From an uncultured bacterium (lineage in GTDB: Bacteria; Chloroflexota; UBA5177; JANWHV01), in contig CAVSOU010000004.1 of assembly GCA_963729625.1 (NCBI GenBank), forward strand, positions 1-64,000: a DNA stretch of 64,000 nt, given 5' to 3'. Below, piece after piece: positions 1-64,000 of the stretch. A model generated the notes under the pieces. It was not told the origin of the DNA. It saw nothing but the letters and a program-made list of their open reading frames with translations, and ran no database searches. The position numbers and the translations under genes are program-made. Position 1 is the stretch's first letter. Each line of letters starts with the position of its first letter.

Positions 1-160
1 TATGAAGGTGTTTGTCGCGCTGCTCCTGCTTCGTGCTGAGCGAGACTGCGTCGAGGCGCAATGTCACTGCAATAGATCCGGCATGCCTCCATGGCATACG
101 GTCTCCTTGCATCTGGGCACACACCGGTGACCGAGACCAGCCATGGCCGCCTGCGAGGCG
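1..160 (-). pseudogene. YceI-family protein, partial/degenerate (runs off the window)
   Basis: Minus-strand reading GSIAVTLRLDAVSLSTKQEQRDKHLH resembles the YceI motif IDAASIDT..xRDxHL. The upstream part is not in frame. Confidence 0.45.
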
Positions 161-177
161 CATCCCATGGCGCATGC

Positions 178-765
178 TCATGACTGCTGAGTCCTCGCTC
201 GCCGCAGGGCATGTGCCCACCAGGCGAGGTCGTTGACAAGCAGGTCGGCTCGCTGGTCCAGGGACGCAAAGATCGCCGGATCTATGGGTGCTGCCGCGGC
301 CATTGCCGGCCGCATCACGTCGGGCAGAATGTGCTCCGCGTGACGCAGCGGCGCCATCTCGAGTTCGACCGCCACCATCCGCAGCTGCTCGATCGCGCGC
401 GCACCGCCGACATTACCGTAGCCGACGAAGGCCACCGGCTTATGCTGCCACTCCACGAAAGCGTGGTCGAGGGCATTCTTCAGCGCCGCCGGGTAACCGT
501 GGTTGTATTCGGCCGTGACGATCACGTAGCCGTCCGCTTCGTCGATCGTCGTGGCCCAGCGGGCCACTTCCGGCGTGCGATACGTTCTCCCGGCACGGGC
601 AGGCGGTGTCGGCTCCTCGTAGAACGGGAGGGGGTGGTCGCGCAGATCGACGACGGTGACCTCGAGATCATCGCGAGCGGCAAGGCGATCGGCAATCCAG
701 CTGGCGGGCTTGTCGCCGAAGCGGCCCGGACGCGTGCTGCCGATGATCACGGCGATACGGACCAT
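178..765 (-). CDS. NAD(P)H-dependent FMN reductase (SsuE/ChrR flavodoxin-like fold)
   Basis: MVRIAVIIGSTRPGRFG, VTAEYNHGYPAALKNALD, KPVAFVGYG..GGARA. ATG at 765 chosen over the longer ORF-track start. Confidence 0.92.
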   Translation of the reverse strand: MVRIAVIIGSTRPGRFGDKPASWIADRLAARDDLEVTVVDLRDHPLPFYEEPTPPARAGRTYRTPEVARWATTIDEADGYVIVTAEYNHGYPAALKNALDHAFVEWQHKPVAFVGYGNVGGARAIEQLRMVAVELEMAPLRHAEHILPDVMRPAMAAAAPIDPAIFASLDQRADLLVNDLAWWAHALRRARTQQS

Positions 766-844
766 CAAGAGCCGCCCGAAATGGCATTGTAGAGTTCCTT
801 TCCGGCTAATAGTCCGGCAGCCGGCGTGCCGAGCTGCGATCAGT

Positions 845-914
845 AAGTGGAGATAGACTTCCACTTGACCGCAGCATACCACAGTGAGTCACAACCGGAT
901 AGCAGTCTCCACTT
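845..914. promoter_or_regulatory. Putative TetR operators in a divergent promoter region
   Basis: Inverted repeat AAGTGGA-N8-TCCACTT at 845-866 and a related copy ACCGGATAGCAGTCTCCACTT at about 894-914, between the divergent FMN reductase and TetR genes. Confidence 0.7.
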
Positions 915-930
915 CTGCTATGCTTGAGCC

Positions 931-1632
931 ATGTCGTCACCGACCGATCCCCTGCCGGCGCCCGATGCGTCGGCTTCCGCCGAGCGCCACACGCTGCGGG
1001 TAGATGCGGCGCGGAATCGCGAGTGCCTGGTGGAGGCTGCACGCGCCGTCTTCGCCGAGCGCGGTCTGCAGGCGCCGCTTGAGGAGGTCGCGCACCACGC
1101 AGGGGTGGGTATCGCCACACTCTACCGCCGCTTCCCCACGCGTGAGGACCTCATCGCCGCGAGTTTCGAGCGCACGATGACGGAGTACGCCGATGCGATC
1201 GACGAAGCACTGCGAGCGCCGACCGCCTGGGCGGGATTCTGTGGCTACGTGGAACAGGTCTGTGCGATGCAGGCCGCCGATCGCGGACTGCGCGATGTGC
1301 TTACGCTCACGTTTCCCAGGGCCGGCCTATTCGAAGCGCAGCGACTGCGCGCCTATGCTGGCTTTACCGAACTCGTCCGGCGCGCACAGGCCGAGGGCGC
1401 CCTGCGGAGCGACTTCGTCCCCGAAGACCTACTGTTGCTGTTGCTGGCCAATGCCGGCATTGTGCAGGGCACGAGCGAGGTCGCGCCCGCAGCGTGGAAG
1501 AGGTTTGTTGCCTTCATGGTCGAAGCGTGGCGCGCCGATCGGGCCCACTCTCTTCCACCGCCACCCACGCCTGCTCAACTGTACCGCGCGCTCTGCCGGC
1601 ACAGACGCGGCAGATCTGGTCAGGACGGATAG
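931..1632 (+). CDS. TetR/AcrR family transcriptional regulator
   Basis: RVDAARNRECLVEAARAVFAERG..LEEVAHHAGVGIATLYRRFPTREDL is a TetR N-terminal HTH. Confidence 0.95.
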   Translation: MSSPTDPLPAPDASASAERHTLRVDAARNRECLVEAARAVFAERGLQAPLEEVAHHAGVGIATLYRRFPTREDLIAASFERTMTEYADAIDEALRAPTAWAGFCGYVEQVCAMQAADRGLRDVLTLTFPRAGLFEAQRLRAYAGFTELVRRAQAEGALRSDFVPEDLLLLLLANAGIVQGTSEVAPAAWKRFVAFMVEAWRADRAHSLPPPPTPAQLYRALCRHRRGRSGQDG

Positions 1633-1755
1633 GTCCTGCCACTGGCCGCGCCCTTCCCGACCGGGGCGATGGCGCCACTCACGCCACAGCGCCGTTGTTT
1701 ATGGCTGCTTGACGCACTTGCAGTGCTGTCACCTTTATCAGCCGTCGGCTTGTCG

Positions 1756-2760
<1,005 letters not shown>

Positions 2761-2924
2761 TCACCTATGTGCCGAGCGACCGATGTTGCGGTATTCGCCG
2801 TGGGCCCGCGCAGCTTGCCGTGCTCCCGATGACAGGCGCCTCCGCAACGTCTCCCTGGCGCGCAGAGATCGCTCGCCCGTTCGACCTTTCCACGCGACGC
2901 GTGCCGCTTGAAATGTTGTTCCGC

Positions 2925-3135
2925 CTACAGGCCAGTCATGCGCTCCAGGTGCTCGGGATACCGTGCGCCCTGCACGATGATCTGTCCGGTTGCGACGTCG
3001 GTCTCCTCCAGGTCGTCGGCGGAAAGCTCAAGCGCCGTCGCCCCCAGGTTCTCGTCTAATCGCTCCAGCCGCCGCGTGCCGGGTATCGGCACAATCCACG
3101 GCTTCCGGGCGAGCAGCCATGCCAACGCGATCTGG
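2925..3135 (-). pseudogene. C-terminal fragment of a second aldo/keto reductase
   Basis: [32 protein letters not shown] closely parallels the C-terminus of the AKR at 1756-2742. The N-terminal part is absent. Confidence 0.85.
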
Positions 3136-3577
3136 AGTTGCCCTTCCCCCTGTCGCCTGCACTATCGTGAGTCTACCTCGCGCGAGCAGGCTCGACCGTC
3201 TCCCGCTCGGAGGTACGCACGAGTGCCCCCTGCCGCCGTGCCAGGGTGCGCAGGGTGGTGCGAGACAGGATCTGCTTCTCTCATGTCTGCCAGCCGAGGA
3301 GACGGGCGGCGGTGGCGAAGGGCAGTTCCAGCAATGTGCGAGACACCCGAACACCGTGAACTCGCGTTGGTCGTGGGGTTGCGGTCATCCAGTCTGCTGG
3401 AGGGGTAAATGGATCTGCGGTGCACCCAACATGTGCGAGACCAGATGGCCCTGTGATCGGTGCGCGTGCCGAGATCGAGCAGATCATCGCCATTCCTGGT
3501 ATCACGTATCCAGACCAGTACGGCAATCCCTGCTATGTCCGCTGGGTGGCTGGGCGGCGTCTTCAGGTCGCACAGTT

Positions 3578-3662
3578 CATGGTGCCTATCCTGCTGATAT
3601 TTGCCTTCGCGCAGCGGCTTAACCTGGAAGGTGTCACGTTCTCCGGCGGTGCCGTCGGGTGA
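3578..3662 (+). pseudogene. C-terminal tail of a carbohydrate ABC permease
   Basis: MVPILLIFAFAQRLNLEGVTFSGG matches the end of MalG-type permeases (compare LPVILLFALAQKTFISGITLGGLKG at 9.9 kb). Confidence 0.55.
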
Positions 3663-3670
3663 GAGGAGGT

Positions 3671-4426
3671 ATGGGCAGCATGCGCATCGGTCTCTTCGGC
3701 GATGTCCACGCAAATCTGGTAGCACTTGACACTGTGCTGCAACAGCTCGCAGGCGATCGGCCGGACCAGCTTGTGTGTCTCGGGGACGTGGCGATCACCG
3801 GTCCGCATCCGCATGAGGTGGTTGAGCGTATACAGGCATTGGGCTGTCCCGTGGTGCGCGGGAACTGGGAGGACTGGGCGCTGGACATGCGCGCAGGCCG
3901 CTGCTCGTACGACGGCTGCCGGCCCGTCGACCGCTGGTGCGCGGAACGGCTGACCGGCGCGGATCTAGAGTTTCTCGCCGCCTCCACGTCTACGGTAGAG
4001 CTGGAGCTTCCCGGCGGCGAGATGCTCCTTTGCTACCACGGCTCGCCCCGCGACTACAATGAGGTGATCAGCGCCACCACCTCGCACGAGGAGCTCGATC
4101 AGATGCTTGGCGGACGGCAGACCGGGATCCTGGTGGGCGGACACACCCACCTGGCAATGCTGCGCCGCCACGGCGAAGCGCTGATCATCAACCCGGGCAG
4201 CGTCAGTGAGAACTGGAACTTCACGGTATGGCCGGAGCGGAGCCTCTTCAATGCCCACGCCGAGTACGCCCTGATCGATTATCAGCAAGGCGACGCGCGT
4301 GTGACGTTCCGGCGGCTGGCCATCGACGCAGAGACCGTGATCTCGGCTGCCTACGAGCGCGGCATGCCCGGCGCAAACGAATGGGGCGCGTCGTGGCGAC
4401 GTGGAGCATCGCCCATATGCCCCTAA
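3671..4426 (+). CDS. Metallophosphoesterase family protein (YfcE/calcineurin-like)
   Basis: GDVHAN, CLGDV, VRGNWE, YHGSP, GGHTH, INPGSV. AGGAGG RBS. Confidence 0.93.
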   Translation: MGSMRIGLFGDVHANLVALDTVLQQLAGDRPDQLVCLGDVAITGPHPHEVVERIQALGCPVVRGNWEDWALDMRAGRCSYDGCRPVDRWCAERLTGADLEFLAASTSTVELELPGGEMLLCYHGSPRDYNEVISATTSHEELDQMLGGRQTGILVGGHTHLAMLRRHGEALIINPGSVSENWNFTVWPERSLFNAHAEYALIDYQQGDARVTFRRLAIDAETVISAAYERGMPGANEWGASWRRGASPICP

Positions 4427-4680
4427 CAAAGCTCGTGGCGCTGCACGGTGGCGTGATCGGGCGATTGCAGGCGCTCGGACTCCGCGAAAGCTGGCGGCAA
4501 CGGAATCCTTCACCTGAGACCGCTTCCGGCACGCTTGACGATAGCGCACATCCGCGCGTCGACTGCATCTGGGCAAGCCCGGATCTGGCGGCACAGATCG
4601 TGGAGTCCTCGATCCTGCGCTTCCCGCGGGTGAGGGCCGCGTCTACCATTGCCCCGTACCGACGTTCTTCGAGCTGGAGG
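4417..4680 (+). pseudogene. Fragment of an endonuclease/exonuclease/phosphatase-family protein
   Basis: GLRESWRQRNP..RVDCIWASPDLA resembles the EEP motifs GlxDswr..RiDyi. No N-terminus and no terminal SDH motif. Confidence 0.5.
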
Positions 4681-4717
4681 GGTATTCTACATATGCGGGT
4701 TCTATGTGGAGGTGCTC

Positions 4718-6106
4718 ATGGACCAGGGTCTGCTAACGGTCGAGGAGACAGTCACTCACGAGGACGGCAACAGCGATAGGCTGTATCCATTCACCGTGCC
4801 GGAAGGGGCGACGGCCCTGCGCCTCAGCTTCACAGTAGACCCGCAGGGCTCAGGACCCTACGACCATTGCATCGGCGTGCACCTGCACGATCCCCATGGC
4901 TCACGAGGCACGCCGGGCTACGCCGCTACGGTGCCGCCGCGGATCGGACCTAGCGGTGCCACGCCTGGACTCGTCCCCGGACCGCTGCCGCCCGGCACGT
5001 GGAACGCGGAGGTGGGCATAACGTACGTGGTGGAGGGGCCGCCCTGCAACTTCCGCTTGAGTATCTGGCTGGAGGACGCGGTAGATGCCGAACCGCCACC
5101 GTCGCCGAAGGCGCTGCCGGCAGTCGTAGCAGGCACCAGGCCCGGCTGGTATGCCGGCGACCTGCACCTGCACTCGCAGCACTCGGACGGGCGATGGTCG
5201 ATCCCCGATCTCTGGCGCGCCGTCCAGGCACGCCAACTGGATTTCTTCGTGCTCACCGACCACAATTCGGTTACCGGCCATGCCGATCTGGCTTCGCTAG
5301 AGATGGGCAAGGTACTGCCCATCCCCGGTATCGAGGTGAGCATGCGCAGCGGCCACCTCCTGGCGCTCGGCACCGAGACGTTGATCGACTGGCGGGTCGG
5401 GCAGAACGGGCGGACGATCCATGACGTGCTACAAGACGTGCATGCCGCGGGCGGACTGGCCATCATCGCTCATCCAGGCGCGGATCCTAGCCCGATCTGT
5501 CATGGCTGCCGATGGGACTTGCCGGACGTCGATCCGCGCGAGATCGACGCCGTCGAAGTGTGGAACAGCAGATGGCTGCTAGATGAGGACAATGAAAGGA
5601 GTCTCTTGTTCTACGACCGGTGGCTGACTGCGGGCTTTCGCGTGCCGATCAGCGGCGGCAGTGACGAGCATGGGCATAAGCCCCTGTTCGGGCACGACGT
5701 ACCCACCACCCACGTGTATGCGAGAGAGCTGAGTCGCGAGGCGATACTCGACGGCATCCGTGCCGGGCATACGGTGGTGAGCAGCGGGCCGCTGCTGCGA
5801 GTCAATGTGACGTCCGGCGACGTAACCGCGATGCCCGGTGATGCGGTTGCCGCAATCGGGCCCCTGGTCATCGAGGCCACGGTGTCCGCCGTGCCTGAAG
5901 GAGGTCGCCTGACCATTCTGCGCAACGGCGCGGTTCTGGCCGAAACGATCGTGCAGGCGGAGGGAGCCTGCCGGTACGCGAGCAATCAGGCTGAGCCCGG
6001 ATGGTATCGGGCGGATCTCCGGTCCCTCGACGGGAGTGAGATGCTTGCCATCGCCAGCCCGTTCTTCGTCGGAGACTCCCAACACAATTCGCAAGCGATT
6101 CCCTAG
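4718..6106 (+). CDS. PHP-domain (CehA/McbA-like) metallohydrolase
   Basis: WYAGDLHLHSQHSDG, LTDHN, IAHP, EVWN, GGSDEH. GGAGG RBS. Confidence 0.88.
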   Translation: MDQGLLTVEETVTHEDGNSDRLYPFTVPEGATALRLSFTVDPQGSGPYDHCIGVHLHDPHGSRGTPGYAATVPPRIGPSGATPGLVPGPLPPGTWNAEVGITYVVEGPPCNFRLSIWLEDAVDAEPPPSPKALPAVVAGTRPGWYAGDLHLHSQHSDGRWSIPDLWRAVQARQLDFFVLTDHNSVTGHADLASLEMGKVLPIPGIEVSMRSGHLLALGTETLIDWRVGQNGRTIHDVLQDVHAAGGLAIIAHPGADPSPICHGCRWDLPDVDPREIDAVEVWNSRWLLDEDNERSLLFYDRWLTAGFRVPISGGSDEHGHKPLFGHDVPTTHVYARELSREAILDGIRAGHTVVSSGPLLRVNVTSGDVTAMPGDAVAAIGPLVIEATVSAVPEGGRLTILRNGAVLAETIVQAEGACRYASNQAEPGWYRADLRSLDGSEMLAIASPFFVGDSQHNSQAIP

Positions 6107-6218
6107 CAGTGACCGCAACGGTCGAACGCACACATGCCGCCGTCAAGTGCCGGGCGCTTCATCGCGATGCGGCGGCAAAGCACCCGTGGCCGCCTCGCGT
6201 CGGCGGAGCATACTTGGT

Positions 6219-6341
6219 CTTAACACGAGCTTAACGAGCACTTTGCCCCGTTTGCCGAGCGCGAGCATATAATGGGTGTGTCGGGGTGGAAGCTGCCGAG
6301 CACTGTGTTGCACGCATTCGTCCGATGTGGAAACGTTTTCT
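6219..6341 (+). promoter_or_regulatory. Candidate regulatory sites upstream of the sugar ABC operon
   Basis: CTTAAC direct repeat with 11-bp period (6219, 6230), TATAAT at 6268-6273, and a LacI/cre-like TGGAAACGTTTTCT at 6328-6341. Confidence 0.4.
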
Positions 6342-6735
6342 ATCGCCAGCCGGAGCCACGCGGCGCCGTGTGGCGGCCCCGATTGCGCGAATATGACCCG
6401 CATTTGCTTCAGCGAGCGCGAAAGCCTGCGTTGACCTCCGTATGCGTTCGGCGCGCAGATAAGCTCAAACGGGAAAGGTGAGGCAAATTGCGCCGGCACC
6501 GGTTCTATAAGGGGATATGCTGACAAGCCACCGAGAGCACGTTAACGGCGTGCGGCCTATGCTACCAGTAACGGGGTGCGATACATCACCTGTTGGGCGA
6601 TAGGATAAGCGAGAGGAGGGGCGCAGCAAGCACCGGGTCGGAAGGACGTTTGAGCCACTTCACGTGCATGGTGACCACGACAGACAACTATTGACTGTGC
6701 TGATCGCTCATCGCTTCACCTGGAGGAGATAGCAT

Positions 6736-8043
6736 ATGGCCACCCACATGCGTGCCCCTAAGCGGGCGACGCTCGCCCTCGTGCTCGTGGCATGCCTTAC
6801 GCTGCCAACCACCGGCATCGTTCAAGGCCAACGCGTAACGGCGCCGATAACAATCCAAGTCGACGGCTGCTGGACCAACAAGGATCAGGATGCCGCGTTG
6901 CAGAAGATTGTTGCCGCATTCAATGCATCGCAAGCAGGTATCGTCGTCAAAGCAGGCGAGCAAGGCACTGCAGCCAAGATTGTCACCGAGGTGAGCGCGG
7001 GAAACCCTCCGGACATCTACTTCGACTGCTCGAGTGCCGACGTGGGCGAATGGGCCGCAAACGGATACATCCTGAATCTGGATCCCTATATACAATCCAG
7101 CCATTTCGATCTGAGCAAGCTCAATCGCGGCGCCCACCAGATCGGCACCTATCAGGGCCATACCTATGCGCTGCCGTTCCTCGAAGACACCTTCATGCTG
7201 CTTTACAACAAAGCGCTCTTCAAAGCAGCGGGGCTCGACCCAAACAATCCGCCGACCACCGCCGAGGCCGTTGCCGCCGATTCGGACAAATTGACCAAGA
7301 AGGACGGCAACGGTAACATCACGCAGCTTGGTTTCAACCCAACGTTTAGCGCAGGCGACTTCGACGGCACGTGGCTCTCGGTGCTCGCCATCACCTTCGG
7401 CGGTAGCCTGGCCGATGCCACCGGCACCAAGATTACTGCCAATTGCGCGGCATGCATCGCCGCGTTGACGTGGGAGACTGGATTCTATACACGTTACGGA
7501 GCGGCGGCGGTCGACAAGTTCCTTGCTTCCGGTGGCACGGGAAATCTGTTCTACTCTGGCAAGCTCGCGATGGACATTTCCGGCGAGTGGACCCCGTTCT
7601 TCACACCCAAATCTCTCGACTACGGCGTGGCGCCGCTGCCTCATCCGGCCAACCGGCCTGACCTGGCCAACTACGGCATGGTCGGCGGCAACCCCGGCAC
7701 AATCATGAAAGGCAGCAAGAATCCCGGCGCTGCCTGGACGTTCCTGAGCTACGTCGAGGGGCTTGGGCCAACCATGAGTTTTGCCTACGCCATGGATAAC
7801 GTGCCGCAGCTCATTGCCGGAGAGAACTCGCCGAAACTCAACCCCGATCCGCACTACCGCGTGTTCGTGAAATACGCGCAGGGCCCGCACATCGCGGCCT
7901 TCCCCGTTTCGCCGGTCTCGTCTGCGTACGCTGCTGCCCTGGCTTCCACCGAACAACTGGTGCTTCATGGAAAGATGACCGCCAAGGCCGGCCTGGATAA
8001 GGTAACCAGCGACCTTCAAGGCCAGCTCAATTCGGGTATCTAG
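6736..8043 (+). CDS. Carbohydrate ABC transporter substrate-binding protein
   Basis: Signal peptide, AGNPPDI, YALP..LLYNKALFKAAGL, FYSGKLAMDISGEW, SKNP.AAWTF. GGAGG RBS. Confidence 0.93.
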   Translation: MATHMRAPKRATLALVLVACLTLPTTGIVQGQRVTAPITIQVDGCWTNKDQDAALQKIVAAFNASQAGIVVKAGEQGTAAKIVTEVSAGNPPDIYFDCSSADVGEWAANGYILNLDPYIQSSHFDLSKLNRGAHQIGTYQGHTYALPFLEDTFMLLYNKALFKAAGLDPNNPPTTAEAVAADSDKLTKKDGNGNITQLGFNPTFSAGDFDGTWLSVLAITFGGSLADATGTKITANCAACIAALTWETGFYTRYGAAAVDKFLASGGTGNLFYSGKLAMDISGEWTPFFTPKSLDYGVAPLPHPANRPDLANYGMVGGNPGTIMKGSKNPGAAWTFLSYVEGLGPTMSFAYAMDNVPQLIAGENSPKLNPDPHYRVFVKYAQGPHIAAFPVSPVSSAYAAALASTEQLVLHGKMTAKAGLDKVTSDLQGQLNSGI

Positions 8044-8051
8044 CTGGCGAA

Positions 8052-8081
8052 GGGTGGGCGCGCCGATCGGCGCGCCCACCC
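8052..8081. terminator. Perfect 30-bp palindrome after the SBP gene (mRNA-stabilising hairpin or attenuator)
   Basis: GGGTGGGCGCGCCGATCGGCGCGCCCACCC is self-complementary and has no U-tract. Confidence 0.7.
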
Positions 8082-8116
8082 ATCATCTACAGGCATGACG
8101 AAAGGCTGGTGCTCTG

Positions 8117-9063
8117 ATGGTCAGAGGACGAGCGGTAGGTTTGAGCCGTTCGGAACGGCGGAATATCGTCGTGGGACTGATCGTTCGCATCGCCGTTCAT
8201 CCTCGGCTTCCTGGCATTCACGCTGTACCCCGTGGCCATGTCCTTGTACTACAGCTTCAATCACTACGGCGGCATCGAGCCACCGCGCTGGATCGGGCTG
8301 AATAACTACCGATACATGCTCCAGCAGGACGACCAGTTTCGCCAGGCCCTTGGGAACACGATCTATATGGTCGTCTTCGACGTCCCTGCCGAGTTGATCA
8401 CGGCATTCCTGATGGCCATCCTGCTCAACGCGAAGATCCGCGGCCAGACGATCTACCGCTCCTTCTATATCCTGCCGGCGTTCATGCCCCTTGTCCCTGT
8501 AGCCGTGCTCTGGATGTGGCTGTTCGACCCCAATTTCGGCGCAGTCGACGGTGTTACTGGGATTTCTGCATCTCCCCCAGCCGCTCTGGTTGGCCGACCC
8601 CGGTTGGAGCAAGCCCACGCTCATTCTGATGAACATGTGGACGGTGGGAACCACCACGATTATCTATTTGGCGGCTCTGCAAGGCGTGCCCGAGACGCTG
8701 TATGAGGCGGCGGCGCTCGATGGCGCGGGACGAGTTCGGCAGCTCTGGCACGTGACCGTGCCCATGATCTCCGCCGCTACATTCTTCAACCTGATCACTA
8801 CGATGATCGCCGTGTTCCAGACTTTCACAGAGGCCTATCTGCTGGGAGGAACCAGTAACAACACGAGCTCTACCCCTATTGGAAATCCTCAAGGTTCAAT
8901 GCTCTTTTTCGTGCTGTACCTGTGGAGTTCCGCCTTTAGCTACCTCCGCTTCGGATACGCCTCGGCGCTCGCCTGGCTCTTGTTCATGATCATCCTGGGC
9001 TGCACCGCGGTAATGCTGTATGGATCGCGCCGCTGGGTCTACTACGAGTCGGAGGCAGCCTGA
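8117..9063 (+). CDS. Carbohydrate ABC permease (MalF-like) with two apparent +1 frameshifts
   Basis: Three consecutive frames give MVRGRAVG..VGLI / FASPFILGFLAFTLYPVAMSLYYSF..WIGLNNY / LLGFLHLPQPLWL..LYEAAALDGAG (EAA motif). Extra G near 8183 and 8553; sequencing error or pseudogene. Confidence 0.88.
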
Positions 9064-9938
9064 TGGTTACCGCTTCGGACAGCGCGTGGCTGTCGACAAA
9101 CGCACAATCAGCGCGTCGCCGCTGGGTGGGCCAGGCGCTTGCCCACCTGCTGGTCGGCGGAGTCGGGCTGTTGTTCGTGTTTCCATTTGTCTGGATGGTG
9201 ATCTGCTCGTTTAAGTCCACCCGTGAGATCATGGATATTCCGCCGACCGTGCTGCCGCAGCAGTGGGTGCTTGGCAACTACCACGAGGCAGTGACGGCGA
9301 TTCCCTTTTTCCGCTATACCCTGAACACGGTGCTGATTTCCGGCGGGTGCGTGGCAGGCACGGTATTCTCGTGCTCCCTGGTGGCGTTCTCATTCTCACG
9401 CGTGCGTTGGCGCGGGCGCGAGGTGCTATTCGTGCTCGTGCTGAGCACCATGCTGCTGCCGTCCGAGATCACGCTCATCCCTTTGTATATTGTATTCAAG
9501 ACCCTGGGCTGGGTAGGCACCTACGCGCCATTAATGGTGCCATCGCTCTTTGGCAGTGCCTTCTACATCTTCCTGCTCCGTCAGTTCTTCAGGACGATCC
9601 CACCGGAGCTGGACGAGGCGGCGCGCATCGACGGCGCCGGCTATCTGACCATCTTCGTTCGCATAATCTTGCCGCTGGCCCGCCCGGCCTTGGCGGTAGT
9701 GGTGGTCCTGACCTTTTTGCAGAAATGGACCGATTTCCTTGGCCCACTCATCTATCTCAACGATCCGGATACCTATACCTTGTCACTCGGGCTGCAGCAA
9801 TTCCAGTCCGCGCATTCGACGGAATGGGGACCGCTGATGGCGGCCTCGACCTTGTTCATGCTGCCGGTAATCCTGCTGTTCGCGCTGGCCCAGAAGACAT
9901 TCATCAGCGGCATCACGCTCGGCGGTTTGAAAGGATAA
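9063..9938 (+). CDS. Carbohydrate ABC permease (MalG-like)
   Basis: FLLRQFFRTIPPELDEAARIDGAG EAA loop and multiple transmembrane segments. Confidence 0.95.
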   Translation: MVTASDSAWLSTNAQSARRRWVGQALAHLLVGGVGLLFVFPFVWMVICSFKSTREIMDIPPTVLPQQWVLGNYHEAVTAIPFFRYTLNTVLISGGCVAGTVFSCSLVAFSFSRVRWRGREVLFVLVLSTMLLPSEITLIPLYIVFKTLGWVGTYAPLMVPSLFGSAFYIFLLRQFFRTIPPELDEAARIDGAGYLTIFVRIILPLARPALAVVVVLTFLQKWTDFLGPLIYLNDPDTYTLSLGLQQFQSAHSTEWGPLMAASTLFMLPVILLFALAQKTFISGITLGGLKG

Positions 9939-9940
9939 CT

Positions 9941-10714
9941 ATGATAGCCAAACCAGACCCTGGCATACCGGTCGCGCTGCAACTGTACACTGTGCGCGAG
10001 GAAGCTGCTCGCGACTTCACCGGCACGTTGAAAGCCGTCGCTGCCGTCGGCTACAAAGCGGTTGAACTGGGTGACTTCGGGGATTTCTCGGCTGCTGCCC
10101 TGCGGGACGTGCTGGACGGCCTCGGGCTCGTTGCGCTCGCCAACCACGTAGGGCTGCCTGACCTGCGCTCGGCATTGGACAGCGCGATCGACGACTGCCT
10201 GGCCTTGGGCTGTCGATATCTTCTCTGCCCCTCGCAGCCGGAGGAGGAGCGCGGCAACGCCGATGCCTATCGCCGGCTGGCAGCCGAGCTCACGACCATA
10301 GGCCAGCGTTGCCGAGATCGCGGACTGGGCTTTGCTTATCACAACCACGATTTCGAGTTTGACCGATTCGACGGACGCTACGGGTTGGATGTACTGCTGG
10401 AAGCTGCGGACGCCCAAGCCGTGAAGTCGGAGCTCGATGTGTACTGGACATGCTATGCCGGCGTGGAACCGGCGTCCTTCCTTCGCCACTTGGGATCACG
10501 CTGCGCGATCTTGCATCTCAAGGACATGACCAAAGACGATTCGCGCACGTTCGCAGAAGTCGGCGAGGGGCGGCTCGACTTCCCATCCATCTTCACCGCT
10601 GCCAGGGAAGCCGGCGTCGAGTTCTACGTGGTGGAGCAGGACCAGTGCCAGCGTCCTCCCCTCGAGAGCATCGCTATCAGCCTGAAGAATCTACGCTCGT
10701 GGGGCATCGCGTGA
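9941..10714 (+). CDS. Sugar phosphate isomerase/epimerase (xylose-isomerase-like TIM barrel, IolE/IolI-like)
   Basis: ALQLYTVR, FAYHNHDFEF, ELDVYW, LHLKDM, EVGEG, VVEQD. Confidence 0.92.
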   Translation: MIAKPDPGIPVALQLYTVREEAARDFTGTLKAVAAVGYKAVELGDFGDFSAAALRDVLDGLGLVALANHVGLPDLRSALDSAIDDCLALGCRYLLCPSQPEEERGNADAYRRLAAELTTIGQRCRDRGLGFAYHNHDFEFDRFDGRYGLDVLLEAADAQAVKSELDVYWTCYAGVEPASFLRHLGSRCAILHLKDMTKDDSRTFAEVGEGRLDFPSIFTAAREAGVEFYVVEQDQCQRPPLESIAISLKNLRSWGIA

Positions 10715-10788
10715 GAGGAGACGATGCATAACTGCTTCGGTCTCCGCCATGCCGAATGGCTGTGGAGGCTATCAACCATGAGGTGCAT

Positions 10789-11844
10789 ATGAAGCGGTTG
10801 CGAGTGGGTGTGATCGGCACCGGCAGTCAGCGCAAGCCCAAAGATGCGCAGGGTTCCGCCATGGCCTACCTACATGCGGCAGGGTACCAGGCACTTCCTG
10901 ACCGCTGTGAGCTGGTGGCCTGCGCCGACATTGTTCCTGCACATGCTGAGGATTTCGCTCAGGCGACGGGCGTTCCCGCAACTGGGGTGTTCACCGACCA
11001 CAAACGCATGCTGGCCGAAGCCATGCTTGATGTGGTGAGCATCTGTACCTGGCCGCATCTCCATGCCCCGCTCACCATTGATTGCGCGATCGCCGGTGTG
11101 CGTGCCGTCCACTGTGAGAAGCCAATGGCCGATAGCTGGGGCGCAGCACAACAGATGGTCGAAATCTGCGCGCAGCGCGGGGTGCAGCTCACTTTCAATC
11201 ACCAGCGCCGCTTCGCGACGCCGTTCAGGAGGGCACGCGCACTGCTCAAGGACGGTGCAATCGGGGATCTCCTGCGCGTGGAGGTGAGCTGCGACAACAT
11301 TTTCGATTGGGGCACCCACTACATCGATATGTGCGGCTTCTACGTGGGTGATGAGCCGGCCGCGTGGGTACTGGGTCAGGTGGACACCCACGCTCCCAGC
11401 CGCATCTTCGGCGTGCCGGTAGAGCGTCAGGCGCTGGGGCACTGGCGCTATCCCTCAGGTGTGTTCGGGCTGATCGCCGCGGGCAGCAGTGCTTCAATGG
11501 TCGAGGTGGACAACCGGCTGATCGGCACAGCGGGTGTGATTGAGCTGGGTGTCCCAGAGGGACCGTACGTGCGTATCCTTCGCGATGGCGCGGCCACGTG
11601 GGAGGAAATCGACACCGGGGGCGAGGGCCTGCATGACGATGTGTCCGTTGAGCGAGGCATCGCCGACCTGATCGATGCGCTGCTGCAGGAACGGGAGCCG
11701 GAGCTGAGTGCCAGGCGCGCCCTCCAGGCAACGGAGATCATCTTCGCACTCTATGAGAGCAGCCGGCGGCGCAGCGTCGTACCGCTGCCTTTGACTATCC
11801 TGGATCATCCGCTGCTCAGCATGGTTCAAGGGACACTCACATGA
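10789..11844 (+). CDS. Gfo/Idh/MocA family oxidoreductase
   Basis: RVGVIGTG, DVVSICTWPHLH, VHCEKPMA, NHQRRF, DWGTH. Confidence 0.93.
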   Translation: MKRLRVGVIGTGSQRKPKDAQGSAMAYLHAAGYQALPDRCELVACADIVPAHAEDFAQATGVPATGVFTDHKRMLAEAMLDVVSICTWPHLHAPLTIDCAIAGVRAVHCEKPMADSWGAAQQMVEICAQRGVQLTFNHQRRFATPFRRARALLKDGAIGDLLRVEVSCDNIFDWGTHYIDMCGFYVGDEPAAWVLGQVDTHAPSRIFGVPVERQALGHWRYPSGVFGLIAAGSSASMVEVDNRLIGTAGVIELGVPEGPYVRILRDGAATWEEIDTGGEGLHDDVSVERGIADLIDALLQEREPELSARRALQATEIIFALYESSRRRSVVPLPLTILDHPLLSMVQGTLT

Positions 11845-13172
11845 GCAATCTCAAGATCGTCCTCGTCGGCGGCGGTAGCGCCCAATGGACACCGGTGATC
11901 GTGCGGGACTTGATGCTGACCGCGTCGCTGAGCGACGCCGAGTTCGTGCTCTACGACATCAACAAGGGGGCGAGCGACCTCACAGCCGCGTTCTGCGTCA
12001 AGCTGGCAGCTCGGTTGGGCGTGCGGGCACGCTTCCTCTCGACCGACCAGCGCGAGCGAGCCTTTGAAGGCGCCCACTACATCATCATCACGATCACCAC
12101 CGGTGGCCTCAATGCCATGGCACATGACCTCGCGATTCCTGAGGATTATGGCATCTACCACACCGTCGGTGACACGTGCGGGCCCGCCGGCTGGGCCCGC
12201 TTGATCCGCAACTTTGAGGTGTTCGCGTCCCTGGCCCAGGCTATCAATCGCCACGCTCCTGGCGCGGTTGTTCTCAACTACACCAACCCACTATCCATGC
12301 TGACGGACGTGCTGGCACGACACCTTGAAGGGCAAGTAGTTGGGCTGTGCCACGGGCTCTTTGAAAACCTCGAGTTCATCAAGAACCTGTATGGGCTGGT
12401 GCGTGAAGATGATATCGCCGTGCACTATGGGGGATTGAACCACTTCTTCTGGATGACACGGGCCCGCGCCCACACCGCGGATGTTGTCGCCGACCTCACC
12501 AAGCGGCTCGAAACGCAGAGTTTCACCGAGCTCATGAGGCCATATGCCGACGACGCAGGGCCTGGGTCGGACAGGGAGGTCGCCACGGACCTCTTTCGTC
12601 TGACCGGCGTGCTGCCATACCTGGGCGACAGGCATACCTGCGAGTTCTTTTCCTGGTACATCACCAGTCCCGACAACATGCGGAAATACAAGCTCGTGCG
12701 CACATCGATCTCCGAGCGCACCGCGAACGCCGCACAACAGGCAGCTGACCTGAGAAACATGATCGAGCGAGAGATTCCTGATGACTTCATGACGCGCAGC
12801 AGGGAAACGGCGGCAGACATCATCGACGCCCACTCCCAGGGCCGGACGTTTATCGATGTGGGGAATCTGCCCAATGTGGGACAGATCACAAACCTCGCCC
12901 ACGGGGTAGTGGTGGAGACGGCCGTTCGGGTAGATGGGAACGGCTTGACGCCGCTTACATTTGGCCCGTTGCCGCGAATTGTCCAGGGCTTCGTCGAACA
13001 ATGGGCGATGATCTACACGATGACTGTCGATGCGTGCTTCGCCAAAGACAAGGCGCTCGCGCTGCAGGCCTTGCGGCTTGATCCAGTCTGCTCGCACCTC
13101 AATACGGCGCAGGTCAACGAGATGGGGGAGCGCCTGCTCGCCGCTCATAGCGCCTACATCACGGCGTTCTGA
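11841..13172 (+). CDS. Family 4 glycoside hydrolase (NAD+/Mn-dependent, alpha-galactosidase/MelA-like)
   Basis: KIVLVGGGS, VGDTCGPAG, LNYTNP, VGLCH, GLNHFFW, GDRHTCEF. Confidence 0.92.
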   Translation: MSNLKIVLVGGGSAQWTPVIVRDLMLTASLSDAEFVLYDINKGASDLTAAFCVKLAARLGVRARFLSTDQRERAFEGAHYIIITITTGGLNAMAHDLAIPEDYGIYHTVGDTCGPAGWARLIRNFEVFASLAQAINRHAPGAVVLNYTNPLSMLTDVLARHLEGQVVGLCHGLFENLEFIKNLYGLVREDDIAVHYGGLNHFFWMTRARAHTADVVADLTKRLETQSFTELMRPYADDAGPGSDREVATDLFRLTGVLPYLGDRHTCEFFSWYITSPDNMRKYKLVRTSISERTANAAQQAADLRNMIEREIPDDFMTRSRETAADIIDAHSQGRTFIDVGNLPNVGQITNLAHGVVVETAVRVDGNGLTPLTFGPLPRIVQGFVEQWAMIYTMTVDACFAKDKALALQALRLDPVCSHLNTAQVNEMGERLLAAHSAYITAF

Positions 13173-13201
13173 ACGATGCGAAAGCAGCGCTCCTCGATCT
13201 C

Positions 13202-15256
13202 ATGACTGAACTTACCGACCTCAGTCGGGTCTTCATCTGGAGTCCCGGTGACGTGACGCTCCAACCGGCACTCAACGACCGGCGTGTATCCGAGGTGCGG
13301 CGGCTGGATAGTCACAACATGGTGCCAAAATACGGCTCCCTCGAAGAGTGGCAGGCTCGCGCGGTTGCGCTGCGGCGCCACATCCTCCTCAGCACTGGTC
13401 TTTGGCCGCTGCCCGAGCGGACGGCGCTCAATCCCGTCATCTTCGGGCGTGTTGAACGCGAGGACTACACGATCGAGAAAGTCTATTTCGAAAGCTACCC
13501 CGGATATTTCGTGACCGGCAACCTCTATCGGCCCCTCGGCCGGGTGGGGCCATTTCCAGGAGTGCTCAATCCCCACGGCCACTGGGAGGAAGGTCGCCTC
13601 GTACACCATGAGCTTGGCTCACTTCCAGCCAGCGGCATTAGCTTTGCCCGTCAGGGGTGCGTTGCTTTTCTTTACGACATGGTGGGCTATGTCGATAGCA
13701 GGCAAGTGAGCCACACCTTCGCAGGCCCGGTGGAGGAGCTTTGGGGCATCAGCGTAATGGGCCTGCAACTTTGGAATAGCCTGCGGGCCGTCGATTTCCT
13801 GGCCGCGCTCCCCGACGTCGACCCCCGGCATCTGGCTTGCACCGGGGCATCAGGCGGGGGCACGCAAACCATCATGCTGACGGCTGTTGACGACCGGATC
13901 GCGGCATCGGCGCCGGTCAATATGGTCTCGGCCCATTTTCAGGGTGGTTGCGTCTGTGAGAACGCACCAAATCTCCGCCTCGCGACCAACAATGTCGAGA
14001 TCGCCGCGCTCATGGCACCCCGTCCGATGCTCCTTGTCGCCTGTACCGGAGATTGGACATGCAACACGCCTGCGGTTGAGTACCCGGCGATTAGAGAGAT
14101 CTACGCGCTGTACCAGGCAGAAGATCGGTTCCGCTACGTCCTCGTCGACGCCGAGCACAACTGCAATCTGGCCAGCCGGGAAGCCGTTTATGCGTTCTTC
14201 GGACAATGGCTGATGCAGGCACCGGCAGCAACCGATTGGCACGAAAAGCCCTTCACCATCGAGGCCGAGGATGCCGTACGGGTCTTCCCGGGCGCTGGAC
14301 CGTTGCCTGAGAGCATGAGCGCTCGCGACCTGGTCCGGCAACTGGTCAAGCGCGCCGGCGACGTGCTGGCACAGCACTGGCCCAAGCGGGCAGAGGACCT
14401 CACAACGTTCCGCGCGGTATTCGGTCCTGCTCTGGCGCACGTCCTGCCCGTCGAGTGGCCCGACGCTGTTGCGGCAGAAAGCATCGGCTCGACCGAGCAG
14501 GACCAATTTGTCGTGGAGCGGTTGCTGCTGGGGCGCCCGGGCCAGGGTGATCAGCTCCCCGCCCTGCTATTCCGTCCTAATGGTTGGAACGGCGGCTCGG
14601 CGATCCTGATCGTTCATGCCGCGGGCAAGGCGGCCTTGATCGATGCACGGTTGCGTCGCCCGGGCACCTTGATCCGCGAACTGCTCGCCCACGACCAGGC
14701 AGTGTTGGTTGCAGACGTGTTCCTGACCGGCGAGCATCGTATGCCCGCGGGCCGGGCCCGACGCGATCACGGCATCCCGTTCTTCACCACCTACAATCGC
14801 ACAGATACCGCCCTGCGCGTGCACGATGTCGTAACCGCCCTAGCCTACCTCACTGAACGGGTATCGCGATCCAGGCTGGCATTGGTTGGAATCGGCGAGG
14901 CCGGGCTGTGGTGCCTGCTGGCGCGCGCTCTGACACCCATGCCGGTGCCATCGGTCATCGATGTAGCCGGTTTCTCCATCGGCGATGACCAAAGCTACGT
15001 CGAGAGGTTGTACGTCCCTGGCCTGCGCGCAGTGGGTGGACTCCTGACGGCGCTGGCCCTTGCGGCGCCGGCGCCGACGTTCATCCATAACGCTGGCGGG
15101 AACTTCCCAATTGCGGATATCTCAAGATTGTATGATACGTTGGGCTGTCCCGATGCCCTGGTAATCCAGGAGGGCGAAGTGGCGAGCGAAGCGATCGTGG
15201 AGCGGTTGTTTGACGTCTCATCGTATCGATCACTTCACTCCCCAAGTACCGGCTGA
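13202..15256 (+). CDS. Acetylxylan-esterase-like tandem alpha/beta hydrolase
   Basis: EKVYFES.PG..VTGNLYRP, PHGHW, CTGASGGGTQT nucleophile elbow, and a second degenerate hydrolase domain. Confidence 0.8.
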   Translation: MTELTDLSRVFIWSPGDVTLQPALNDRRVSEVRRLDSHNMVPKYGSLEEWQARAVALRRHILLSTGLWPLPERTALNPVIFGRVEREDYTIEKVYFESYPGYFVTGNLYRPLGRVGPFPGVLNPHGHWEEGRLVHHELGSLPASGISFARQGCVAFLYDMVGYVDSRQVSHTFAGPVEELWGISVMGLQLWNSLRAVDFLAALPDVDPRHLACTGASGGGTQTIMLTAVDDRIAASAPVNMVSAHFQGGCVCENAPNLRLATNNVEIAALMAPRPMLLVACTGDWTCNTPAVEYPAIREIYALYQAEDRFRYVLVDAEHNCNLASREAVYAFFGQWLMQAPAATDWHEKPFTIEAEDAVRVFPGAGPLPESMSARDLVRQLVKRAGDVLAQHWPKRAEDLTTFRAVFGPALAHVLPVEWPDAVAAESIGSTEQDQFVVERLLLGRPGQGDQLPALLFRPNGWNGGSAILIVHAAGKAALIDARLRRPGTLIRELLAHDQAVLVADVFLTGEHRMPAGRARRDHGIPFFTTYNRTDTALRVHDVVTALAYLTERVSRSRLALVGIGEAGLWCLLARALTPMPVPSVIDVAGFSIGDDQSYVERLYVPGLRAVGGLLTALALAAPAPTFIHNAGGNFPIADISRLYDTLGCPDALVIQEGEVASEAIVERLFDVSSYRSLHSPSTG

Positions 15257-17298
15257 CCACCCATATAGCATTGCAGGATGAACCGGTAGCGCGCATCCTC
15301 GTCGTACCACATTCGAAAATTCGTCCCCCAGACGTTGTTGCACAGATTGAAGTGCATGCCATTGCGTACTGGGGGCTGTCGGTTATTGAAGTTGAGCAGG
15401 GAAGGAGCGCCCGGCGCAACCAGAGGCGCGTCCAGAGTCTCGATCCTTAGGCCACCTGCCTGATCGCTATAGGTCACGTCACTGCCCACCGCGTGCAGCG
15501 TCCGGTTGCCATTGCGCACCACGCGAAGCGGTGAGATGCGCTCGCCCATCATGTCCATGTGCCACCCGGAGCGCTCAGGCGCAATCGGCTTGAACGAGAG
15601 CCAATGTGCCTCGGGCAAGCGGCAGGCCGGTTTCTCGAACCACTGCAGGTCGAGGTAAACCGCGGGGACGTCGTTAGGCAGGATCAGCTGCAACGCGAGG
15701 GCCCGCGGCGCGCCGAAGCTTGTCCAGCTATCCTCCGGCATGGATAACATGGCCGTGAGCTCCAAGCCGAATTCGTGCTCGCGCCGATACAGCCCGTCGA
15801 GCCGAGGACACCAGGTGCGGGCAACGGCTCCCGCCTGGGCGATGCCGGGCTTTGTCTGGTCAGGCCAGGACCAGACGCGCGTCGATCGTTTATTGATCAC
15901 ATACTGCCGCCAGAAGCGGTCGTAGTCCGCCTGCGCGAATGTCTGATACCAGTAGCTGGCCAACTGATTGCTCTCTGCCGCCCAGACGCGCCCGGTCTGT
16001 TTCTCCTGCAGATAGGCGATGGCGCCGGACTCTGGATTGATCCGTAGGATGAAGTGCGCGGTCTCGATGGCAGCTGAGGGGTCGCGCACGGGCTCCGAAG
16101 CGTCGAGGGAGGGTCGTGCCGGTACAATCCGTTGCAGCGCATCCACCGCCTCGCCACCTAGAGGTGAGCCCGCCAGGGCCGCGATCGCCTCACGCACGTA
16201 GGCGCGCTGCTCTTCCCACGAAGCCTCGAACCGCCGATAGCGCTCGCTCGTCCTTGCCGCCTGAAACTCCTGCGCGGCATAGTGGCTGTAGTCCGCCAGA
16301 AAGACCTTTTCGTCCAGGCCCCAGCTGTGCTCGGGGATCGGGAGCAAGGAACGGCTGAAGCGGACGAGGCGCGGATCGCTCGCTGCCACAGCGCCCGAGG
16401 CTAACCACCGCCGCCGCAGACGGCACAGCTCGCGATACTGCGCTACCTTGCCCGGATCGGAGCCGATGCCGTGAATCCAGGTGTCCCCGATCTCGTCCGA
16501 TACCCGTGGGAGCTGGGCTGTGCTCTGAAGCACTGCCTGGGCGAAGCGATCCATGGTGGAGGCGACGATCTCCGTCTCAGGAAAGCGCCGTCGTGTCTGC
16601 TCGAAGGTGGCCACAACCTGGTCGGTCGACGGTGGGCCGAGGTTATCGTCGGTGTGCGCGAACAGGATCGCTTCGTCAAGTCCCGGCACCATCATCAGGT
16701 CACCGTACGTCCCCTCCTGGTACATGACGACGAGCTCAGCGCCGCGAGGATCCTGCCAAACGAACACCGGCGGCACTGCGGGTGCCCGGCACGCCGGGTT
16801 AACGCCGATATGCAGGAACCGAATCCCCGCTTGCGCAAGCAGCGGCACGATGCCACGGGTGTGGCCGGGCACGTCCGTCATCTTGGCAGCTATCGTCTGC
16901 TTGCCGAAGCGGCGATCCAACTCCTGCGAAAGGCTCAGGCCAAACTCGAACAGCGACGGATCGACCAGCTCGCTGTGTGTGGTGAATGGCAGGCCGTGCC
17001 AGACGATATCGCCGGCCCGAATCGCCGCCTCAAGTCGTGCGCTCTCAAAGGGAGATGCCTGCTCCAGATACTCGTAGATGAGCCACGAGCCGGTTGTCCA
17101 GACAAAGCGATCGCCACCGCCCGCAGTCCGCAGATCATGAGCGAGGGCTATAGCCTGTGGTATATACTCTTCGAAATAGCGCGACGTCACCTCGCTGGCA
17201 AGCGCAGTGAACCCGATGTCAAGATGCGTCTTGAATACCACGTGCAATGTCCTCAGGGTACGTCCGGTCACCCCGGGGTCGGCGGGTTGCGCGCGCAC
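15235..17298 (-). CDS. DUF5054-type protein (GH38/GH57-like N-terminal barrel, putative glycosidase)
   Basis: HVVFKTHLDIGFT, FVWTTGSW, KMTDVPGH, EIGDTWIHG, EHSWGLD, HFNLCNNVWGTNFRMW. Confidence 0.8.
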   Translation of the reverse strand: MRAQPADPGVTGRTLRTLHVVFKTHLDIGFTALASEVTSRYFEEYIPQAIALAHDLRTAGGGDRFVWTTGSWLIYEYLEQASPFESARLEAAIRAGDIVWHGLPFTTHSELVDPSLFEFGLSLSQELDRRFGKQTIAAKMTDVPGHTRGIVPLLAQAGIRFLHIGVNPACRAPAVPPVFVWQDPRGAELVVMYQEGTYGDLMMVPGLDEAILFAHTDDNLGPPSTDQVVATFEQTRRRFPETEIVASTMDRFAQAVLQSTAQLPRVSDEIGDTWIHGIGSDPGKVAQYRELCRLRRRWLASGAVAASDPRLVRFSRSLLPIPEHSWGLDEKVFLADYSHYAAQEFQAARTSERYRRFEASWEEQRAYVREAIAALAGSPLGGEAVDALQRIVPARPSLDASEPVRDPSAAIETAHFILRINPESGAIAYLQEKQTGRVWAAESNQLASYWYQTFAQADYDRFWRQYVINKRSTRVWSWPDQTKPGIAQAGAVARTWCPRLDGLYRREHEFGLELTAMLSMPEDSWTSFGAPRALALQLILPNDVPAVYLDLQWFEKPACRLPEAHWLSFKPIAPERSGWHMDMMGERISPLRVVRNGNRTLHAVGSDVTYSDQAGGLRIETLDAPLVAPGAPSLLNFNNRQPPVRNGMHFNLCNNVWGTNFRMWYDEDARYRFILQCYMGGQPVLGE

Positions 17299-17812
17299 TG
17301 ATCTTGACTCCTTTGCTCACGAGAACGGTCCAAGCTGTCTTGCCTGACTGGTGCTCCAGCCTGCTCACCACGGCCCCGTGTCTCCCGTGGCTACTCTGCA
17401 ACTCTGCAAAAGGCCATACCGCTCCATCTGGTGCCGATAGTGGTGGAGTGCTGGCACACGTGCCAGACGACGACGTACATAGGAAGAGTATCGCATCATG
17501 ATGATCGCCTGGCGCATGGTATCGATATCCTGGCATGGACTGTGTAGACTGCACTCAGGAACGAACAAGTACCTTGACTCTCCGCCGGTGCGCTCCCGGC
17601 AGGGAGGCGCTGCCGAAGGATCCCGTATCGACGGCCTCTCAGTGGCAGCGATCTTCTCACATCGGCCGGCGAGTGGCGCGGCTCATGGCTATCGCCATAG
17701 AGAATGGATGCCTTGAGTGCTCGAGTGAGCAGGAGGTCGATTGCATGATGGCCGGCACTGCGTCCGTTAAGGAGCCTCGTGCAGCTGAAGGCTACCAGCG
17801 CAGAGGGTTCAT

Positions 17813-18598
17813 ATGATAAAGCTCCTGGCGGTGGACATAGACGATACACTTACGCACTCGGACGGGCATGTAAGCACAGCAGCCATCACGGCCCTCCAAC
17901 GCGCGCAAGCAGGTGGAATGCTGGTTGCCTTGGTATCCGCCCGCCCGCCAGCCGGGGTTGATGTGGTGGCAGACCTCTTGGGCGGGGACGTATTTCGGGT
18001 GAGCTACCTGGGAGCTGTGATTCGAGATCCGAACAGGAAGGAGGTACAGCGATTGTCCATGAGAATGGACGCCGCCAGGGCGATCGCCAAGCTTGCAGAT
18101 GATGCTGGGATCAGCCTCACCATGATGATCGACGATATCGAATATCATAGCCAGCATCTCGTCACCCCAGCCCTAACAACGAGTACAAGCGTAGCTCTAG
18201 CAGACGATGTGTTGATAGGAGGTAAGCCTCCTGCGCTGATTAGCACTGAAGGTTATGAGGGAGCTCGCTACATTTACAGTTTCTGCGCCGAGAGGTTCGA
18301 CGGTGCCCTCCATATGTCGCGCCACTTGATCGCTGATGGTACATACTCTTCTGTCACGATCGTGCATTCTACGGCCGAGAAAGGTAATGCTCTAGCCGCT
18401 ATCTGCAAGCTGCTGGCCATCACCAAGAGCGAGGTTTTGGCTATTGGTGATAACGAGGGCGATGCCAGCATGTTCCGATCAGCAGGAATCAGCGTGTCCG
18501 TGGGCGGTGCAGATGCGGCGGTGAACGAAACTGCAACCCACGTAGCCCCGTTTCTTGACGGGCAGGGGGTAGTCTGGGCACTCGAACGCTTCCTCTAG
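17813..18598 (+). CDS. Cof-type HAD-IIB hydrolase
   Basis: LLAVDIDDTL, VSARP, EKGNAL, AIGDNEGDASM. Confidence 0.9.
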   Translation: MIKLLAVDIDDTLTHSDGHVSTAAITALQRAQAGGMLVALVSARPPAGVDVVADLLGGDVFRVSYLGAVIRDPNRKEVQRLSMRMDAARAIAKLADDAGISLTMMIDDIEYHSQHLVTPALTTSTSVALADDVLIGGKPPALISTEGYEGARYIYSFCAERFDGALHMSRHLIADGTYSSVTIVHSTAEKGNALAAICKLLAITKSEVLAIGDNEGDASMFRSAGISVSVGGADAAVNETATHVAPFLDGQGVVWALERFL

Positions 18599-18801
18599 CG
18601 ATCTGAGCCATGCCGCTTCGGTGATCTCGAGAGCACATATGACGGTCGCGTTCACCACGATTGCTGACGATCCTCAAGACTGTCGCTGCGTGCACTGCAC
18701 GAAGTGCTACGATCTATTAGGCAAAAGCCGCAGGCTCTGGGATCGACAGAGGGTAACCTGCACGCTGAACGGCATAGTAGCTCATCGAGAATGGACGTGA
18801 A

Positions 18802-19671
18802 ATGGCAATTCCGCTCGGTCTACGCCTGACTGATGCACTCCGATGTCTGCCAATTGAAGATGTGGTGGCATTCGCGCAGCAAGCAGGTCTCGATGTGCTG
18901 GACCTCCCTGCAGATTTCACGGCGGCTGCAGCGGCGTGTCGATCACGAGGTCTGGGTATTGGGTCGGTGGATTGTATGGTGGCGGGCGAGCTGATCAGCG
19001 CTCAGGACGCGGTGCGCGAAGGCGCGGTTACGGCGCTCTGCGATCAAGTCGCCGCGATGGCCGGACAAGGTCTAGACACGCTATTTGTCTGCCTGGTACC
19101 ACAGGAGAGTGATCAGTCGATCGCTCACTCCCTCGAGTACTTCAAGGATAGCTTTCCAGCAGTCGCCCGGGCTTGTGAAGCTTCGGGCGTGCGCATCGCC
19201 TTCGAAGGCTATCCAGGACCGCCGCCGCACTATAACACGCTTGGTTACACCCCAGAAGTGTGGCGAGCTATGTTTGCGGCAGTTCCTTCGGCGGCCCTGG
19301 GGCTCTGCTACGATCCCTCGCACCTGGTGCGCTTAGGGATTGACTATGTTCGAGTGCTCGAGGAATTCCGTGACCGCCTGTATCATTGCCATGGCAAAGA
19401 TACTGCACTGCTCCCTGAGCAACGGTATCTCTACGGCAATGCCTCTCCGGCCCTGAGTGAGGCGCCCGCGTGCTCCGGAGGGGCATGGCGCTATTGCGTG
19501 CCGGGTGCCGGAACAGTGGACTGGGCGGCGGTAGCGGAAGCACTCGAGCGTTCGGGATACGCTGGGTGTGTCTGCATTGAGCTAGAGGACGCCCGCTACG
19601 ACGGCTCGGATGAGGCCGAGCGGCGCGGCGTGCTCAAGGCGATGGAGCACCTGGCGCGCTTCTTCCGGTGA
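18802..19671 (+). CDS. Sugar phosphate isomerase/epimerase (TIM barrel)
   Basis: RIAFEG, GLCYDPSHL, HCHGKD, PGAGTVDW, CIELED. Confidence 0.9.
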   Translation: MAIPLGLRLTDALRCLPIEDVVAFAQQAGLDVLDLPADFTAAAAACRSRGLGIGSVDCMVAGELISAQDAVREGAVTALCDQVAAMAGQGLDTLFVCLVPQESDQSIAHSLEYFKDSFPAVARACEASGVRIAFEGYPGPPPHYNTLGYTPEVWRAMFAAVPSAALGLCYDPSHLVRLGIDYVRVLEEFRDRLYHCHGKDTALLPEQRYLYGNASPALSEAPACSGGAWRYCVPGAGTVDWAAVAEALERSGYAGCVCIELEDARYDGSDEAERRGVLKAMEHLARFFR

Positions 19672-19810
19672 AAACCGCCAGGCGTCGTATGACCGGAGTC
19701 GTGCGTCAAGAGCTCGGGCCATGCAGTGTATCGGCACGTCATGGGAGGCGCGTTCGTATCTCATTTCCGGCTGTACCCGTTCCAATCGAACCCTGAAAGG
19801 ATGGAAGGAC

Positions 19811-20806
19811 ATGCTGCGAATTGGCGTGATCGGCTGTGGTGGCATCGCGGGCGCGCACATCTCCGGCTATCTGGCACTGGCAGATCGTGTGCGCGTTACC
19901 GCAGTGTGCGACGTGGATGACCGCCGCGCCGGTGCTGCTGCGGCAACGGTTGGTGAGGCGCGGGTTTGCAGCAGTATCGAGGACCTGCTCCGCAATCCCG
20001 ATGTCGATGCCGTTGACATCTGCCTGCCGCACCATCTGCATGCGTCCACGATCGTGGCGGCAGCGCGGCACGGAAAGCACGTGCTCTGCGAGAAGCCGTT
20101 GTGCACATCGCACACGGAGGCCGCAGCAATTGAGACTGCGGTCCGATCGGCCGGAATAACCCTGATGTGTGCCCACAACCAGCTGTTCGAACCGGCCATC
20201 GCGCGGGCGCGGGAACTGCTGCGGGCCGGCGCTCTTGGCGACATCTATCTTGCACGTACCTGCGATTGTTTCATAGCCGACAACACACTCGAAGGATGGG
20301 GCTGGCGCCGTGAATTGCGCACAATGGGCGGTGGCGAGCTCATCGATACGGGCTATCATCCTACGTACACCATGCTCTATCTGCTCGGCCTGGCCAATCA
20401 ACGCCCAGTCGACGTAACGTCGTTGCTAGGCAGGCACCGGCAGGTTGTGCTTGAGGGCGAGGACACGGCGCATGTGCTGGTGCGATTCTCAGGGGGTGCC
20501 ATCGGTCAGATACTCACCAGCTGGGCCTTTGAGTTTCCGCACGGATCGTACAGCTTCCACCTGATTGGCGACCGGGGGGAGCTCTTTGGGCGGGACAATG
20601 TCGCGACCTTCCTGCCGCGTGATGGCGAACAGCAGATCACAACATTTGAGGAAGTGAACAGCTATCACGCGCAGCTTCCGCAGTTCGTGGATAGTATTGA
20701 GAACCGCACGCGGCCGCTTCAGAACGAGGAAGACGGCATCGCCGTACTGAATGTGATTCTCGCGGCATATGAGAGCGATGCCTCGAAGCGTACCGTATCT
20801 ATCTAG
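19811..20806 (+). CDS. Gfo/Idh/MocA family oxidoreductase
   Basis: LRIGVIGCGGIA, DICLPHHLH, HVLCEKPL, GGGELIDTGYH. Confidence 0.93.
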   Translation: MLRIGVIGCGGIAGAHISGYLALADRVRVTAVCDVDDRRAGAAAATVGEARVCSSIEDLLRNPDVDAVDICLPHHLHASTIVAAARHGKHVLCEKPLCTSHTEAAAIETAVRSAGITLMCAHNQLFEPAIARARELLRAGALGDIYLARTCDCFIADNTLEGWGWRRELRTMGGGELIDTGYHPTYTMLYLLGLANQRPVDVTSLLGRHRQVVLEGEDTAHVLVRFSGGAIGQILTSWAFEFPHGSYSFHLIGDRGELFGRDNVATFLPRDGEQQITTFEEVNSYHAQLPQFVDSIENRTRPLQNEEDGIAVLNVILAAYESDASKRTVSI

Positions 20807-20822
20807 GCAGAAAGCCACAGTC

Positions 20823-23354
20823 ATGTACAGTCACGCACGGCACGCGGATAATGAAGCAGGATGGCTCGGCCCGAACGCCACTGAGGTTGCCTTTCCCCTT
20901 GGCGGTATCGGCACCGGCACTATCTCGATCGGCGCGCGCGGCAATCTACGCGATTTCGAGATCTGGAATGAGCCGCGCAAAGGCCTGGTTCTCCCATACA
21001 GCCATTTTAGCCTTTCGGCCCAGGCAGGTCAGGGGCCAAGGGTCACACGGATACTCGAAGGACACATTCCGCCGCCCTACTCTGCCTCGCACGGCATCCA
21101 CCCGAATCTGGGCGGCGGCTTACCGCGATTTGCGACAAGCCGCTTCCGCGGACAGTACCCCATTGCCGAGCTTGAGCTTCGCGATCCCGAGGTGCCGGTG
21201 GAAGCCAGGCTACTTGCGTTTACACCATTCGTTCCCCTCGATGCGGATGAGTCTGGCCTTCCGTGCGCCGTTTTCCTGTGGACGTTGACCAATACCAGTG
21301 CCGAGATCGTGCAGGCTACGGTCGTGGGCTCCTTGCTGAACCCAGCCACCTATCCCGGCGTTGACGAGTTTGGCAATCTGCTTAGCTATCCAAATGGGGA
21401 AGCACACAACGCCATGTATGAAGCGGAGCGCCTGCAAGGTGTATGCTTCGAAGGCCCGGGTGTTTCATCCGCGGATTTAGCCTACGGCAACGCGGTGCTG
21501 GCGACTACAGCCCCGCGTACCACCGCCAAGCCCGAATGGTTCCGCGGCGGTTGGTTCGATACGCTCCGCGAGTTTTGGGACGACCTGTCGTCCGACGGTC
21601 AGCTGACGGCGCTGACATCAAATCACGGCGTGGAGCAGGGTATGATTGGCCCGGCCCACTCAAATGTCGTCGCCGGTTCGGTTGGCGCGCGACTTGAGCT
21701 TGCGCCTGGCGCCAGCTCGACCGTCACCTTCATTCTAAGCTGGTATTTTCCGAATCGCGTAAACGGTTGGGATCGTGCCTCGCCATCCCAGCCACCGACG
21801 GCGCGGGTGCACTACGCTGGCCGCTTTGGCGGTGCCCGGGACGTCGCCGAGTACGTGGCGGGGAATCTTGAACGGTTGCAGACGGCAACGCTTCAGTTCA
21901 GGGACGCGCTGTTCGAGAGCAGCCTGCCACCAGCCGTGGTCGATGCGCTGTCTGGCACGATGGTCGTGATCCGCAGCAACACGTGCTTCTGGCTGGAGAA
22001 TGGGAGGTTCTATGGCTGGGAAGGCTGTTTCGACCACGGCGGATCGTGTCACGGGAACTGTACTCACGTCTGGAACTATGCCCAGATCCTAGCCTTCCTG
22101 TTCCCGAGCCTCGAGATGAGCATGGTCCGTACCGCATTCCTCGACGAGGTCGAAGAGTCGGGGAAGATGCACTTTCGCACGGGTGCGCATTTCGAGCAGG
22201 TGTTCGAGAAACACCCGGCGGCGGTCGACGGACAACTCGGCACGATCATCCGTCTATGGCGCACGTTCCTGCTAACAGGCGATCGCGAGTTTCTCCAGGA
22301 GCTGTGGCCCAACGCTCGAGCCTGCCTGAAGTACGCGTTGCAGACGTGGGATACGGATGGTGACGAGGTTCTGGACGGTGAGCAGCACAATACCTATGAC
22401 ATTGAGTTCTGGGGACCAAACCCACTCTCGGGTGTACTACTCCTGGGCGCAGTACGGGCCATGGAGGAGATAGCACTGCGACTGGGCCATGCCGATGAGG
22501 CGCGCCGTTATCGTGCCAGCTTCGACCGCAGCAAGATGCAGCTGGATGAAATGCTCTGGAACGGTGAGTATTACGTCCAGCGGTTGGACGACGTCGATCG
22601 CCATCCTTACCAGCACGGAGTGGGCTGTCTATCCGACCAAATGCTCGGCCAAATGCTGGCCCACGTTGCGCAGCTCGGCTATCTGCTGCCGGCTGAGCAT
22701 GTGAGGACTGCGCTGGACAGCATACATCGCTACAATTTCCTCCGACCGCTTGGCAATCACGTCAACGTCCAGCGCGCCTATGCCTTTGCCGACGAAGCTG
22801 GCCTGATCCTCTGCACTTGGCCGCACGGTGGGAGACCCAGACTTCCCTTCGTATACTCCGACGAAGTGTGGACCGGCGTTGAATATCAGGTGGCCAGTCA
22901 CCTGATCTACGAAGGGCGCGTTTCGGAGGGCCTGTCGATTGTTGCAGCGCTGCGAAGCCGCCACGACGGATACCGGCGGAATCCGTGGGACGAGGTAGAG
23001 TGCGGCCATCATTACGCCCGATCGTTGGCCAGTTGGTCCTTGGTACCGGCTCTGACCGGCTTCACGTCTGACGTGGACGCACGGATCATTCGCTTCGATC
23101 CGGTGCTGCCCGAACTTAACGGTAGCTTCCGCACGTTGTTCACGTGCGGTGCCGGTTGGGGAGTGTATACCCAGCAGCGATTCGACAATCACATACAGCC
23201 CGGCTTGGTAGTGCTCGGCGGCAATCTGGATGGCTTCCGCCTGGAAGTCGACGGCGGCCAGTGGCAAATCAAGGAAGGCGAGCTGCTGCAAGACGCGGCA
23301 GATCGAGCAGCGGTGGAAAGCCGAACTGATGTGAAGGCCTGGACGGGGCCATGA
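20823..23354 (+). CDS. GH116 family glycoside hydrolase (non-lysosomal glucosylceramidase-like)
   Basis: FPLGGIGTG, GWEG..GSCHGNCTHVWNY, QHNTYDIE, LWNGEYY, GCLSDQ, EVWTGVEY, NPWDEVECGHHYAR. Confidence 0.92.
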   Translation: MYSHARHADNEAGWLGPNATEVAFPLGGIGTGTISIGARGNLRDFEIWNEPRKGLVLPYSHFSLSAQAGQGPRVTRILEGHIPPPYSASHGIHPNLGGGLPRFATSRFRGQYPIAELELRDPEVPVEARLLAFTPFVPLDADESGLPCAVFLWTLTNTSAEIVQATVVGSLLNPATYPGVDEFGNLLSYPNGEAHNAMYEAERLQGVCFEGPGVSSADLAYGNAVLATTAPRTTAKPEWFRGGWFDTLREFWDDLSSDGQLTALTSNHGVEQGMIGPAHSNVVAGSVGARLELAPGASSTVTFILSWYFPNRVNGWDRASPSQPPTARVHYAGRFGGARDVAEYVAGNLERLQTATLQFRDALFESSLPPAVVDALSGTMVVIRSNTCFWLENGRFYGWEGCFDHGGSCHGNCTHVWNYAQILAFLFPSLEMSMVRTAFLDEVEESGKMHFRTGAHFEQVFEKHPAAVDGQLGTIIRLWRTFLLTGDREFLQELWPNARACLKYALQTWDTDGDEVLDGEQHNTYDIEFWGPNPLSGVLLLGAVRAMEEIALRLGHADEARRYRASFDRSKMQLDEMLWNGEYYVQRLDDVDRHPYQHGVGCLSDQMLGQMLAHVAQLGYLLPAEHVRTALDSIHRYNFLRPLGNHVNVQRAYAFADEAGLILCTWPHGGRPRLPFVYSDEVWTGVEYQVASHLIYEGRVSEGLSIVAALRSRHDGYRRNPWDEVECGHHYARSLASWSLVPALTGFTSDVDARIIRFDPVLPELNGSFRTLFTCGAGWGVYTQQRFDNHIQPGLVVLGGNLDGFRLEVDGGQWQIKEGELLQDAADRAAVESRTDVKAWTGP

Positions 23355-23454
23355 CAATGTCGGGCGTGCCCGTCCGCCCGAGCCGGCACGCAAGCAGCGC
23401 CAGAAGACGCGCACGGCGGGCGATGGTAAAGCGTGTTGTGGTCACGGCGAACCG

Positions 23455-23752
23455 CGAGAAGAAGCTTGTTGAGGAACTCTTGCTGGTCAGTCGCATGGAC
23501 GCGGGCGCCTTGGTGGTCGACTGCCAAGCGGTCGACCCGGTCGCCCAGATCCGGCAGGCCAGGGCGAGGTCCAGGGCAGCTACGCCGGCCGGGACATCGA
23601 GGTGCAGGGTGTGGCAGGCCTCATCGTGCAGGGCGAGGCAGGTCGTATCGTCAGGATACTGGTGAACGTTCTTGATGATGCGGCCAAGTACTCGCCGGAG
23701 GGCACGCCGATCGGGGTGGCCTGGGAGGCGACGAATGCAATCGCCCGGATTC
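23455..23752 (+). pseudogene. Degenerate sensor histidine kinase fragment
   Basis: KLVEELLLVSRMDAG (HisKA end), then frameshifted RILVNVLDDAAKYSPEGTPI (N-box). Cut off exactly where the 179-bp repeat begins. Confidence 0.7.
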
Positions 23753-23931
23753 GGCTGTTGGGCGTGGACGTGCGGAGCACGGCGCGGTGATGAGGTCAAG
23801 GCAGCATCCGGGGTGGACCTTGGCGACGGAGCGCCAGGAGCACGCGCCCGCGGCACGGCACTCGTCAGCCCTCGCGGCTGGTCCCGAGTCAGTGAGGCTG
23901 CCGCCGAAGCGGTACTGGTGGTGCACGCCGG
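23753..23931 (+). repeat. 179-bp direct repeat, copy 1
   Basis: Matches 37931-38109 with 3 substitutions by manual alignment. Confidence 0.95.
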
Positions 23932-24143
23932 TAACGACGGCGCCGACGCCACGATCATCAGGTCCCGAGTTATCACTTCGTGGCGCACATGCCGGGCCGG
24001 CGAGTGACCGGCCATGCCGGACGTGCCAGTGCGACCGGCGTGCTCGACTGACTAGGTATCCAGATCGCAGATCTGGGGATATACTGACTACTGCGGAATG
24101 CCTGGGTAGGGAGTTGTCCTCATGCCAGACGACTGGTAACAGG

Positions 24144-24962
24144 ATGATGTCCGCAACGAGCGTATGGCAGGAACAGGCTGATCTGTCAGTTCGTGAGTCC
24201 GTGCGCCGGGTACTGATCTGCCTGCTCGGTCCCTTTTGCATCTTCACCCAGGCGCGCCTGGTGACCGCGCGTGGCGCCACGAAGACCGCGGCGTTCTTCT
24301 GTGCCCTGGCGATCAGGCCCAGCTACTCCGCATCGCGCGACGCGCTGCTGCACACACTTTGGCCGGATGTCGAGGCGGAGCTGGCACGCCAGTCACTCAA
24401 CAGCCTCGTCTATTGTCTCCATAAGTCACTTCGAGATGCACTCGACGGTGCCACGCCGGTTCTCTACGATGGCGAGAACTACTCGCTCAACACCGAAGCC
24501 GGAATCGACCTGGATGTGGCCAGGTTCGACGAGCTCTTCACAGCTGCCAACCGTAAAGCTCAGGCCGGTAGTCCGGCGGCAGCAGCCGCCCTCTACAATC
24601 AAGCCGTCGCCCTCTATCGCGGCGACCTGTGCATTGGCTTCGACATTCAGACCGTCATCGAGCGCGAACGGCTACGCGCCCAGTATCTGAGCCTGCTTGC
24701 ACAGCTGGCGGATTACCACTACAGCGCGGCCAGCTATGATGCGTGCCTTCAGTACGCGCATCGCCTTCTTGCCAACGATCCGTGCCGGGAAGATGCTCAC
24801 AGGCTGGTCATGCGCTGTTATGTCCGTCGCGGCGAGCGCTCCCAAGCACTGCATCAGTACCTCATCTGCGAGCAGATCCTGCGCTCCCAGTTCGATGCTG
24901 CGCCAGAGCCTGCCAGCAAGGCGCTATACGATCAAGCGCGCCTTACTCCGGAGTCGGTGTGA
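24144..24962 (+). CDS. Stand-alone SARP/AfsR-family activator (wHTH + BTAD)
   Basis: ICLLGPF, SRDALLHTLWP..ARQSLNSLVYCLHKSL, DLDVARF, ALYRGDL, ERERLR, DPCREDAHRLVMRCY..GERSQALHQY. No NB-ARC or TPR extension. Confidence 0.92.
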   Translation: MMSATSVWQEQADLSVRESVRRVLICLLGPFCIFTQARLVTARGATKTAAFFCALAIRPSYSASRDALLHTLWPDVEAELARQSLNSLVYCLHKSLRDALDGATPVLYDGENYSLNTEAGIDLDVARFDELFTAANRKAQAGSPAAAAALYNQAVALYRGDLCIGFDIQTVIERERLRAQYLSLLAQLADYHYSAASYDACLQYAHRLLANDPCREDAHRLVMRCYVRRGERSQALHQYLICEQILRSQFDAAPEPASKALYDQARLTPESV

Positions 24963-25160
24963 GTTCGTCGACCCGGCGCTCCAGCTCAGATCGCGGCTGA
25001 GCCTCTCGCGCGGCTGTCTACCAGGGTCACGCTGGAATCTACGGGCGCTGGCGAATAGGCGCGAACTGGCGAGTCCAGTCCCTGCGTGCCCGTCCGTCGC
25101 GCCGCGGATCGTCACTTGGCCGCACTGTTAGGCGTCCTGCCGAGCTGCGGCTGGAGGAAA

Positions 25161-25199
25161 CCTCACCCGATCCTCATTGACACCTCATCGAGAACTCAG
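25161..25199 (+). promoter_or_regulatory. Four direct repeats with 11-bp period (putative SARP binding array)
   Basis: CTCA at 25162, 25173, 25184 and 25195 within CCTCACCCGATCCTCATTGACACCTCATCGAGAACTCAG. Confidence 0.6.
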
Positions 25200-25693
25200 G
25201 CTCATCTTCAGCAGCCATTGAGCGGGAACTCAGTGGCTACTGCTGGAATAGGTGTGGGATCGGCACGCATGATGCCGCCGCAGGCCCGACGCTGTGTTGT
25301 ACAGTCCGACAAGAGCAGTGGCTGGCAACGGAGTGATACGGCCGGCGGCACTCTGGGTGCGGACCGATGAGATTGGACGGCCGGCTCACGACAACCTGCT
25401 CGGCAAGAGAAGCAGCGGGGGATGGGCGGTGCGTCTGCCGGTAGGGTGTGCTAGGCAAACTGCGCGATTCGCTGGAGCGGTGGTGGGGAGGCTCCGCCGC
25501 CGCGTTCCGTAACCCGGCGCCCCGGAAGAAGGGCCGGCAGGACGACTGGATAGCGAGCCGCGCACCACGAGACACGTGCTTGGCGCCGACGACCCCGATT
25601 GACCGCGCGCCGCCACATCATGCCTGCCACCTCCGTGCAATCGATGCCCTCCACAAGAGCGTCGGCGCGGTCCCAGCACTGTGAGGTGGTCAC

Positions 25694-28600
25694 GTGGCAA
25701 CACAGCTTAACCTCGCGGAAATCCAGCGGTCACGACATCAGGCGAATGAGCGGGACCGCAGTCATACGTCTCCGTTGCACTCGCGGTGGTCCCGCCGCGG
25801 CTTCCTGGCAGCCTCTGGCGTTCTTGCAGCCAGCACTCTCTCGGGTGTGAGTGGAGTCCTGGCCGCCAGGACTGGAAGTGTCGTGGCCCGGCGCCAGCGA
25901 AATGGAATCGTGCTCGAGCGCGACGGCCAAGTTCTCTGGACGCTCGACCCTACGCAGTTCGAGCCCGGCGCCCGGGCGACGATTATCGCCAGTGGCCGCG
26001 ACGGCAAGGCCGCGGCAGTTGAGCTGCTCAATGCGCGGTATGCCGGTCTTGCCCTGTCGCTGACCGTGCGGCTCACGGTCACGCAGGGCGATCATCGGCT
26101 GCAGGTGTCCTGCCTGGTCGACGGGCTCAGTGCCGTGACCTGGAGTGCCGAGGTGCCGCTGTTCGACTGGCTGGACGGGCGAGCTGTCCCCCAGGCGACG
26201 CTTACGACGGCACAAGCACGCGAGGTGCTGAGCACAGTACATACGTATGGGCTCGGCGTGGTCCAGCAAGGAGCCGCACCCGTGCATGTGGCGCTCGAGC
26301 CTTCGCTCGGTCTTCGACTGATCGGACCGCTGGAACTGCAGGGAGTGTTCGGCGCCGTGCTGCCGACGCGGTGCATTGGTCTCGCACCCCTTCCCGGAGA
26401 CGCGCCGTCGCTGCTGGCGCGCCCCGCATCCCGCCGCACGCTCCTCACGGCCGACCGCGGCGCCGCCAAGTGGCAGATCGACGTACAGAAGGCACACGCT
26501 GACGGCTGGGAAATTCGCGGCCAGGGATCAAGGCTCTTCGATAGTGTTCGAGCCGAGCTATCCCGGCAAGGCGCGGCCATTCAGCTTCTTCCCTCCGGCC
26601 AGCCAAAGGGGCGCCTGCGCTTCCACCCGATTGCCGGACAGTCGGGCATGCTGCTTGATCAACCCTCGGTGGTGATAGCGCGGATCGGCGAAGAGGAATC
26701 GTATGCCGTGGTCGCCGGCTTTGCCGCCCAAGCGGGCTGGATAGCAGCCGGAACCGGCCGCGTGCAACTCGGGGCCGATCCCGAGACTGAGCCGCTCCAG
26801 GTCGCCTTCACGCAGCACGGTACGCAGACGCTGATCTGTTGTCCTGCGGTGCGAACCCTCGTCCTCCCGTTGCCTGGGGCATCCACGCTGCCGATCAACC
26901 TGCAGGGGCAGGGCCTCTCCGCCCAGCTTCGCTACGAGCAACTGTCGGAGCACGCTCATGCGCTCGTGCGGCCCACACCCACGCGGGAACCACTCGCAAT
27001 CGTGATTCCACCTAACCGGCGCCCTACTGTGAGCACTCCCTTCGACTTCACGGTGGACATCCTTCGGCATGATGATCTACTGGCGCTGAACATCGGGTTC
27101 GCGAATGCCCGACTCACGAGCGATACTCGCGGCACGAGGGTGGTTGCCAAGGATACCACGAAGCCGATGACCATGATCGTAACGTTCCCACCGCAGCACG
27201 TGGCCGAGCATGCCTACCCCGAGCACCATACCCCGTTCGACGAGCCCGGCCGGTGGTCCAAGCCGACAGAGTCGGTCTTTGCCAACACCTCGCGATTGGC
27301 CTTCCGGCTCCCGACCTCGGTCACCTCCCTCGACTACACCACTGCATCGCTGCTCGATTGGTCGCGCTTCACCCTGATCGTAGCCCCCACTGCTGCCCTG
27401 TCAGCGCCTCGCGGAGCACAGATTGCCGCGCCTTCGGCCACAGAGACTGCGTTGGAAATCCCCGAACGGCTGATCCTGTCGCCAAACGAGAAGGCCGGCT
27501 GGGTGCACGCATTCTCACCGGTCGTCCACAACAACCGGACCGAGCTGTGGCACACACGCCTGGCAGTCCGGCTGGACGACGGCCATGGCGGCACGCTGCT
27601 TGACGAGACGACTACCAGCTACCGCACGCTGCGCGCCATCTGGTCGCCCGACGTCGCGTCCGCCGCGGCGGACATATCCCCTTTGTCGCTGGCTCCGAGC
27701 GATCGTGTGCAGCTTGTCAAGCTCATGGCCACGCGCTACAGCCTCTTTCGTTCCCTGACCACGGCGTATGATTCCTCGGCTGTGGTGCCGGCTGAAACGG
27801 TCACGCGTCCCGACGATAGCAGCCCAGCCACCGTCAACAAGCTGATGCTGACCGCGCTGGGCGCCTGGATGGACGTACACGGGCATTGGGATCCCACGGC
27901 CTTCCCGTATGGATCGACCCCCGGTCTCAGCGTGGAGGACTGGACGCATATCGTGGGCATGGGACGCGACGCCTATGTGCGTGTCATGTACGGCGGCTGC
28001 CTCCTGCCGTTCGGCCACCGGGCGACGTTGATAAAAGTGGTGGAGCGGCAGTACTTCCCCGACAGCGTCGTCGCCAGTGCGTACCGCGCCCTCCCTGGTC
28101 CGGGCACTTCCGTGGGCCCTGGTGTGACCGCCTACCTGGTGGAGCGCGTGTATGTCGTGGTGCGCGAGCAGGAACGCGATTATGGCGATCCCACTGCGCA
28201 GACTCCCCAAGGCCGGGCGATGCCCTTCCAGATCGTGCGCATTCTCACCAAGACGACGCCGGACCTCGCGCTCGACGCGACTGCCAATCCGCCGATCCCG
28301 ATTCCCGCGCTGGGCAGCACGGCGGGTGAAGCGTTCTGGCCTTCCATCGACCTTGGCGGTGGGCAAATTCAGCCGTTCCTGTTCCAGCTGACCGGCACCG
28401 ACCGTGCCGGCAACACCGTGACATGGACACAGCAGCTGGCGTTCCTGGACGAAGGTTTCCAGGCCAATCCGAACGACATCATCTCGGCTTACAACAGGCT
28501 TGACCCGCTCGGCGATCGCCGCCTGATCCAGATGAACGGACAGAAGATTGCCTACGCGGTGCCGTCTGCCACCGAGCCTCACGCCACCACGTTCCCGACG

Positions 28601-30565
28601 GAGAGTATCAGCTTCGGTATCGCGCCCCAACCCTTCAGCGATCCGCATAGAGCGCACCTGCTGCCGACTATTGCGTACGATAATCCGATCACGGACCCGC
28701 AGACACTGGCTTACAGCATGCCGGTTCGAAGGCTGCAGGTGACGGACGTGGCGCTGCGCAGCCTCAGCCCCAGCCCGGACCCGCTCTACAACACGCAGGC
28801 GCAGGCGCTCATTCAGTGCGAGGCGCTCAGCCAGATCGCGGGTCAGGACGCGGGGACCGCGTTGACCTATACGGAAACGTACATCACGCACGGCTTCGAC
28901 CCCGCCTACAACAACGGCGAGGTGTTCCTGGGAGCCATTCCCGGAGCGTCATGTCCTGCCATCCACTTCAGTGCCGACCAGGTGGGCGGCGTGGCCGCTC
29001 CCAACTTCACGCTGGTCGGTCACTCGCGCCTGCTGGGACCGGTAACGGGCGATCCCAAGAACCCCGACGGGTCGCTCAAGACCCAGACGACGGGCGGGTT
29101 CGACCCGACCCAGTGCCTCAAGGATGCAGTCTTGCTCGGCGGACTGGTGCTTTCGGAGATCGTGCAAGCACTTGCTCCCGGCGGTCTCGGCAGCGACCCC
29201 AGCCACGCGCCCGTTTTCAAGTCGCAAAAGAAGTATAAGAATCCCTGTTGGACGGACCCCAAGGACGCCACGTCAAAACCCGACGGGCGCTGTGATCTGA
29301 GCAAAGACAACACGAAAGACAGCGAGCTGACGAGCCCGCCGAGCTTTGATCCCTCCGCCCAGCCAGTGGCGCTAGAAACCTTCCTCCAGTGGTCACCAAA
29401 GCTGAACGGCAGCAACCCGCCAAGCACGACACCAATACCGCCCTTCTTCGGTATTCTCATCCCCTCCTACAAGGGGGTGGGCGTCAGCCTCTCGCTCAAG
29501 GCGTCGGTGCGGACCGAGCTGATCACCAAGGTCGATGCCAAAATCACCAAGGGCGGCACTCCCAGCGACCCGAACAAGCTCAAGGTCGAGGGAGCGCTGA
29601 ACAATTTCTCCATCGTGCTGCTGGCGGTGCACCCGCTTATCCAGGTCGACTTCAACTCGTTCACGTTCTCCTATTCCATGGATAAGGGCTTCGAACCGAA
29701 GCCCGACATCGACGGCGTACAGTTCCTGAACGAGCTGAGCTTCATCTCGAAGCTCAAGGACTACCTGGCGGGCCTGTTTACCAAGAAAGGAGGCAGCGGC
29801 TCCAGCGGCTCCAAGGGCAGCAGTTTCGGCGTGTCGCCCATATTCGACCTCGGCACCGATCACATCACTGTGGGAGCTAATCTGGCGCTGCCCAGTGTCT
29901 CGGTGGGGGTCTTCGCGCTGAAGAATCTCAAGCTCGGGGCGGCCATGAAGATCCCGTTCAGCAGCCCCGTAGAGTTCGACTTCAACTTCTGCAAGCGCGA
30001 GGACCCATTCTCGCTTTCCGTGTACGGCATCGGAGGAGGCGGCTTCTTCGCACTGGGCATCGCGGCCGCCAGCGATGACAAGCACCACGGAGGGCTCAAG
30101 TCAATCGAGGCCGCCTTCGAGTTCGGCGCCAATATCTCGATCGATCTGGGCGTGGCCAGCGGCGGTGTCTTCATCAAAGCCGGCATCTACTACAGCTACG
30201 ATTCCGACCCGAAGAAGGGGACGCAGCTGCAGGGCTACCTCAAGATGGGAGGCTGCCTTTCCGTACTCGGCCTGATCACGGCCTCCCTCGAGTTTGATCT
30301 GACTCTCACCTACAAGTCGGTGAACGACAGTGTGGCTGGCGACGCGTCACTGAAGATCGAGATCGATATCTTCTTCTTCAGCGCGTCGGTGACACTTAGT
30401 GTGCACAAGGAATTCGCCGGCGGCGGGGCAAGTGGCCAACCGGCCGCCATGTCTGCGCGGCTGCCCGGCATGGCGGCAGCACTGCCGGCCGCCGGTTCCG
30501 AGCATACCTTTGCCGACATCATGTCGTCGCAGCAGTGGGGCGCATATGCTGAGGCATTTGCCTAG
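25694..30565 (+). CDS. Giant hypothetical protein (1623 aa) with a twin-arginine signal and a beta-strand-rich C-terminus
   Basis: GAGGTGG RBS with GTG start, SRRGFLAASGVLAAS Tat motif, uninterrupted 4.9-kb ORF, no recognisable catalytic family. Confidence 0.9.
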   Translation: MATQLNLAEIQRSRHQANERDRSHTSPLHSRWSRRGFLAASGVLAASTLSGVSGVLAARTGSVVARRQRNGIVLERDGQVLWTLDPTQFEPGARATIIASGRDGKAAAVELLNARYAGLALSLTVRLTVTQGDHRLQVSCLVDGLSAVTWSAEVPLFDWLDGRAVPQATLTTAQAREVLSTVHTYGLGVVQQGAAPVHVALEPSLGLRLIGPLELQGVFGAVLPTRCIGLAPLPGDAPSLLARPASRRTLLTADRGAAKWQIDVQKAHADGWEIRGQGSRLFDSVRAELSRQGAAIQLLPSGQPKGRLRFHPIAGQSGMLLDQPSVVIARIGEEESYAVVAGFAAQAGWIAAGTGRVQLGADPETEPLQVAFTQHGTQTLICCPAVRTLVLPLPGASTLPINLQGQGLSAQLRYEQLSEHAHALVRPTPTREPLAIVIPPNRRPTVSTPFDFTVDILRHDDLLALNIGFANARLTSDTRGTRVVAKDTTKPMTMIVTFPPQHVAEHAYPEHHTPFDEPGRWSKPTESVFANTSRLAFRLPTSVTSLDYTTASLLDWSRFTLIVAPTAALSAPRGAQIAAPSATETALEIPERLILSPNEKAGWVHAFSPVVHNNRTELWHTRLAVRLDDGHGGTLLDETTTSYRTLRAIWSPDVASAAADISPLSLAPSDRVQLVKLMATRYSLFRSLTTAYDSSAVVPAETVTRPDDSSPATVNKLMLTALGAWMDVHGHWDPTAFPYGSTPGLSVEDWTHIVGMGRDAYVRVMYGGCLLPFGHRATLIKVVERQYFPDSVVASAYRALPGPGTSVGPGVTAYLVERVYVVVREQERDYGDPTAQTPQGRAMPFQIVRILTKTTPDLALDATANPPIPIPALGSTAGEAFWPSIDLGGGQIQPFLFQLTGTDRAGNTVTWTQQLAFLDEGFQANPNDIISAYNRLDPLGDRRLIQMNGQKIAYAVPSATEPHATTFPTESISFGIAPQPFSDPHRAHLLPTIAYDNPITDPQTLAYSMPVRRLQVTDVALRSLSPSPDPLYNTQAQALIQCEALSQIAGQDAGTALTYTETYITHGFDPAYNNGEVFLGAIPGASCPAIHFSADQVGGVAAPNFTLVGHSRLLGPVTGDPKNPDGSLKTQTTGGFDPTQCLKDAVLLGGLVLSEIVQALAPGGLGSDPSHAPVFKSQKKYKNPCWTDPKDATSKPDGRCDLSKDNTKDSELTSPPSFDPSAQPVALETFLQWSPKLNGSNPPSTTPIPPFFGILIPSYKGVGVSLSLKASVRTELITKVDAKITKGGTPSDPNKLKVEGALNNFSIVLLAVHPLIQVDFNSFTFSYSMDKGFEPKPDIDGVQFLNELSFISKLKDYLAGLFTKKGGSGSSGSKGSSFGVSPIFDLGTDHITVGANLALPSVSVGVFALKNLKLGAAMKIPFSSPVEFDFNFCKREDPFSLSVYGIGGGGFFALGIAAASDDKHHGGLKSIEAAFEFGANISIDLGVASGGVFIKAGIYYSYDSDPKKGTQLQGYLKMGGCLSVLGLITASLEFDLTLTYKSVNDSVAGDASLKIEIDIFFFSASVTLSVHKEFAGGGASGQPAAMSARLPGMAAALPAAGSEHTFADIMSSQQWGAYAEAFA

Positions 30566-30580
30566 AGAGGAGCATGGGCC

Positions 30581-33500
30581 ATGGCATCCCAGACATTGAT
30601 GTGGACGGTCTGCCCCAACGGAATCTCGAACGGCAAGCTTCGGCTCGCGGCCGTCGTGAGCCCGCGCCTCGAAGGCGACAGCGCGCATCCCACACTGCAG
30701 AGCTTCCCCGACATGCTCAACTGGCCGGAAAAAGCGGTGACATTCAAAGTAATGCTCGAGTATTCCAAATTGGGTGCCGGCACGCGCGGCGCGGTGACGC
30801 GCGAGACCCTGGAAGCGACTGCGATTGGCCCGACGGCGGACCCGTCGATGTGGAGGGCCATATTCGGCGACGGCTCAGGCGTGCGTGTCGACTCCTACAC
30901 GTTCACCGATGTCTCCTCGCATCCCTTTCGCACCTTCTCGGTCGCGGCCATGCGGAATCTCGTCCTGCAAAGCCATCTCAACCTGATCGCCGCGTCACCG
31001 CAATCGCCCCCGTCCGTCAAGCAGGTGCTTGCCTCGGACGCGTTCGGTCCATTGGCGACTGTCCTGCCGGTAGCCGATGCCCTGCTGGGGAAACCGGTCG
31101 TCCTCACGGCGGAACAGAAGCAGCTCATCAAACAGCTGCCGCCGTTTGTGCGAGCCTGGCGCGTACCGACCAGGAAGGGTTCGACGGTCGTGCCGGCGCA
31201 GATCACCGGACTCCGGTTCAGCATGCGTCCATCCAGGGGTATAGAGCTTCAGGCGCAGCGCGCCTTCGTGTTGGAAGGCCTGCAGTACCGCCGTCGCAGG
31301 CCGGGCCCGCATCTGTCCGCGCCGCCGCCTCCCAAGCCCGACTTCCACAACGTGGTTGCATCGCTGGGGCAATACTCCGAGGTCGCCTCGAGAGTGGGTC
31401 TGACGTTCCAGCTGGAGGCGCCCCTGCCCGCCTCGCTGCCGCGCCTCGGGCTTGGTCGGGTCCGCATCTGGGTTGTCCCGACCTGGCACGCGACGGCGCC
31501 GCAGGCGGTCAACGTCACGCCAAAGACCGTCGCCCGCCTGACAGCCAGCAGCTTCGAGGCGGTCCCGCGTGACCCGGCGAGCTCGGGCCTCGCCGGCGGC
31601 TGGCTCACACTGGGCGACACCAGCGCCTTCACCATTGTCGAGCTTGACGTGGACGGCGCCTCGATGTCGCAGGCTGCCTATATGTCGACGCTCCAGGTGG
31701 ACCCATCGGGGAATCCTTTTCCGCCTCCGCTGCGCAGTGCCGGCATCGGCGTCGCGCGCGCCAATCGCTCGATCGGGCTGCTCACCGGCGCGCAGAACAG
31801 TGCCGGCAACAACGCCGCTCTCAACACAAACAAGAGCGATCCCACCCGCGGCATTCTCCTCTACGCCGAGGACCTCACGCGGGGCTATCGCATTGACGTG
31901 TATCACCAGCCGGCCGGTCAGCAATTCGGGCAGTGGTATTCGCTGTTCCAGCGCCTGGGTACCTACTCGTTCCTGACCATGGGCCAGAAACAGCAGTTCG
32001 CCGACGAAGGGTGGGTGGGCTTCGCGGCGACGCAGGACGCCGGCACGAACGATCTGAACGTGCATGAGATGCTCTTCCGCTGGATGGGCTGGAGTCTCGC
32101 CGCGCCGCGTCCAGGGGGGGCGATGGCCGACGACGGCACGGTGCCTGCGGCGGCCGACGGCACGCCGCAGGACTCCACGCGGACAACGCCGCCCGCCGCA
32201 TCGCCCTACCAGGTCCAGGTGTCCTTCAAGCCGAAGCCCGGCAGTCTTCCGCGCCTACGCTATGGCGATACCTATCGGCTCCGCGCGCGAGTCGTCGACC
32301 TGGCCGGGAACAGCCTCCCGCCAGATGCCAGCTCGGCGGGTGTGAAGAACTCCGAGACGGCGGCGATCATGTATGGCCGGTTCGACCCGATCGTGTCGCC
32401 GGTGGTGATCCCGCGCACGACACTGGGCCCAGGGGAGACCCCGACGCGCCTGGTGATGCGCAGCGCATATGATACAACGACTGATACGTACGCTACGCCA
32501 ACGTCTGTGGAGCGGCATCTGCTGCCGCCACATGCGGCGCCGAGCGTAGCGGAGCTACACGGCAGGTTCGACGCCGTGAATGGGTCGGGAAAGTCTATCG
32601 TAGACGTCGGTGCCTATGGCACTATCCTCTCGCATGAAGGGGTGCCGCCGGATGGCGAGCCAGGGGCAACGCTCGTCGCACCGTACCTGCCCGAACCGCT
32701 GGCACGCGGGGCCACGTTCTACGGCCTGCCGCAGAGTCCCAGGACCTTCCAGCCGGTGCTGTACAGCGGCACTTGGCCCTCTATCAGCAGTGCGCGGCTG
32801 ATTCTCGGCCCGACCTCGAAGCGGCAGGCAGGGCCGGCACTGCGCACGGTAACGCTTCCCAACTCGCCGCCGCTCTCGTTGCTGCCGCCAGTCACAACCG
32901 GTGCACTGACGGTACTATTGCGTCCGGGCGAGCAGGTGACCATGTTCGTGAGCTCAACACTCGACCTGACGAGCCTGCCGCTGTTGGCCATCTGGAACCA
33001 GCTGAGTCCGCGTCTCATCTCGAATGCCGATTTCGATCTCGCGCGCCAGCTGGTGGCGGCAGGGGCGTTCTGGGCCGTCACGCCGTACAGCCCGGTAACG
33101 CTCACGTACGCCGTGCAAGTACCGCTGGTGCCGGGCGGCAGGAAGCAGCTTCACTACAAGAGCCTGCAGGCCACGCGCTACGTGCCGGGTGAGACGGTCG
33201 TCAGGCTCGTCGGGTCGCTGGCCATCGACGGCCCCAGCACCGGCACTTTCCAGGTGGTGGCAGACTGGACAGATCCCCTCGATGACCCGACGACGCAGGC
33301 GCCGGGTACGGTCGCGCACAGCACCAACGCGCTTTTGAAGCATGTCTTGCCCAACCAAATGGAGCTTCTTCTCAAGGGTCGGACCGGCGATCTCCATGAA
33401 GTTGGAGATACGAAGGCCCACACCATCACCTACAGCGGCGTCGCGACTACCCGCTACGCCGACTGTTTTGATCCGGAGACATCACCGCTCACGCGCCCAT

Positions 33501-34690
33501 GCACGGCCATCACGGCGAGCGTGCCAAGCTCCGCGCGACCCGCTCCGCCGGCGGTACGCTACGCGATTCCCTCCGTCGGCTGGAGCGCGCGGCCGCGTGC
33601 CGGCTCCGAGAACGGCAGGCCGATCACAAGTCGGCGCACCGGGGGCAGCCTGAGGATCTATCTCGACCGGCCCTGGTATTCATCGGGTGAGGGTGAGCTG
33701 CTGGGAGTGGTGTATTACCCGCCGCAACCGCCGGCAGGCCAGGCCTCGGGAACGCACGCGCTCGGAGGGCAGCGCATAGTTCCGCCCGACCAATTGCGGC
33801 CTTACGTCACCCAGTGGGGAGTCGATCCCGTCCATGGCGGGGTTCCCACATTCGCGCCGAGCCAGCAGCCCGACGAATATATCGCGTCAAACATCAGCAA
33901 GCCCTCCAACTGGCCGGTTGCCGTGGCATTCACGAGCCAGTCTGTGGTTATAGCACAGAATGGAACCTGCTTTGATGGCACGGCGGAAGTTCCGGCCGGG
34001 GCGAGCCTGGCCGGCCTCAAGCTGGATGAGATGACGGGCCGGACCGATAGCGCCGGCAGCCTGAATGTCTCAGTAGCGCCGTACGCGGTGACGTTCGACG
34101 CGGACCGCCGCCTCTGGTACGCCGACATCCAGCTCAATATCGGCCTGGCGCACATGCCGATCGTACGGCTCGCCCTGGTCCGCTACCAGCCCAACTCGAT
34201 CGCGGGGGTGGAGCTGAGCCGAGTGATGCTTGCCGACATTATCCAGCTCCTGCCCGACCGGACGGCCACCCTCACTGTTTCCGGCGCCTCCGCGACCGTG
34301 AGTGTCACGGGACATAGCTACGCGACGCTCGATACGTACCGGCGCGAGGAGAGCACGTTGCCGCTGCACACGGGTACTTTGCTCACGGACTACTATCGCT
34401 TCCAGTGGCCGCGCTTCACGGCCACGTTGGAAGAGGCAGCGCACGTCTCCAGCGACCTGCAGGCCTGGAGAGCCGTCTCCGAACCGCTTGTCATGCAGTT
34501 TGACCAGGGAACGCAGTACGCCGAGTCGTTCGTCGTGCGGGCAGCGTTCAACAATCTCGAGCGCGGCACGCAGTACCGGATCGTGGTTCGCGAGTACGAA
34601 GGGGCGATGACCGATGCCAACCGCTCAGATCGACAAGACGTCTCTAGCCGTCTGGTGTACGCCGATGCGCTCGACTTGCCGCGTCTATAA
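30581..34690 (+). CDS. Giant hypothetical protein (1369 aa), operon partner
   Basis: GAGGAG RBS, starts 15 nt after the preceding stop, no signal peptide, Pro/Gly/aromatic beta-type motifs such as YRLRARVVDLAGNS. Confidence 0.9.
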   Translation: MASQTLMWTVCPNGISNGKLRLAAVVSPRLEGDSAHPTLQSFPDMLNWPEKAVTFKVMLEYSKLGAGTRGAVTRETLEATAIGPTADPSMWRAIFGDGSGVRVDSYTFTDVSSHPFRTFSVAAMRNLVLQSHLNLIAASPQSPPSVKQVLASDAFGPLATVLPVADALLGKPVVLTAEQKQLIKQLPPFVRAWRVPTRKGSTVVPAQITGLRFSMRPSRGIELQAQRAFVLEGLQYRRRRPGPHLSAPPPPKPDFHNVVASLGQYSEVASRVGLTFQLEAPLPASLPRLGLGRVRIWVVPTWHATAPQAVNVTPKTVARLTASSFEAVPRDPASSGLAGGWLTLGDTSAFTIVELDVDGASMSQAAYMSTLQVDPSGNPFPPPLRSAGIGVARANRSIGLLTGAQNSAGNNAALNTNKSDPTRGILLYAEDLTRGYRIDVYHQPAGQQFGQWYSLFQRLGTYSFLTMGQKQQFADEGWVGFAATQDAGTNDLNVHEMLFRWMGWSLAAPRPGGAMADDGTVPAAADGTPQDSTRTTPPAASPYQVQVSFKPKPGSLPRLRYGDTYRLRARVVDLAGNSLPPDASSAGVKNSETAAIMYGRFDPIVSPVVIPRTTLGPGETPTRLVMRSAYDTTTDTYATPTSVERHLLPPHAAPSVAELHGRFDAVNGSGKSIVDVGAYGTILSHEGVPPDGEPGATLVAPYLPEPLARGATFYGLPQSPRTFQPVLYSGTWPSISSARLILGPTSKRQAGPALRTVTLPNSPPLSLLPPVTTGALTVLLRPGEQVTMFVSSTLDLTSLPLLAIWNQLSPRLISNADFDLARQLVAAGAFWAVTPYSPVTLTYAVQVPLVPGGRKQLHYKSLQATRYVPGETVVRLVGSLAIDGPSTGTFQVVADWTDPLDDPTTQAPGTVAHSTNALLKHVLPNQMELLLKGRTGDLHEVGDTKAHTITYSGVATTRYADCFDPETSPLTRPCTAITASVPSSARPAPPAVRYAIPSVGWSARPRAGSENGRPITSRRTGGSLRIYLDRPWYSSGEGELLGVVYYPPQPPAGQASGTHALGGQRIVPPDQLRPYVTQWGVDPVHGGVPTFAPSQQPDEYIASNISKPSNWPVAVAFTSQSVVIAQNGTCFDGTAEVPAGASLAGLKLDEMTGRTDSAGSLNVSVAPYAVTFDADRRLWYADIQLNIGLAHMPIVRLALVRYQPNSIAGVELSRVMLADIIQLLPDRTATLTVSGASATVSVTGHSYATLDTYRREESTLPLHTGTLLTDYYRFQWPRFTATLEEAAHVSSDLQAWRAVSEPLVMQFDQGTQYAESFVVRAAFNNLERGTQYRIVVREYEGAMTDANRSDRQDVSSRLVYADALDLPRL

Positions 34691-34706
34691 GGCCGCGTCC
34701 CGGGTG

Positions 34707-36320
34707 ATGCGGGGACTGCTCTGCACCGTGCTCCTCGCCGCGGGCGCCGTCGCTTCTTCGCCATCGCCAGTTCGGGCAAGCCCGGATCGCGAAGCAAGCA
34801 GGCTCGTCCCGATCGTGGTCGTCGTCGGCGATCTTGGAGCCGTGACGGAAGGCAAGGCGGTGAGCGGGATCATCGCCACGTTTCCTCTTGCTTCCGGGTG
34901 CGGTGCCGCGGAATGCTTCCGCGCGAGCATCGGCTGGGGGGACGAAAGCACAGGTCTTGGCGTCGTGCAGGTGGCGTCCGACAACTCCGCGTACACGGTG
35001 ACCGGCGCGCACACCTGGCCGGCGGCAGGTCAGTACACGCTCGTCGTTCAGGTGTTCGGCATCGACGGATCCATTGGTGTCGGCGCCAGGACCATAGCCG
35101 TCGATGACGCACCGCTGACCGCGTGGGGCATGACGCTCACCGGCATGACCAGCGTGCCCATCAGCGGGTTTATCGCCACGTTAATCGACGCGAACGCGTA
35201 CGCCACGGCGGCGAGCTTCGACGCGAGCATCGACTGGGGAGACGGAAGCACAACTGGTGGCCAGGTCGTCGCATGGGGCGGCGTGGGAGGCAACTCGGGC
35301 CTGGCAGTAACCGGCACGCACACCTATGCGACCCCGTCGACGTATGCCGTCACCGTTCACATCGTCGATCATGGCGGCGCGACGGTGCTGGCGAACTCGA
35401 CAGTGACGATTGCCGGGCCGCCTACCGAGACACCGACGGCGACACCTTCGCCCACACTCATGCCAACCGCAACATGGACCGCGACGGCGACACCCACGCC
35501 TTCGCCGACGTCGACTCCCTCCTACACGCCGTTACCGACGTCGACGCCTTCACCCTCCTACACGCCCTCGCCGACGCTCACAAGCACCATGTTGCTGATT
35601 CCCAAGCGATCCAGCACGGCCACACCCTCCCGCCTCGCCGTCGTTGCCACCCCGACGCGACTTCCCGGCGGCTGCAAGGTGACCACCGTGCTGTCAGCGT
35701 ACTCGTGCCGCGGCAGCAGTGTGTACTTCATCGACGTCCATGTCGGCTCAAGTGCCCGGCGAGCGACGGGTATCTTCGTCTCTCGCGGGCCACATGGGTC
35801 GTACCTGATCACCACGAGCGACACGGTGCGTGGTGCCAAGCCGAAGGACGTGCGTGCCAAGGTGGCCTACACCTATACCAGTCAGATTGGCTACGACGTC
35901 GTGTATCACGTGCTCCCAAGTAAGGTGAGTACGACCGGCCGAGGGGTGCTGGCGATCGTACATGTGTGGACTATCGGCCCACCAGCCGTGCCATGGGGAG
36001 ATTCCGGTGCAATGCATGCGGGGCAACAGGCGGTCGCGCTCGCCTTCGTGTCGCCCCAGACGCACAAGCTGCAGGGTGCGACCGGCAAGATCACGGCGAC
36101 AAAACTGGACCTGCATGACGGCAGCGGCCGCTTCTGGCTCGGTTTCAGCGCGACCTACAAGCCGTTCCTGGAGGGAGCAGCTCTTCTGAGTTCTGACGGT
36201 CTCCTGCTTGGTATCGTAGTCGGTGCGGGTCCGCGCGGCACGACACTGGTCTTTCCTGCCAACCAAGCGAAGCAGGTGGCGGCGGCCACGATCGCCGCGG
36301 CTGGGCTTCGGTCACCATAA
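34707..36320 (+). CDS. Secreted protein: 2x PKD/Ig-like domains, Pro/Thr linker, degenerate trypsin-like (S1/HtrA) domain
   Basis: Signal MRGLLCTVLLAAGAVA..VRA. Repeats ASIGWGD..VTGAHTW..GQYT and ASIDWGDG..VTGTHTY..TYAV. TPTATPSPT linker. ATGIFV..YLITT and GAALL..DGLLLGIV. Confidence 0.8.
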   Translation: MRGLLCTVLLAAGAVASSPSPVRASPDREASRLVPIVVVVGDLGAVTEGKAVSGIIATFPLASGCGAAECFRASIGWGDESTGLGVVQVASDNSAYTVTGAHTWPAAGQYTLVVQVFGIDGSIGVGARTIAVDDAPLTAWGMTLTGMTSVPISGFIATLIDANAYATAASFDASIDWGDGSTTGGQVVAWGGVGGNSGLAVTGTHTYATPSTYAVTVHIVDHGGATVLANSTVTIAGPPTETPTATPSPTLMPTATWTATATPTPSPTSTPSYTPLPTSTPSPSYTPSPTLTSTMLLIPKRSSTATPSRLAVVATPTRLPGGCKVTTVLSAYSCRGSSVYFIDVHVGSSARRATGIFVSRGPHGSYLITTSDTVRGAKPKDVRAKVAYTYTSQIGYDVVYHVLPSKVSTTGRGVLAIVHVWTIGPPAVPWGDSGAMHAGQQAVALAFVSPQTHKLQGATGKITATKLDLHDGSGRFWLGFSATYKPFLEGAALLSSDGLLLGIVVGAGPRGTTLVFPANQAKQVAAATIAAAGLRSP

Positions 36321-36424
36321 CCGGCTATCCAACCTGTTTGTTTCCGGACTGCGACGCCGGTCCGGACGATTGGAGCGGGCTGTGACGTCGTTGGCATACG
36401 CAGTGCCCTTGAAATGACGGATGC

Positions 36425-36754
36425 TCAGGGGGCATACATGGCAGCGAGAGTCTCAAGCACCAACTGCTGCGTGGCCGCATCGAGCACACCGAGTTCGCGC
36501 ACGAGACGTGACTTGTTCACCACGCGCATCTGGTCCAGCGCAATCTCGCCGTGCCTGCCCTGAAACTCGCAGGCCACACGCGTCGGATAGGCCCGGCCGC
36601 GTGTGGTCATCGGAGCGATGATCACCGTGGCGATGGACTTATTCATCTCGTCGGGTGACACCGCGAGGGCCGGTCGGGACTTCTGCATCTCGGAACCAAC
36701 GGTGGGGTCGAGCGAGACCAAGTAGATGGCAAAGCGGCGGACTACCACTGCCAT
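36425..36754 (-). CDS. mazF: Type II toxin, PemK/MazF family endoribonuclease
   Basis: IYLVSLDPTVGSEMQKSRPAL.VSPDEMN..VIIAPMTT, LDQMRVV.KSRL. Confidence 0.93.
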   Translation of the reverse strand: MAVVVRRFAIYLVSLDPTVGSEMQKSRPALAVSPDEMNKSIATVIIAPMTTRGRAYPTRVACEFQGRHGEIALDQMRVVNKSRLVRELGVLDAATQQLVLETLAAMYAP

Positions 36755-37008
36755 TCAGTCAGACCCCAGCTGGTCGGCGCCAGGTCCTTGGCGTCGAGCA
36801 ACGCGTCGTCGTGCTGGGCGGCCATGACCTGGAAAGCCTCCTCCCACCCACTGCGGGGGTGCTGGACCGCCGAGATCACCAGGCGGCTCTCTTCGAGACG
36901 TATCTCGACGGTATCCCGCAAGCCGGCCTGCTCGACCAGGGCCTTCGGGATGCGGATGCCCTGCGAGTTGCCGATGCGGATCAGGCGGGTGCGGACAGCG
37001 TTGGCCAT
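36742..37008 (-). CDS. mazE: AbrB/MazE/SpoVT family antitoxin
   Basis: RLIRIGNSQGIRIPKAL, PRSGWEEAF, acidic C-terminus ending EWQW. Overlaps the toxin start. Confidence 0.92.
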   Translation of the reverse strand: MANAVRTRLIRIGNSQGIRIPKALVEQAGLRDTVEIRLEESRLVISAVQHPRSGWEEAFQVMAAQHDDALLDAKDLAPTSWGLTEWQW

Positions 37009-37040
37009 GGGCAATCTCCAGGTATCGGGGCTTTCGACGG

Positions 37041-37057
37041 AAGTAATTACATTGTAG
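37041..37057 (-). promoter_or_regulatory. Putative TA promoter -10 and autoregulatory palindrome
   Basis: Minus-strand TACAAT adjacent to palindrome GTAATTAC (37043-37050), an AT-rich patch upstream of the antitoxin. Confidence 0.55.
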
Positions 37058-37169
37058 GTCCACCCACCGGTGAGATCAACCCGGATGACACGGTTCCAAG
37101 CGAGATTACCAAGCGCCGGGGAACCGCACGGTGCATAGCGATACACCTGACGGCACCTGGGACAGAGGC

Positions 37170-37451
37170 GTTACTTCGACGGCATCAACCGGCAGAAGCC
37201 CGTGGCCGACGAGCACCTGACCGTGGACGACAACCTCGAGGAGTTCGGGCCGATCTCAGATCGGGATCTTGCCTTCCTGGATGCGGAGTCAGCGCGGCTG
37301 GCTGGCGATGCTTGACGACATCGTAGACGCCGGCTTCGATATCATCAATCCGGTGCAGACGTCGGCCGCGGGAATGGATCCAGTCGCGCTCAAGCAGAAG
37401 TACGGCGACCGGGTAACGTTCTGGGGCGGCGGCATCGACACGCAACGAGTG
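37170..37451 (+). pseudogene. Internally deleted uroporphyrinogen-decarboxylase/methyltransferase-family remnant
   Basis: YFDGINRQKP..DNLEEFGPISD is joined out of frame to DAGFDIINPVQTSAAGMDP..LKQKYGDRVTFWGGGIDTQ. Confidence 0.75.
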
Positions 37452-37639
37452 CACAATTCTCTAAGATGTATGTCGCGTGTCTGGAAGTGCCTTGCTAGAG
37501 ACAAATGTGCGTGTCAGCGTTATTATGGCCGATCCGACGTGCAGCCCAGCATTGCCGACCATCCATCATCGCCAGGGTCCAGGAGCCGCGTCGGGTCTGC
37601 CATGGTGAGGCACTCTAGACGCTCGAAAGGGGGCGCCTC

Positions 37640-38203
37640 ATGAAGGTGACAAAGGATCGGCTCGACATTCAGACGAACGTGGTTGACGCGCGCGGCCCTT
37701 CAGTGGGCGAGTGGTTGTTGCTCGGCCTCAGCGTGGCAGGCGCGCCGCTCTCCCGCTATGTGCGGCGGCGCCTCGGCCGGAGAGGTGGCTACCTGCTGCT
37801 GGGCGGTTGCGGCACACTGTTTGCGCGCGACGCCGCGATGATAGCCGGCGGAGCGCCGCACAGGCTGCAACGCGTGCCGCGCTTTCTGCTCTTCCTTGAG
37901 CTGGCGCTGAACGGAATGGCCGTGATCGCTGGCTGTTGGGCGTGGACGTGCGGCGCACGGCGCGGTGATGAGGTCAAGGCAGCATCCGGGGTGGACCTTG
38001 GCGACGGAGCGCCAGGAGCACTCGCCCGCGGCACGGCACTCGTCAGCCCTCGCGGCTGGTCCCGAGTCAGTGAGGCTGCCGCCGAAGCGGCACTGGTGGT
38101 GCACGCCGGCAGGATGGCCATCTACGTCGTCAGCCCAAGTCGCGGGCGCAGCAGGCGGGCAATCAGCACGGTGACCAGCTCGCGGCCGGCGCCCAGTCTG
38201 TAG
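37640..38203 (+). CDS. Hypothetical membrane protein (contains repeat copy 2)
   Basis: AAGGGGG RBS-like sequence, several hydrophobic segments, no family recognised. Confidence 0.6.
   Translation: MKVTKDRLDIQTNVVDARGPSVGEWLLLGLSVAGAPLSRYVRRRLGRRGGYLLLGGCGTLFARDAAMIAGGAPHRLQRVPRFLLFLELALNGMAVIAGCWAWTCGARRGDEVKAASGVDLGDGAPGALARGTALVSPRGWSRVSEAAAEAALVVHAGRMAIYVVSPSRGRSRRAISTVTSSRPAPSL
37931..38109 (+). repeat. 179-bp direct repeat, copy 2
   Basis: Near-identical to 23753-23931. Confidence 0.95.
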
Positions 38204-38348
38204 GTCCTTGCCAACAGCGTATTCTCCTCTGCCGCGATGGACTGTCTAGCTAGGCATCGCCGGTGCCTCGCTCGTGCAGTGTACGCGCATTGTGCCTCGA
38301 CGTGGGCCGCGGCACGAGTCTACAATGAGCACGGGAAAGGAGACCGCC

Positions 38349-38864
38349 ATGGCAGCGTCGATTCTCGTGGCATATGCTACCCGCTACGGCTCGACACGGG
38401 AAGTGGCCGAGGCAGTCGCGGCGACGCTGCGCGAACGGGGCCTTGCGGTAGATATGGAGCCTGTCCGGCAGGCGCGGGCACTCGATCACTATGAAGCGAT
38501 CGTGCTGGGAGCGCCCTTGTACATGTTCCACTGGCATAAGGATGCGCGCCGGTTCCTGGCGCGGCACCGCAGAGCTCTCACCGGCCACCCCGTGGCCATT
38601 TTCGCACTCGGCCCATTTCATGCGGATGAGCAGGAGTTTCAGGGCGCCCGCAACCAGCTCGACAAAGAGTTGGCGAAGTTCCCCTGGCTGACCCCGGCAC
38701 GGATTGGCATCTTTGGCGGCGCATTCGACCCGCAGAAGCTTACCTTCCCGCACAGTGTGATTCCCGCCCTCAAGAAAATGCCCGCTAGCGATGTGCGGGA
38801 CTGGTCGGCGATCCGCACCTGGACGGGCGAACTGGCGGCGCAATTGCAGGAGGCGCGGGCCTGA
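38349..38864 (+). CDS. Flavodoxin-domain protein (HemG-like)
   Basis: ILVAYATRYGSTREVAE, IVLGAPLY..W, FGGAFD, DVRDWSAIRTW. AAGGAG RBS. Confidence 0.88.
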   Translation: MAASILVAYATRYGSTREVAEAVAATLRERGLAVDMEPVRQARALDHYEAIVLGAPLYMFHWHKDARRFLARHRRALTGHPVAIFALGPFHADEQEFQGARNQLDKELAKFPWLTPARIGIFGGAFDPQKLTFPHSVIPALKKMPASDVRDWSAIRTWTGELAAQLQEARA

Positions 38865-39059
38865 GCGAGCCTGGGGATGGATGTGCGGCAGGCACGGCGC
38901 TGGAGCGGTGCGTATGGCGTAGCCGGCATCGTAGCATGCATTGTGCCGACGCAGCGTTGGAACCGACGTGCCGTGTCTACAATACGATACATCGCGATCG
39001 CCACGGCCGTTATCCTGCGTGCGCGGAAGCCAGCCCTCCGTATCAACAGCGCCAGCGTG

Positions 39060-39205
39060 ATGGTCCCTCGACGGCCGAGCAACACCTCAACGAGACCCTC
39101 GTGCAGGAGTACGAGCGCGCCTTGCTGGTACGCGCAGAGGCGCTGGCGCGACTGCAGGCACGCGGGCGCGATATCGCGCCCCTCCCCGCCCCCGCCACAG
39201 GGTGA
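39060..39205 (+). pseudogene. C-terminal part of a small helical protein coupled to the HNH gene (putative antitoxin-like); start not defined
   Basis: LVQEYERALLVRAEALARLQARGRDI. Its stop overlaps the GTG start of the HNH gene. Confidence 0.45.
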
Positions 39206-39655
39206 GCACGACCCCTATCCCTGCCGCACTCCGTGCATGCGTGGCGGAGCTGGCCGGCTACCGCTGTGGCTACTGCCTCACCGCCGAGGAGGTCGTCGGC
39301 TCGCCCTTGGAAATCGACCACCTCATGCCCAAGGCGCATGGCAGCCGTACCCGTCGAGAACAACCTGTGGCTCGCCCGCTCGGCGTGCAACAGCCACAAG
39401 TGCGACAGTACCACGGGCCTAGATCCGCTCTCCGGCGAGATCGTTCCTCTGTTCAATCCGCGATCCCAGTCCTGGTACGAGCACTTCACCTGGACAACCG
39501 GCCACGACTACGTGATCGGCCGCACGGCGATCGGACGCGCCACCGTCGCCTCCCTCAAGCTCAATCGTCCGCTCTTAGTGCGGGCTCGCCGCCTCTGGGT
39601 GCGCCCTGGTGTCCGTGCTCCTCAGGGTGTGGGCCCCAATCCACCACACCCTTGA
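39202..39655 (+). pseudogene. HNH endonuclease, frameshifted near 39345
   Basis: RCGYC..LEIDHLMP then, in another frame, NLWLARSACNSHK..PLFNPRSQSWYEHF.W..GRATVASLKLN. Confidence 0.85.
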
Positions 39656-40161
39656 GCGCGCTCCGGTTCACACTGCATGCAGAGCCGAGAGGCGCGCCAA
39701 GCAGTTGCACCACTGTGCGGTCGGCGGGAACTCGGGAGGGTCACAAACGGCACAGCTCAGCGCATACCGCGCGCTGCTACCCGTACCGTACGCGCGTACA
39801 GGCAACGAGCAGGCCGTCGCCTGTCAATACACTTCAGGTGGTCTCCATCGTGCAACGGGTAGATCTGCTCTGTATTCCGGAGCAAGTACGACGAATGCGC
39901 CTGTGGAGTGGCGTGGCGAGCGGTCTATCGCCGAGCCACGGCACAGCCGGACCAGCTGTCGCCGATACTTGAGCAATCTTCTCGGCGGCGAGCCCAGCCA
40001 GCGTAAGCCGGGAGCGTACTTCTGTTTTCCCCCGCCAGGTTGGCGGCGTCGCTGCCGTCACGGCGCTCTGCATGTATGGATGGCACGCGCCGCGCAACGG
40101 GCAGCGGCTTACGCCCAACAGCTCGGCGAGCGTAGTCGCCGATCCTGCCAGGGAGTCTTGG

Positions 40162-40578
40162 TCAGGCGGAAGGTTCAGACGGATTTGCGTGCGTCGCCGA
40201 CGAGGATGCGGTGTATTTCTGCGCACTCCCGCGCGCAAGCTTAAGGGGATACTTCGCGCCATTCGCAGCGAGCTTGGCGACAACGGCACAGGCAATGTCG
40301 ACTTCCATGCAATCAGCCATGCTGCTGCAGAGTACCAGTACGTCGGCCAGCTCCCCAACGACGCTCTGCCCAACCAGTCCATCCGCAGTCGCTGCCTCCG
40401 ATTCCTGAGCCGTCACCCACAGCAGCGGTTCCGGCAGCTTGGCGGCCTCGATGAAGATAGCCACGGCCGATTCCTTGGGGCAATGAGACTACCCCCAATC
40501 TCGCTCGCGCGAATGCTCGCACGCGTTCCCTCAGGTCGCCAACAGTCGTCGTCGCATTCTGCATCTGGTTGCACTCAT
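40162..40578 (-). pseudogene. MazG-like nucleotide pyrophosphohydrolase (DCTPP1-like), disrupted
   Basis: TTVGDLRERVRAFA / ERDWG*SHCPK..IEAA..GELADV..KLAANGAKYP..ARGSAQKY. Contains a frameshift and an in-frame TAG. Confidence 0.8.
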
Positions 40579-40587
40579 CTACTCAGC

Positions 40588-43095
40588 TCAACCTCGATCG
40601 TGCACAGTATCAGCAGCCTGTCGGAGACACGCGGCGACACGCCGGGCATCGGGTAGCCCAACTTGGGTTCCGGCCTCGCTCCGGATGACGAAACCGTCGG
40701 CTCCCTGATAGCGTATCCGAGCATGGGCCGCCAGGAACCAAGCGCGGCCGGCGGGAGCATCCGGATCGGAGAGTCGCGCAGGCGAGGCTCGGACCTGAAA
40801 CTCCATCCCCGCCGCGCGAAGCTCCTCATACAGCCGCCACTCTTCTTCTGTCTCGAGGAGGAGCTCGCTCAGCGTTGTGGCGCGTTCCAGCGCCAGGACC
40901 GACGACCAACGTGAGCGTGAGAATCGCGCTGCGCGACCTGCGACATCGACATTCACGATCGGCGCCGGCAATGCGGTCGCGTTCTCCAGCCGGTAGACGA
41001 CCTGAAGCTCGTGCGGATCGCGTGCCGGCGGCCAGGGCGTGCGAATGTCGCCGCGCTCCAGCACCTCGATAGCGCGCACCATCGCCACGTGTGTCACGGC
41101 GCCTGGCTCGCGCAGCACCGCCGGCGAGTACACAGCGAGCCGCCGCACCGCAAATTGCCGGCTCTGATACCTGGTCAACCGGGCGTAGTAGGTCTGTGCC
41201 GAGACGATCCAAGCCAGATGCTCGCGTTCGAAGCCACCTCTCAAGACACCCACAAGGACCGGCTCCGCCGCATTCCGGCGCCAAGCTACGGCCGCGTCGC
41301 CTGCCTGGCTCGAGATCGCCCGGTCCGCCAGATGCCAGCCACCCTGATGCAGCGCGCTCCGGAGCCACTCGGTGAGATACTCGGTGCTGTCCGGAAGCAA
41401 TGGGATGGCACCAACACCCAGCCGTTGCAGCCCCTTCCACAGCCGTCCCTTGGCGAACGCGCCCGGCTGCTGCTCACGGTATGGAAACGCCGCGGCTGCT
41501 TGCAGCACCACGCGCTTGGGCAAGTTCGACACCTCTGCCTGCGACTCCTGTTCGAGAATGGCGTCGCGATAACGATGCAAGGAGTTGATAGCATCTTGCG
41601 GTGGTCCAGGACTGTCAAACTGGTCCACGTACTCTGGAGAGGCATCGACCCGGTACTTCGCGTCGAGGATGAGCTGCATGGCTGGCCATGCTGCCCGATG
41701 CAGCGTGATCAGGATGTCGGGTTTCTGCGCGCCGAGGAACAGATCCCCACGGAATTCCCTGTTGTATGTCACAGACGCGATACGCCCCTGCGCATCACGG
41801 AACCGCGCCGTCTGCTCCTTGCCCTTCTTGAGGAGGACATGCAAGCTATCGCGCTCCAGAGTGATGAGGTCTTTGGCGGGAAGAGCGTTGCCGGTCTCCT
41901 CCGCCACTAGCTGCACGGTCTTGAGATAGCACCAGTACTCATACAGGACGTTCAGGTCCTTGAGCGAGACCTCCACTGGTGCACCGCTCAGAACAAGACC
42001 GAGCGAAAGCAGCAAGCAGGCACGATAGGCCTCACGATACCCAGGCTGTGTTAGAAGCTGGAGCGAAGCGAATCCGGACGGGGGCAGTCCAGAAGCTTCG
42101 CCCAGGGGGCTCAGGCGCCCCAAGCGAGAGACACGACGCTCGAGGGCCTCGATCTCCAGCACAATGCGGTCGCGGCGTGCGCTCTGCTCTCGTTCCTGTT
42201 CAGAGTGAAGCAGCGACGCTAGGCGTCTTCTGATACCGGCCAATTGCGTCGCCAGCCAGCGGTGCTCCGGTGTGTCGAGGGTCGGGCGGGCTCGGCGTTC
42301 CTGCAGTCGCTGGTGCACCGGGATGCCGCTCTGCGTAGTCACGCGCGGACCGCTTCCCGCTCCTCGTGCGATGGCACGTCGCAGGGCGGCGTCCGTGCGG
42401 CGGATATGATCGGATCGCACGTCGAAAGGCGCACGCGTGAGCGCCCACTGTGGCTGCTGCGCGACTCGCTCCAGCGCCTGTTCGAGGTCGCCAATCACAT
42501 GCCGTAGCAGCGTGAGCCACTCGATGATTGTGGCCTTTCCCGTCGGCATCGCGCTGCCCAGTCGGTAGGTGCTGCGCAGATACTCCCACACCATGCCAGC
42601 CAGGATCTCGCGCACATCGGCCAGCAGACGATCATAGTCTGCCTTATAGTCGAGCTTGGAGGGAAAGACCTCGATCTCGAACGTGAGCTCTGGCCGGCCG
42701 CTTACGTCGACTCGGAACGTGCTGCGCCCGACTTGGGCGCCGAAATTGACTGTCCCATGCAGCACACAACCGGACTTGAGTGCGTGGAGGTCACGCAAGG
42801 CCTGGGGATCCCGGTGTAACAGCGACGCGGCATCACCGGTGAGACTCTCCAGGTAGACCGTATAGTCTGTCTGTTCGAAGAGCACCGGGCCGTCCTCGAG
42901 ATCGAGCCGCGTCGCGGCAACTCCTGGTACAACTGCTCGCCAGCATTCGGGACCGAAGGCCAGGCCGGGCCGTAGCGGTCGTATGGCCAGCCGCCCCTGC
43001 ACCGGCATGGTCGTGGAAAGCGGTGACGGTTCCTTGCTGGCCGCACCCCACACCAGGAGCATGCGATCGGTCTGAATGCGAAAGAGGTCGCTCAC
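40588..43095 (-). CDS. DUF2357 / PD-(D/E)xK nuclease (McrC-like partner) with a C-terminal extension
   Basis: EVFPSKLDYKADY, TLDTPEHRW, LYEYWCY, QKPDI..LILDAKYR, DAINSLHRYRDAI, VGAIPLLP. Lies directly downstream of the McrB-like gene. Confidence 0.88.
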   Translation of the reverse strand: MSDLFRIQTDRMLLVWGAASKEPSPLSTTMPVQGRLAIRPLRPGLAFGPECWRAVVPGVAATRLDLEDGPVLFEQTDYTVYLESLTGDAASLLHRDPQALRDLHALKSGCVLHGTVNFGAQVGRSTFRVDVSGRPELTFEIEVFPSKLDYKADYDRLLADVREILAGMVWEYLRSTYRLGSAMPTGKATIIEWLTLLRHVIGDLEQALERVAQQPQWALTRAPFDVRSDHIRRTDAALRRAIARGAGSGPRVTTQSGIPVHQRLQERRARPTLDTPEHRWLATQLAGIRRRLASLLHSEQEREQSARRDRIVLEIEALERRVSRLGRLSPLGEASGLPPSGFASLQLLTQPGYREAYRACLLLSLGLVLSGAPVEVSLKDLNVLYEYWCYLKTVQLVAEETGNALPAKDLITLERDSLHVLLKKGKEQTARFRDAQGRIASVTYNREFRGDLFLGAQKPDILITLHRAAWPAMQLILDAKYRVDASPEYVDQFDSPGPPQDAINSLHRYRDAILEQESQAEVSNLPKRVVLQAAAAFPYREQQPGAFAKGRLWKGLQRLGVGAIPLLPDSTEYLTEWLRSALHQGGWHLADRAISSQAGDAAVAWRRNAAEPVLVGVLRGGFEREHLAWIVSAQTYYARLTRYQSRQFAVRRLAVYSPAVLREPGAVTHVAMVRAIEVLERGDIRTPWPPARDPHELQVVYRLENATALPAPIVNVDVAGRAARFSRSRWSSVLALERATTLSELLLETEEEWRLYEELRAAGMEFQVRASPARLSDPDAPAGRAWFLAAHARIRYQGADGFVIRSEAGTQVGLPDARRVAACLRQAADTVHDRG

Positions 43096-43104
43096 AGAGG
43101 CACT

Positions 43105-45075
43105 CTAGAGCCAGTACGACGTGAAGCCCTCGAGGGAGAACCTGTCCCACATCAGGCACAGGCGTGCCACGGTGAAAGGATAGAGCGCACTCGCGAGCGC
43201 CGCCGGGCGACCGGCGTCTTCCCAGAGCTTGAGCACGTCGTCAGCGTTGTCCAGCTCATCGCGAGGTTTGCCGTCGAAGGACCATCCGAGCAGCTGCAAC
43301 AGCGCGCGCTTGAGTGCGCCACTGCCTCCGACCAGGCGGGGCAAGACTTTCATATTCAGCGCGAGGTCGACCGGATCCACGTGCACTCCCGCTCGTGTCA
43401 CAAACGCGTCGGCAATCTCGTGGGCGTGCACGACGTAAAGAGCGACCTCGTCGCGCGTGCGATACCCCACCTGCAGCTGTGCCTGTGTCAGGTATCTGTT
43501 GACCACGGTGAGCACATTGATGACCTCCTGGACCATCGAACGCTCCGCCTCGTTCAAGTCCTGGAGGTTGGCGAGCCTGATAGCCCGTGGTCGCCAAGCG
43601 CTGGCCGGCCACGGTGCAAGCTCATGCAATTCAGCTCCCGGTAGCTCTAAGGCACCCCACTGCGCAAGATCAATGTCCGAAAGCTCGAAAGTGAATGCAC
43701 GATCGAGGACCTTCCGGCTGAATCCGTGCGTGCTCTCGTCCATATTGACGGTGCCTACCAAGGCAAGGTTGGGCGGAAGGCCAATCGATGCATACTCCTT
43801 GGCCTGTGCCGCCAAAGTCTCCTCGAGCAGCGACGAACTGGCATAGCCGCCGGAGGGATGCGGTGATCGGTCCTCGATCTTGCTCAGCACCTCGGCAAAG
43901 TACTGCTCAACCCGCGCCAGGTTCATCTCATCAAGAATGCAGACGAAGTGGCAGTCCGGGTGCTGCGTGGCTTCCTTCGCGAACTCAAGCACCATACCAG
44001 GTCTGAAGCTGTTGTTGAGATCCGTGTAGCCCAACACATCGGCGCTGTCCGTCCAGTCCGGCCGAACCGGGACCAGCTTGTGCCGCCCACCTGTGGCCTC
44101 GGCCACCAGCTTTGGAAGCTTCGATTTACCGGTACCCGTGATGCCGGCCAGCAACACAAACGGCTTGGTGCGTAACGCAGTGACGTACGAAGCTATTTGC
44201 CACGGCTCGAAGACAAAGCCGCGATGGCGGATAGCGTCTATCAGCGTTCGAGTTGCCGAAAGGCGCTCAAATCCGGGCGCCGGCGGGATGCTGATATGGC
44301 TATTCGTCACGTCGGGGTCATTGGGCGCCGCAGCGTAGTCGGGAAGCCGATCCCGGAATCGGTTGGCGATGGACTGCACGAATGGGAGGGCGACCGGAAA
44401 CAGATACCCCTGCTTCACGCCACCCTGGCTATCGAAGGGGCCTGCATCAGCGCCGCGCCACTCGGTCGGGAGGTCCGTCAGCAGTATAGGTTGGTTGAGC
44501 TGATGATACGTGGTTCGGACCAGATTGCCCTCCTGCTCCCATGAGTCACTCGGCAACGCCTCCGGCCGCGACGCGGGCTCCGGAGCACCGGCCGCAAGGC
44601 TCACCGCCTTGATGCTGCCATTTGCGTAGTGAAAGATCACATCACCAGGCTTGACCAGCGTGACGTTGAGGTGGTGCTGCACCGAGCGACCGGACTTCGT
44701 CCGGGCCGGTGCCCAGAGATACCCGCCCGTCATTTCCTGATGATATGTCGAGCCTTGGTTCACCCACCACCATCGGTGGGTTGTGCTTGCATCGGCCTCA
44801 GAATCGACACCGACGTCCGATCTCAAAGCCACAATCCTAAAGCCGCGCTGGGCAAGATAGCGATTTGCCTGCTCACCACCGGAGAAGTCAGCAGCGCCGG
44901 TAGCGGTACGAATGATCTGTTTAGGCGGGTAGAGCTTGCCATTGTACTCGATGGCATACTTCTGAGATTCCTTCTTCTCCCAGTCCGCCCACTCCGGGAG
45001 TCCCCGAAGCTCACTATCAAAGCGCGCAATTGCCTGAGTCAAGACCTCTCTCCCTACAGGAGGAATTGCTGCCAC
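43105..45075 (-). CDS. mcrB: McrB-family AAA+ GTPase with two N-terminal putative DNA-reader domains
   Basis: Walker A GITGTGKS, VPVRPDW, Walker B LDEMNLARVEQYF, McrB signature GTVNMDEST..FSRKVLDRA. Confidence 0.9.
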   Translation of the reverse strand: MAAIPPVGREVLTQAIARFDSELRGLPEWADWEKKESQKYAIEYNGKLYPPKQIIRTATGAADFSGGEQANRYLAQRGFRIVALRSDVGVDSEADASTTHRWWWVNQGSTYHQEMTGGYLWAPARTKSGRSVQHHLNVTLVKPGDVIFHYANGSIKAVSLAAGAPEPASRPEALPSDSWEQEGNLVRTTYHQLNQPILLTDLPTEWRGADAGPFDSQGGVKQGYLFPVALPFVQSIANRFRDRLPDYAAAPNDPDVTNSHISIPPAPGFERLSATRTLIDAIRHRGFVFEPWQIASYVTALRTKPFVLLAGITGTGKSKLPKLVAEATGGRHKLVPVRPDWTDSADVLGYTDLNNSFRPGMVLEFAKEATQHPDCHFVCILDEMNLARVEQYFAEVLSKIEDRSPHPSGGYASSSLLEETLAAQAKEYASIGLPPNLALVGTVNMDESTHGFSRKVLDRAFTFELSDIDLAQWGALELPGAELHELAPWPASAWRPRAIRLANLQDLNEAERSMVQEVINVLTVVNRYLTQAQLQVGYRTRDEVALYVVHAHEIADAFVTRAGVHVDPVDLALNMKVLPRLVGGSGALKRALLQLLGWSFDGKPRDELDNADDVLKLWEDAGRPAALASALYPFTVARLCLMWDRFSLEGFTSYWL

Positions 45076-45254
45076 AGCATGCTTCCAATCTCTTGTGCGC
45101 TAAGGCATGCGTTCGAACCAGCAAACCTGTGTGTGGCCGACTCTCCGGAAGATCACCAGACGCGAGTATAGCACTGAATCGGCCCACAACCGTGCCTATC
45201 TGCTCGAAGATGGCGCGATTCCTATCACTCGGGACACGTGCGCGCCGTCAGGCA

Positions 45255-45389
45255 CTATTCCTTGGCCCTCACGCATTGGTGGAGCGCCTCGTTGTTGATG
45301 CCGAAGCTTCGCGCCACATGAGCTTTCTGCTCACCGGCGGCGATGGCCCGACGCAGGGCCTCAGCATCGCCGGCTGAGAGCGACTTCTT
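45255..45389 (-). pseudogene. C-terminal HTH of a small serine resolvase/invertase
   Basis: KKSLSAGDAEALRRAIAAGEQKAHVARSFGINNEALHQCVR* fits the Hin/Tn3-resolvase HTH pattern. The catalytic domain is missing. Confidence 0.7.
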
Positions 45390-45598
45390 TGCACACTGGC
45401 GGGACCGATCTCAAAGTGATCAGCGAAATGATGCGACACAGCACTGTGGGCATCACCGGCGACATCTACGTCCACCGTGACATCGCATTGCAGCGTAAGG
45501 CAGTTGAGCGGCTTGCCGCCTCACTGCGCCCACCACGGCAGAGGAAGGCACGTGCTAAAAAACGTGCTAAAAACGGCGAGAACCCCCAGTCAAACTGA
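45389..45598 (+). pseudogene. C-terminal fragment of a tyrosine integrase
   Basis: GTDLKVISEMMRHSTVGITGDIYVH matches box II (LGH..T..Y) including the catalytic Tyr. Confidence 0.8.
45550..45573. repeat. Tandem 12-bp repeat ACGTGCTAAAAA x2 (integrase arm-like site)
   Basis: Exact tandem copies about 40 bp from the tRNA fragment. Confidence 0.6.
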
Positions 45599-45610
45599 GG
45601 GCCCGCCAGA

Positions 45611-45656
45611 GGAGCGGGTGACCGGGCTCGAACCGGCGACATTCTGCTTGGGAAGC
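45611..45656 (-). mobile_element. 3' half of tRNA-Gly(CCC), an att-site remnant
   Basis: Minus strand GCTTCCCAAGCAGAATGTCGCCGGTTCGAGCCCGGTCACCCGCTCC has the CCC anticodon loop, GGTTCGAG T-loop and 3' acceptor strand. No complementary 5' acceptor strand upstream. Confidence 0.85.
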
Positions 45657-45780
45657 GCGCTCTGCCGTTCAACGGCTAGCACTATTTCGAACAAAGTAGG
45701 AGTGACAAGCACGGACGACAGCGAGTTACTAGAACACATTTGGCCCGTCCAGCCCGCCCGGACCGCCAAGAGCAGGTGCG

Positions 45781-45801
45781 TGGCAGGCATTTGGCAGGCA
45801 T
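45781..45801. repeat. Tandem repeat TGGCAGGCAT x2 (11-bp period, arm-like site)
   Basis: TGGCAGGCATTTGGCAGGCAT about 125 bp on the other side of the tRNA fragment. Confidence 0.5.
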
Positions 45802-45991
45802 GATAAGCGCCAGGTCGGCTCCATGTATCACCGACCTGGTGCCCGGCCAACGCCCCTCGGACTCGCAACATTGGCTCTGACCTTCTGAACCCCCTTGCGT
45901 TCGACCGCCCGGTCGGAGCTGCCATGCGTCTGCGATGCGCGTAATGTCTTGTTGCCTCTCTTCAGGACCGCGGCGATCGAAGCTGCGCACG

Positions 45992-46540
45992 TCACGATCC
46001 TGGCCTTGGCACCGCTTGAATACCCTCCTCGTCCAGCCACTGCAGGATGCGCCTGCGCAAGCACTCGCGTTTGAAGGCGAACCAGCGCTCGCCCTCGTCT
46101 TCGTGCTCGGCCAGCACGTCCCGGAACCGCCTGAAGGCACCTTTTCCGCGGAGGGCATCATTCAATCGGTCTTGGAGCCGTGGGTTCTTGAGCGTGGCGA
46201 TGAAGTCCTCCATGTCGCTGTAGGCGTCGTCCGACTCATCGCGCGGCACGCGGAAGTAGCGGGTCCCGTAGCCAATCTCCACACGGCACGCCACCTGGAG
46301 GGTGCTGGCCATCCATTCCGGCCAGCCATGCTCTTTGCAGACCTTCGGCCAGTCGAGCGCCTCGAAGTCCGTATCTTCCGGCAGTTCCTCAAAGAGCTTC
46401 TCCAGGTAAGAGCGTTCCTCGTCAGTTGTCGCCTCCACCTCACCGGTTTGTAGATCGAGGTAGTAACTGATCTCGTACCCATAGGTCTCGAACGCGATCT
46501 CAAGCTCGAGCAGATCAACAGGTAGCACGCGCTTCAGCAT
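45992..46540 (-). CDS. UPF0158 family protein
   Basis: YYLDLQTGEV, AYSDMEDFI, L.DALRGKGAFRRFRDVL, ERWFAFK..I.QWLDEEGI. Confidence 0.88.
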   Translation of the reverse strand: MLKRVLPVDLLELEIAFETYGYEISYYLDLQTGEVEATTDEERSYLEKLFEELPEDTDFEALDWPKVCKEHGWPEWMASTLQVACRVEIGYGTRYFRVPRDESDDAYSDMEDFIATLKNPRLQDRLNDALRGKGAFRRFRDVLAEHEDEGERWFAFKRECLRRRILQWLDEEGIQAVPRPGS

Positions 46541-47068
46541 CGGCGGATGTCCCTGGGTGCACCTCGTTAGGCTCTTGTACAGCTGACTGATCGGCAGCCC
46601 GGGCGGCCAGACTCAAGAACCATGGCCTCTAGAGTACGACGCTTCATCTGCTTTAATCATACGCCCAGCCCCCACGGACCGGTCGAGAAACGCATCGATA
46701 GACAGGTGCGCGCAGGCGCAGGCCGGGCGTTGATGGTAGCCCAGCGCTGCGAGTAACCGTCGATTCGACACTTGCGCGATGGGCGCAAGTGTCGAACGCT
46801 CATTAGCTTCCTGGGTGAGCTGCGCGATCGTCGCTTCCTTCACCCCGTGCTACATGAAGACGGCTCGTCCGGCTGCAAGCAGCCCCTGCGGGATCTCTTG
46901 CTGTCGCCGTGCCCGCCGCGCGGGCAATAGAGTCGGCACATATTCCGCGCGAGAGAGTAGGCGGGCCGCGGGCCGGCGCGATCACGTGCATGATTGGAGT
47001 GGCGGGCCGCACGGAGGACCCGCGGGCGGACCGGATGGCGCGATCAGCTATGGAAGCGGAGATGCACG

Positions 47069-47923
47069 ATGGCGAACGATAGGCAGACCAGCCCACAGCC
47101 CGGCAACTCTCAGGGCGCACGCGCCACCGGCTCGGGAGCGGTGCCGGGGACACGATTGCCGGTCGTCGAGGCCGATGTCGAGATTCAGACGCCCGACGGC
47201 CTGTGCGACGCCGCCTTCCTCTACCCCACGACCGGCACGCACCCCGGCGTCCTGGTCTGGGCGGATGCATTCGGCCTCCGTCCGGCCCTGCGCGACCTGG
47301 GCACACGGCTTGCCGCGGAAGGCTACGCCGTGCTGGTGCCGAATCCGTTCTATCGGTCGGCGAAGCCGCCCGTGCTGGAGGGTCCGTTCAGCTTTCAGAA
47401 TCCTGCCGATCGCGCGAAGCTGCAACAGCTTGTCCCGCCGCTGCACGCGCCCGGTGCTGTGGCGCGGGATGCCGTCGCCTACGTCGCCTTCCTGGATGCT
47501 CAACCGCAAGTTGACAAGGCGAGGCCGGTGGGCACCCAGGGGTACTGCATGGGCGGCGCGTTGGCGCTCAGGACCGCGGCGGCAGTGCCGGGGCGGGTGG
47601 GGGCCGGTGCGTCATTCCACGGTGGTGGCCTGGTGACTGATGCGCCTGACAGTCCCCATCTGCTTGCCGCCGGCATCAAAGCGCGCCTGTACGTTGCCGT
47701 CGCCTCCAACGACGACGCGCGGCAGCCCGAGGCGAAAGATACGCTGCGCGAGGCATTCGCGGCCGCGAGCGTGCCTGCTGAGGTCGAGGTGTATGCGGGA
47801 ACGCTCCATGGCTGGTGCATCCCGGATATGCCGGTCGAAAACGGCGTGCAGATCTACGACGAGCCGGCTGCCGAGCGGGCCTGGGGCAAGCTCCTGGCGC
47901 TGTACCGGCAGGCGCTCGCCTGA
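47069..47923 (+). CDS. Dienelactone hydrolase family protein
   Basis: DAFGLRP, GYAVLVPNPFYR, GYCMGG nucleophile, SFHGG, HGW. Confidence 0.93.
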   Translation: MANDRQTSPQPGNSQGARATGSGAVPGTRLPVVEADVEIQTPDGLCDAAFLYPTTGTHPGVLVWADAFGLRPALRDLGTRLAAEGYAVLVPNPFYRSAKPPVLEGPFSFQNPADRAKLQQLVPPLHAPGAVARDAVAYVAFLDAQPQVDKARPVGTQGYCMGGALALRTAAAVPGRVGAGASFHGGGLVTDAPDSPHLLAAGIKARLYVAVASNDDARQPEAKDTLREAFAAASVPAEVEVYAGTLHGWCIPDMPVENGVQIYDEPAAERAWGKLLALYRQALA

Positions 47924-48197
47924 GCCGTCTTTCCGCATAAGGACGTTCATCTCAGGCAAGTCCACGATGGCCTAGCTGCATCAGGAGCGCCATCACGGCG
48001 GATAAAGCTCGTCTGCGCCGCGCCGCCGCCGATGAGTCCGTCGGCGGGCCAACGGCCACGTAGCAGCTGTTCATCGGCCTGCTGGCGGACTTGACGGCGA
48101 GGAGGCGTCCGTCGCGCAGGTGGTGAGATGCGGCGATCAAGGGAAGCTCCGGCTGGACCAGTATGGCCTGAATTGAGGTCGGAGCTAACAACTGACC

Positions 48198-48995
48198 TCA
48201 GTCGCTGATGGCGATTGACGCTACCGTGCTGTCGAGCAGGGCAAATCCCGGCGTGCTGGCCTGCGCGGCGGCGGGCGTATCCAGACGCGCCGCCAGGGTG
48301 GCGATGTACCGCGCGTAGCCCTTCGCGAACGCGTTGTAGTCGAAGTTGCCGGGGATGCTGCCGGGCAACAGGCTGAGGTGCACGGGGAAGATGGCCGCCA
48401 CATAGTACTGCGCGTCCGCCGTCAGCCCTTGGCAGGTGTAGATGAGGCGATTCGCGGTCACGGGGGAGACATCCGAGGCGTAGTACGCCAGGTAGCACAG
48501 GGCCTGTCCGCCCTTGAACGAGAGGTACGTCCCCTCCGCGTGGAAGATCTGCCCCGCCGGCTGCGGGGGCAGCAGCGGCAGCACCGTGACCTTCTTGAGG
48601 TTGGGATGCGCGTGGAGGATGGCGAGCAGGCGACGCTCGACCTGCTCCCACTGGTACTCGCCGAACGAGGCGGTGCTGTACACGGCGATCGTGGGCACGG
48701 CGACGGTGCCCGTGGGCAGCACATGGGGATAGTAGTGCGAGAAGCGGAACTCCAGGTGTGCCGGCGCCATGCCTGCCGGCATAATGTTGGGCTGGTAGGG
48801 CACCTTGGCAACGTCGACCGCTCGCACTTGCGTGCCTGCCAGCGCATTCACGAGGCTGACGTTCCCATGGCTGACCCGCGCGGGCGCCGACGAGACCAAC
48901 GCGTGTGGCCGCGCAGCGGGCAGCCCATATGGACCCAGAGTGGACAAGAACGCGACGCCAGATGCCACCACAGCGGTCAGCACTGAACGCTTCAT
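48198..48995 (-). CDS. Secreted hypothetical protein
   Basis: Signal peptide MKRSVLTAVVASGVAFL with AAGGGGG RBS. Motifs LPLLPP..AGQIFHA, YTCQGLTADAQYYVAAIFPV. Coding-like codon bias. Confidence 0.8.
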   Translation of the reverse strand: MKRSVLTAVVASGVAFLSTLGPYGLPAARPHALVSSAPARVSHGNVSLVNALAGTQVRAVDVAKVPYQPNIMPAGMAPAHLEFRFSHYYPHVLPTGTVAVPTIAVYSTASFGEYQWEQVERRLLAILHAHPNLKKVTVLPLLPPQPAGQIFHAEGTYLSFKGGQALCYLAYYASDVSPVTANRLIYTCQGLTADAQYYVAAIFPVHLSLLPGSIPGNFDYNAFAKGYARYIATLAARLDTPAAAQASTPGFALLDSTVASIAISD

Positions 48996-49230
48996 TGCAC
49001 CCCCCTTCCCCCGCGCTACTCGACGATGTCGCTTGTGCGAGTATACATCAGCGCCTCGCCCGCCGAGCGGCCGTGCTCTCCGGCTGGATCTGGCGCTGGC
49101 TGCGCTGGCGATACGCTGGTCGCCGGTTCGGGCTCGGCCGCGGATAGCCGACGCGAAGCAGGGCAGCGACCCGCCATGGTGAGGGGCCATGACCGGCTCC
49201 GGTCTCCGTGCAGCCCGTGCCCGTGTCGGC

Positions 49231-49710
49231 TCACTCCGTTGGCGCGAGAGGGTACGGGTGCACCGCCGCCGAGAGCACCTCCTCCGCCCGCCGGTCCGCC
49301 TCCTGCACCATCCCTGCCGGCACCCGGGCCAGCAGCAGCAAGACCACCAGCGACGCCTGGATGGCGGCGACGCTGCCGGGATCGCCGTGCGCCCGCAACT
49401 GCGCGCGCACCCCGCACAGCGCGGCCCGCCGCTCGATCCGCGTCAGCGGGTCGGCGCCCAAGGCGTCAAGCAGTCGGCGGAACGCCGGGTTGCCATCGGT
49501 CCACCGTTCCCACATCGGCAGCAAGTGCTCCTGGCAGCGCAGAACCGTGACAGGCTCACCGGGACGGTCCTCGCCGTGCGCCGTCGTCGGGTAGAGTGGC
49601 TCACCCCACACTGGCGTATCGCCTCCCACCCTGAGCCTACCACGCTCTTCACATCGGCGCAGCCCGCACCCGAATACCGACTCGGGCGCAGGCCTTGCAT
49701 CCGTGCCCAA
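49231..49710 (-). CDS. Hypothetical protein (start uncertain)
   Basis: The distal half shows coding-like codon usage and helical composition. No family recognised. Confidence 0.35.
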   Translation of the reverse strand: MGTDARPAPESVFGCGLRRCEERGRLRVGGDTPVWGEPLYPTTAHGEDRPGEPVTVLRCQEHLLPMWERWTDGNPAFRRLLDALGADPLTRIERRAALCGVRAQLRAHGDPGSVAAIQASLVVLLLLARVPAGMVQEADRRAEEVLSAAVHPYPLAPTE

Positions 49711-49782
49711 GCGCGCGCAGCATGCCCGTCATCGGCCTCCGGCTGACGACCACCACGGCGAAGCAAAGCGCCGCTAGAACCG

Positions 49783-50664
49783 CTAGGTGAATTGCGGGAC
49801 GACCTCGCGCGCAAACCGCGTCTGGGGCTCCTGGTCGTAGGCATTGCGCGGAATGGTCACGATGAAATAGTCCGCACCAGCGTCCACGTACTGCTCAAGC
49901 CGCTCCCGCACACGGTCGGGAGTGCCAACGATGGTTTGCCGCGCGTACTCCTCGTAGGCCTGGCTGCCCCGGACGCGCGCAGTTTCCTGCTCGGCGGTGG
50001 CCATGTTCTCCACCAGGTGCACCGTCACCCCAGTCGATTTAATGATCGTGTCGTAGTCGCGACCGAGGGTCTCGCAATGTTGCTTGAGAACCGCCAGCTT
50101 ATGGCGCACAGTTTCCGGGTCGGGGCCGACGTTACAGGCATCACCCCAGCGGGCGACGAGCTTGAGCGTGACTTTTTCCCCACCGCCTCCGATCCACAAA
50201 GGCAGGTGCGGCTTCTGTACCCCTCTCGGCTCGTTGATGGGGCGGTCGATGGCATAGTACCGGCCCTGAAATACTGGGTAGGCTTCCGTCCACATGCGGT
50301 GAATGATCTCGCACGCTTCGGCCAGTCGGGCCAGGCGCTCGCGCGTCTCGGGAAAGCCATAGCCGTAGGCACGCCACTCGTGCTCGTACCACCCGGCGCC
50401 GATGCCGGCATAGAGTCGGCCATGGCTGGCCACATCGACGGTTGAGGCCAGCTTGGCGTAGAGAGCTGGACTGCGGTAGCCGTTGCAGGTGACCATCTGG
50501 CCGATCTTCACGCGGCTGGTATCACGCGATAGGGTCGCGGTGATCGTCCAGCACTCGAACGTCGTCTCAATCTCGGGTGCGGGTACGGTATGGAAATGGT
50601 CGAACACCCAGATGGAGTCCCAGCCAGCTTCGCGGTCAGCAGCTTGAGCGACGCGGGTCAGCGC
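49783..50664 (-). CDS. LLM-class F420-dependent oxidoreductase, 5' end apparently lost
   Basis: GWDSIWVFDHFH, FECWT, GQMVTCNGYR.PA, SHGRL..GIGAGW.E.E, LWIGGGGEK. Similarity ends near 50664 with no clear start. Confidence 0.85.
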   Translation of the reverse strand, partial: ALTRVAQAADREAGWDSIWVFDHFHTVPAPEIETTFECWTITATLSRDTSRVKIGQMVTCNGYRSPALYAKLASTVDVASHGRLYAGIGAGWYEHEWRAYGYGFPETRERLARLAEACEIIHRMWTEAYPVFQGRYYAIDRPINEPRGVQKPHLPLWIGGGGEKVTLKLVARWGDACNVGPDPETVRHKLAVLKQHCETLGRDYDTIIKSTGVTVHLVENMATAEQETARVRGSQAYEEYARQTIVGTPDRVRERLEQYVDAGADYFIVTIPRNAYDQEPQTRFAREVVPQFT

Positions 50665-50965
50665 TTGACAACGCCCTGGCAGTGTCTCGCCGTGCGCACT
50701 CGTACTACAGCCCAACGCTGCGACGAATATGTATGCACCTGACGCGACCAGCAAACATGGCAGAAACACTGCTCTTCGAGGCGACTGATCAGGAACTCCA
50801 GCGAGCCCGATACGGGCGCAGGTGTTGCAATGCGCGTGAGTGAGGCTCGTTCGACAAGTCGGACACGCTTCGGCGGGCCGCAAGCACTGAGCAGCGGGGC
50901 TGATAGCCGCGCGGTACCATTGAGGCAGCCCGGCCGGGAACGAGCATCGGGCCGGGGATTCCATC

Positions 50966-52048
50966 GTGGGGACACCGCCCGTGAGAACGCACGCGCAGGA
51001 CCGAGCGCCAGACGAGCCGCCGCCCGGGCTGCGGCAGGCCCTGTTAACGGAGCCGGCAGGCCTGGATGGCGGGGTTCGTTGCCGGCAGTGCCAGCGGCTA
51101 TGCTCCCTGCCACCTGGCAAGATTGGCTACTGCCGCACCAAGGTCAACCTCGACGGCACAGTCTACGACGGCATCTACGGCGTTGTCGCGGCAGCCGCCG
51201 CCGATCCCATCGAGAAAAAGCCGGTCTACCACTACCGGCCCGGGACGCGCGTCTTCTCGGTCGGCTCGCCGGGCTGCAACTTCCGCTGCCGGTTCTGCCA
51301 GAACTGGGAGCTGGCCTACGCCGATCCGTGCCAGCAAGGCAGGTGGCCTGCGCCCAATTTGGCCCCGGCAGCGTTAGTTGAAGCTGCGTTAGCGCAGAGC
51401 TGCCAAGGGGTGGCGTGGACGTACAGTGAGCCGTCGATCTGGCTTACCTACACGCTGGAGTGTGCGCAACTGGCCAAGGCGGCCGGGCTGTACACGGTGT
51501 ACGTGACCAACGGCTACGCGACGCGGGAGCACCTGGACCTCATCGCACCCTACCTGGACGTGTACCGGGTCGACATCAAGAGCACGGGCGACCGATTCTA
51601 CCAGGCCCTGGCGCACACGCGTCCGAAGGACCTGCTGGCGGTGACGGCGCGGGCTCGGGCCCGGTGGGGGCTGCACGTCGAGTGCGTAACCAACGTAGTG
51701 CCAGGTTGGAACGACAGCGACGTCGAGCTGCGGCAGACGGCGGCGTGGATCGCGGCGAACCTGGGTGGGCTGACGCCCTGGCACCTGACGCGGTTCTTCC
51801 CGGCGGCGCAGATGCTCGAGACGCCAGCGACGCCGGTGGCGACGCTGCTGCGCGGTCGCTGCCTGGGACAGGCGGAGGGCTTGCGGTACGTCTACCTCGG
51901 CAACGTGGCGGACATCGCCGGCGACACGAAATGTCCTGGCTGCGGGCTGGTGCTCATCCGGCGGGCGGGGTACCGGGTGCAAGTCATCGGTACGATCAGG
52001 GGCGGTCGGTGCGGCCGCTGTGGCGCGAGTGTCAACATCACACTGTAA
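50966..52048 (+). CDS. amrS: AmmeMemoRadiSam system radical SAM enzyme
   Basis: N-terminal CRQCQRLC..GYC, DPIEKKPVYHY.PG, GCNFRCRFCQNW (CxxxCxxC), TYSEP, YVYLGNV, C-terminal CxxC..CxxC. Confidence 0.92.
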   Translation: MGTPPVRTHAQDRAPDEPPPGLRQALLTEPAGLDGGVRCRQCQRLCSLPPGKIGYCRTKVNLDGTVYDGIYGVVAAAAADPIEKKPVYHYRPGTRVFSVGSPGCNFRCRFCQNWELAYADPCQQGRWPAPNLAPAALVEAALAQSCQGVAWTYSEPSIWLTYTLECAQLAKAAGLYTVYVTNGYATREHLDLIAPYLDVYRVDIKSTGDRFYQALAHTRPKDLLAVTARARARWGLHVECVTNVVPGWNDSDVELRQTAAWIAANLGGLTPWHLTRFFPAAQMLETPATPVATLLRGRCLGQAEGLRYVYLGNVADIAGDTKCPGCGLVLIRRAGYRVQVIGTIRGGRCGRCGASVNITL

Positions 52049-52242
52049 GCAGTAGCAGCGTTGCCCTGATCGACTGTCCGGCAGGATCTGGCGCCTCGCC
52101 TATCCGGCAGCGAAGGGCTCGAGCCGACGTCGACGGGCGCCGCTGCGGGAGTTGACGTCGCCTGCTGAGCGCGGCATACTGGGCGCGGCGCATGGCGCGC
52201 GGCGGCGCCCGTTCGCGAGGCGTGAGGAGGGAACACGGCGGC

Positions 52243-52896
52243 ATGTTGGTCGGCGCGGCATTCCTGCCCCATCCAGCGATTCTCTTGCCGGCGTTCGCCG
52301 CCCAACGTGGGGATGCGGTAGACGAGACCATAGTAGCGGTGCGCCGGGCGTGCCGGTGGATGGCGGATGACTTGCGCCCGGCGCGCCTCATTATCGCCTC
52401 GCCCCACCGCGGTCACGGCTTTGACGTGCCCATGTACTTCCTCCGCGAGTCGCTCGGCCGGCTGCCTGCGGTTGAGCAGATCCTGACGGTGTGGGAGGAG
52501 CCCTTGGCCGCGTACGGTGCGCTGGGGGAGGCCATCGCGGCACGCGAACGTGCGAATGAGACGCGGGTGGCCGTCGTGGCATCCGGTGACTGCTCGCACG
52601 TCCTCTTGGCCAGTGGACCCTACGGCTACCATCCCGCAGGGCCCCTGCTCGATGCGGCAATCGTGAAGGCCGTCCGCTCCGGCGACCCGGCGAATCTGCT
52701 CGGCATCGATGAGGCGATCGTGGAGGCTGGCAAGGCGTGCGGCCTGCGATCCTTCCTCCTCGCACTGGCGGCGGTGCGTCCGTCGTGGTGCGAGGTGCTT
52801 TCCTACCAGGCCCCCTATGGGGTTGGCTACCTTGTCGCGACAGCTGACTCGACGGCTGCGGTGGGCGCGCTGGAGCATGCGGTGGGGAAGGGGTGA
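52243..52896 (+). CDS. MEMO1/LigB-like (class III extradiol dioxygenase subunit B-like) AmmeMemoRadiSam component
   Basis: AAFLPHPAILLP, IASPH, VASGDCSH..GPYGY, CGLRS, LSYQAPYGVGYLVA. Confidence 0.85.
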   Translation: MLVGAAFLPHPAILLPAFAAQRGDAVDETIVAVRRACRWMADDLRPARLIIASPHRGHGFDVPMYFLRESLGRLPAVEQILTVWEEPLAAYGALGEAIAARERANETRVAVVASGDCSHVLLASGPYGYHPAGPLLDAAIVKAVRSGDPANLLGIDEAIVEAGKACGLRSFLLALAAVRPSWCEVLSYQAPYGVGYLVATADSTAAVGALEHAVGKG

Positions 52897-53178
52897 GACC
52901 GGGTAGACAGATGCCTGTTGGCTAATGCCGGCTAGTGTCCGTGTGCATGCTTATCCAGCTTGTGCCAGGCCTTGACAGGTGACCGGCTGCACGGTCTGGA
53001 CGCGATCTTGCTCGCCTGCGTTGGGCGCAAGTGTCGTGTCGTGGAGAGGCGCCAGGGTCGTCGTGAGCCGCGCGCGCGGCGCCCAGCCAACTGGAATCGC
53101 GCGCTGGAGGCCCAAGACCGCCCTTCCCCTTCCCCGGCCTCGGCACAATCCCGGAGGGAGAGGAGTCAGCACGCCAGG

Positions 53179-55494
53179 TCAGGTCTCCAGCCGCGCCAGG
53201 GCAGCCAGATCCTCCGCACGCTGCTTGGCCCGCCGCTCGTAGCTGGCCTGGTTCTTGGTGCAGACCAGGGTGTAGGGGCGCCCTTTGCGCTCCGTGGTCA
53301 CGTCCAGGTCGGCGTTGGCGGCCCGGATTGTCCCTTCCACGTGCTGCCGGTCAAGCTCGGCAGCCTTGAGGCTCCACGTCTTGCGGGCGGGATCGGCCAG
53401 AAACTGGCCGAGCGAGCTGCAGTTGGCGCAGTGGCAGGTGAGCGTGCTCTCCCTTCTCCAGTCAGGTGGCGGTGCCAGCGGCTGGGCGATACGCGCCCGG
53501 AGGTGCTCCAGACAGATGTCGCGCAAGCGGCGCACGGCCGGCACGTTCCGGCTCGCCGACTGGTCGTGCAGGCGGAGCAGCGCGGGTACGAGCACCGCGT
53601 CCGTGTCAAAGGTCTTGGGCCAGGCCAGCACGTAGTCCGCCATGGCATCCGCAAGATTGGCGTCGATGCTGCCCAAGGCAGTGAGCGCGTCCGCGACCAC
53701 GGCCCAGTCGACCGTCCGAGGTCCCCACATCGTGGCTGCTGACTGTCTGCGTGCCGGGTCGCCCGGCAGTGCCGCCAACAGGGCGGCCGCGGCGGGCCGT
53801 AGGTCCCAGCCGCTGCCTGCGGCGGCGGCTCGGGCCAGCAGGTCGGCGCAGGCGCCGAGCGCTCCTGCCGCATTGGCGGCGATGACCCGCGCGATCAGCG
53901 CGGCCGCCCGCTCCGGAGCCAGCAGTTCTGCGGCCAGCAGCAGAGCGTCGTTGTCACCCTGCATATGCATACCTGTGGCTGTAATCTCGGCCAGAAAGGC
54001 GTCAATGTTCGCCACATCGTGCAGCCGGATCAGCAAGCGCAGCATGGTCGTGGTATCGCCCGGCGCTTGGCCTAGGCCCGGGTACCCTGACCCTTCGCCC
54101 GGCCAGTGGTGCAGCATGTGCCCGGCGAGTTCGTGGGCCTGCTGCCAGAGATCCGCCGTTTCCCCTGCGCCGCTTTCCTCCCACTGCCTGGCCAGCTCCG
54201 CCAGGTAGGGCAGGGTCGCCCGCGTGCCGGCCTGCGCGAGCACGGCGAGGCGCCGCCGCTGCGGCCAGAGCACCAATGCCGCGCGATGGTAGGTACGCTC
54301 GAAGGAGCCGCCCTCGTTGCCGGTCGCCTCCTGGAAGTACTGCTCGTCGGGCTGCAGCGCTTCCAGGGCGTCCGGCGGGCACAGCTCCTCCGATTCCTCC
54401 TCGAGCGGCAGCTCAGGCAATTCCGCCTGGCCGCCATCCGGGCGCTGCCAGTGGGAGAGGGTGGCCACGCGGTCGGACACCTCGACGACCTCGTAGTCCT
54501 CCTCATCTTCCTCCTCCTCCTCGTCCGATCGCCACCGACGGTGCGGCGCGTAGTCACCGATGTACTCGGCGGGACCGCTCTCCCGGATGGAGAGCAGGGC
54601 CAGGTGTAGGTCGCACCTCGCCTGCTGCGCTGCCGACGTCAGCACTGCCGCCACCGCGGCATCGGCCCCTTTGAGGGCAGCGAACGACAGCGCCGCCGGC
54701 GTATAGGCGTGTTCCAGCGGGCAGATCAGCTTCTCGGGCGACTCGTCGTCTGGCAAGCCGGCGCGTTCTGCCCACTGCCGCAGCACCGTCGCGCTGCTGG
54801 CCTGCTCATGTTCATAGCTGGGCGGCTGGGGCAGGTGCTCCGCATGCTTCCGGTCGCCGTCTCGCCGTAGCAGGTTGTAGACAAGTGTCAGGCGGTAGCC
54901 TGCGGTGACCGGCAGCACCGCGTGCACGCAGTCCGCATAGAAGGCCGCGAAGGCTACCTCCGAGGGATCGCTACACTGCAGAGCGAGCTGCACCTCGCGG
55001 TCTTTGTGCTGCAGCACGAGTTCGCCGCCCGCGTAGACCGAAGGCAGGACGATGACCAGGGTGGCGAACATGCCCGGCGCTTTCTCGGTGTCGCGATGGC
55101 CGACGAAGAAGCTGCCCTCGTCGTAGACGAGGAGCTTGTACAGCGCTGCCTCGACCGGCTCGCTAACGCCCAGACCCTCAGAGACGCGCGCCACGATGGC
55201 CGCCAGGTTTTCGGCCCAGTGTCGACCCTGAAAGCGGACCCGATCCGCGCTGATCTGCCACACCCGCCGCACCTCAGTATCGAGGAGGGTCTCCTCGCCG
55301 CGGCCGTAGGGAGCGCGCTCGGCCACGGCAACAAGCTGTGTGGCCTGGGCCGGCAGGAGCGGCAAGGCGACGACGCCGGCGCCGTCCACCGCCAGGCCCG
55401 GCGCGTAGACCTCGGCCGTTCCCGCAGCATAGAAGTCGCCAGGCCGGACAATTGTGCGCAGGATCGCGGCCAGCTCAGTGGAAAGCGTGGACAT
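53179..55494 (-). CDS. Large 2OG-Fe(II) oxygenase-domain protein
   Basis: APYGRGEETLLD, LYKLLVYDEGSFFVGHRDTEK (HxD), FYADCVHAVLPVTAGYRLTLVYNL, then a long helical C-terminus with CHCANC. AGGAG RBS. Confidence 0.9.
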   Translation of the reverse strand: MSTLSTELAAILRTIVRPGDFYAAGTAEVYAPGLAVDGAGVVALPLLPAQATQLVAVAERAPYGRGEETLLDTEVRRVWQISADRVRFQGRHWAENLAAIVARVSEGLGVSEPVEAALYKLLVYDEGSFFVGHRDTEKAPGMFATLVIVLPSVYAGGELVLQHKDREVQLALQCSDPSEVAFAAFYADCVHAVLPVTAGYRLTLVYNLLRRDGDRKHAEHLPQPPSYEHEQASSATVLRQWAERAGLPDDESPEKLICPLEHAYTPAALSFAALKGADAAVAAVLTSAAQQARCDLHLALLSIRESGPAEYIGDYAPHRRWRSDEEEEEDEEDYEVVEVSDRVATLSHWQRPDGGQAELPELPLEEESEELCPPDALEALQPDEQYFQEATGNEGGSFERTYHRAALVLWPQRRRLAVLAQAGTRATLPYLAELARQWEESGAGETADLWQQAHELAGHMLHHWPGEGSGYPGLGQAPGDTTTMLRLLIRLHDVANIDAFLAEITATGMHMQGDNDALLLAAELLAPERAAALIARVIAANAAGALGACADLLARAAAAGSGWDLRPAAAALLAALPGDPARRQSAATMWGPRTVDWAVVADALTALGSIDANLADAMADYVLAWPKTFDTDAVLVPALLRLHDQSASRNVPAVRRLRDICLEHLRARIAQPLAPPPDWRRESTLTCHCANCSSLGQFLADPARKTWSLKAAELDRQHVEGTIRAANADLDVTTERKGRPYTLVCTKNQASYERRAKQRAEDLAALARLET

Positions 55495-55885
55495 TGCTGC
55501 TCCTCTTGCACCTGCACGCCAGCCACAGCCGATTTCGTTGTGGCAGCGGCAGCCGGTCGTGCATGGCTCCGGCTCCGGCCATGCGGTCTGCCACCGATTC
55601 CACCATAGCACCTGTAGCGCTAGGGCCTCTGTTGCGCGCGTCGTCCACAGCAGTGGCGAGGGCGTCGAGCCACTGTCGCCATCGTGCATACCCATACGCC
55701 GCCACACAAGGTCCCACGACGGCTCGGGCGAGAAACATAGAGCTTCAGCCACGAAACGGTACGCTCACGGCGTGGGCGCATCGCTCTCATTGCCCCATCT
55801 GATCAGGTACTGCGGCCAGAGAAGGTTGCTACGATGGAGCTGTGGTAGGTGTGCTGGTGCGGACGAGGCGGGAGTGAATAGGCCA

Positions 55886-56689
55886 ATGCACGAGGATCGC
55901 CTGCGGGACGTGTGGGCCAGTGGTGCCAGCTACGAACCATTCATTGGGCGCTGGAGTCGCCTCGTCGCCCGCGAGTTCCTGGGCTGGCTGGCCGTGCCGC
56001 CAGCGAGTCGCTGGCTCGACGTGGCGTGTGGAACTGGCGCGCTGAGCCAGACGATCGTGCAGTGCGCGGCGCCTGGAGCCGTGACTGGCGTGGATGCCTC
56101 GCCTGCCTACATTGCGTATGCTGCACAGTCGACCAGCGATACACGCCTGCGCTACGTGGTGGGGGAGGCGCAGGCCCTGCCGGTCGAGACGGCCGAGTAT
56201 GATGCCGCGGTAGCTGGCCTTGCCCTCAACTTCCTGCCGAATCCGGGAGGAGCCGTGGCCGAGATGGTGCGGGCAACGCGGGCAGGTGGTCAGGTTGCGG
56301 CCTACGTCTGGGACTACGCCGCCGGCATGGAGATTCTTCGCCGGTTCTGGGACGTGGCCGTCGCGCTCGACCCGGACGCCGAACAGCTCGACGAAGGCCG
56401 TCGCTTCCCGCTGTGCGCGCCTGGACCGCTCACCACCCTCTTCCATGCCGCGCCGCTGGCGGACGTCACCGTGCAGGCGATCGAGGTGGCAACGCCGTTC
56501 CGTGACTTCGATGCGTACTGGGTGCCGTTCCTTGGCGGCCAAGGTCCGGCGCCGGCGTATGTCATGGCGCTCGATGCCAGGCGCCGCACTGCGTTGCGCG
56601 ACCGGCTGCGTGCGACCCTCCCTGTCCGCGACGAGGGCACGATTGCGTTGACGGCCCGCGCGTGGGCGGTGCGCGGCAGGCGGCTGTGA
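55886..56689 (+). CDS. Class I SAM-dependent methyltransferase
   Basis: YEPFIGRWSR, WLDVACGTGAL, GVDAS, GGQVAAYVWDY. Confidence 0.92.
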   Translation: MHEDRLRDVWASGASYEPFIGRWSRLVAREFLGWLAVPPASRWLDVACGTGALSQTIVQCAAPGAVTGVDASPAYIAYAAQSTSDTRLRYVVGEAQALPVETAEYDAAVAGLALNFLPNPGGAVAEMVRATRAGGQVAAYVWDYAAGMEILRRFWDVAVALDPDAEQLDEGRRFPLCAPGPLTTLFHAAPLADVTVQAIEVATPFRDFDAYWVPFLGGQGPAPAYVMALDARRRTALRDRLRATLPVRDEGTIALTARAWAVRGRRL

Positions 56690-56821
56690 CTGGCATATTC
56701 TTGCAGTGGATCCCTGGCGGGCCACCGTCGTGGACTCACCCCTCACTGCCCGGAGCTGCCGCGCGATCGGGGCGCATGCCTCACGCCCGGATATCGGAGA
56801 CAGAAGAGGCGCGTTGTCTCC

Positions 56822-57310
56822 TTACGGCACAGCGGGCGCAACAAGTGCCTGCTCGACCTCCTGCGCGTGCCCACTGGGGTGTTTGCCCACGATCATGAGC
56901 AGGAGATCGGCCATCGGCATTTGCCGGTCCGACGACAACGCGACCACGTTCGCCAACAGGTCGTCGGAGAGGGCCTGCACCTTCGCCGCCAGCGCAGTCT
57001 GTCCGGCTTGGAATGCGGCCAGCAAGTCGTCCTTGTCCTTCTCGACGTAGGCCGCGACCATCTGGTGGTTGCGATCGTGCAGACTGCCCACCTCGCCGAA
57101 TAGCGGCTGACCGTCGACCAGGCGCTGCAGTATGCGCTCGTACGTCACCCCGCCGGCTGCGAGATGCGCCAACACCTCCTTCGCCGTCCAGCCTCCCTCT
57201 TCCTGGTGCACCCGGCAATCCAGTTGAGTTGCGGTGAGCGGGCCGAACGTGCGCAGCACGTCCGCGGTCGCCTGCCGCATTGCGTCAAGTATTTCGACTT
57301 TGCTGGTCAT
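56822..57310 (-). CDS. DinB/maleylpyruvate isomerase N-terminal superfamily protein
   Basis: GWTAKEVLAHLA and a C-terminal H..GHAQEV. Confidence 0.8.
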   Translation of the reverse strand: MTSKVEILDAMRQATADVLRTFGPLTATQLDCRVHQEEGGWTAKEVLAHLAAGGVTYERILQRLVDGQPLFGEVGSLHDRNHQMVAAYVEKDKDDLLAAFQAGQTALAAKVQALSDDLLANVVALSSDRQMPMADLLLMIVGKHPSGHAQEVEQALVAPAVP

Positions 57311-57650
57311 CGACGTCACTCCCTCGCCTTGCCTCGCCCAGTCGCAGGATCCACACGTCACCCGTCACCGACACTGAGCAGGCGTGCTCGCAAGTACTAC
57401 TGTACCGATCTCGGCTGGGGGCGTGGTACTGAGTGCGGCCCGCGGAGAACCGGAGAACTACCGCCATCTCGGCGCATCCCTTCGTAGCTGGCACCGCCAG
57501 CACCGTCTGTTGTCCTCGCACAGGTCCGCAGCGGCGCCGCCGCTGAGCAACTCGTGGCACCAAGTGCAGGAGCAGACATGCAGGAGCAAGAGAGTGGAGA
57601 CCTTGCAAAGGCAGAACCAGGCACTTGGCCATATACATCAGGAATCGGTG

Positions 57651-57824
57651 TCACGCCCCCGGCTTCTTGAGGAATCTCAAGTAGAAGGCCCAGAACACTG
57701 TGACAATGGCGATGTTCACGAGCAGCCGTTCCCAGAAGTGATGCCTGAAGAACAGTACATCCACACTCACGACAACGGCAATCAACACCACGACATACAG
57801 CGCAACAGGCATCTGCCTTGTCAT
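57651..57824 (-). CDS. Small two-TM membrane protein (57 aa), not in the ORF track
   Basis: GGGAG RBS then MTRQMPVALYVVVLIAVVVSVDVLFFRHHFWERLLVNIAIVTVFWAFYLRFLKKPGA*. Confidence 0.75.
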   Translation of the reverse strand: MTRQMPVALYVVVLIAVVVSVDVLFFRHHFWERLLVNIAIVTVFWAFYLRFLKKPGA

Positions 57825-57865
57825 TTCAATCTCCCGTCAAGTTACATCACAAGCTCAGCACAGGC

Positions 57866-58138
57866 TCACGTTCTGGGCGATGCGGAGCGGGCGATGGTCA
57901 GCTCCCAGTAGCCGGCCGCGAATGCCACCGCCGCCGCCGCGAGGAACAGCGCTGCCCACCCGTACGTCTTCCAATCGGCACCACCGAAGGAGAGCGTCAG
58001 GACGCCACAGACGGCCAAGACGATACCACCGTCAATGCGCGCGCCTGCAACGGCACGGAGGTGGCGGTACTCCCATGGCGGGATCAAACGTCGCATGCCG
58101 GTGCGCGGGGGAATGGTGTTGTCATGCCGTGCGTCCAT
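57866..58138 (-). CDS. Small membrane protein (90 aa)
   Basis: AGAGGAG RBS, LIPPWEYRHLR, two hydrophobic helices. Confidence 0.7.
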   Translation of the reverse strand: MDARHDNTIPPRTGMRRLIPPWEYRHLRAVAGARIDGGIVLAVCGVLTLSFGGADWKTYGWAALFLAAAAVAFAAGYWELTIARSASPRT

Positions 58139-58897
58139 GGACTGTCTCCTCTGACCTGCGGTGTCCGGCCAGTCCGTTCGCCTAGCAAGGCGGTAGCACG
58201 GTGAGAGGTGGGTCGTCAAGAGCGACCATCGCGAGGGTCCGACCGGGCGGGTACGTGTGCTCGCCGCGCGCGGCCGGTCTGGGAGCATCGCGCACCCGAC
58301 GCACGGCTCTGGCAGTTCGGCATCACCTGGTACCCGGCCGTCGCGGAATGCAGGCGTGGTCGGCCCCGTGATCGCGACGGGTTAGGCGGAAGGCGTCTCG
58401 TGAGATAGCGGCACCGACCGAGCCCGACCGTATGAAGATACAGTTCCAGCTGCGACTTCGTGTTGCTAGAGCGGTTCAGTTCGGGGCTCGCGGAGTGCGT
58501 AATGCTCGGGCGCATGGCTTCGATCTCGTGTCTAGTGGCGGCAGCGGTGTAAGCAGCGCATCACGCGGACACTGCCCAGCTGACCCGCCCAGCACGGTCA
58601 GTGGCACAGCCATGAAGGAAGCACTGCGTCGTCGCGCGGTTCCGGCGATACGGCTGGGTGAGAGCGGGTCCCCAGTACTGGTCGGCAAAGTAGTGGTCAA
58701 ACCATGCGTTGGTAATAAGCGTGTGCCAGCGCGGCCTGCGAGTAGCCCCCGCGTGGCGTGGCAAGTGACGCACTGAGGTCACGACGCGCGGCAGCTATGA
58801 TGTTATGCCACAAGTGGCTGTTGTACGAAGCTTTCGTTGCCTTACCCCACGTAGGGCCTGCACGGTTCGGGCGTGGTCGGCCTCTCCGGCCGGCTCC

Positions 58898-59140
58898 AGC
58901 GCTAGCGGAAGAGGCGGCTCAACAGCGGGACCTCACCATGGTGATCGGCCAGCTGGAAGCCTTCGCCGCTACCGTCTGCCAGCGCTTGGTCACGTTGGAC
59001 TGGACCACGCAGCGATCCGTGATCCGGGCACTCATCAAGCGGGTCGAGATCGATCGTAATGACGTGAAGGTGATCTTCCGCATCAACCCGATGACCTTGC
59101 TACCGCCCGCCAACACCCCAAGTTCGCACTATTGTTGGGG
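58898..59140 (+). pseudogene. C-terminal fragment of a large serine recombinase
   Basis: LTMVIGQLEAFAATV...LDWTTQRSVIRALIKRVEIDRNDVKVIFRI fits the typical LSR C-terminal pattern. Confidence 0.7.
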
Positions 59141-59350
59141 GGCGTGGCCACCACACCTTGGGGCGTGCCTTCGTCGGTCTCGAAGAACGCGCCCATATCC
59201 ACGTACCTCGCTTTCAGCCACTGTTTGATGAAACGTCGGCAGTTTACACACGCTGGCCGACCTCATTTCATTGCTCGAATCCACGCATTTGGTGCATGAC
59301 CCGTCTGTCGCAGGCGAGTTCTTGCCTGGGGTACCATAGTGACCGTCTGG
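59130..59350 (-). pseudogene. Decayed group II intron reverse transcriptase fragment (domains 3-4)
   Basis: Minus strand FIKQWLKARYVDMGAFFETDEGTPQG, versus consensus IxxWLKAGY...GTPQG. Confidence 0.75.
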
Positions 59351-59454
59351 GCTAAGCCGGAGCTGGCTGCGTGTTCCCCACGTCAACCTGAGCGCGTGCG
59401 CGCACAGCCTAATTGCGCGGCCAGGTTTGGCTCAACGCCGAGCGCGGCGCAGCA

Positions 59455-60777
59455 ATGGGGCTGAGTGCGGTGAAGCAGCGGCCAGAGAGGCTCGAGGTGG
59501 TAAAGGACCGGCCGGTGCACGGACGTGCCCAGGTTGCCTATGCGGCGCGCGCGATGCGCGGTTTCTTTACCCTGAACTTGCCCGTATCAGCCACGGTGCG
59601 GCGCGATTTCCGACTCGACCTGGCCGGCGGGCTGCTCTACGGGGTGTTCAACGGCTCGGCCGTCGGCTACATCTACGTCGTGGCGCGGACCATTGGCGTG
59701 AGCCAATTCGGCATCAGTCTCCTCGTGTCCATGAGTGCCATCGGTGCGATGTTGTGCTTGCCTGCGTCACTTGCCGTCAAACCCGAGAGCAGCCGAACCT
59801 TTCTCTTCGCCTCCCTCACTCTTGGGCGCGGTGTTCTGCTGCTGATTCTTGTGCTCCGTGGGCCAGTGCCTTATGTGGTCATCGTCTCCGTCTTCCTCAT
59901 AACCGGCGGCATTATCGCGCCGTTTTACGCGGAGGTCATGCAGCATATCTACCCCCGCGAGTTCCGCGGCCAATTGATGAGCTTGGTGCGCATCGGCACC
60001 GGTACGGTGACGACCGTTGTATCGCTGCTTACGGCCTGGATATTTGGGTCGGGCTACATCGGATACCAGGTGCTGTTCGGTCTGGGTGCGCTGCCTGCTC
60101 TCGCCAACGTACTGACGTTCGCCAGGATTACGCCGGTCCGGCCGTCGCCCAGACCACGCCACACCGTGCGCGACCTGCTGCCGATCTTGCGGCGAAACCG
60201 CGAGTTCGCACGATACGAGACCTGGGTCTCTACGATGGCCTCTGGCGCAGTCATCGCCGGGACACTGTATCCCCTCGTGATTGTCGACAAGCTCCACGCG
60301 GGTTATGGCTCATTCGGCGTGCTGACCGTGATTACGTCCTTGGGGTATCTGACTTCTTGGGTTTGGTGGGGTCGAGTCTTCGACCACATGGGTCCGGTAT
60401 TTACCATGCTCGTGGTCGGGCTCTGCACGCTGGCGCTTCCGGCCGCGATGCTGGTCGCGCCGGGTGTCTATTGGCTGGTGTTGGGCGTGTTCCTCAACGG
60501 CGTATCCAGTGCCGGCTTTGAAGTAGGCCCTGTCGCGGCGGTGATTCACTTTTCGCGCGCCGTGCCGCACGATGTTCCGCAATACATGGCTATACACTCG
60601 ATACTGATAGGGGTGCGCGGCATAATCTTCCCGTTTGTTGCCATACTCATCCTGGCCGGGCACCACTACGCGCTGTCGTTGAGTGCCGCGCTTTTGCTAT
60701 CGGCATACGGCACTTGTATGCTGTGGCGCATGCATATGCAAGAGCCTTACCAAGTCCATGACGGTCGCGACGATTGA
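59455..60777 (+). CDS. MFS transporter
   Basis: About 12 hydrophobic segments, IYPREFRG, WGRVFDHMG. Confidence 0.85.
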   Translation: MGLSAVKQRPERLEVVKDRPVHGRAQVAYAARAMRGFFTLNLPVSATVRRDFRLDLAGGLLYGVFNGSAVGYIYVVARTIGVSQFGISLLVSMSAIGAMLCLPASLAVKPESSRTFLFASLTLGRGVLLLILVLRGPVPYVVIVSVFLITGGIIAPFYAEVMQHIYPREFRGQLMSLVRIGTGTVTTVVSLLTAWIFGSGYIGYQVLFGLGALPALANVLTFARITPVRPSPRPRHTVRDLLPILRRNREFARYETWVSTMASGAVIAGTLYPLVIVDKLHAGYGSFGVLTVITSLGYLTSWVWWGRVFDHMGPVFTMLVVGLCTLALPAAMLVAPGVYWLVLGVFLNGVSSAGFEVGPVAAVIHFSRAVPHDVPQYMAIHSILIGVRGIIFPFVAILILAGHHYALSLSAALLLSAYGTCMLWRMHMQEPYQVHDGRDD

Positions 60778-61002
60778 CGGCTGATCGTCTCGCCCGCCAG
60801 CTCCTGGCACACCGCGCGGCAGCCTACAGCCGAACAGGGGAAGGCGGCTGAAACCAGCCAAGACGGTGTTTGCACGCACGTCGTCGTGCGGGAGTACTGC
60901 GACACGAAGACGGGACAGGAAGGATCATAGCCAAGACGGTCCCCGCTCCCAGTGTGCATACTGAAGGCGACGGGTAGTGAGCGCATGAAGGGGAGAGAGT
61001 AC

Positions 61003-61973
61003 ATGCAGTACGTACAACTCGGACGTTCGGGGCTCAAAGTCAGCCGGCTGTGCCTGGGCACGATGAACTTTGGTCCTTTGACGACCGAAGAGGACAGCCA
61101 TGCGATCATGGATCGCGCCCACGAGCTAGGCATCAACTTCTTCGATACGGCCAACGTGTATGGCCGGAAGAAGGGTGAGGGCATCACCGAGAACATTGTT
61201 GGGCGGTGGTTTAGCCAGGGAGGCGGACGGCGGGAGCGTACGGTGATTGCCACCAAGCTGTACGGAGAGATGGGCGACTGGCCAAACGAATCGCGCCTCT
61301 CCGCCCTCAATATTCGCCGCGCCTGTGAGGCTAGCCTCCAGCGCATGCAGACGGACTACATCGACATCTACCAGATGCACCACGTGGACCGTTGACGCCG
61401 TGGGAGGAGATCTGGCAAGCCATGGAGGTGCTCGCGCAGCAGGGCAAGATCCTGTACGTGGGCAGCTCGAACCACGCCGGCTGGCACATTGCCCGAGCCA
61501 ACGAGGTCGCCAAGAGCCGGCACTTCTTCGGCCTGGTCTCCGAGCAGAGTCTGTACAACCTCGCCGCGCGGACCGTCGAGCTGGAGGTACTCCCGGCCTG
61601 CGAGACGTACGGGATGGGTGTGATTCCCTGGAGCCCGCTGGGAGGCGGATTGCTTGGCGGCGCCCTGCAGAAAGCGAAAGAGGGCCGCCGAGCCTCCGAG
61701 GAGCAACAGAAGCGCATCCGGGATCTCTTGCCGAAGCTGGAAGCCTGGGAGAGCTTATGTAGCGAACTGGGCGAGCAGCCAGCCGACATGGCCCTGGCTT
61801 GGCTGCTCCACAACGCGGTGGTAACGGCGCCGATCATCGGCCCGCGCACGGCGGCGCAGCTCGACGGCTTGCTTCGCGCCCTGGAGATCTCTCTGAGCGC
61901 CGAGGTTCTGACCAAGCTGGACGAGATCTTCCCGGGACCCGGTGGCGCCGCCCCGGAAGCCTACGCCTGGTAG
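61003..61973 (+). CDS. Aldo/keto reductase with one frameshift near 61392
   Basis: LGRSGLKVSRLCLGTMNFG, FFDTANVYG, DIYQMHHVDR / TPWEEIWQAM, SEQSLYNL, PWSPLGGG, PIIGPRT. One nucleotide is missing. Confidence 0.9.
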
Positions 61974-62519
61974 TGGACAGCAGGACCCACGTCGCGTGCA
62001 CAGGTGCTGGGCCGGCTGTCGAATCAGCGCGTGCGCCGCGCCCTCCGGCAGGACCTGCCCAGTCGCCCACACGTCCGCTTCCAGGGCCTCCACCGCGTCC
62101 GCTACCGGACAGCGGCGCTGGATCGATCGCTTCGATGGAGACGTCCGTGGCGGGAGGGCCGAACATGGTCGGCTTGCTCGCCCAGTGGGGCAGCGCACAG
62201 TTGCTCGAAGCGCCGGCGATCTGGCCCGTCCTGCTGCGCTATCGCGGCCTCGTCCACCTGATGCTGGGCGTCGTGACCCTCGAGCAAGGGCTGCGCGTGG
62301 CCGCCGGCCGGTCCAAGCTGCTTGTCACTGCGCACACGCCGCCCGGTACGCTGAGCCGGGGGCTGCTGCCGCTTGCCGCGCTGGTATTCGCGCGCTCCCT
62401 GACTGAGCCGGATGAGGCCACCAGCAAGACGCCGTGAGGTAACCGAATGTCCCGACCGCTAGACCGCGACCACGTGCGGTGCGGTGCAAGCCGATGGGAA
62501 CCCAACCAAGGAGGGTGAC

Positions 62520-63536
62520 ATGCCTACGATGCGCGCGGTGCAGGTCCCGGCACCTCGTGCCGATTTCGAGTTGGTAGAAAAGGCCGTCCCGGAACCTGGG
62601 GATGGCGAGGTACTGGTCAAAGTCGAAGCCTGCGGTATTTGTCATGGAGATGCGATCACCAAGGACGGACGCTATCCCGGCATCGCCTATCCCCGTATCC
62701 CGGGCCACGAGGTCATCGGCATCATCGACGCGTGCGGAGCGAATACCGCGCCCTGGCAGGCAGGCCAGCGCGTGGGCGTCGGGTGGCATGGGGGCCCGTG
62801 TCACACGTGCGAGGCCTGTCGGGGCGGGAACCTTGAGGGCTGCCAGCGCATCTTGACGCCCGGCATCTCGTTTGACGGGGGCTACGCAGAATACCTGACG
62901 GTCTCCGCGCGCGCCCTGGCCTCCATCCCGGCGAGCTTTGATGCTCTGACGGCCGCGCCCCTCCTGTGCGCGGGTAGAACGACCTTCTCGGCTCTACGGA
63001 GCAGCGGCGCCAGGGGTGGTGACCTCGTGGCGATTCAGGGTATAGGCGGGCTGGGACACCTCGCAGTGCAGTTCGCCCGCAAGCTGGGCTTTCACACCGT
63101 GGCGCTCTCCCGCGGCAGCGAGAAGGCTACACTGGCCTACCAGCTCGGCGCTCACGTCTTCATCGACACCGAGGCCACAGATGCCGCGGACGAGCTGAGG
63201 AAGCTGGGTGGGGCTAGGCTCATTCTGGCCACGGCACCCAACAGCGCGGCGATCGCGGCCCTGGTTAACGGCCTGGGGTACGATGGGCAGCTCGTGATCG
63301 TCGCCGCGCCGGCTGAACCGCTGCAGATCGGGGTCGGCCAACTGTTCCAGGGACGGCGGTCCGTCCGCGGCTGGGTGGGCAGCCGCGCCGAAGCCGCCCC
63401 TACTCTACCGTTCAGCGAGATGGCCGGCATCACCCCTATGGTCGAAGTGTTTCCCCTGGAGCAGGCGGCCCTGGCCTACGTGCGCATGCTCACGGCCAAG
63501 GTACGCTTTCGTTGCGTGCTCACGCCCAACGCGTGA
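62520..63536 (+). CDS. Zinc-dependent alcohol dehydrogenase
   Basis: CGICHGD, PGHEV, CxxCxxC..C, APLLCAG, GIGGLGHLA. AAGGAGG RBS. Confidence 0.95.
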   Translation: MPTMRAVQVPAPRADFELVEKAVPEPGDGEVLVKVEACGICHGDAITKDGRYPGIAYPRIPGHEVIGIIDACGANTAPWQAGQRVGVGWHGGPCHTCEACRGGNLEGCQRILTPGISFDGGYAEYLTVSARALASIPASFDALTAAPLLCAGRTTFSALRSSGARGGDLVAIQGIGGLGHLAVQFARKLGFHTVALSRGSEKATLAYQLGAHVFIDTEATDAADELRKLGGARLILATAPNSAAIAALVNGLGYDGQLVIVAAPAEPLQIGVGQLFQGRRSVRGWVGSRAEAAPTLPFSEMAGITPMVEVFPLEQAALAYVRMLTAKVRFRCVLTPNA

Positions 63537-63643
63537 GGCGCGGACCGGTTGGAGTCTGTTCCTTGTACCATCAGGTCGAGGCTGGTCAATCTCTCGACAG
63601 TACCGAGCAGCGCGGCCGTGCATCGCGTGCAAAGGAGAGCACC

Positions 63644-64000
63644 ATGTCCGATATCCTGGCCCTGATTCAGGAGCGGCGGTCCGTCCGCGGGCCCTTCGAT
63701 CCCGACCGCCCCATCGCCGCAGCCGACCTGCGGCAGATCCTGGAGGCGGCGCGCTGGGCGCCCACCGCGCACAACATGCAGAACTTCGATATCGTGGTCA
63801 TCGACGACAAGGACCTGCTGGCCCAGGTGGGCGCCATCTCCTCCCCCGCCTCCGAGGTGTTCATCCGGGAGAACTATGCGCAGCTCTCCTTCTCGGAAGA
63901 CGAATTGCGACGGAAGAAGGTCGGCATCCTGGCCGCCATGTTCCCTGAAGCCTGGCGTACGCCAGACGCCGATTTCGCTGCGGTGGCACGACAGAGTGAG
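63644..64000 (+). CDS. Nitroreductase family protein (runs off the window)
   Basis: AAGGAG RBS then MSDILALIQERRSVRGPF..ILEAARWAPTAHNMQNF. Confidence 0.9.
   Translation, partial: MSDILALIQERRSVRGPFDPDRPIAAADLRQILEAARWAPTAHNMQNFDIVVIDDKDLLAQVGAISSPASEVFIRENYAQLSFSEDELRRKKVGILAAMFPEAWRTPDADFAAVARQSE

Follow-up and report, generated by a model that had tools for sequence, protein, structure and literature searches.

Two giant neighbouring genes, hereafter A and B, pose the question of what protein system they encode, how much of their surroundings belongs to it and where it acts. They lie on the forward strand of the window, by which we mean the whole 64,000-nucleotide stretch of DNA analysed, between a gene for a stand-alone SARP activator (24144–24962, +; 272 aa) and a smaller gene, C. 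Gene A (25694–30565, +) encodes a protein of 1623 aa and 172.9 kDa, its GTG start (25694) lying 4 nt beyond a ribosome-binding site, GAGGTGG, read from the sequence (25683–25689, +). Gene B (30581–34690, +) encodes 1369 aa (146.9 kDa) with no signal peptide. Gene C (34707–36320, +) occupies a reading frame that is open from 34614 to 36320; read from the internal start at 34707, it encodes 537 aa, and the N-terminus of this protein resembles a signal peptide. The ORF list and translations bear out the gene positions given in a preliminary description of this DNA, together with its gaps of 15 nt between A and B (30566–30580) and 16 nt between B and C (34691–34706); B is translationally coupled to A across the 15-nt gap. 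The remark that the window is full of decayed genes is not borne out: of 25 large ORFs compared with Pfam, 17 match at E ≤ 1e-5, and in several cases the match spans the full profile. In a public gene call (P0004, 1560 aa), A begins 63 codons downstream of this start and would lose the signal discussed below; we prefer the longer reading because an N-terminal motif within it is conserved among homologues.

A and B each belong to an uncatalogued family; the pair is unnamed and lacks both a domain model and a relative of solved structure. Neither protein matches Pfam or NCBIfam at E ≤ 0.1, in line with the earlier statement that no catalytic motif could be assigned to either giant, and Pfam returned no family for 31 A and 26 B homologues (E ≤ 0.01), including any nuclease, ATPase or other enzymatic domain. 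A and B had 0 matches in PHROGs and, whether single proteins or profiles served as queries, 0 among the PDB sequences; ESM Atlas gave unnamed clusters only. The profiles of AsmA, TamB and DUF490, whose defining beta-taco fold is not assessed by sequence, had no sequence match. A, B and C matched 0 PADLOC families and hence no anti-phage defence system. A confident match to a characterised family, looked for as a refutation, was found by sequence in none of Pfam, NCBIfam, PADLOC, PHROGs and PDB, and keyword searches within one literature library found no description of the family. A and B are unrelated to each other by hhalign, and a partial segment-by-segment scan found no internal repeats above 60% in the segments compared.

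A and B form a self-contained two-gene unit with no other conserved genes. We found 114 homologues of A and 398 of B, the B family amounting to 3114 clusters at E ≤ 1e-3 in a single-sequence search, and kept 71 related loci out of at least 660. In 65 of these 71, spread over many phyla, B is immediately preceded on its own strand by an A homologue; in all six others B is at a contig edge. When the 855 ORFs of the related loci were clustered, only the A cluster (58 loci) and the B cluster (60 loci) recurred, the next one being present in 7 loci and looking like antisense ORFs. In 41 of 53 loci, −4 to +30 nt separate the A stop from the B start. Among 41 related genomes, A occurs in 9, every one of which is among the 11 that have B. 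Sixteen plasmid records have A adjoining B, and the two real ‘A-only’ plasmid matches both carry a second giant gene directly after A. Independent occurrence of A and B homologues was sought as a refutation, and in the 71 loci kept B has an A before it wherever it is not at a contig edge. The loci, the related genomes and the plasmids thus uphold the proposal of an obligate pair, and homologue and locus searches bear out the earlier mention that other soil bacteria have such hypothetical proteins in pairs. What falls is the four-gene ‘machine’ of the preliminary description: neither the SARP nor C accompanies the pair in any of the 71 loci or at the other two copies in this genome, and the neighbourhood check for co-occurring accessory genes found no third gene that recurs in the loci kept, where only A then B is conserved.

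The unit is patchily distributed. B is present in 15 of 401 genomes of the phylum; plasmid carriers comprise Bacillus cereus-group megaplasmids and rhizobial and Streptomyces plasmids, and phage genomes gave 0 matches to A and 0 to B. Branches in the family are long, and copies within one genome are divergent, as are the three A–B copies of the genome studied here. Several neighbourhoods vary around the fixed pair. In the giant variant on the Sinorhizobium plasmid pC (S. meliloti), the A-like gene encodes 3052 aa and the B-like gene after it 1766 aa, with an annotated tatA next in line; a Ruegeria variant is flanked by a phospholipase C and an M35 peptidase; and rhizobial variants adjoin Dpd, restriction and methylase genes. 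A clade whose A proteins have no signal has a GT2 glycosyltransferase directly upstream (L045, L052, L064) and a 2OG-Fe(II) oxygenase directly downstream (L043, L064). In this window, an McrBC-like system lies 4 kb downstream of the cassette.

Our main reading, to which we give a probability of about 0.5, is that the two genes constitute an autonomous module, horizontally mobile, whose products A and B would be the subunits of a giant, beta-rich, heteromeric exoprotein, exported by Tat and, at this copy, induced by the SARP. One mRNA with a 15-nt gap would yield A and B in step, and the two proteins would fold and assemble in the cytoplasm before leaving it as one complex.

The regulatory part of this reading starts from the activator, whose earlier assignment as a SARP holds: it matches BTAD (PF03704, E 5e-26), an AfsR-type model in NCBIfam and the structure of the AfsR SARP domain (8hvr, E 1.6e-11) over residues 26–262, winged helix included, the Trans_reg_C match reaching only E 0.083. 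In the interval between the SARP stop and the A start, a SARP-box-like array (25161–25198, +), composed of three CCTCA and one ACTCA at exact 11-nt spacing, lies ~500 nt upstream of the A start. The 11-nt-spaced CCTCA pattern, which was picked after inspection, occurs only there within the window, where 0.02 are expected by chance, and the exact CCTCA triple, also picked after inspection, occurs once in the 5.41-Mb genome and 0 times in the control. According to PMC10972967, SARPs classically recognise direct repeats of heptamers, arranged in 11-bp units, and usually control antibiotic clusters. The unique phased array lends support to the earlier idea of SARP control over A–B, and we infer that the neighbouring SARP would bind the four 11-nt-phased CCTCA repeats and turn on the A–B(–C) promoter. 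No clear −10 box is seen after the array; the fold of the A leader is unremarkable (z −0.97), and Rfam gave one chance-level match and none significant. A minus-strand ORF in the same interval (25237–25575) looks spurious on composition. The arrangement resembles SARP-controlled clusters of actinomycetes, with a stand-alone SARP beside its presumed target and 3–4 direct repeats in 11-nt units as candidate sites, and differs from them in that the target would be a pair of giant structural genes, that ~500 nt lie between the array and the start codon and that the SARP accompanies only this copy, with none beside the other two copies or in the relatives’ loci examined. If the link is true, this regulator family reaches beyond small-molecule biosynthesis.

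The case for export begins at the N-terminus of A, where a motif LNLAEIQR (25706–25729, +; family form R-L-N-L-x-A-L-R) precedes a twin-arginine signal (25790–25867, +). The signal reads S33-R34-R35-G-F-L, followed by an Ala/Gly/Ser-rich hydrophobic stretch and by L-A-A before R59, which resembles an A-x-A cleavage site; on the translation, the Tat reading of this N-terminus made in the preliminary description stands. LNLAEIQR-type motifs are found at the N-termini of A homologues and in all three copies in this genome, and the other two copies have the same twin-arginine layout. A home-made regular expression scored an RR signal in 37 of 110 A homologues; by the same expression, 34 of 110 begin at the core with no signal, and others have basic or other N-termini. 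The Bacillus and Cupriavidus CH34 copies lack the RR signal, the Bacillus homologue keeping the N-terminal motif without it. On the homologue P0111, the Pfam model TAT_signal (PF10518) gives E 2.4e-4 and 21.3 bits, under its cut-off of 22.7 bits. The genome has a Tat translocase, with TatC (PF00902, E 1.9e-54) and TatA (PF02416, E 1.2e-16) both on contig C14. A solitary tatA gene (PF02416, above cut-off) abuts the cassette in 4 of the 71 loci kept (L066, L009, L017, L062), in genomes that hold only 1–4 tatA each; no fetched locus has a tatC, and in this window no tatA is linked to the cassette.

The Tat signal and the flanking tatA genes support the earlier claim of export for A, and for B the same claim is indirect. 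Taken together, these N-terminal and neighbourhood features suggest that the pair is probably exported together via Tat: a complex of ~313 kDa would exit on the long twin-arginine signal of A, to which B, itself signal-less, would be bound as a hitchhiker. A 2026 review (PMC13673990) puts the largest natural Tat cargo at just over 140 kDa. A alone (172.9 kDa) exceeds this maximum, so export of the pair would be unprecedented. Since signals are missing from 34 of the 110 A homologues and from the Bacillus and CH34 copies, Tat export cannot apply to every member of the family, and there must be another way for the complex to function or to be released.

Hitchhiking of this kind is known between the small and large subunits of [NiFe]-hydrogenase. 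As with A and B, Tat hitchhiker pairs ([NiFe]-hydrogenase small and large subunits, DmsAB, PaoABC) comprise one twin-arginine subunit and a co-encoded, signal-less partner; in the sections of PMC4273604 and PMC10924467 that describe them, assembly is thought to precede export and the signal has a long n-region, and the signal of A is also long. Unlike A–B, which amounts to 313 kDa and has no recognisable cofactor or enzyme domain, these pairs are cofactor-bearing redox enzymes of up to ~140 kDa in the relevant part of PMC13673990. Further differences are the size of the rhizobial A–B variants (3052 + 1766 residues) and the lack of any signal in a third of the A family. The tatA paralogue beside the cargo gene in some cassettes recalls Bacillus subtilis TatAd/TatCd with PhoD, and solitary TatA paralogues of the TatE type; the same part of that review describes TatA paralogues tuned to particular substrates (PMC13673990). 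Unlike the TatAd/TatCd–PhoD system, the cassettes link only tatA and no tatC, and do so in 4 of 71 loci and one plasmid variant, which do not include this window.

These observations also bear on two readings in which B, or both proteins, stay in the cytoplasm. A might be exported alone, with B staying behind as a cytoplasmic partner, for instance a giant factor for assembly or proof-reading that retains A until folding is complete. Dedicated chaperones bind the long n-region of the signal in other Tat substrates, and the Tat signal of A has a long n-region with a conserved motif, while a signal peptide is absent from every full-length B homologue inspected. We consider this reading very unlikely, because peptidoglycan-binding, lectin and fn3 modules on B homologues make sense only outside the cell and because a 147-kDa chaperone conserved over its entire length would be odd. 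Also very unlikely is a cytoplasmic system, for anti-phage defence or another conflict, to which some lineages would have added the RR signal. The many signal-less A homologues, the basic, low-complexity N-termini of some others, the nearby McrBC-like system and the rhizobial variants beside Dpd, restriction and methylase genes would fit it; the 0 PADLOC matches, the lack of a nuclease, ATPase or other enzymatic domain, the linkage to Tat through signals and tatA genes alike, and the extracellular-type modules on B homologues argue against it.

Those modules lead back to the place where B would act. B is conserved along its whole length in the conservation profile, and its conserved N-terminus, M..Q.I.WTALPNG at residues 1–15, is the very start of full-length homologues. 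Of 21 long B homologues scanned, 6 carry PG_binding_1, Laminin_G_3, fn3, HYDIN/ASH Ig-like or pAdhesive_15 modules. Judged from their domain types (peptidoglycan-binding, lectin, FN3, Ig), such additions support an extracellular role of B, which would be the binding part of the complex outside the cell, decorated in relatives with peptidoglycan-binding, lectin, FN3, Ig-like and adhesive modules. They could also belong to an envelope or surface structure, such as an adhesin, matrix or cell-wall-associated scaffold kept on the producer, to which the PG_binding_1, fn3, Ig-like and ice-binding-like adhesive modules are suited; the GT2 and 2OG-Fe(II) oxygenase neighbours in the signal-less clade would then suggest glycosylation or hydroxylation of a structural protein. 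This reading is distinctly unlikely, given a distribution too patchy for a core envelope part, several divergent copies in one genome and no sortase, lipobox or S-layer-type domains in Pfam searches.

For the exported two-subunit complex, the other end of the division of labour would fall to A. Its conservation profile separates an optional N-terminal extension domain (25886–27043, +; ~residues 65–450), which roughly half of the aligned homologues lack, from a conserved core (27056–29173, +; residues 455–1160) that is also seen in three family alignments; many homologues start at residue ~455, that is, at the core. The core holds the blocks FPPQH, ETALE.P.RL.LSP, RTELWHTRL and GRD.YVRV.Y.G.L.PFGHRA, with W619 and H620 of RTELWHTRL invariant in the A family alignments, and all the motif blocks singled out earlier in A and B coincide with conserved blocks of these alignments. 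The C-terminal domain (29564–30562, +; residues 1291–1623), delimited by the profile and a hydrophobic-moment proxy, ranks among the best-conserved regions of A and is common to relatives of 2300–2574 aa; some A relatives reach 2300–3300 aa. It is glycine-rich (GGGGFF, GVASGG) with a near-continuous amphipathic beta pattern by the proxy, and a crude hydrophobic-periodicity proxy likewise supports the earlier description of A and B as beta-rich. When the domain was sought in shorter proteins, the 192 matches were all fragment-like and had no Pfam domain. This invariant domain would be the working end of the complex, membrane-active or self-associating.

A narrower form of the main reading, which the preliminary description favoured and which we regard as rather unlikely, is a binary toxin, in which B binds the surface of a target cell and the C-terminal beta domain of A forms a pore or delivers a payload against competitors or predators. 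It would account for the patchy, accessory distribution (B in 15 of 401 phylum genomes; megaplasmids, rhizobial and Streptomyces plasmids), the long branches and divergent copies within one genome, the varying binding modules on B and the amphipathic beta region of A, and it agrees with the Ruegeria variant between phospholipase C and M35 peptidase and with the usual control of antibiotic clusters by SARPs in the part of PMC10972967 cited above. Against it, no Pfam toxin family was matched, the profiles of Binary_toxB/PA, aerolysin/ETX-MTX2, MACPF and Toxin_10 having no match in A, B or homologues, and the related loci have no conserved immunity-like neighbour. The UniProt name of the homologue P0112, ‘TcA C-terminal TcB-binding domain-containing protein’, failed every test: PF18276 was unmatched on P0112 and on four pieces of A (hmmscan, E ≤ 10), was absent from this genome in a six-frame search, and eight natural TcA C-terminal (TcB-binding) domains gave an hhalign probability of 0.1%. 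A TcB/TcC-type partner is rejected too, as B and 25 homologues have no RHS, SpvB or TcdB domains (0 Pfam families). A–B resembles Tc (ABC) toxins in that adjacent genes encode the very large subunits of a protein that is secreted, or in the case of A–B probably so, and some A relatives are of TcA-like size; A lacks PF18276, and B lacks RHS, SpvB and TcdB domains.

A more sweeping and tentative version of the main reading, doubtful but worth stating, would place A–B and the 3000 + 1800-residue rhizobial relatives in a new class of extracellular two-subunit machine. Such a machine would cross whole via Tat at ≥313 kDa, at least twice the largest known cargo, helped in some lineages by a dedicated TatA, and outside the cell its role would be to bind a target surface through B and to attack or anchor through the glycine-rich beta domain of A. 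Members of the family number in the thousands and come from at least a dozen phyla, with culturable Streptomyces, Bacillus, Cupriavidus metallidurans CH34 and rhizobia among the carriers, and any function found for A–B would annotate all carriers at once. If the Tat reading is true, the size ceiling of folded-protein transport becomes directly testable with natural cargo that surpasses all examples studied by a factor of two to several, and the extra tatA genes of some genomes would have a reason. Should the complex be a toxin or adhesin, bacteria of soil and sediment would have a weapon or a means of attachment of a new kind.

Gene C stands apart from this pair. Its product combines a signal peptide with two PKD-like stretches and a trypsin-like domain, these three being weak matches, and also has a Pro/Thr linker. 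Trypsin_2 scores 22.3 bits against a cut-off of 27.6 and PKD 15.8 against 23.5, so that all Pfam matches are under their cut-offs; the earlier label of a PKD/pseudoprotease is plausible on this basis, with the loss of the His-Asp-Ser catalytic triad judged by eye only. C has no PDB sequence match, and a supposed kinship with the protease downstream of the L027 cassette was rejected, the two being unrelated. With 0 of 71 related loci containing it and weak paralogues as its only relatives in this genome, C is a lineage-specific addition to the cassette.

Four plus-strand genes make up the locus in the window. A 272-aa SARP regulator (start 24144, stop 24962) lies ahead of two giant genes, hereafter A (25694–30565; 1,623 aa, 172.9 kDa) and B (30581–34690; 1,369 aa, 146.9 kDa), which are followed by C (34707–36320, from an internal start within the ORF 34614–36320; 537 aa, with a signal-peptide-like N-terminus). 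The ORF list agrees with the preliminary description on every coordinate and length and on the intergenic gaps of 15 nt (A/B) and 16 nt (B/C), and the SARP call also holds, with a BTAD match at E 5e-26, AfsR-type NCBIfam matches and a match over residues 26–262 to the AfsR SARP structure 8hvr (E 1.6e-11). C has PKD and trypsin-like matches, every one under the Pfam cut-offs, no match among PDB sequences, and only weak paralogues in the same genome (E 1e-13 to 2e-5; contigs C14, C11 and C10).

The genes are thus real and placed as described, and the pairing of A with B is stronger than the preliminary description could know. Scanning a B alignment against one genome per species gave at least 660 confirmed relatives among at least 732 pattern matches, from which 71 loci were kept, spread over many phyla including Acidobacteriota, Armatimonadota, Actinomycetota, Chloroflexota, Pseudomonadota, Verrucomicrobiota and Bacillota. 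By tblastn, 65 of them have an A homologue immediately upstream of B in the same orientation; in the other six (L019, L034, L040, L043, L047 and L049), B begins at a contig edge. In 41 of 53 loci, the A stop and the B start are −4 to +30 nt apart. Among 41 related genomes, A is present in 9, all of them among the 11 with B, and the two B-only genomes are incomplete (75% and 58%) with fragmentary B. In a plasmid collection, B matches 19 records and A 22, and 16 hold both as full-length neighbours, all annotated ‘hypothetical protein’; carriers include Bacillus cereus-group megaplasmids, Streptomyces plasmids, the Cupriavidus metallidurans CH34 chromid, Rhizobium and Diaphorobacter. Three records matched A alone. 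Those from S. meliloti HM006 and Ruegeria THAF33 are real, and in each another giant gene directly follows A; the one from Paraburkholderia amounts to a 3% match. Independent occurrence of A and B, the preliminary description's own ground for refutation, is therefore not borne out.

What is conserved is this two-gene cassette, A then B, and not the four-gene secreted machine first proposed: tblastn found a C homologue at none of the 71 loci, and neither SARP nor C lies beside the other two copies in the window's genome. When all 855 ORFs from the 71 loci were clustered, the only recurrent clusters were A (58 loci) and B (60 loci); the third largest, from 7 loci, looks like antisense ORFs. A Pfam scan of 91 immediate neighbours of the cassette returned unrelated housekeeping and other genes, with few exceptions. 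One clade whose A lacks a signal has a GT2 glycosyltransferase 20–40 nt upstream of A (L045, L052 and L064) and a small 2OG-Fe(II) oxygenase directly after B (L043 and L064), a possible sign that the giant proteins are modified post-translationally. Proteases lie downstream of the cassette in L027 and L052. On a Bacillus bombysepticus plasmid (L123), a 142-aa AvrRpt2-like papain-fold protease (Peptidase_C70, E 2e-14) is encoded just upstream of A, and on the Ruegeria sp. THAF33 plasmid (L130) a giant pair of 3,311 and 1,899 aa is flanked by a zinc phospholipase C and an M35 metallopeptidase.

As far as sequence comparison can tell, the cassette is outside every catalogued family tested. Neither protein matches a family in Pfam or NCBIfam (E ≤ 0.1) or an entry in PADLOC or PHROGs, and PDB sequences gave no match with the single proteins (E ≤ 1) or with the family profiles (E ≤ 10). 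No Pfam family is common to the 31 homologues of A or the 26 of B that were scanned, ESM Atlas matches were to nothing but clusters named ‘hypothetical protein’, and phage genomes contain no relative of either protein. The families themselves are large: a word-indexed search found 114 homologues of A and 398 of B, and B residues 1–1200 retrieved 3,114 clusters at E ≤ 1e-3 and 1,425 at E ≤ 1e-30 from 1.84 billion representatives. The motif-like blocks that the preliminary description picked out are all conserved in the family alignments. A and B show no relationship to each other; a crude hydrophobic-periodicity proxy suggests that both are mostly beta, and gives a near-continuous amphipathic beta pattern in the last 330 residues of A. 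UniProt names a Herbiconiux A homologue (P0112, UniRef100_A0ABT2GU34) ‘Tc toxin complex TcA C-terminal TcB-binding domain-containing protein’. PF18276 matches neither P0112 nor any piece of A (hmmscan, E ≤ 10) and is absent from the window's genome in a six-frame search, and a profile of eight natural TcA C-terminal domains, taken from genomes of another class, gave 0.1% probability against the A profiles; three genomes marked as unpublished were excluded and support no claim. The name is likely a mislabel.

The main new result is a connection of the cassette to the Tat pathway. A opens VATQLNLAEIQR, with S33-R-R-G-F-L ahead of a hydrophobic stretch rich in Ala, Gly and Ser. In the public gene call (P0004, 1,560 aa) the start is 63 codons later, at Met64 (25883), which would remove this twin-arginine signal; that homologues conserve the N-terminal motif and that a GAGGTGG ribosome site lies 4 nt ahead of the GTG at 25694 both argue for the longer protein. 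Scored by a home-made regular expression, 37 of 110 A homologues carry the signal, which leads into an optional N-terminal extension of ~400 residues in 18 and straight into the conserved core in 19; 34 begin at the core without a signal, 9 have the extension without the twin arginine, and 30 have N-termini that are truncated or of other kinds. The N-terminal motif, signal and extension are present in all three A copies of the window's genome, which encodes both tatA and tatC. Twin-arginine signals are also found on the A-like proteins of all giant rhizobial variants and on the copy from a Streptomyces plasmid, but are missing from those of CH34 and Bacillus.

Several cassettes also adjoin tatA itself. 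S. meliloti plasmid pC carries a distant, still larger variant, in which an A-like protein of 3,052 aa is followed after 15 nt by a B-like protein of 1,766 aa and, after another 49 nt, by an annotated tatA. Small ORFs from all fetched loci yielded four further tatA genes touching the cassette, upstream of A in L066 and L009 and just after B in L017 and L062, and all five score above the PF02416 cut-off; no fetched locus contains tatC. The four genomes with a flanking tatA hold 1, 3, 4 and 2 in total. With one to four tatA among a few thousand genes, we estimate a chance neighbour at ~0.1% per locus, or ~0.1 expected in 71 loci against 4 seen.

The full-length B homologues inspected open with a conserved M..Q.I.WTALPNG block and no signal, and 6 of 21 long B homologues scanned carry extracellular-type modules (PG_binding_1, Laminin_G_3, fn3, HYDIN/ASH Ig-like or pAdhesive_15). 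Because A has a signal, whereas co-translated B has none and carries such modules, the simplest reading is that the two would be co-exported by the hitchhiker route, which has been described for Tat enzyme pairs (PMC4273604, PMC10924467). The size would be unusual, as a 2026 review gives natural Tat cargo as under 10 kDa to ‘over 140 kDa’ (PMC13673990), compared with 172.9 kDa for A and 146.9 kDa for B. Tat cannot be the sole route for the family, since a third of it has no signal, and in the signal-less lineages the complex may have another mode of action or release. An A–B complex presumed to work outside the cell may be a toxin or a surface structure, each at low probability and the second slightly the lower, or something else.

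Between the SARP stop and the A start, three CCTCA and one ACTCA are set at exact 11-nt spacing (25161–25198), ~500 nt from the A start codon. With one mismatch allowed, the pattern occurs nowhere else in the window (0.02 expected), and the exact CCTCA triple occurs once in the whole genome and not at all in the control, statistics that are flattering because the pattern was chosen after sight. Classical SARP sites consist of heptameric direct repeats, often three, in 11-bp units (PMC10972967). No −10 box was found for the array, and the leader ahead of A neither folds in any notable way nor matches Rfam significantly. The mechanism with the most support is a giant heterodimer, switched on by the SARP and exported through Tat, in which A would bind B; we give it a probability of about one half.

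The window's genome, an 87% complete draft of 5.41 Mb in 21 contigs, holds cassettes on contigs C4 (the window), C10 and C8, the other two only ~29–33% identical to the window's proteins. The B copy on C8 (C8:125887–129934, minus strand; L080) matches in two adjoining pieces, covering profile positions 2–1053 and 1054–1238, and may be frameshifted. A FastTree of 59 B proteins places the window's B on a long branch apart from the C10 and C8 copies, which pair together, and phyla cluster only partly. A sample of 401 genomes from the phylum gave 15 with B, in 9 of 217 genera. The A–B module is accessory, mobile and fast-evolving.

The window did not look full of decayed genes, contrary to the preliminary description: a scan of 25 large ORFs gave Pfam matches at E ≤ 1e-5 for 17, in several cases spanning the whole profile. 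Found 4 kb downstream of the cassette, on the minus strand (40591–45075), is a McrBC-like restriction pair made up of DUF2357 plus PDDEXK_7 (835 aa) and an AAA_5 ATPase (656 aa). Between C and this pair, five ORFs of 187–256 aa on both strands (36655–40656) have no Pfam match at E ≤ 1e-5; they may be additional genes carried by the same island. An 857-aa ORF (53182–55752, minus strand) has a 2OG-Fe(II) oxygenase domain at residues 206–293 as its sole Pfam match.
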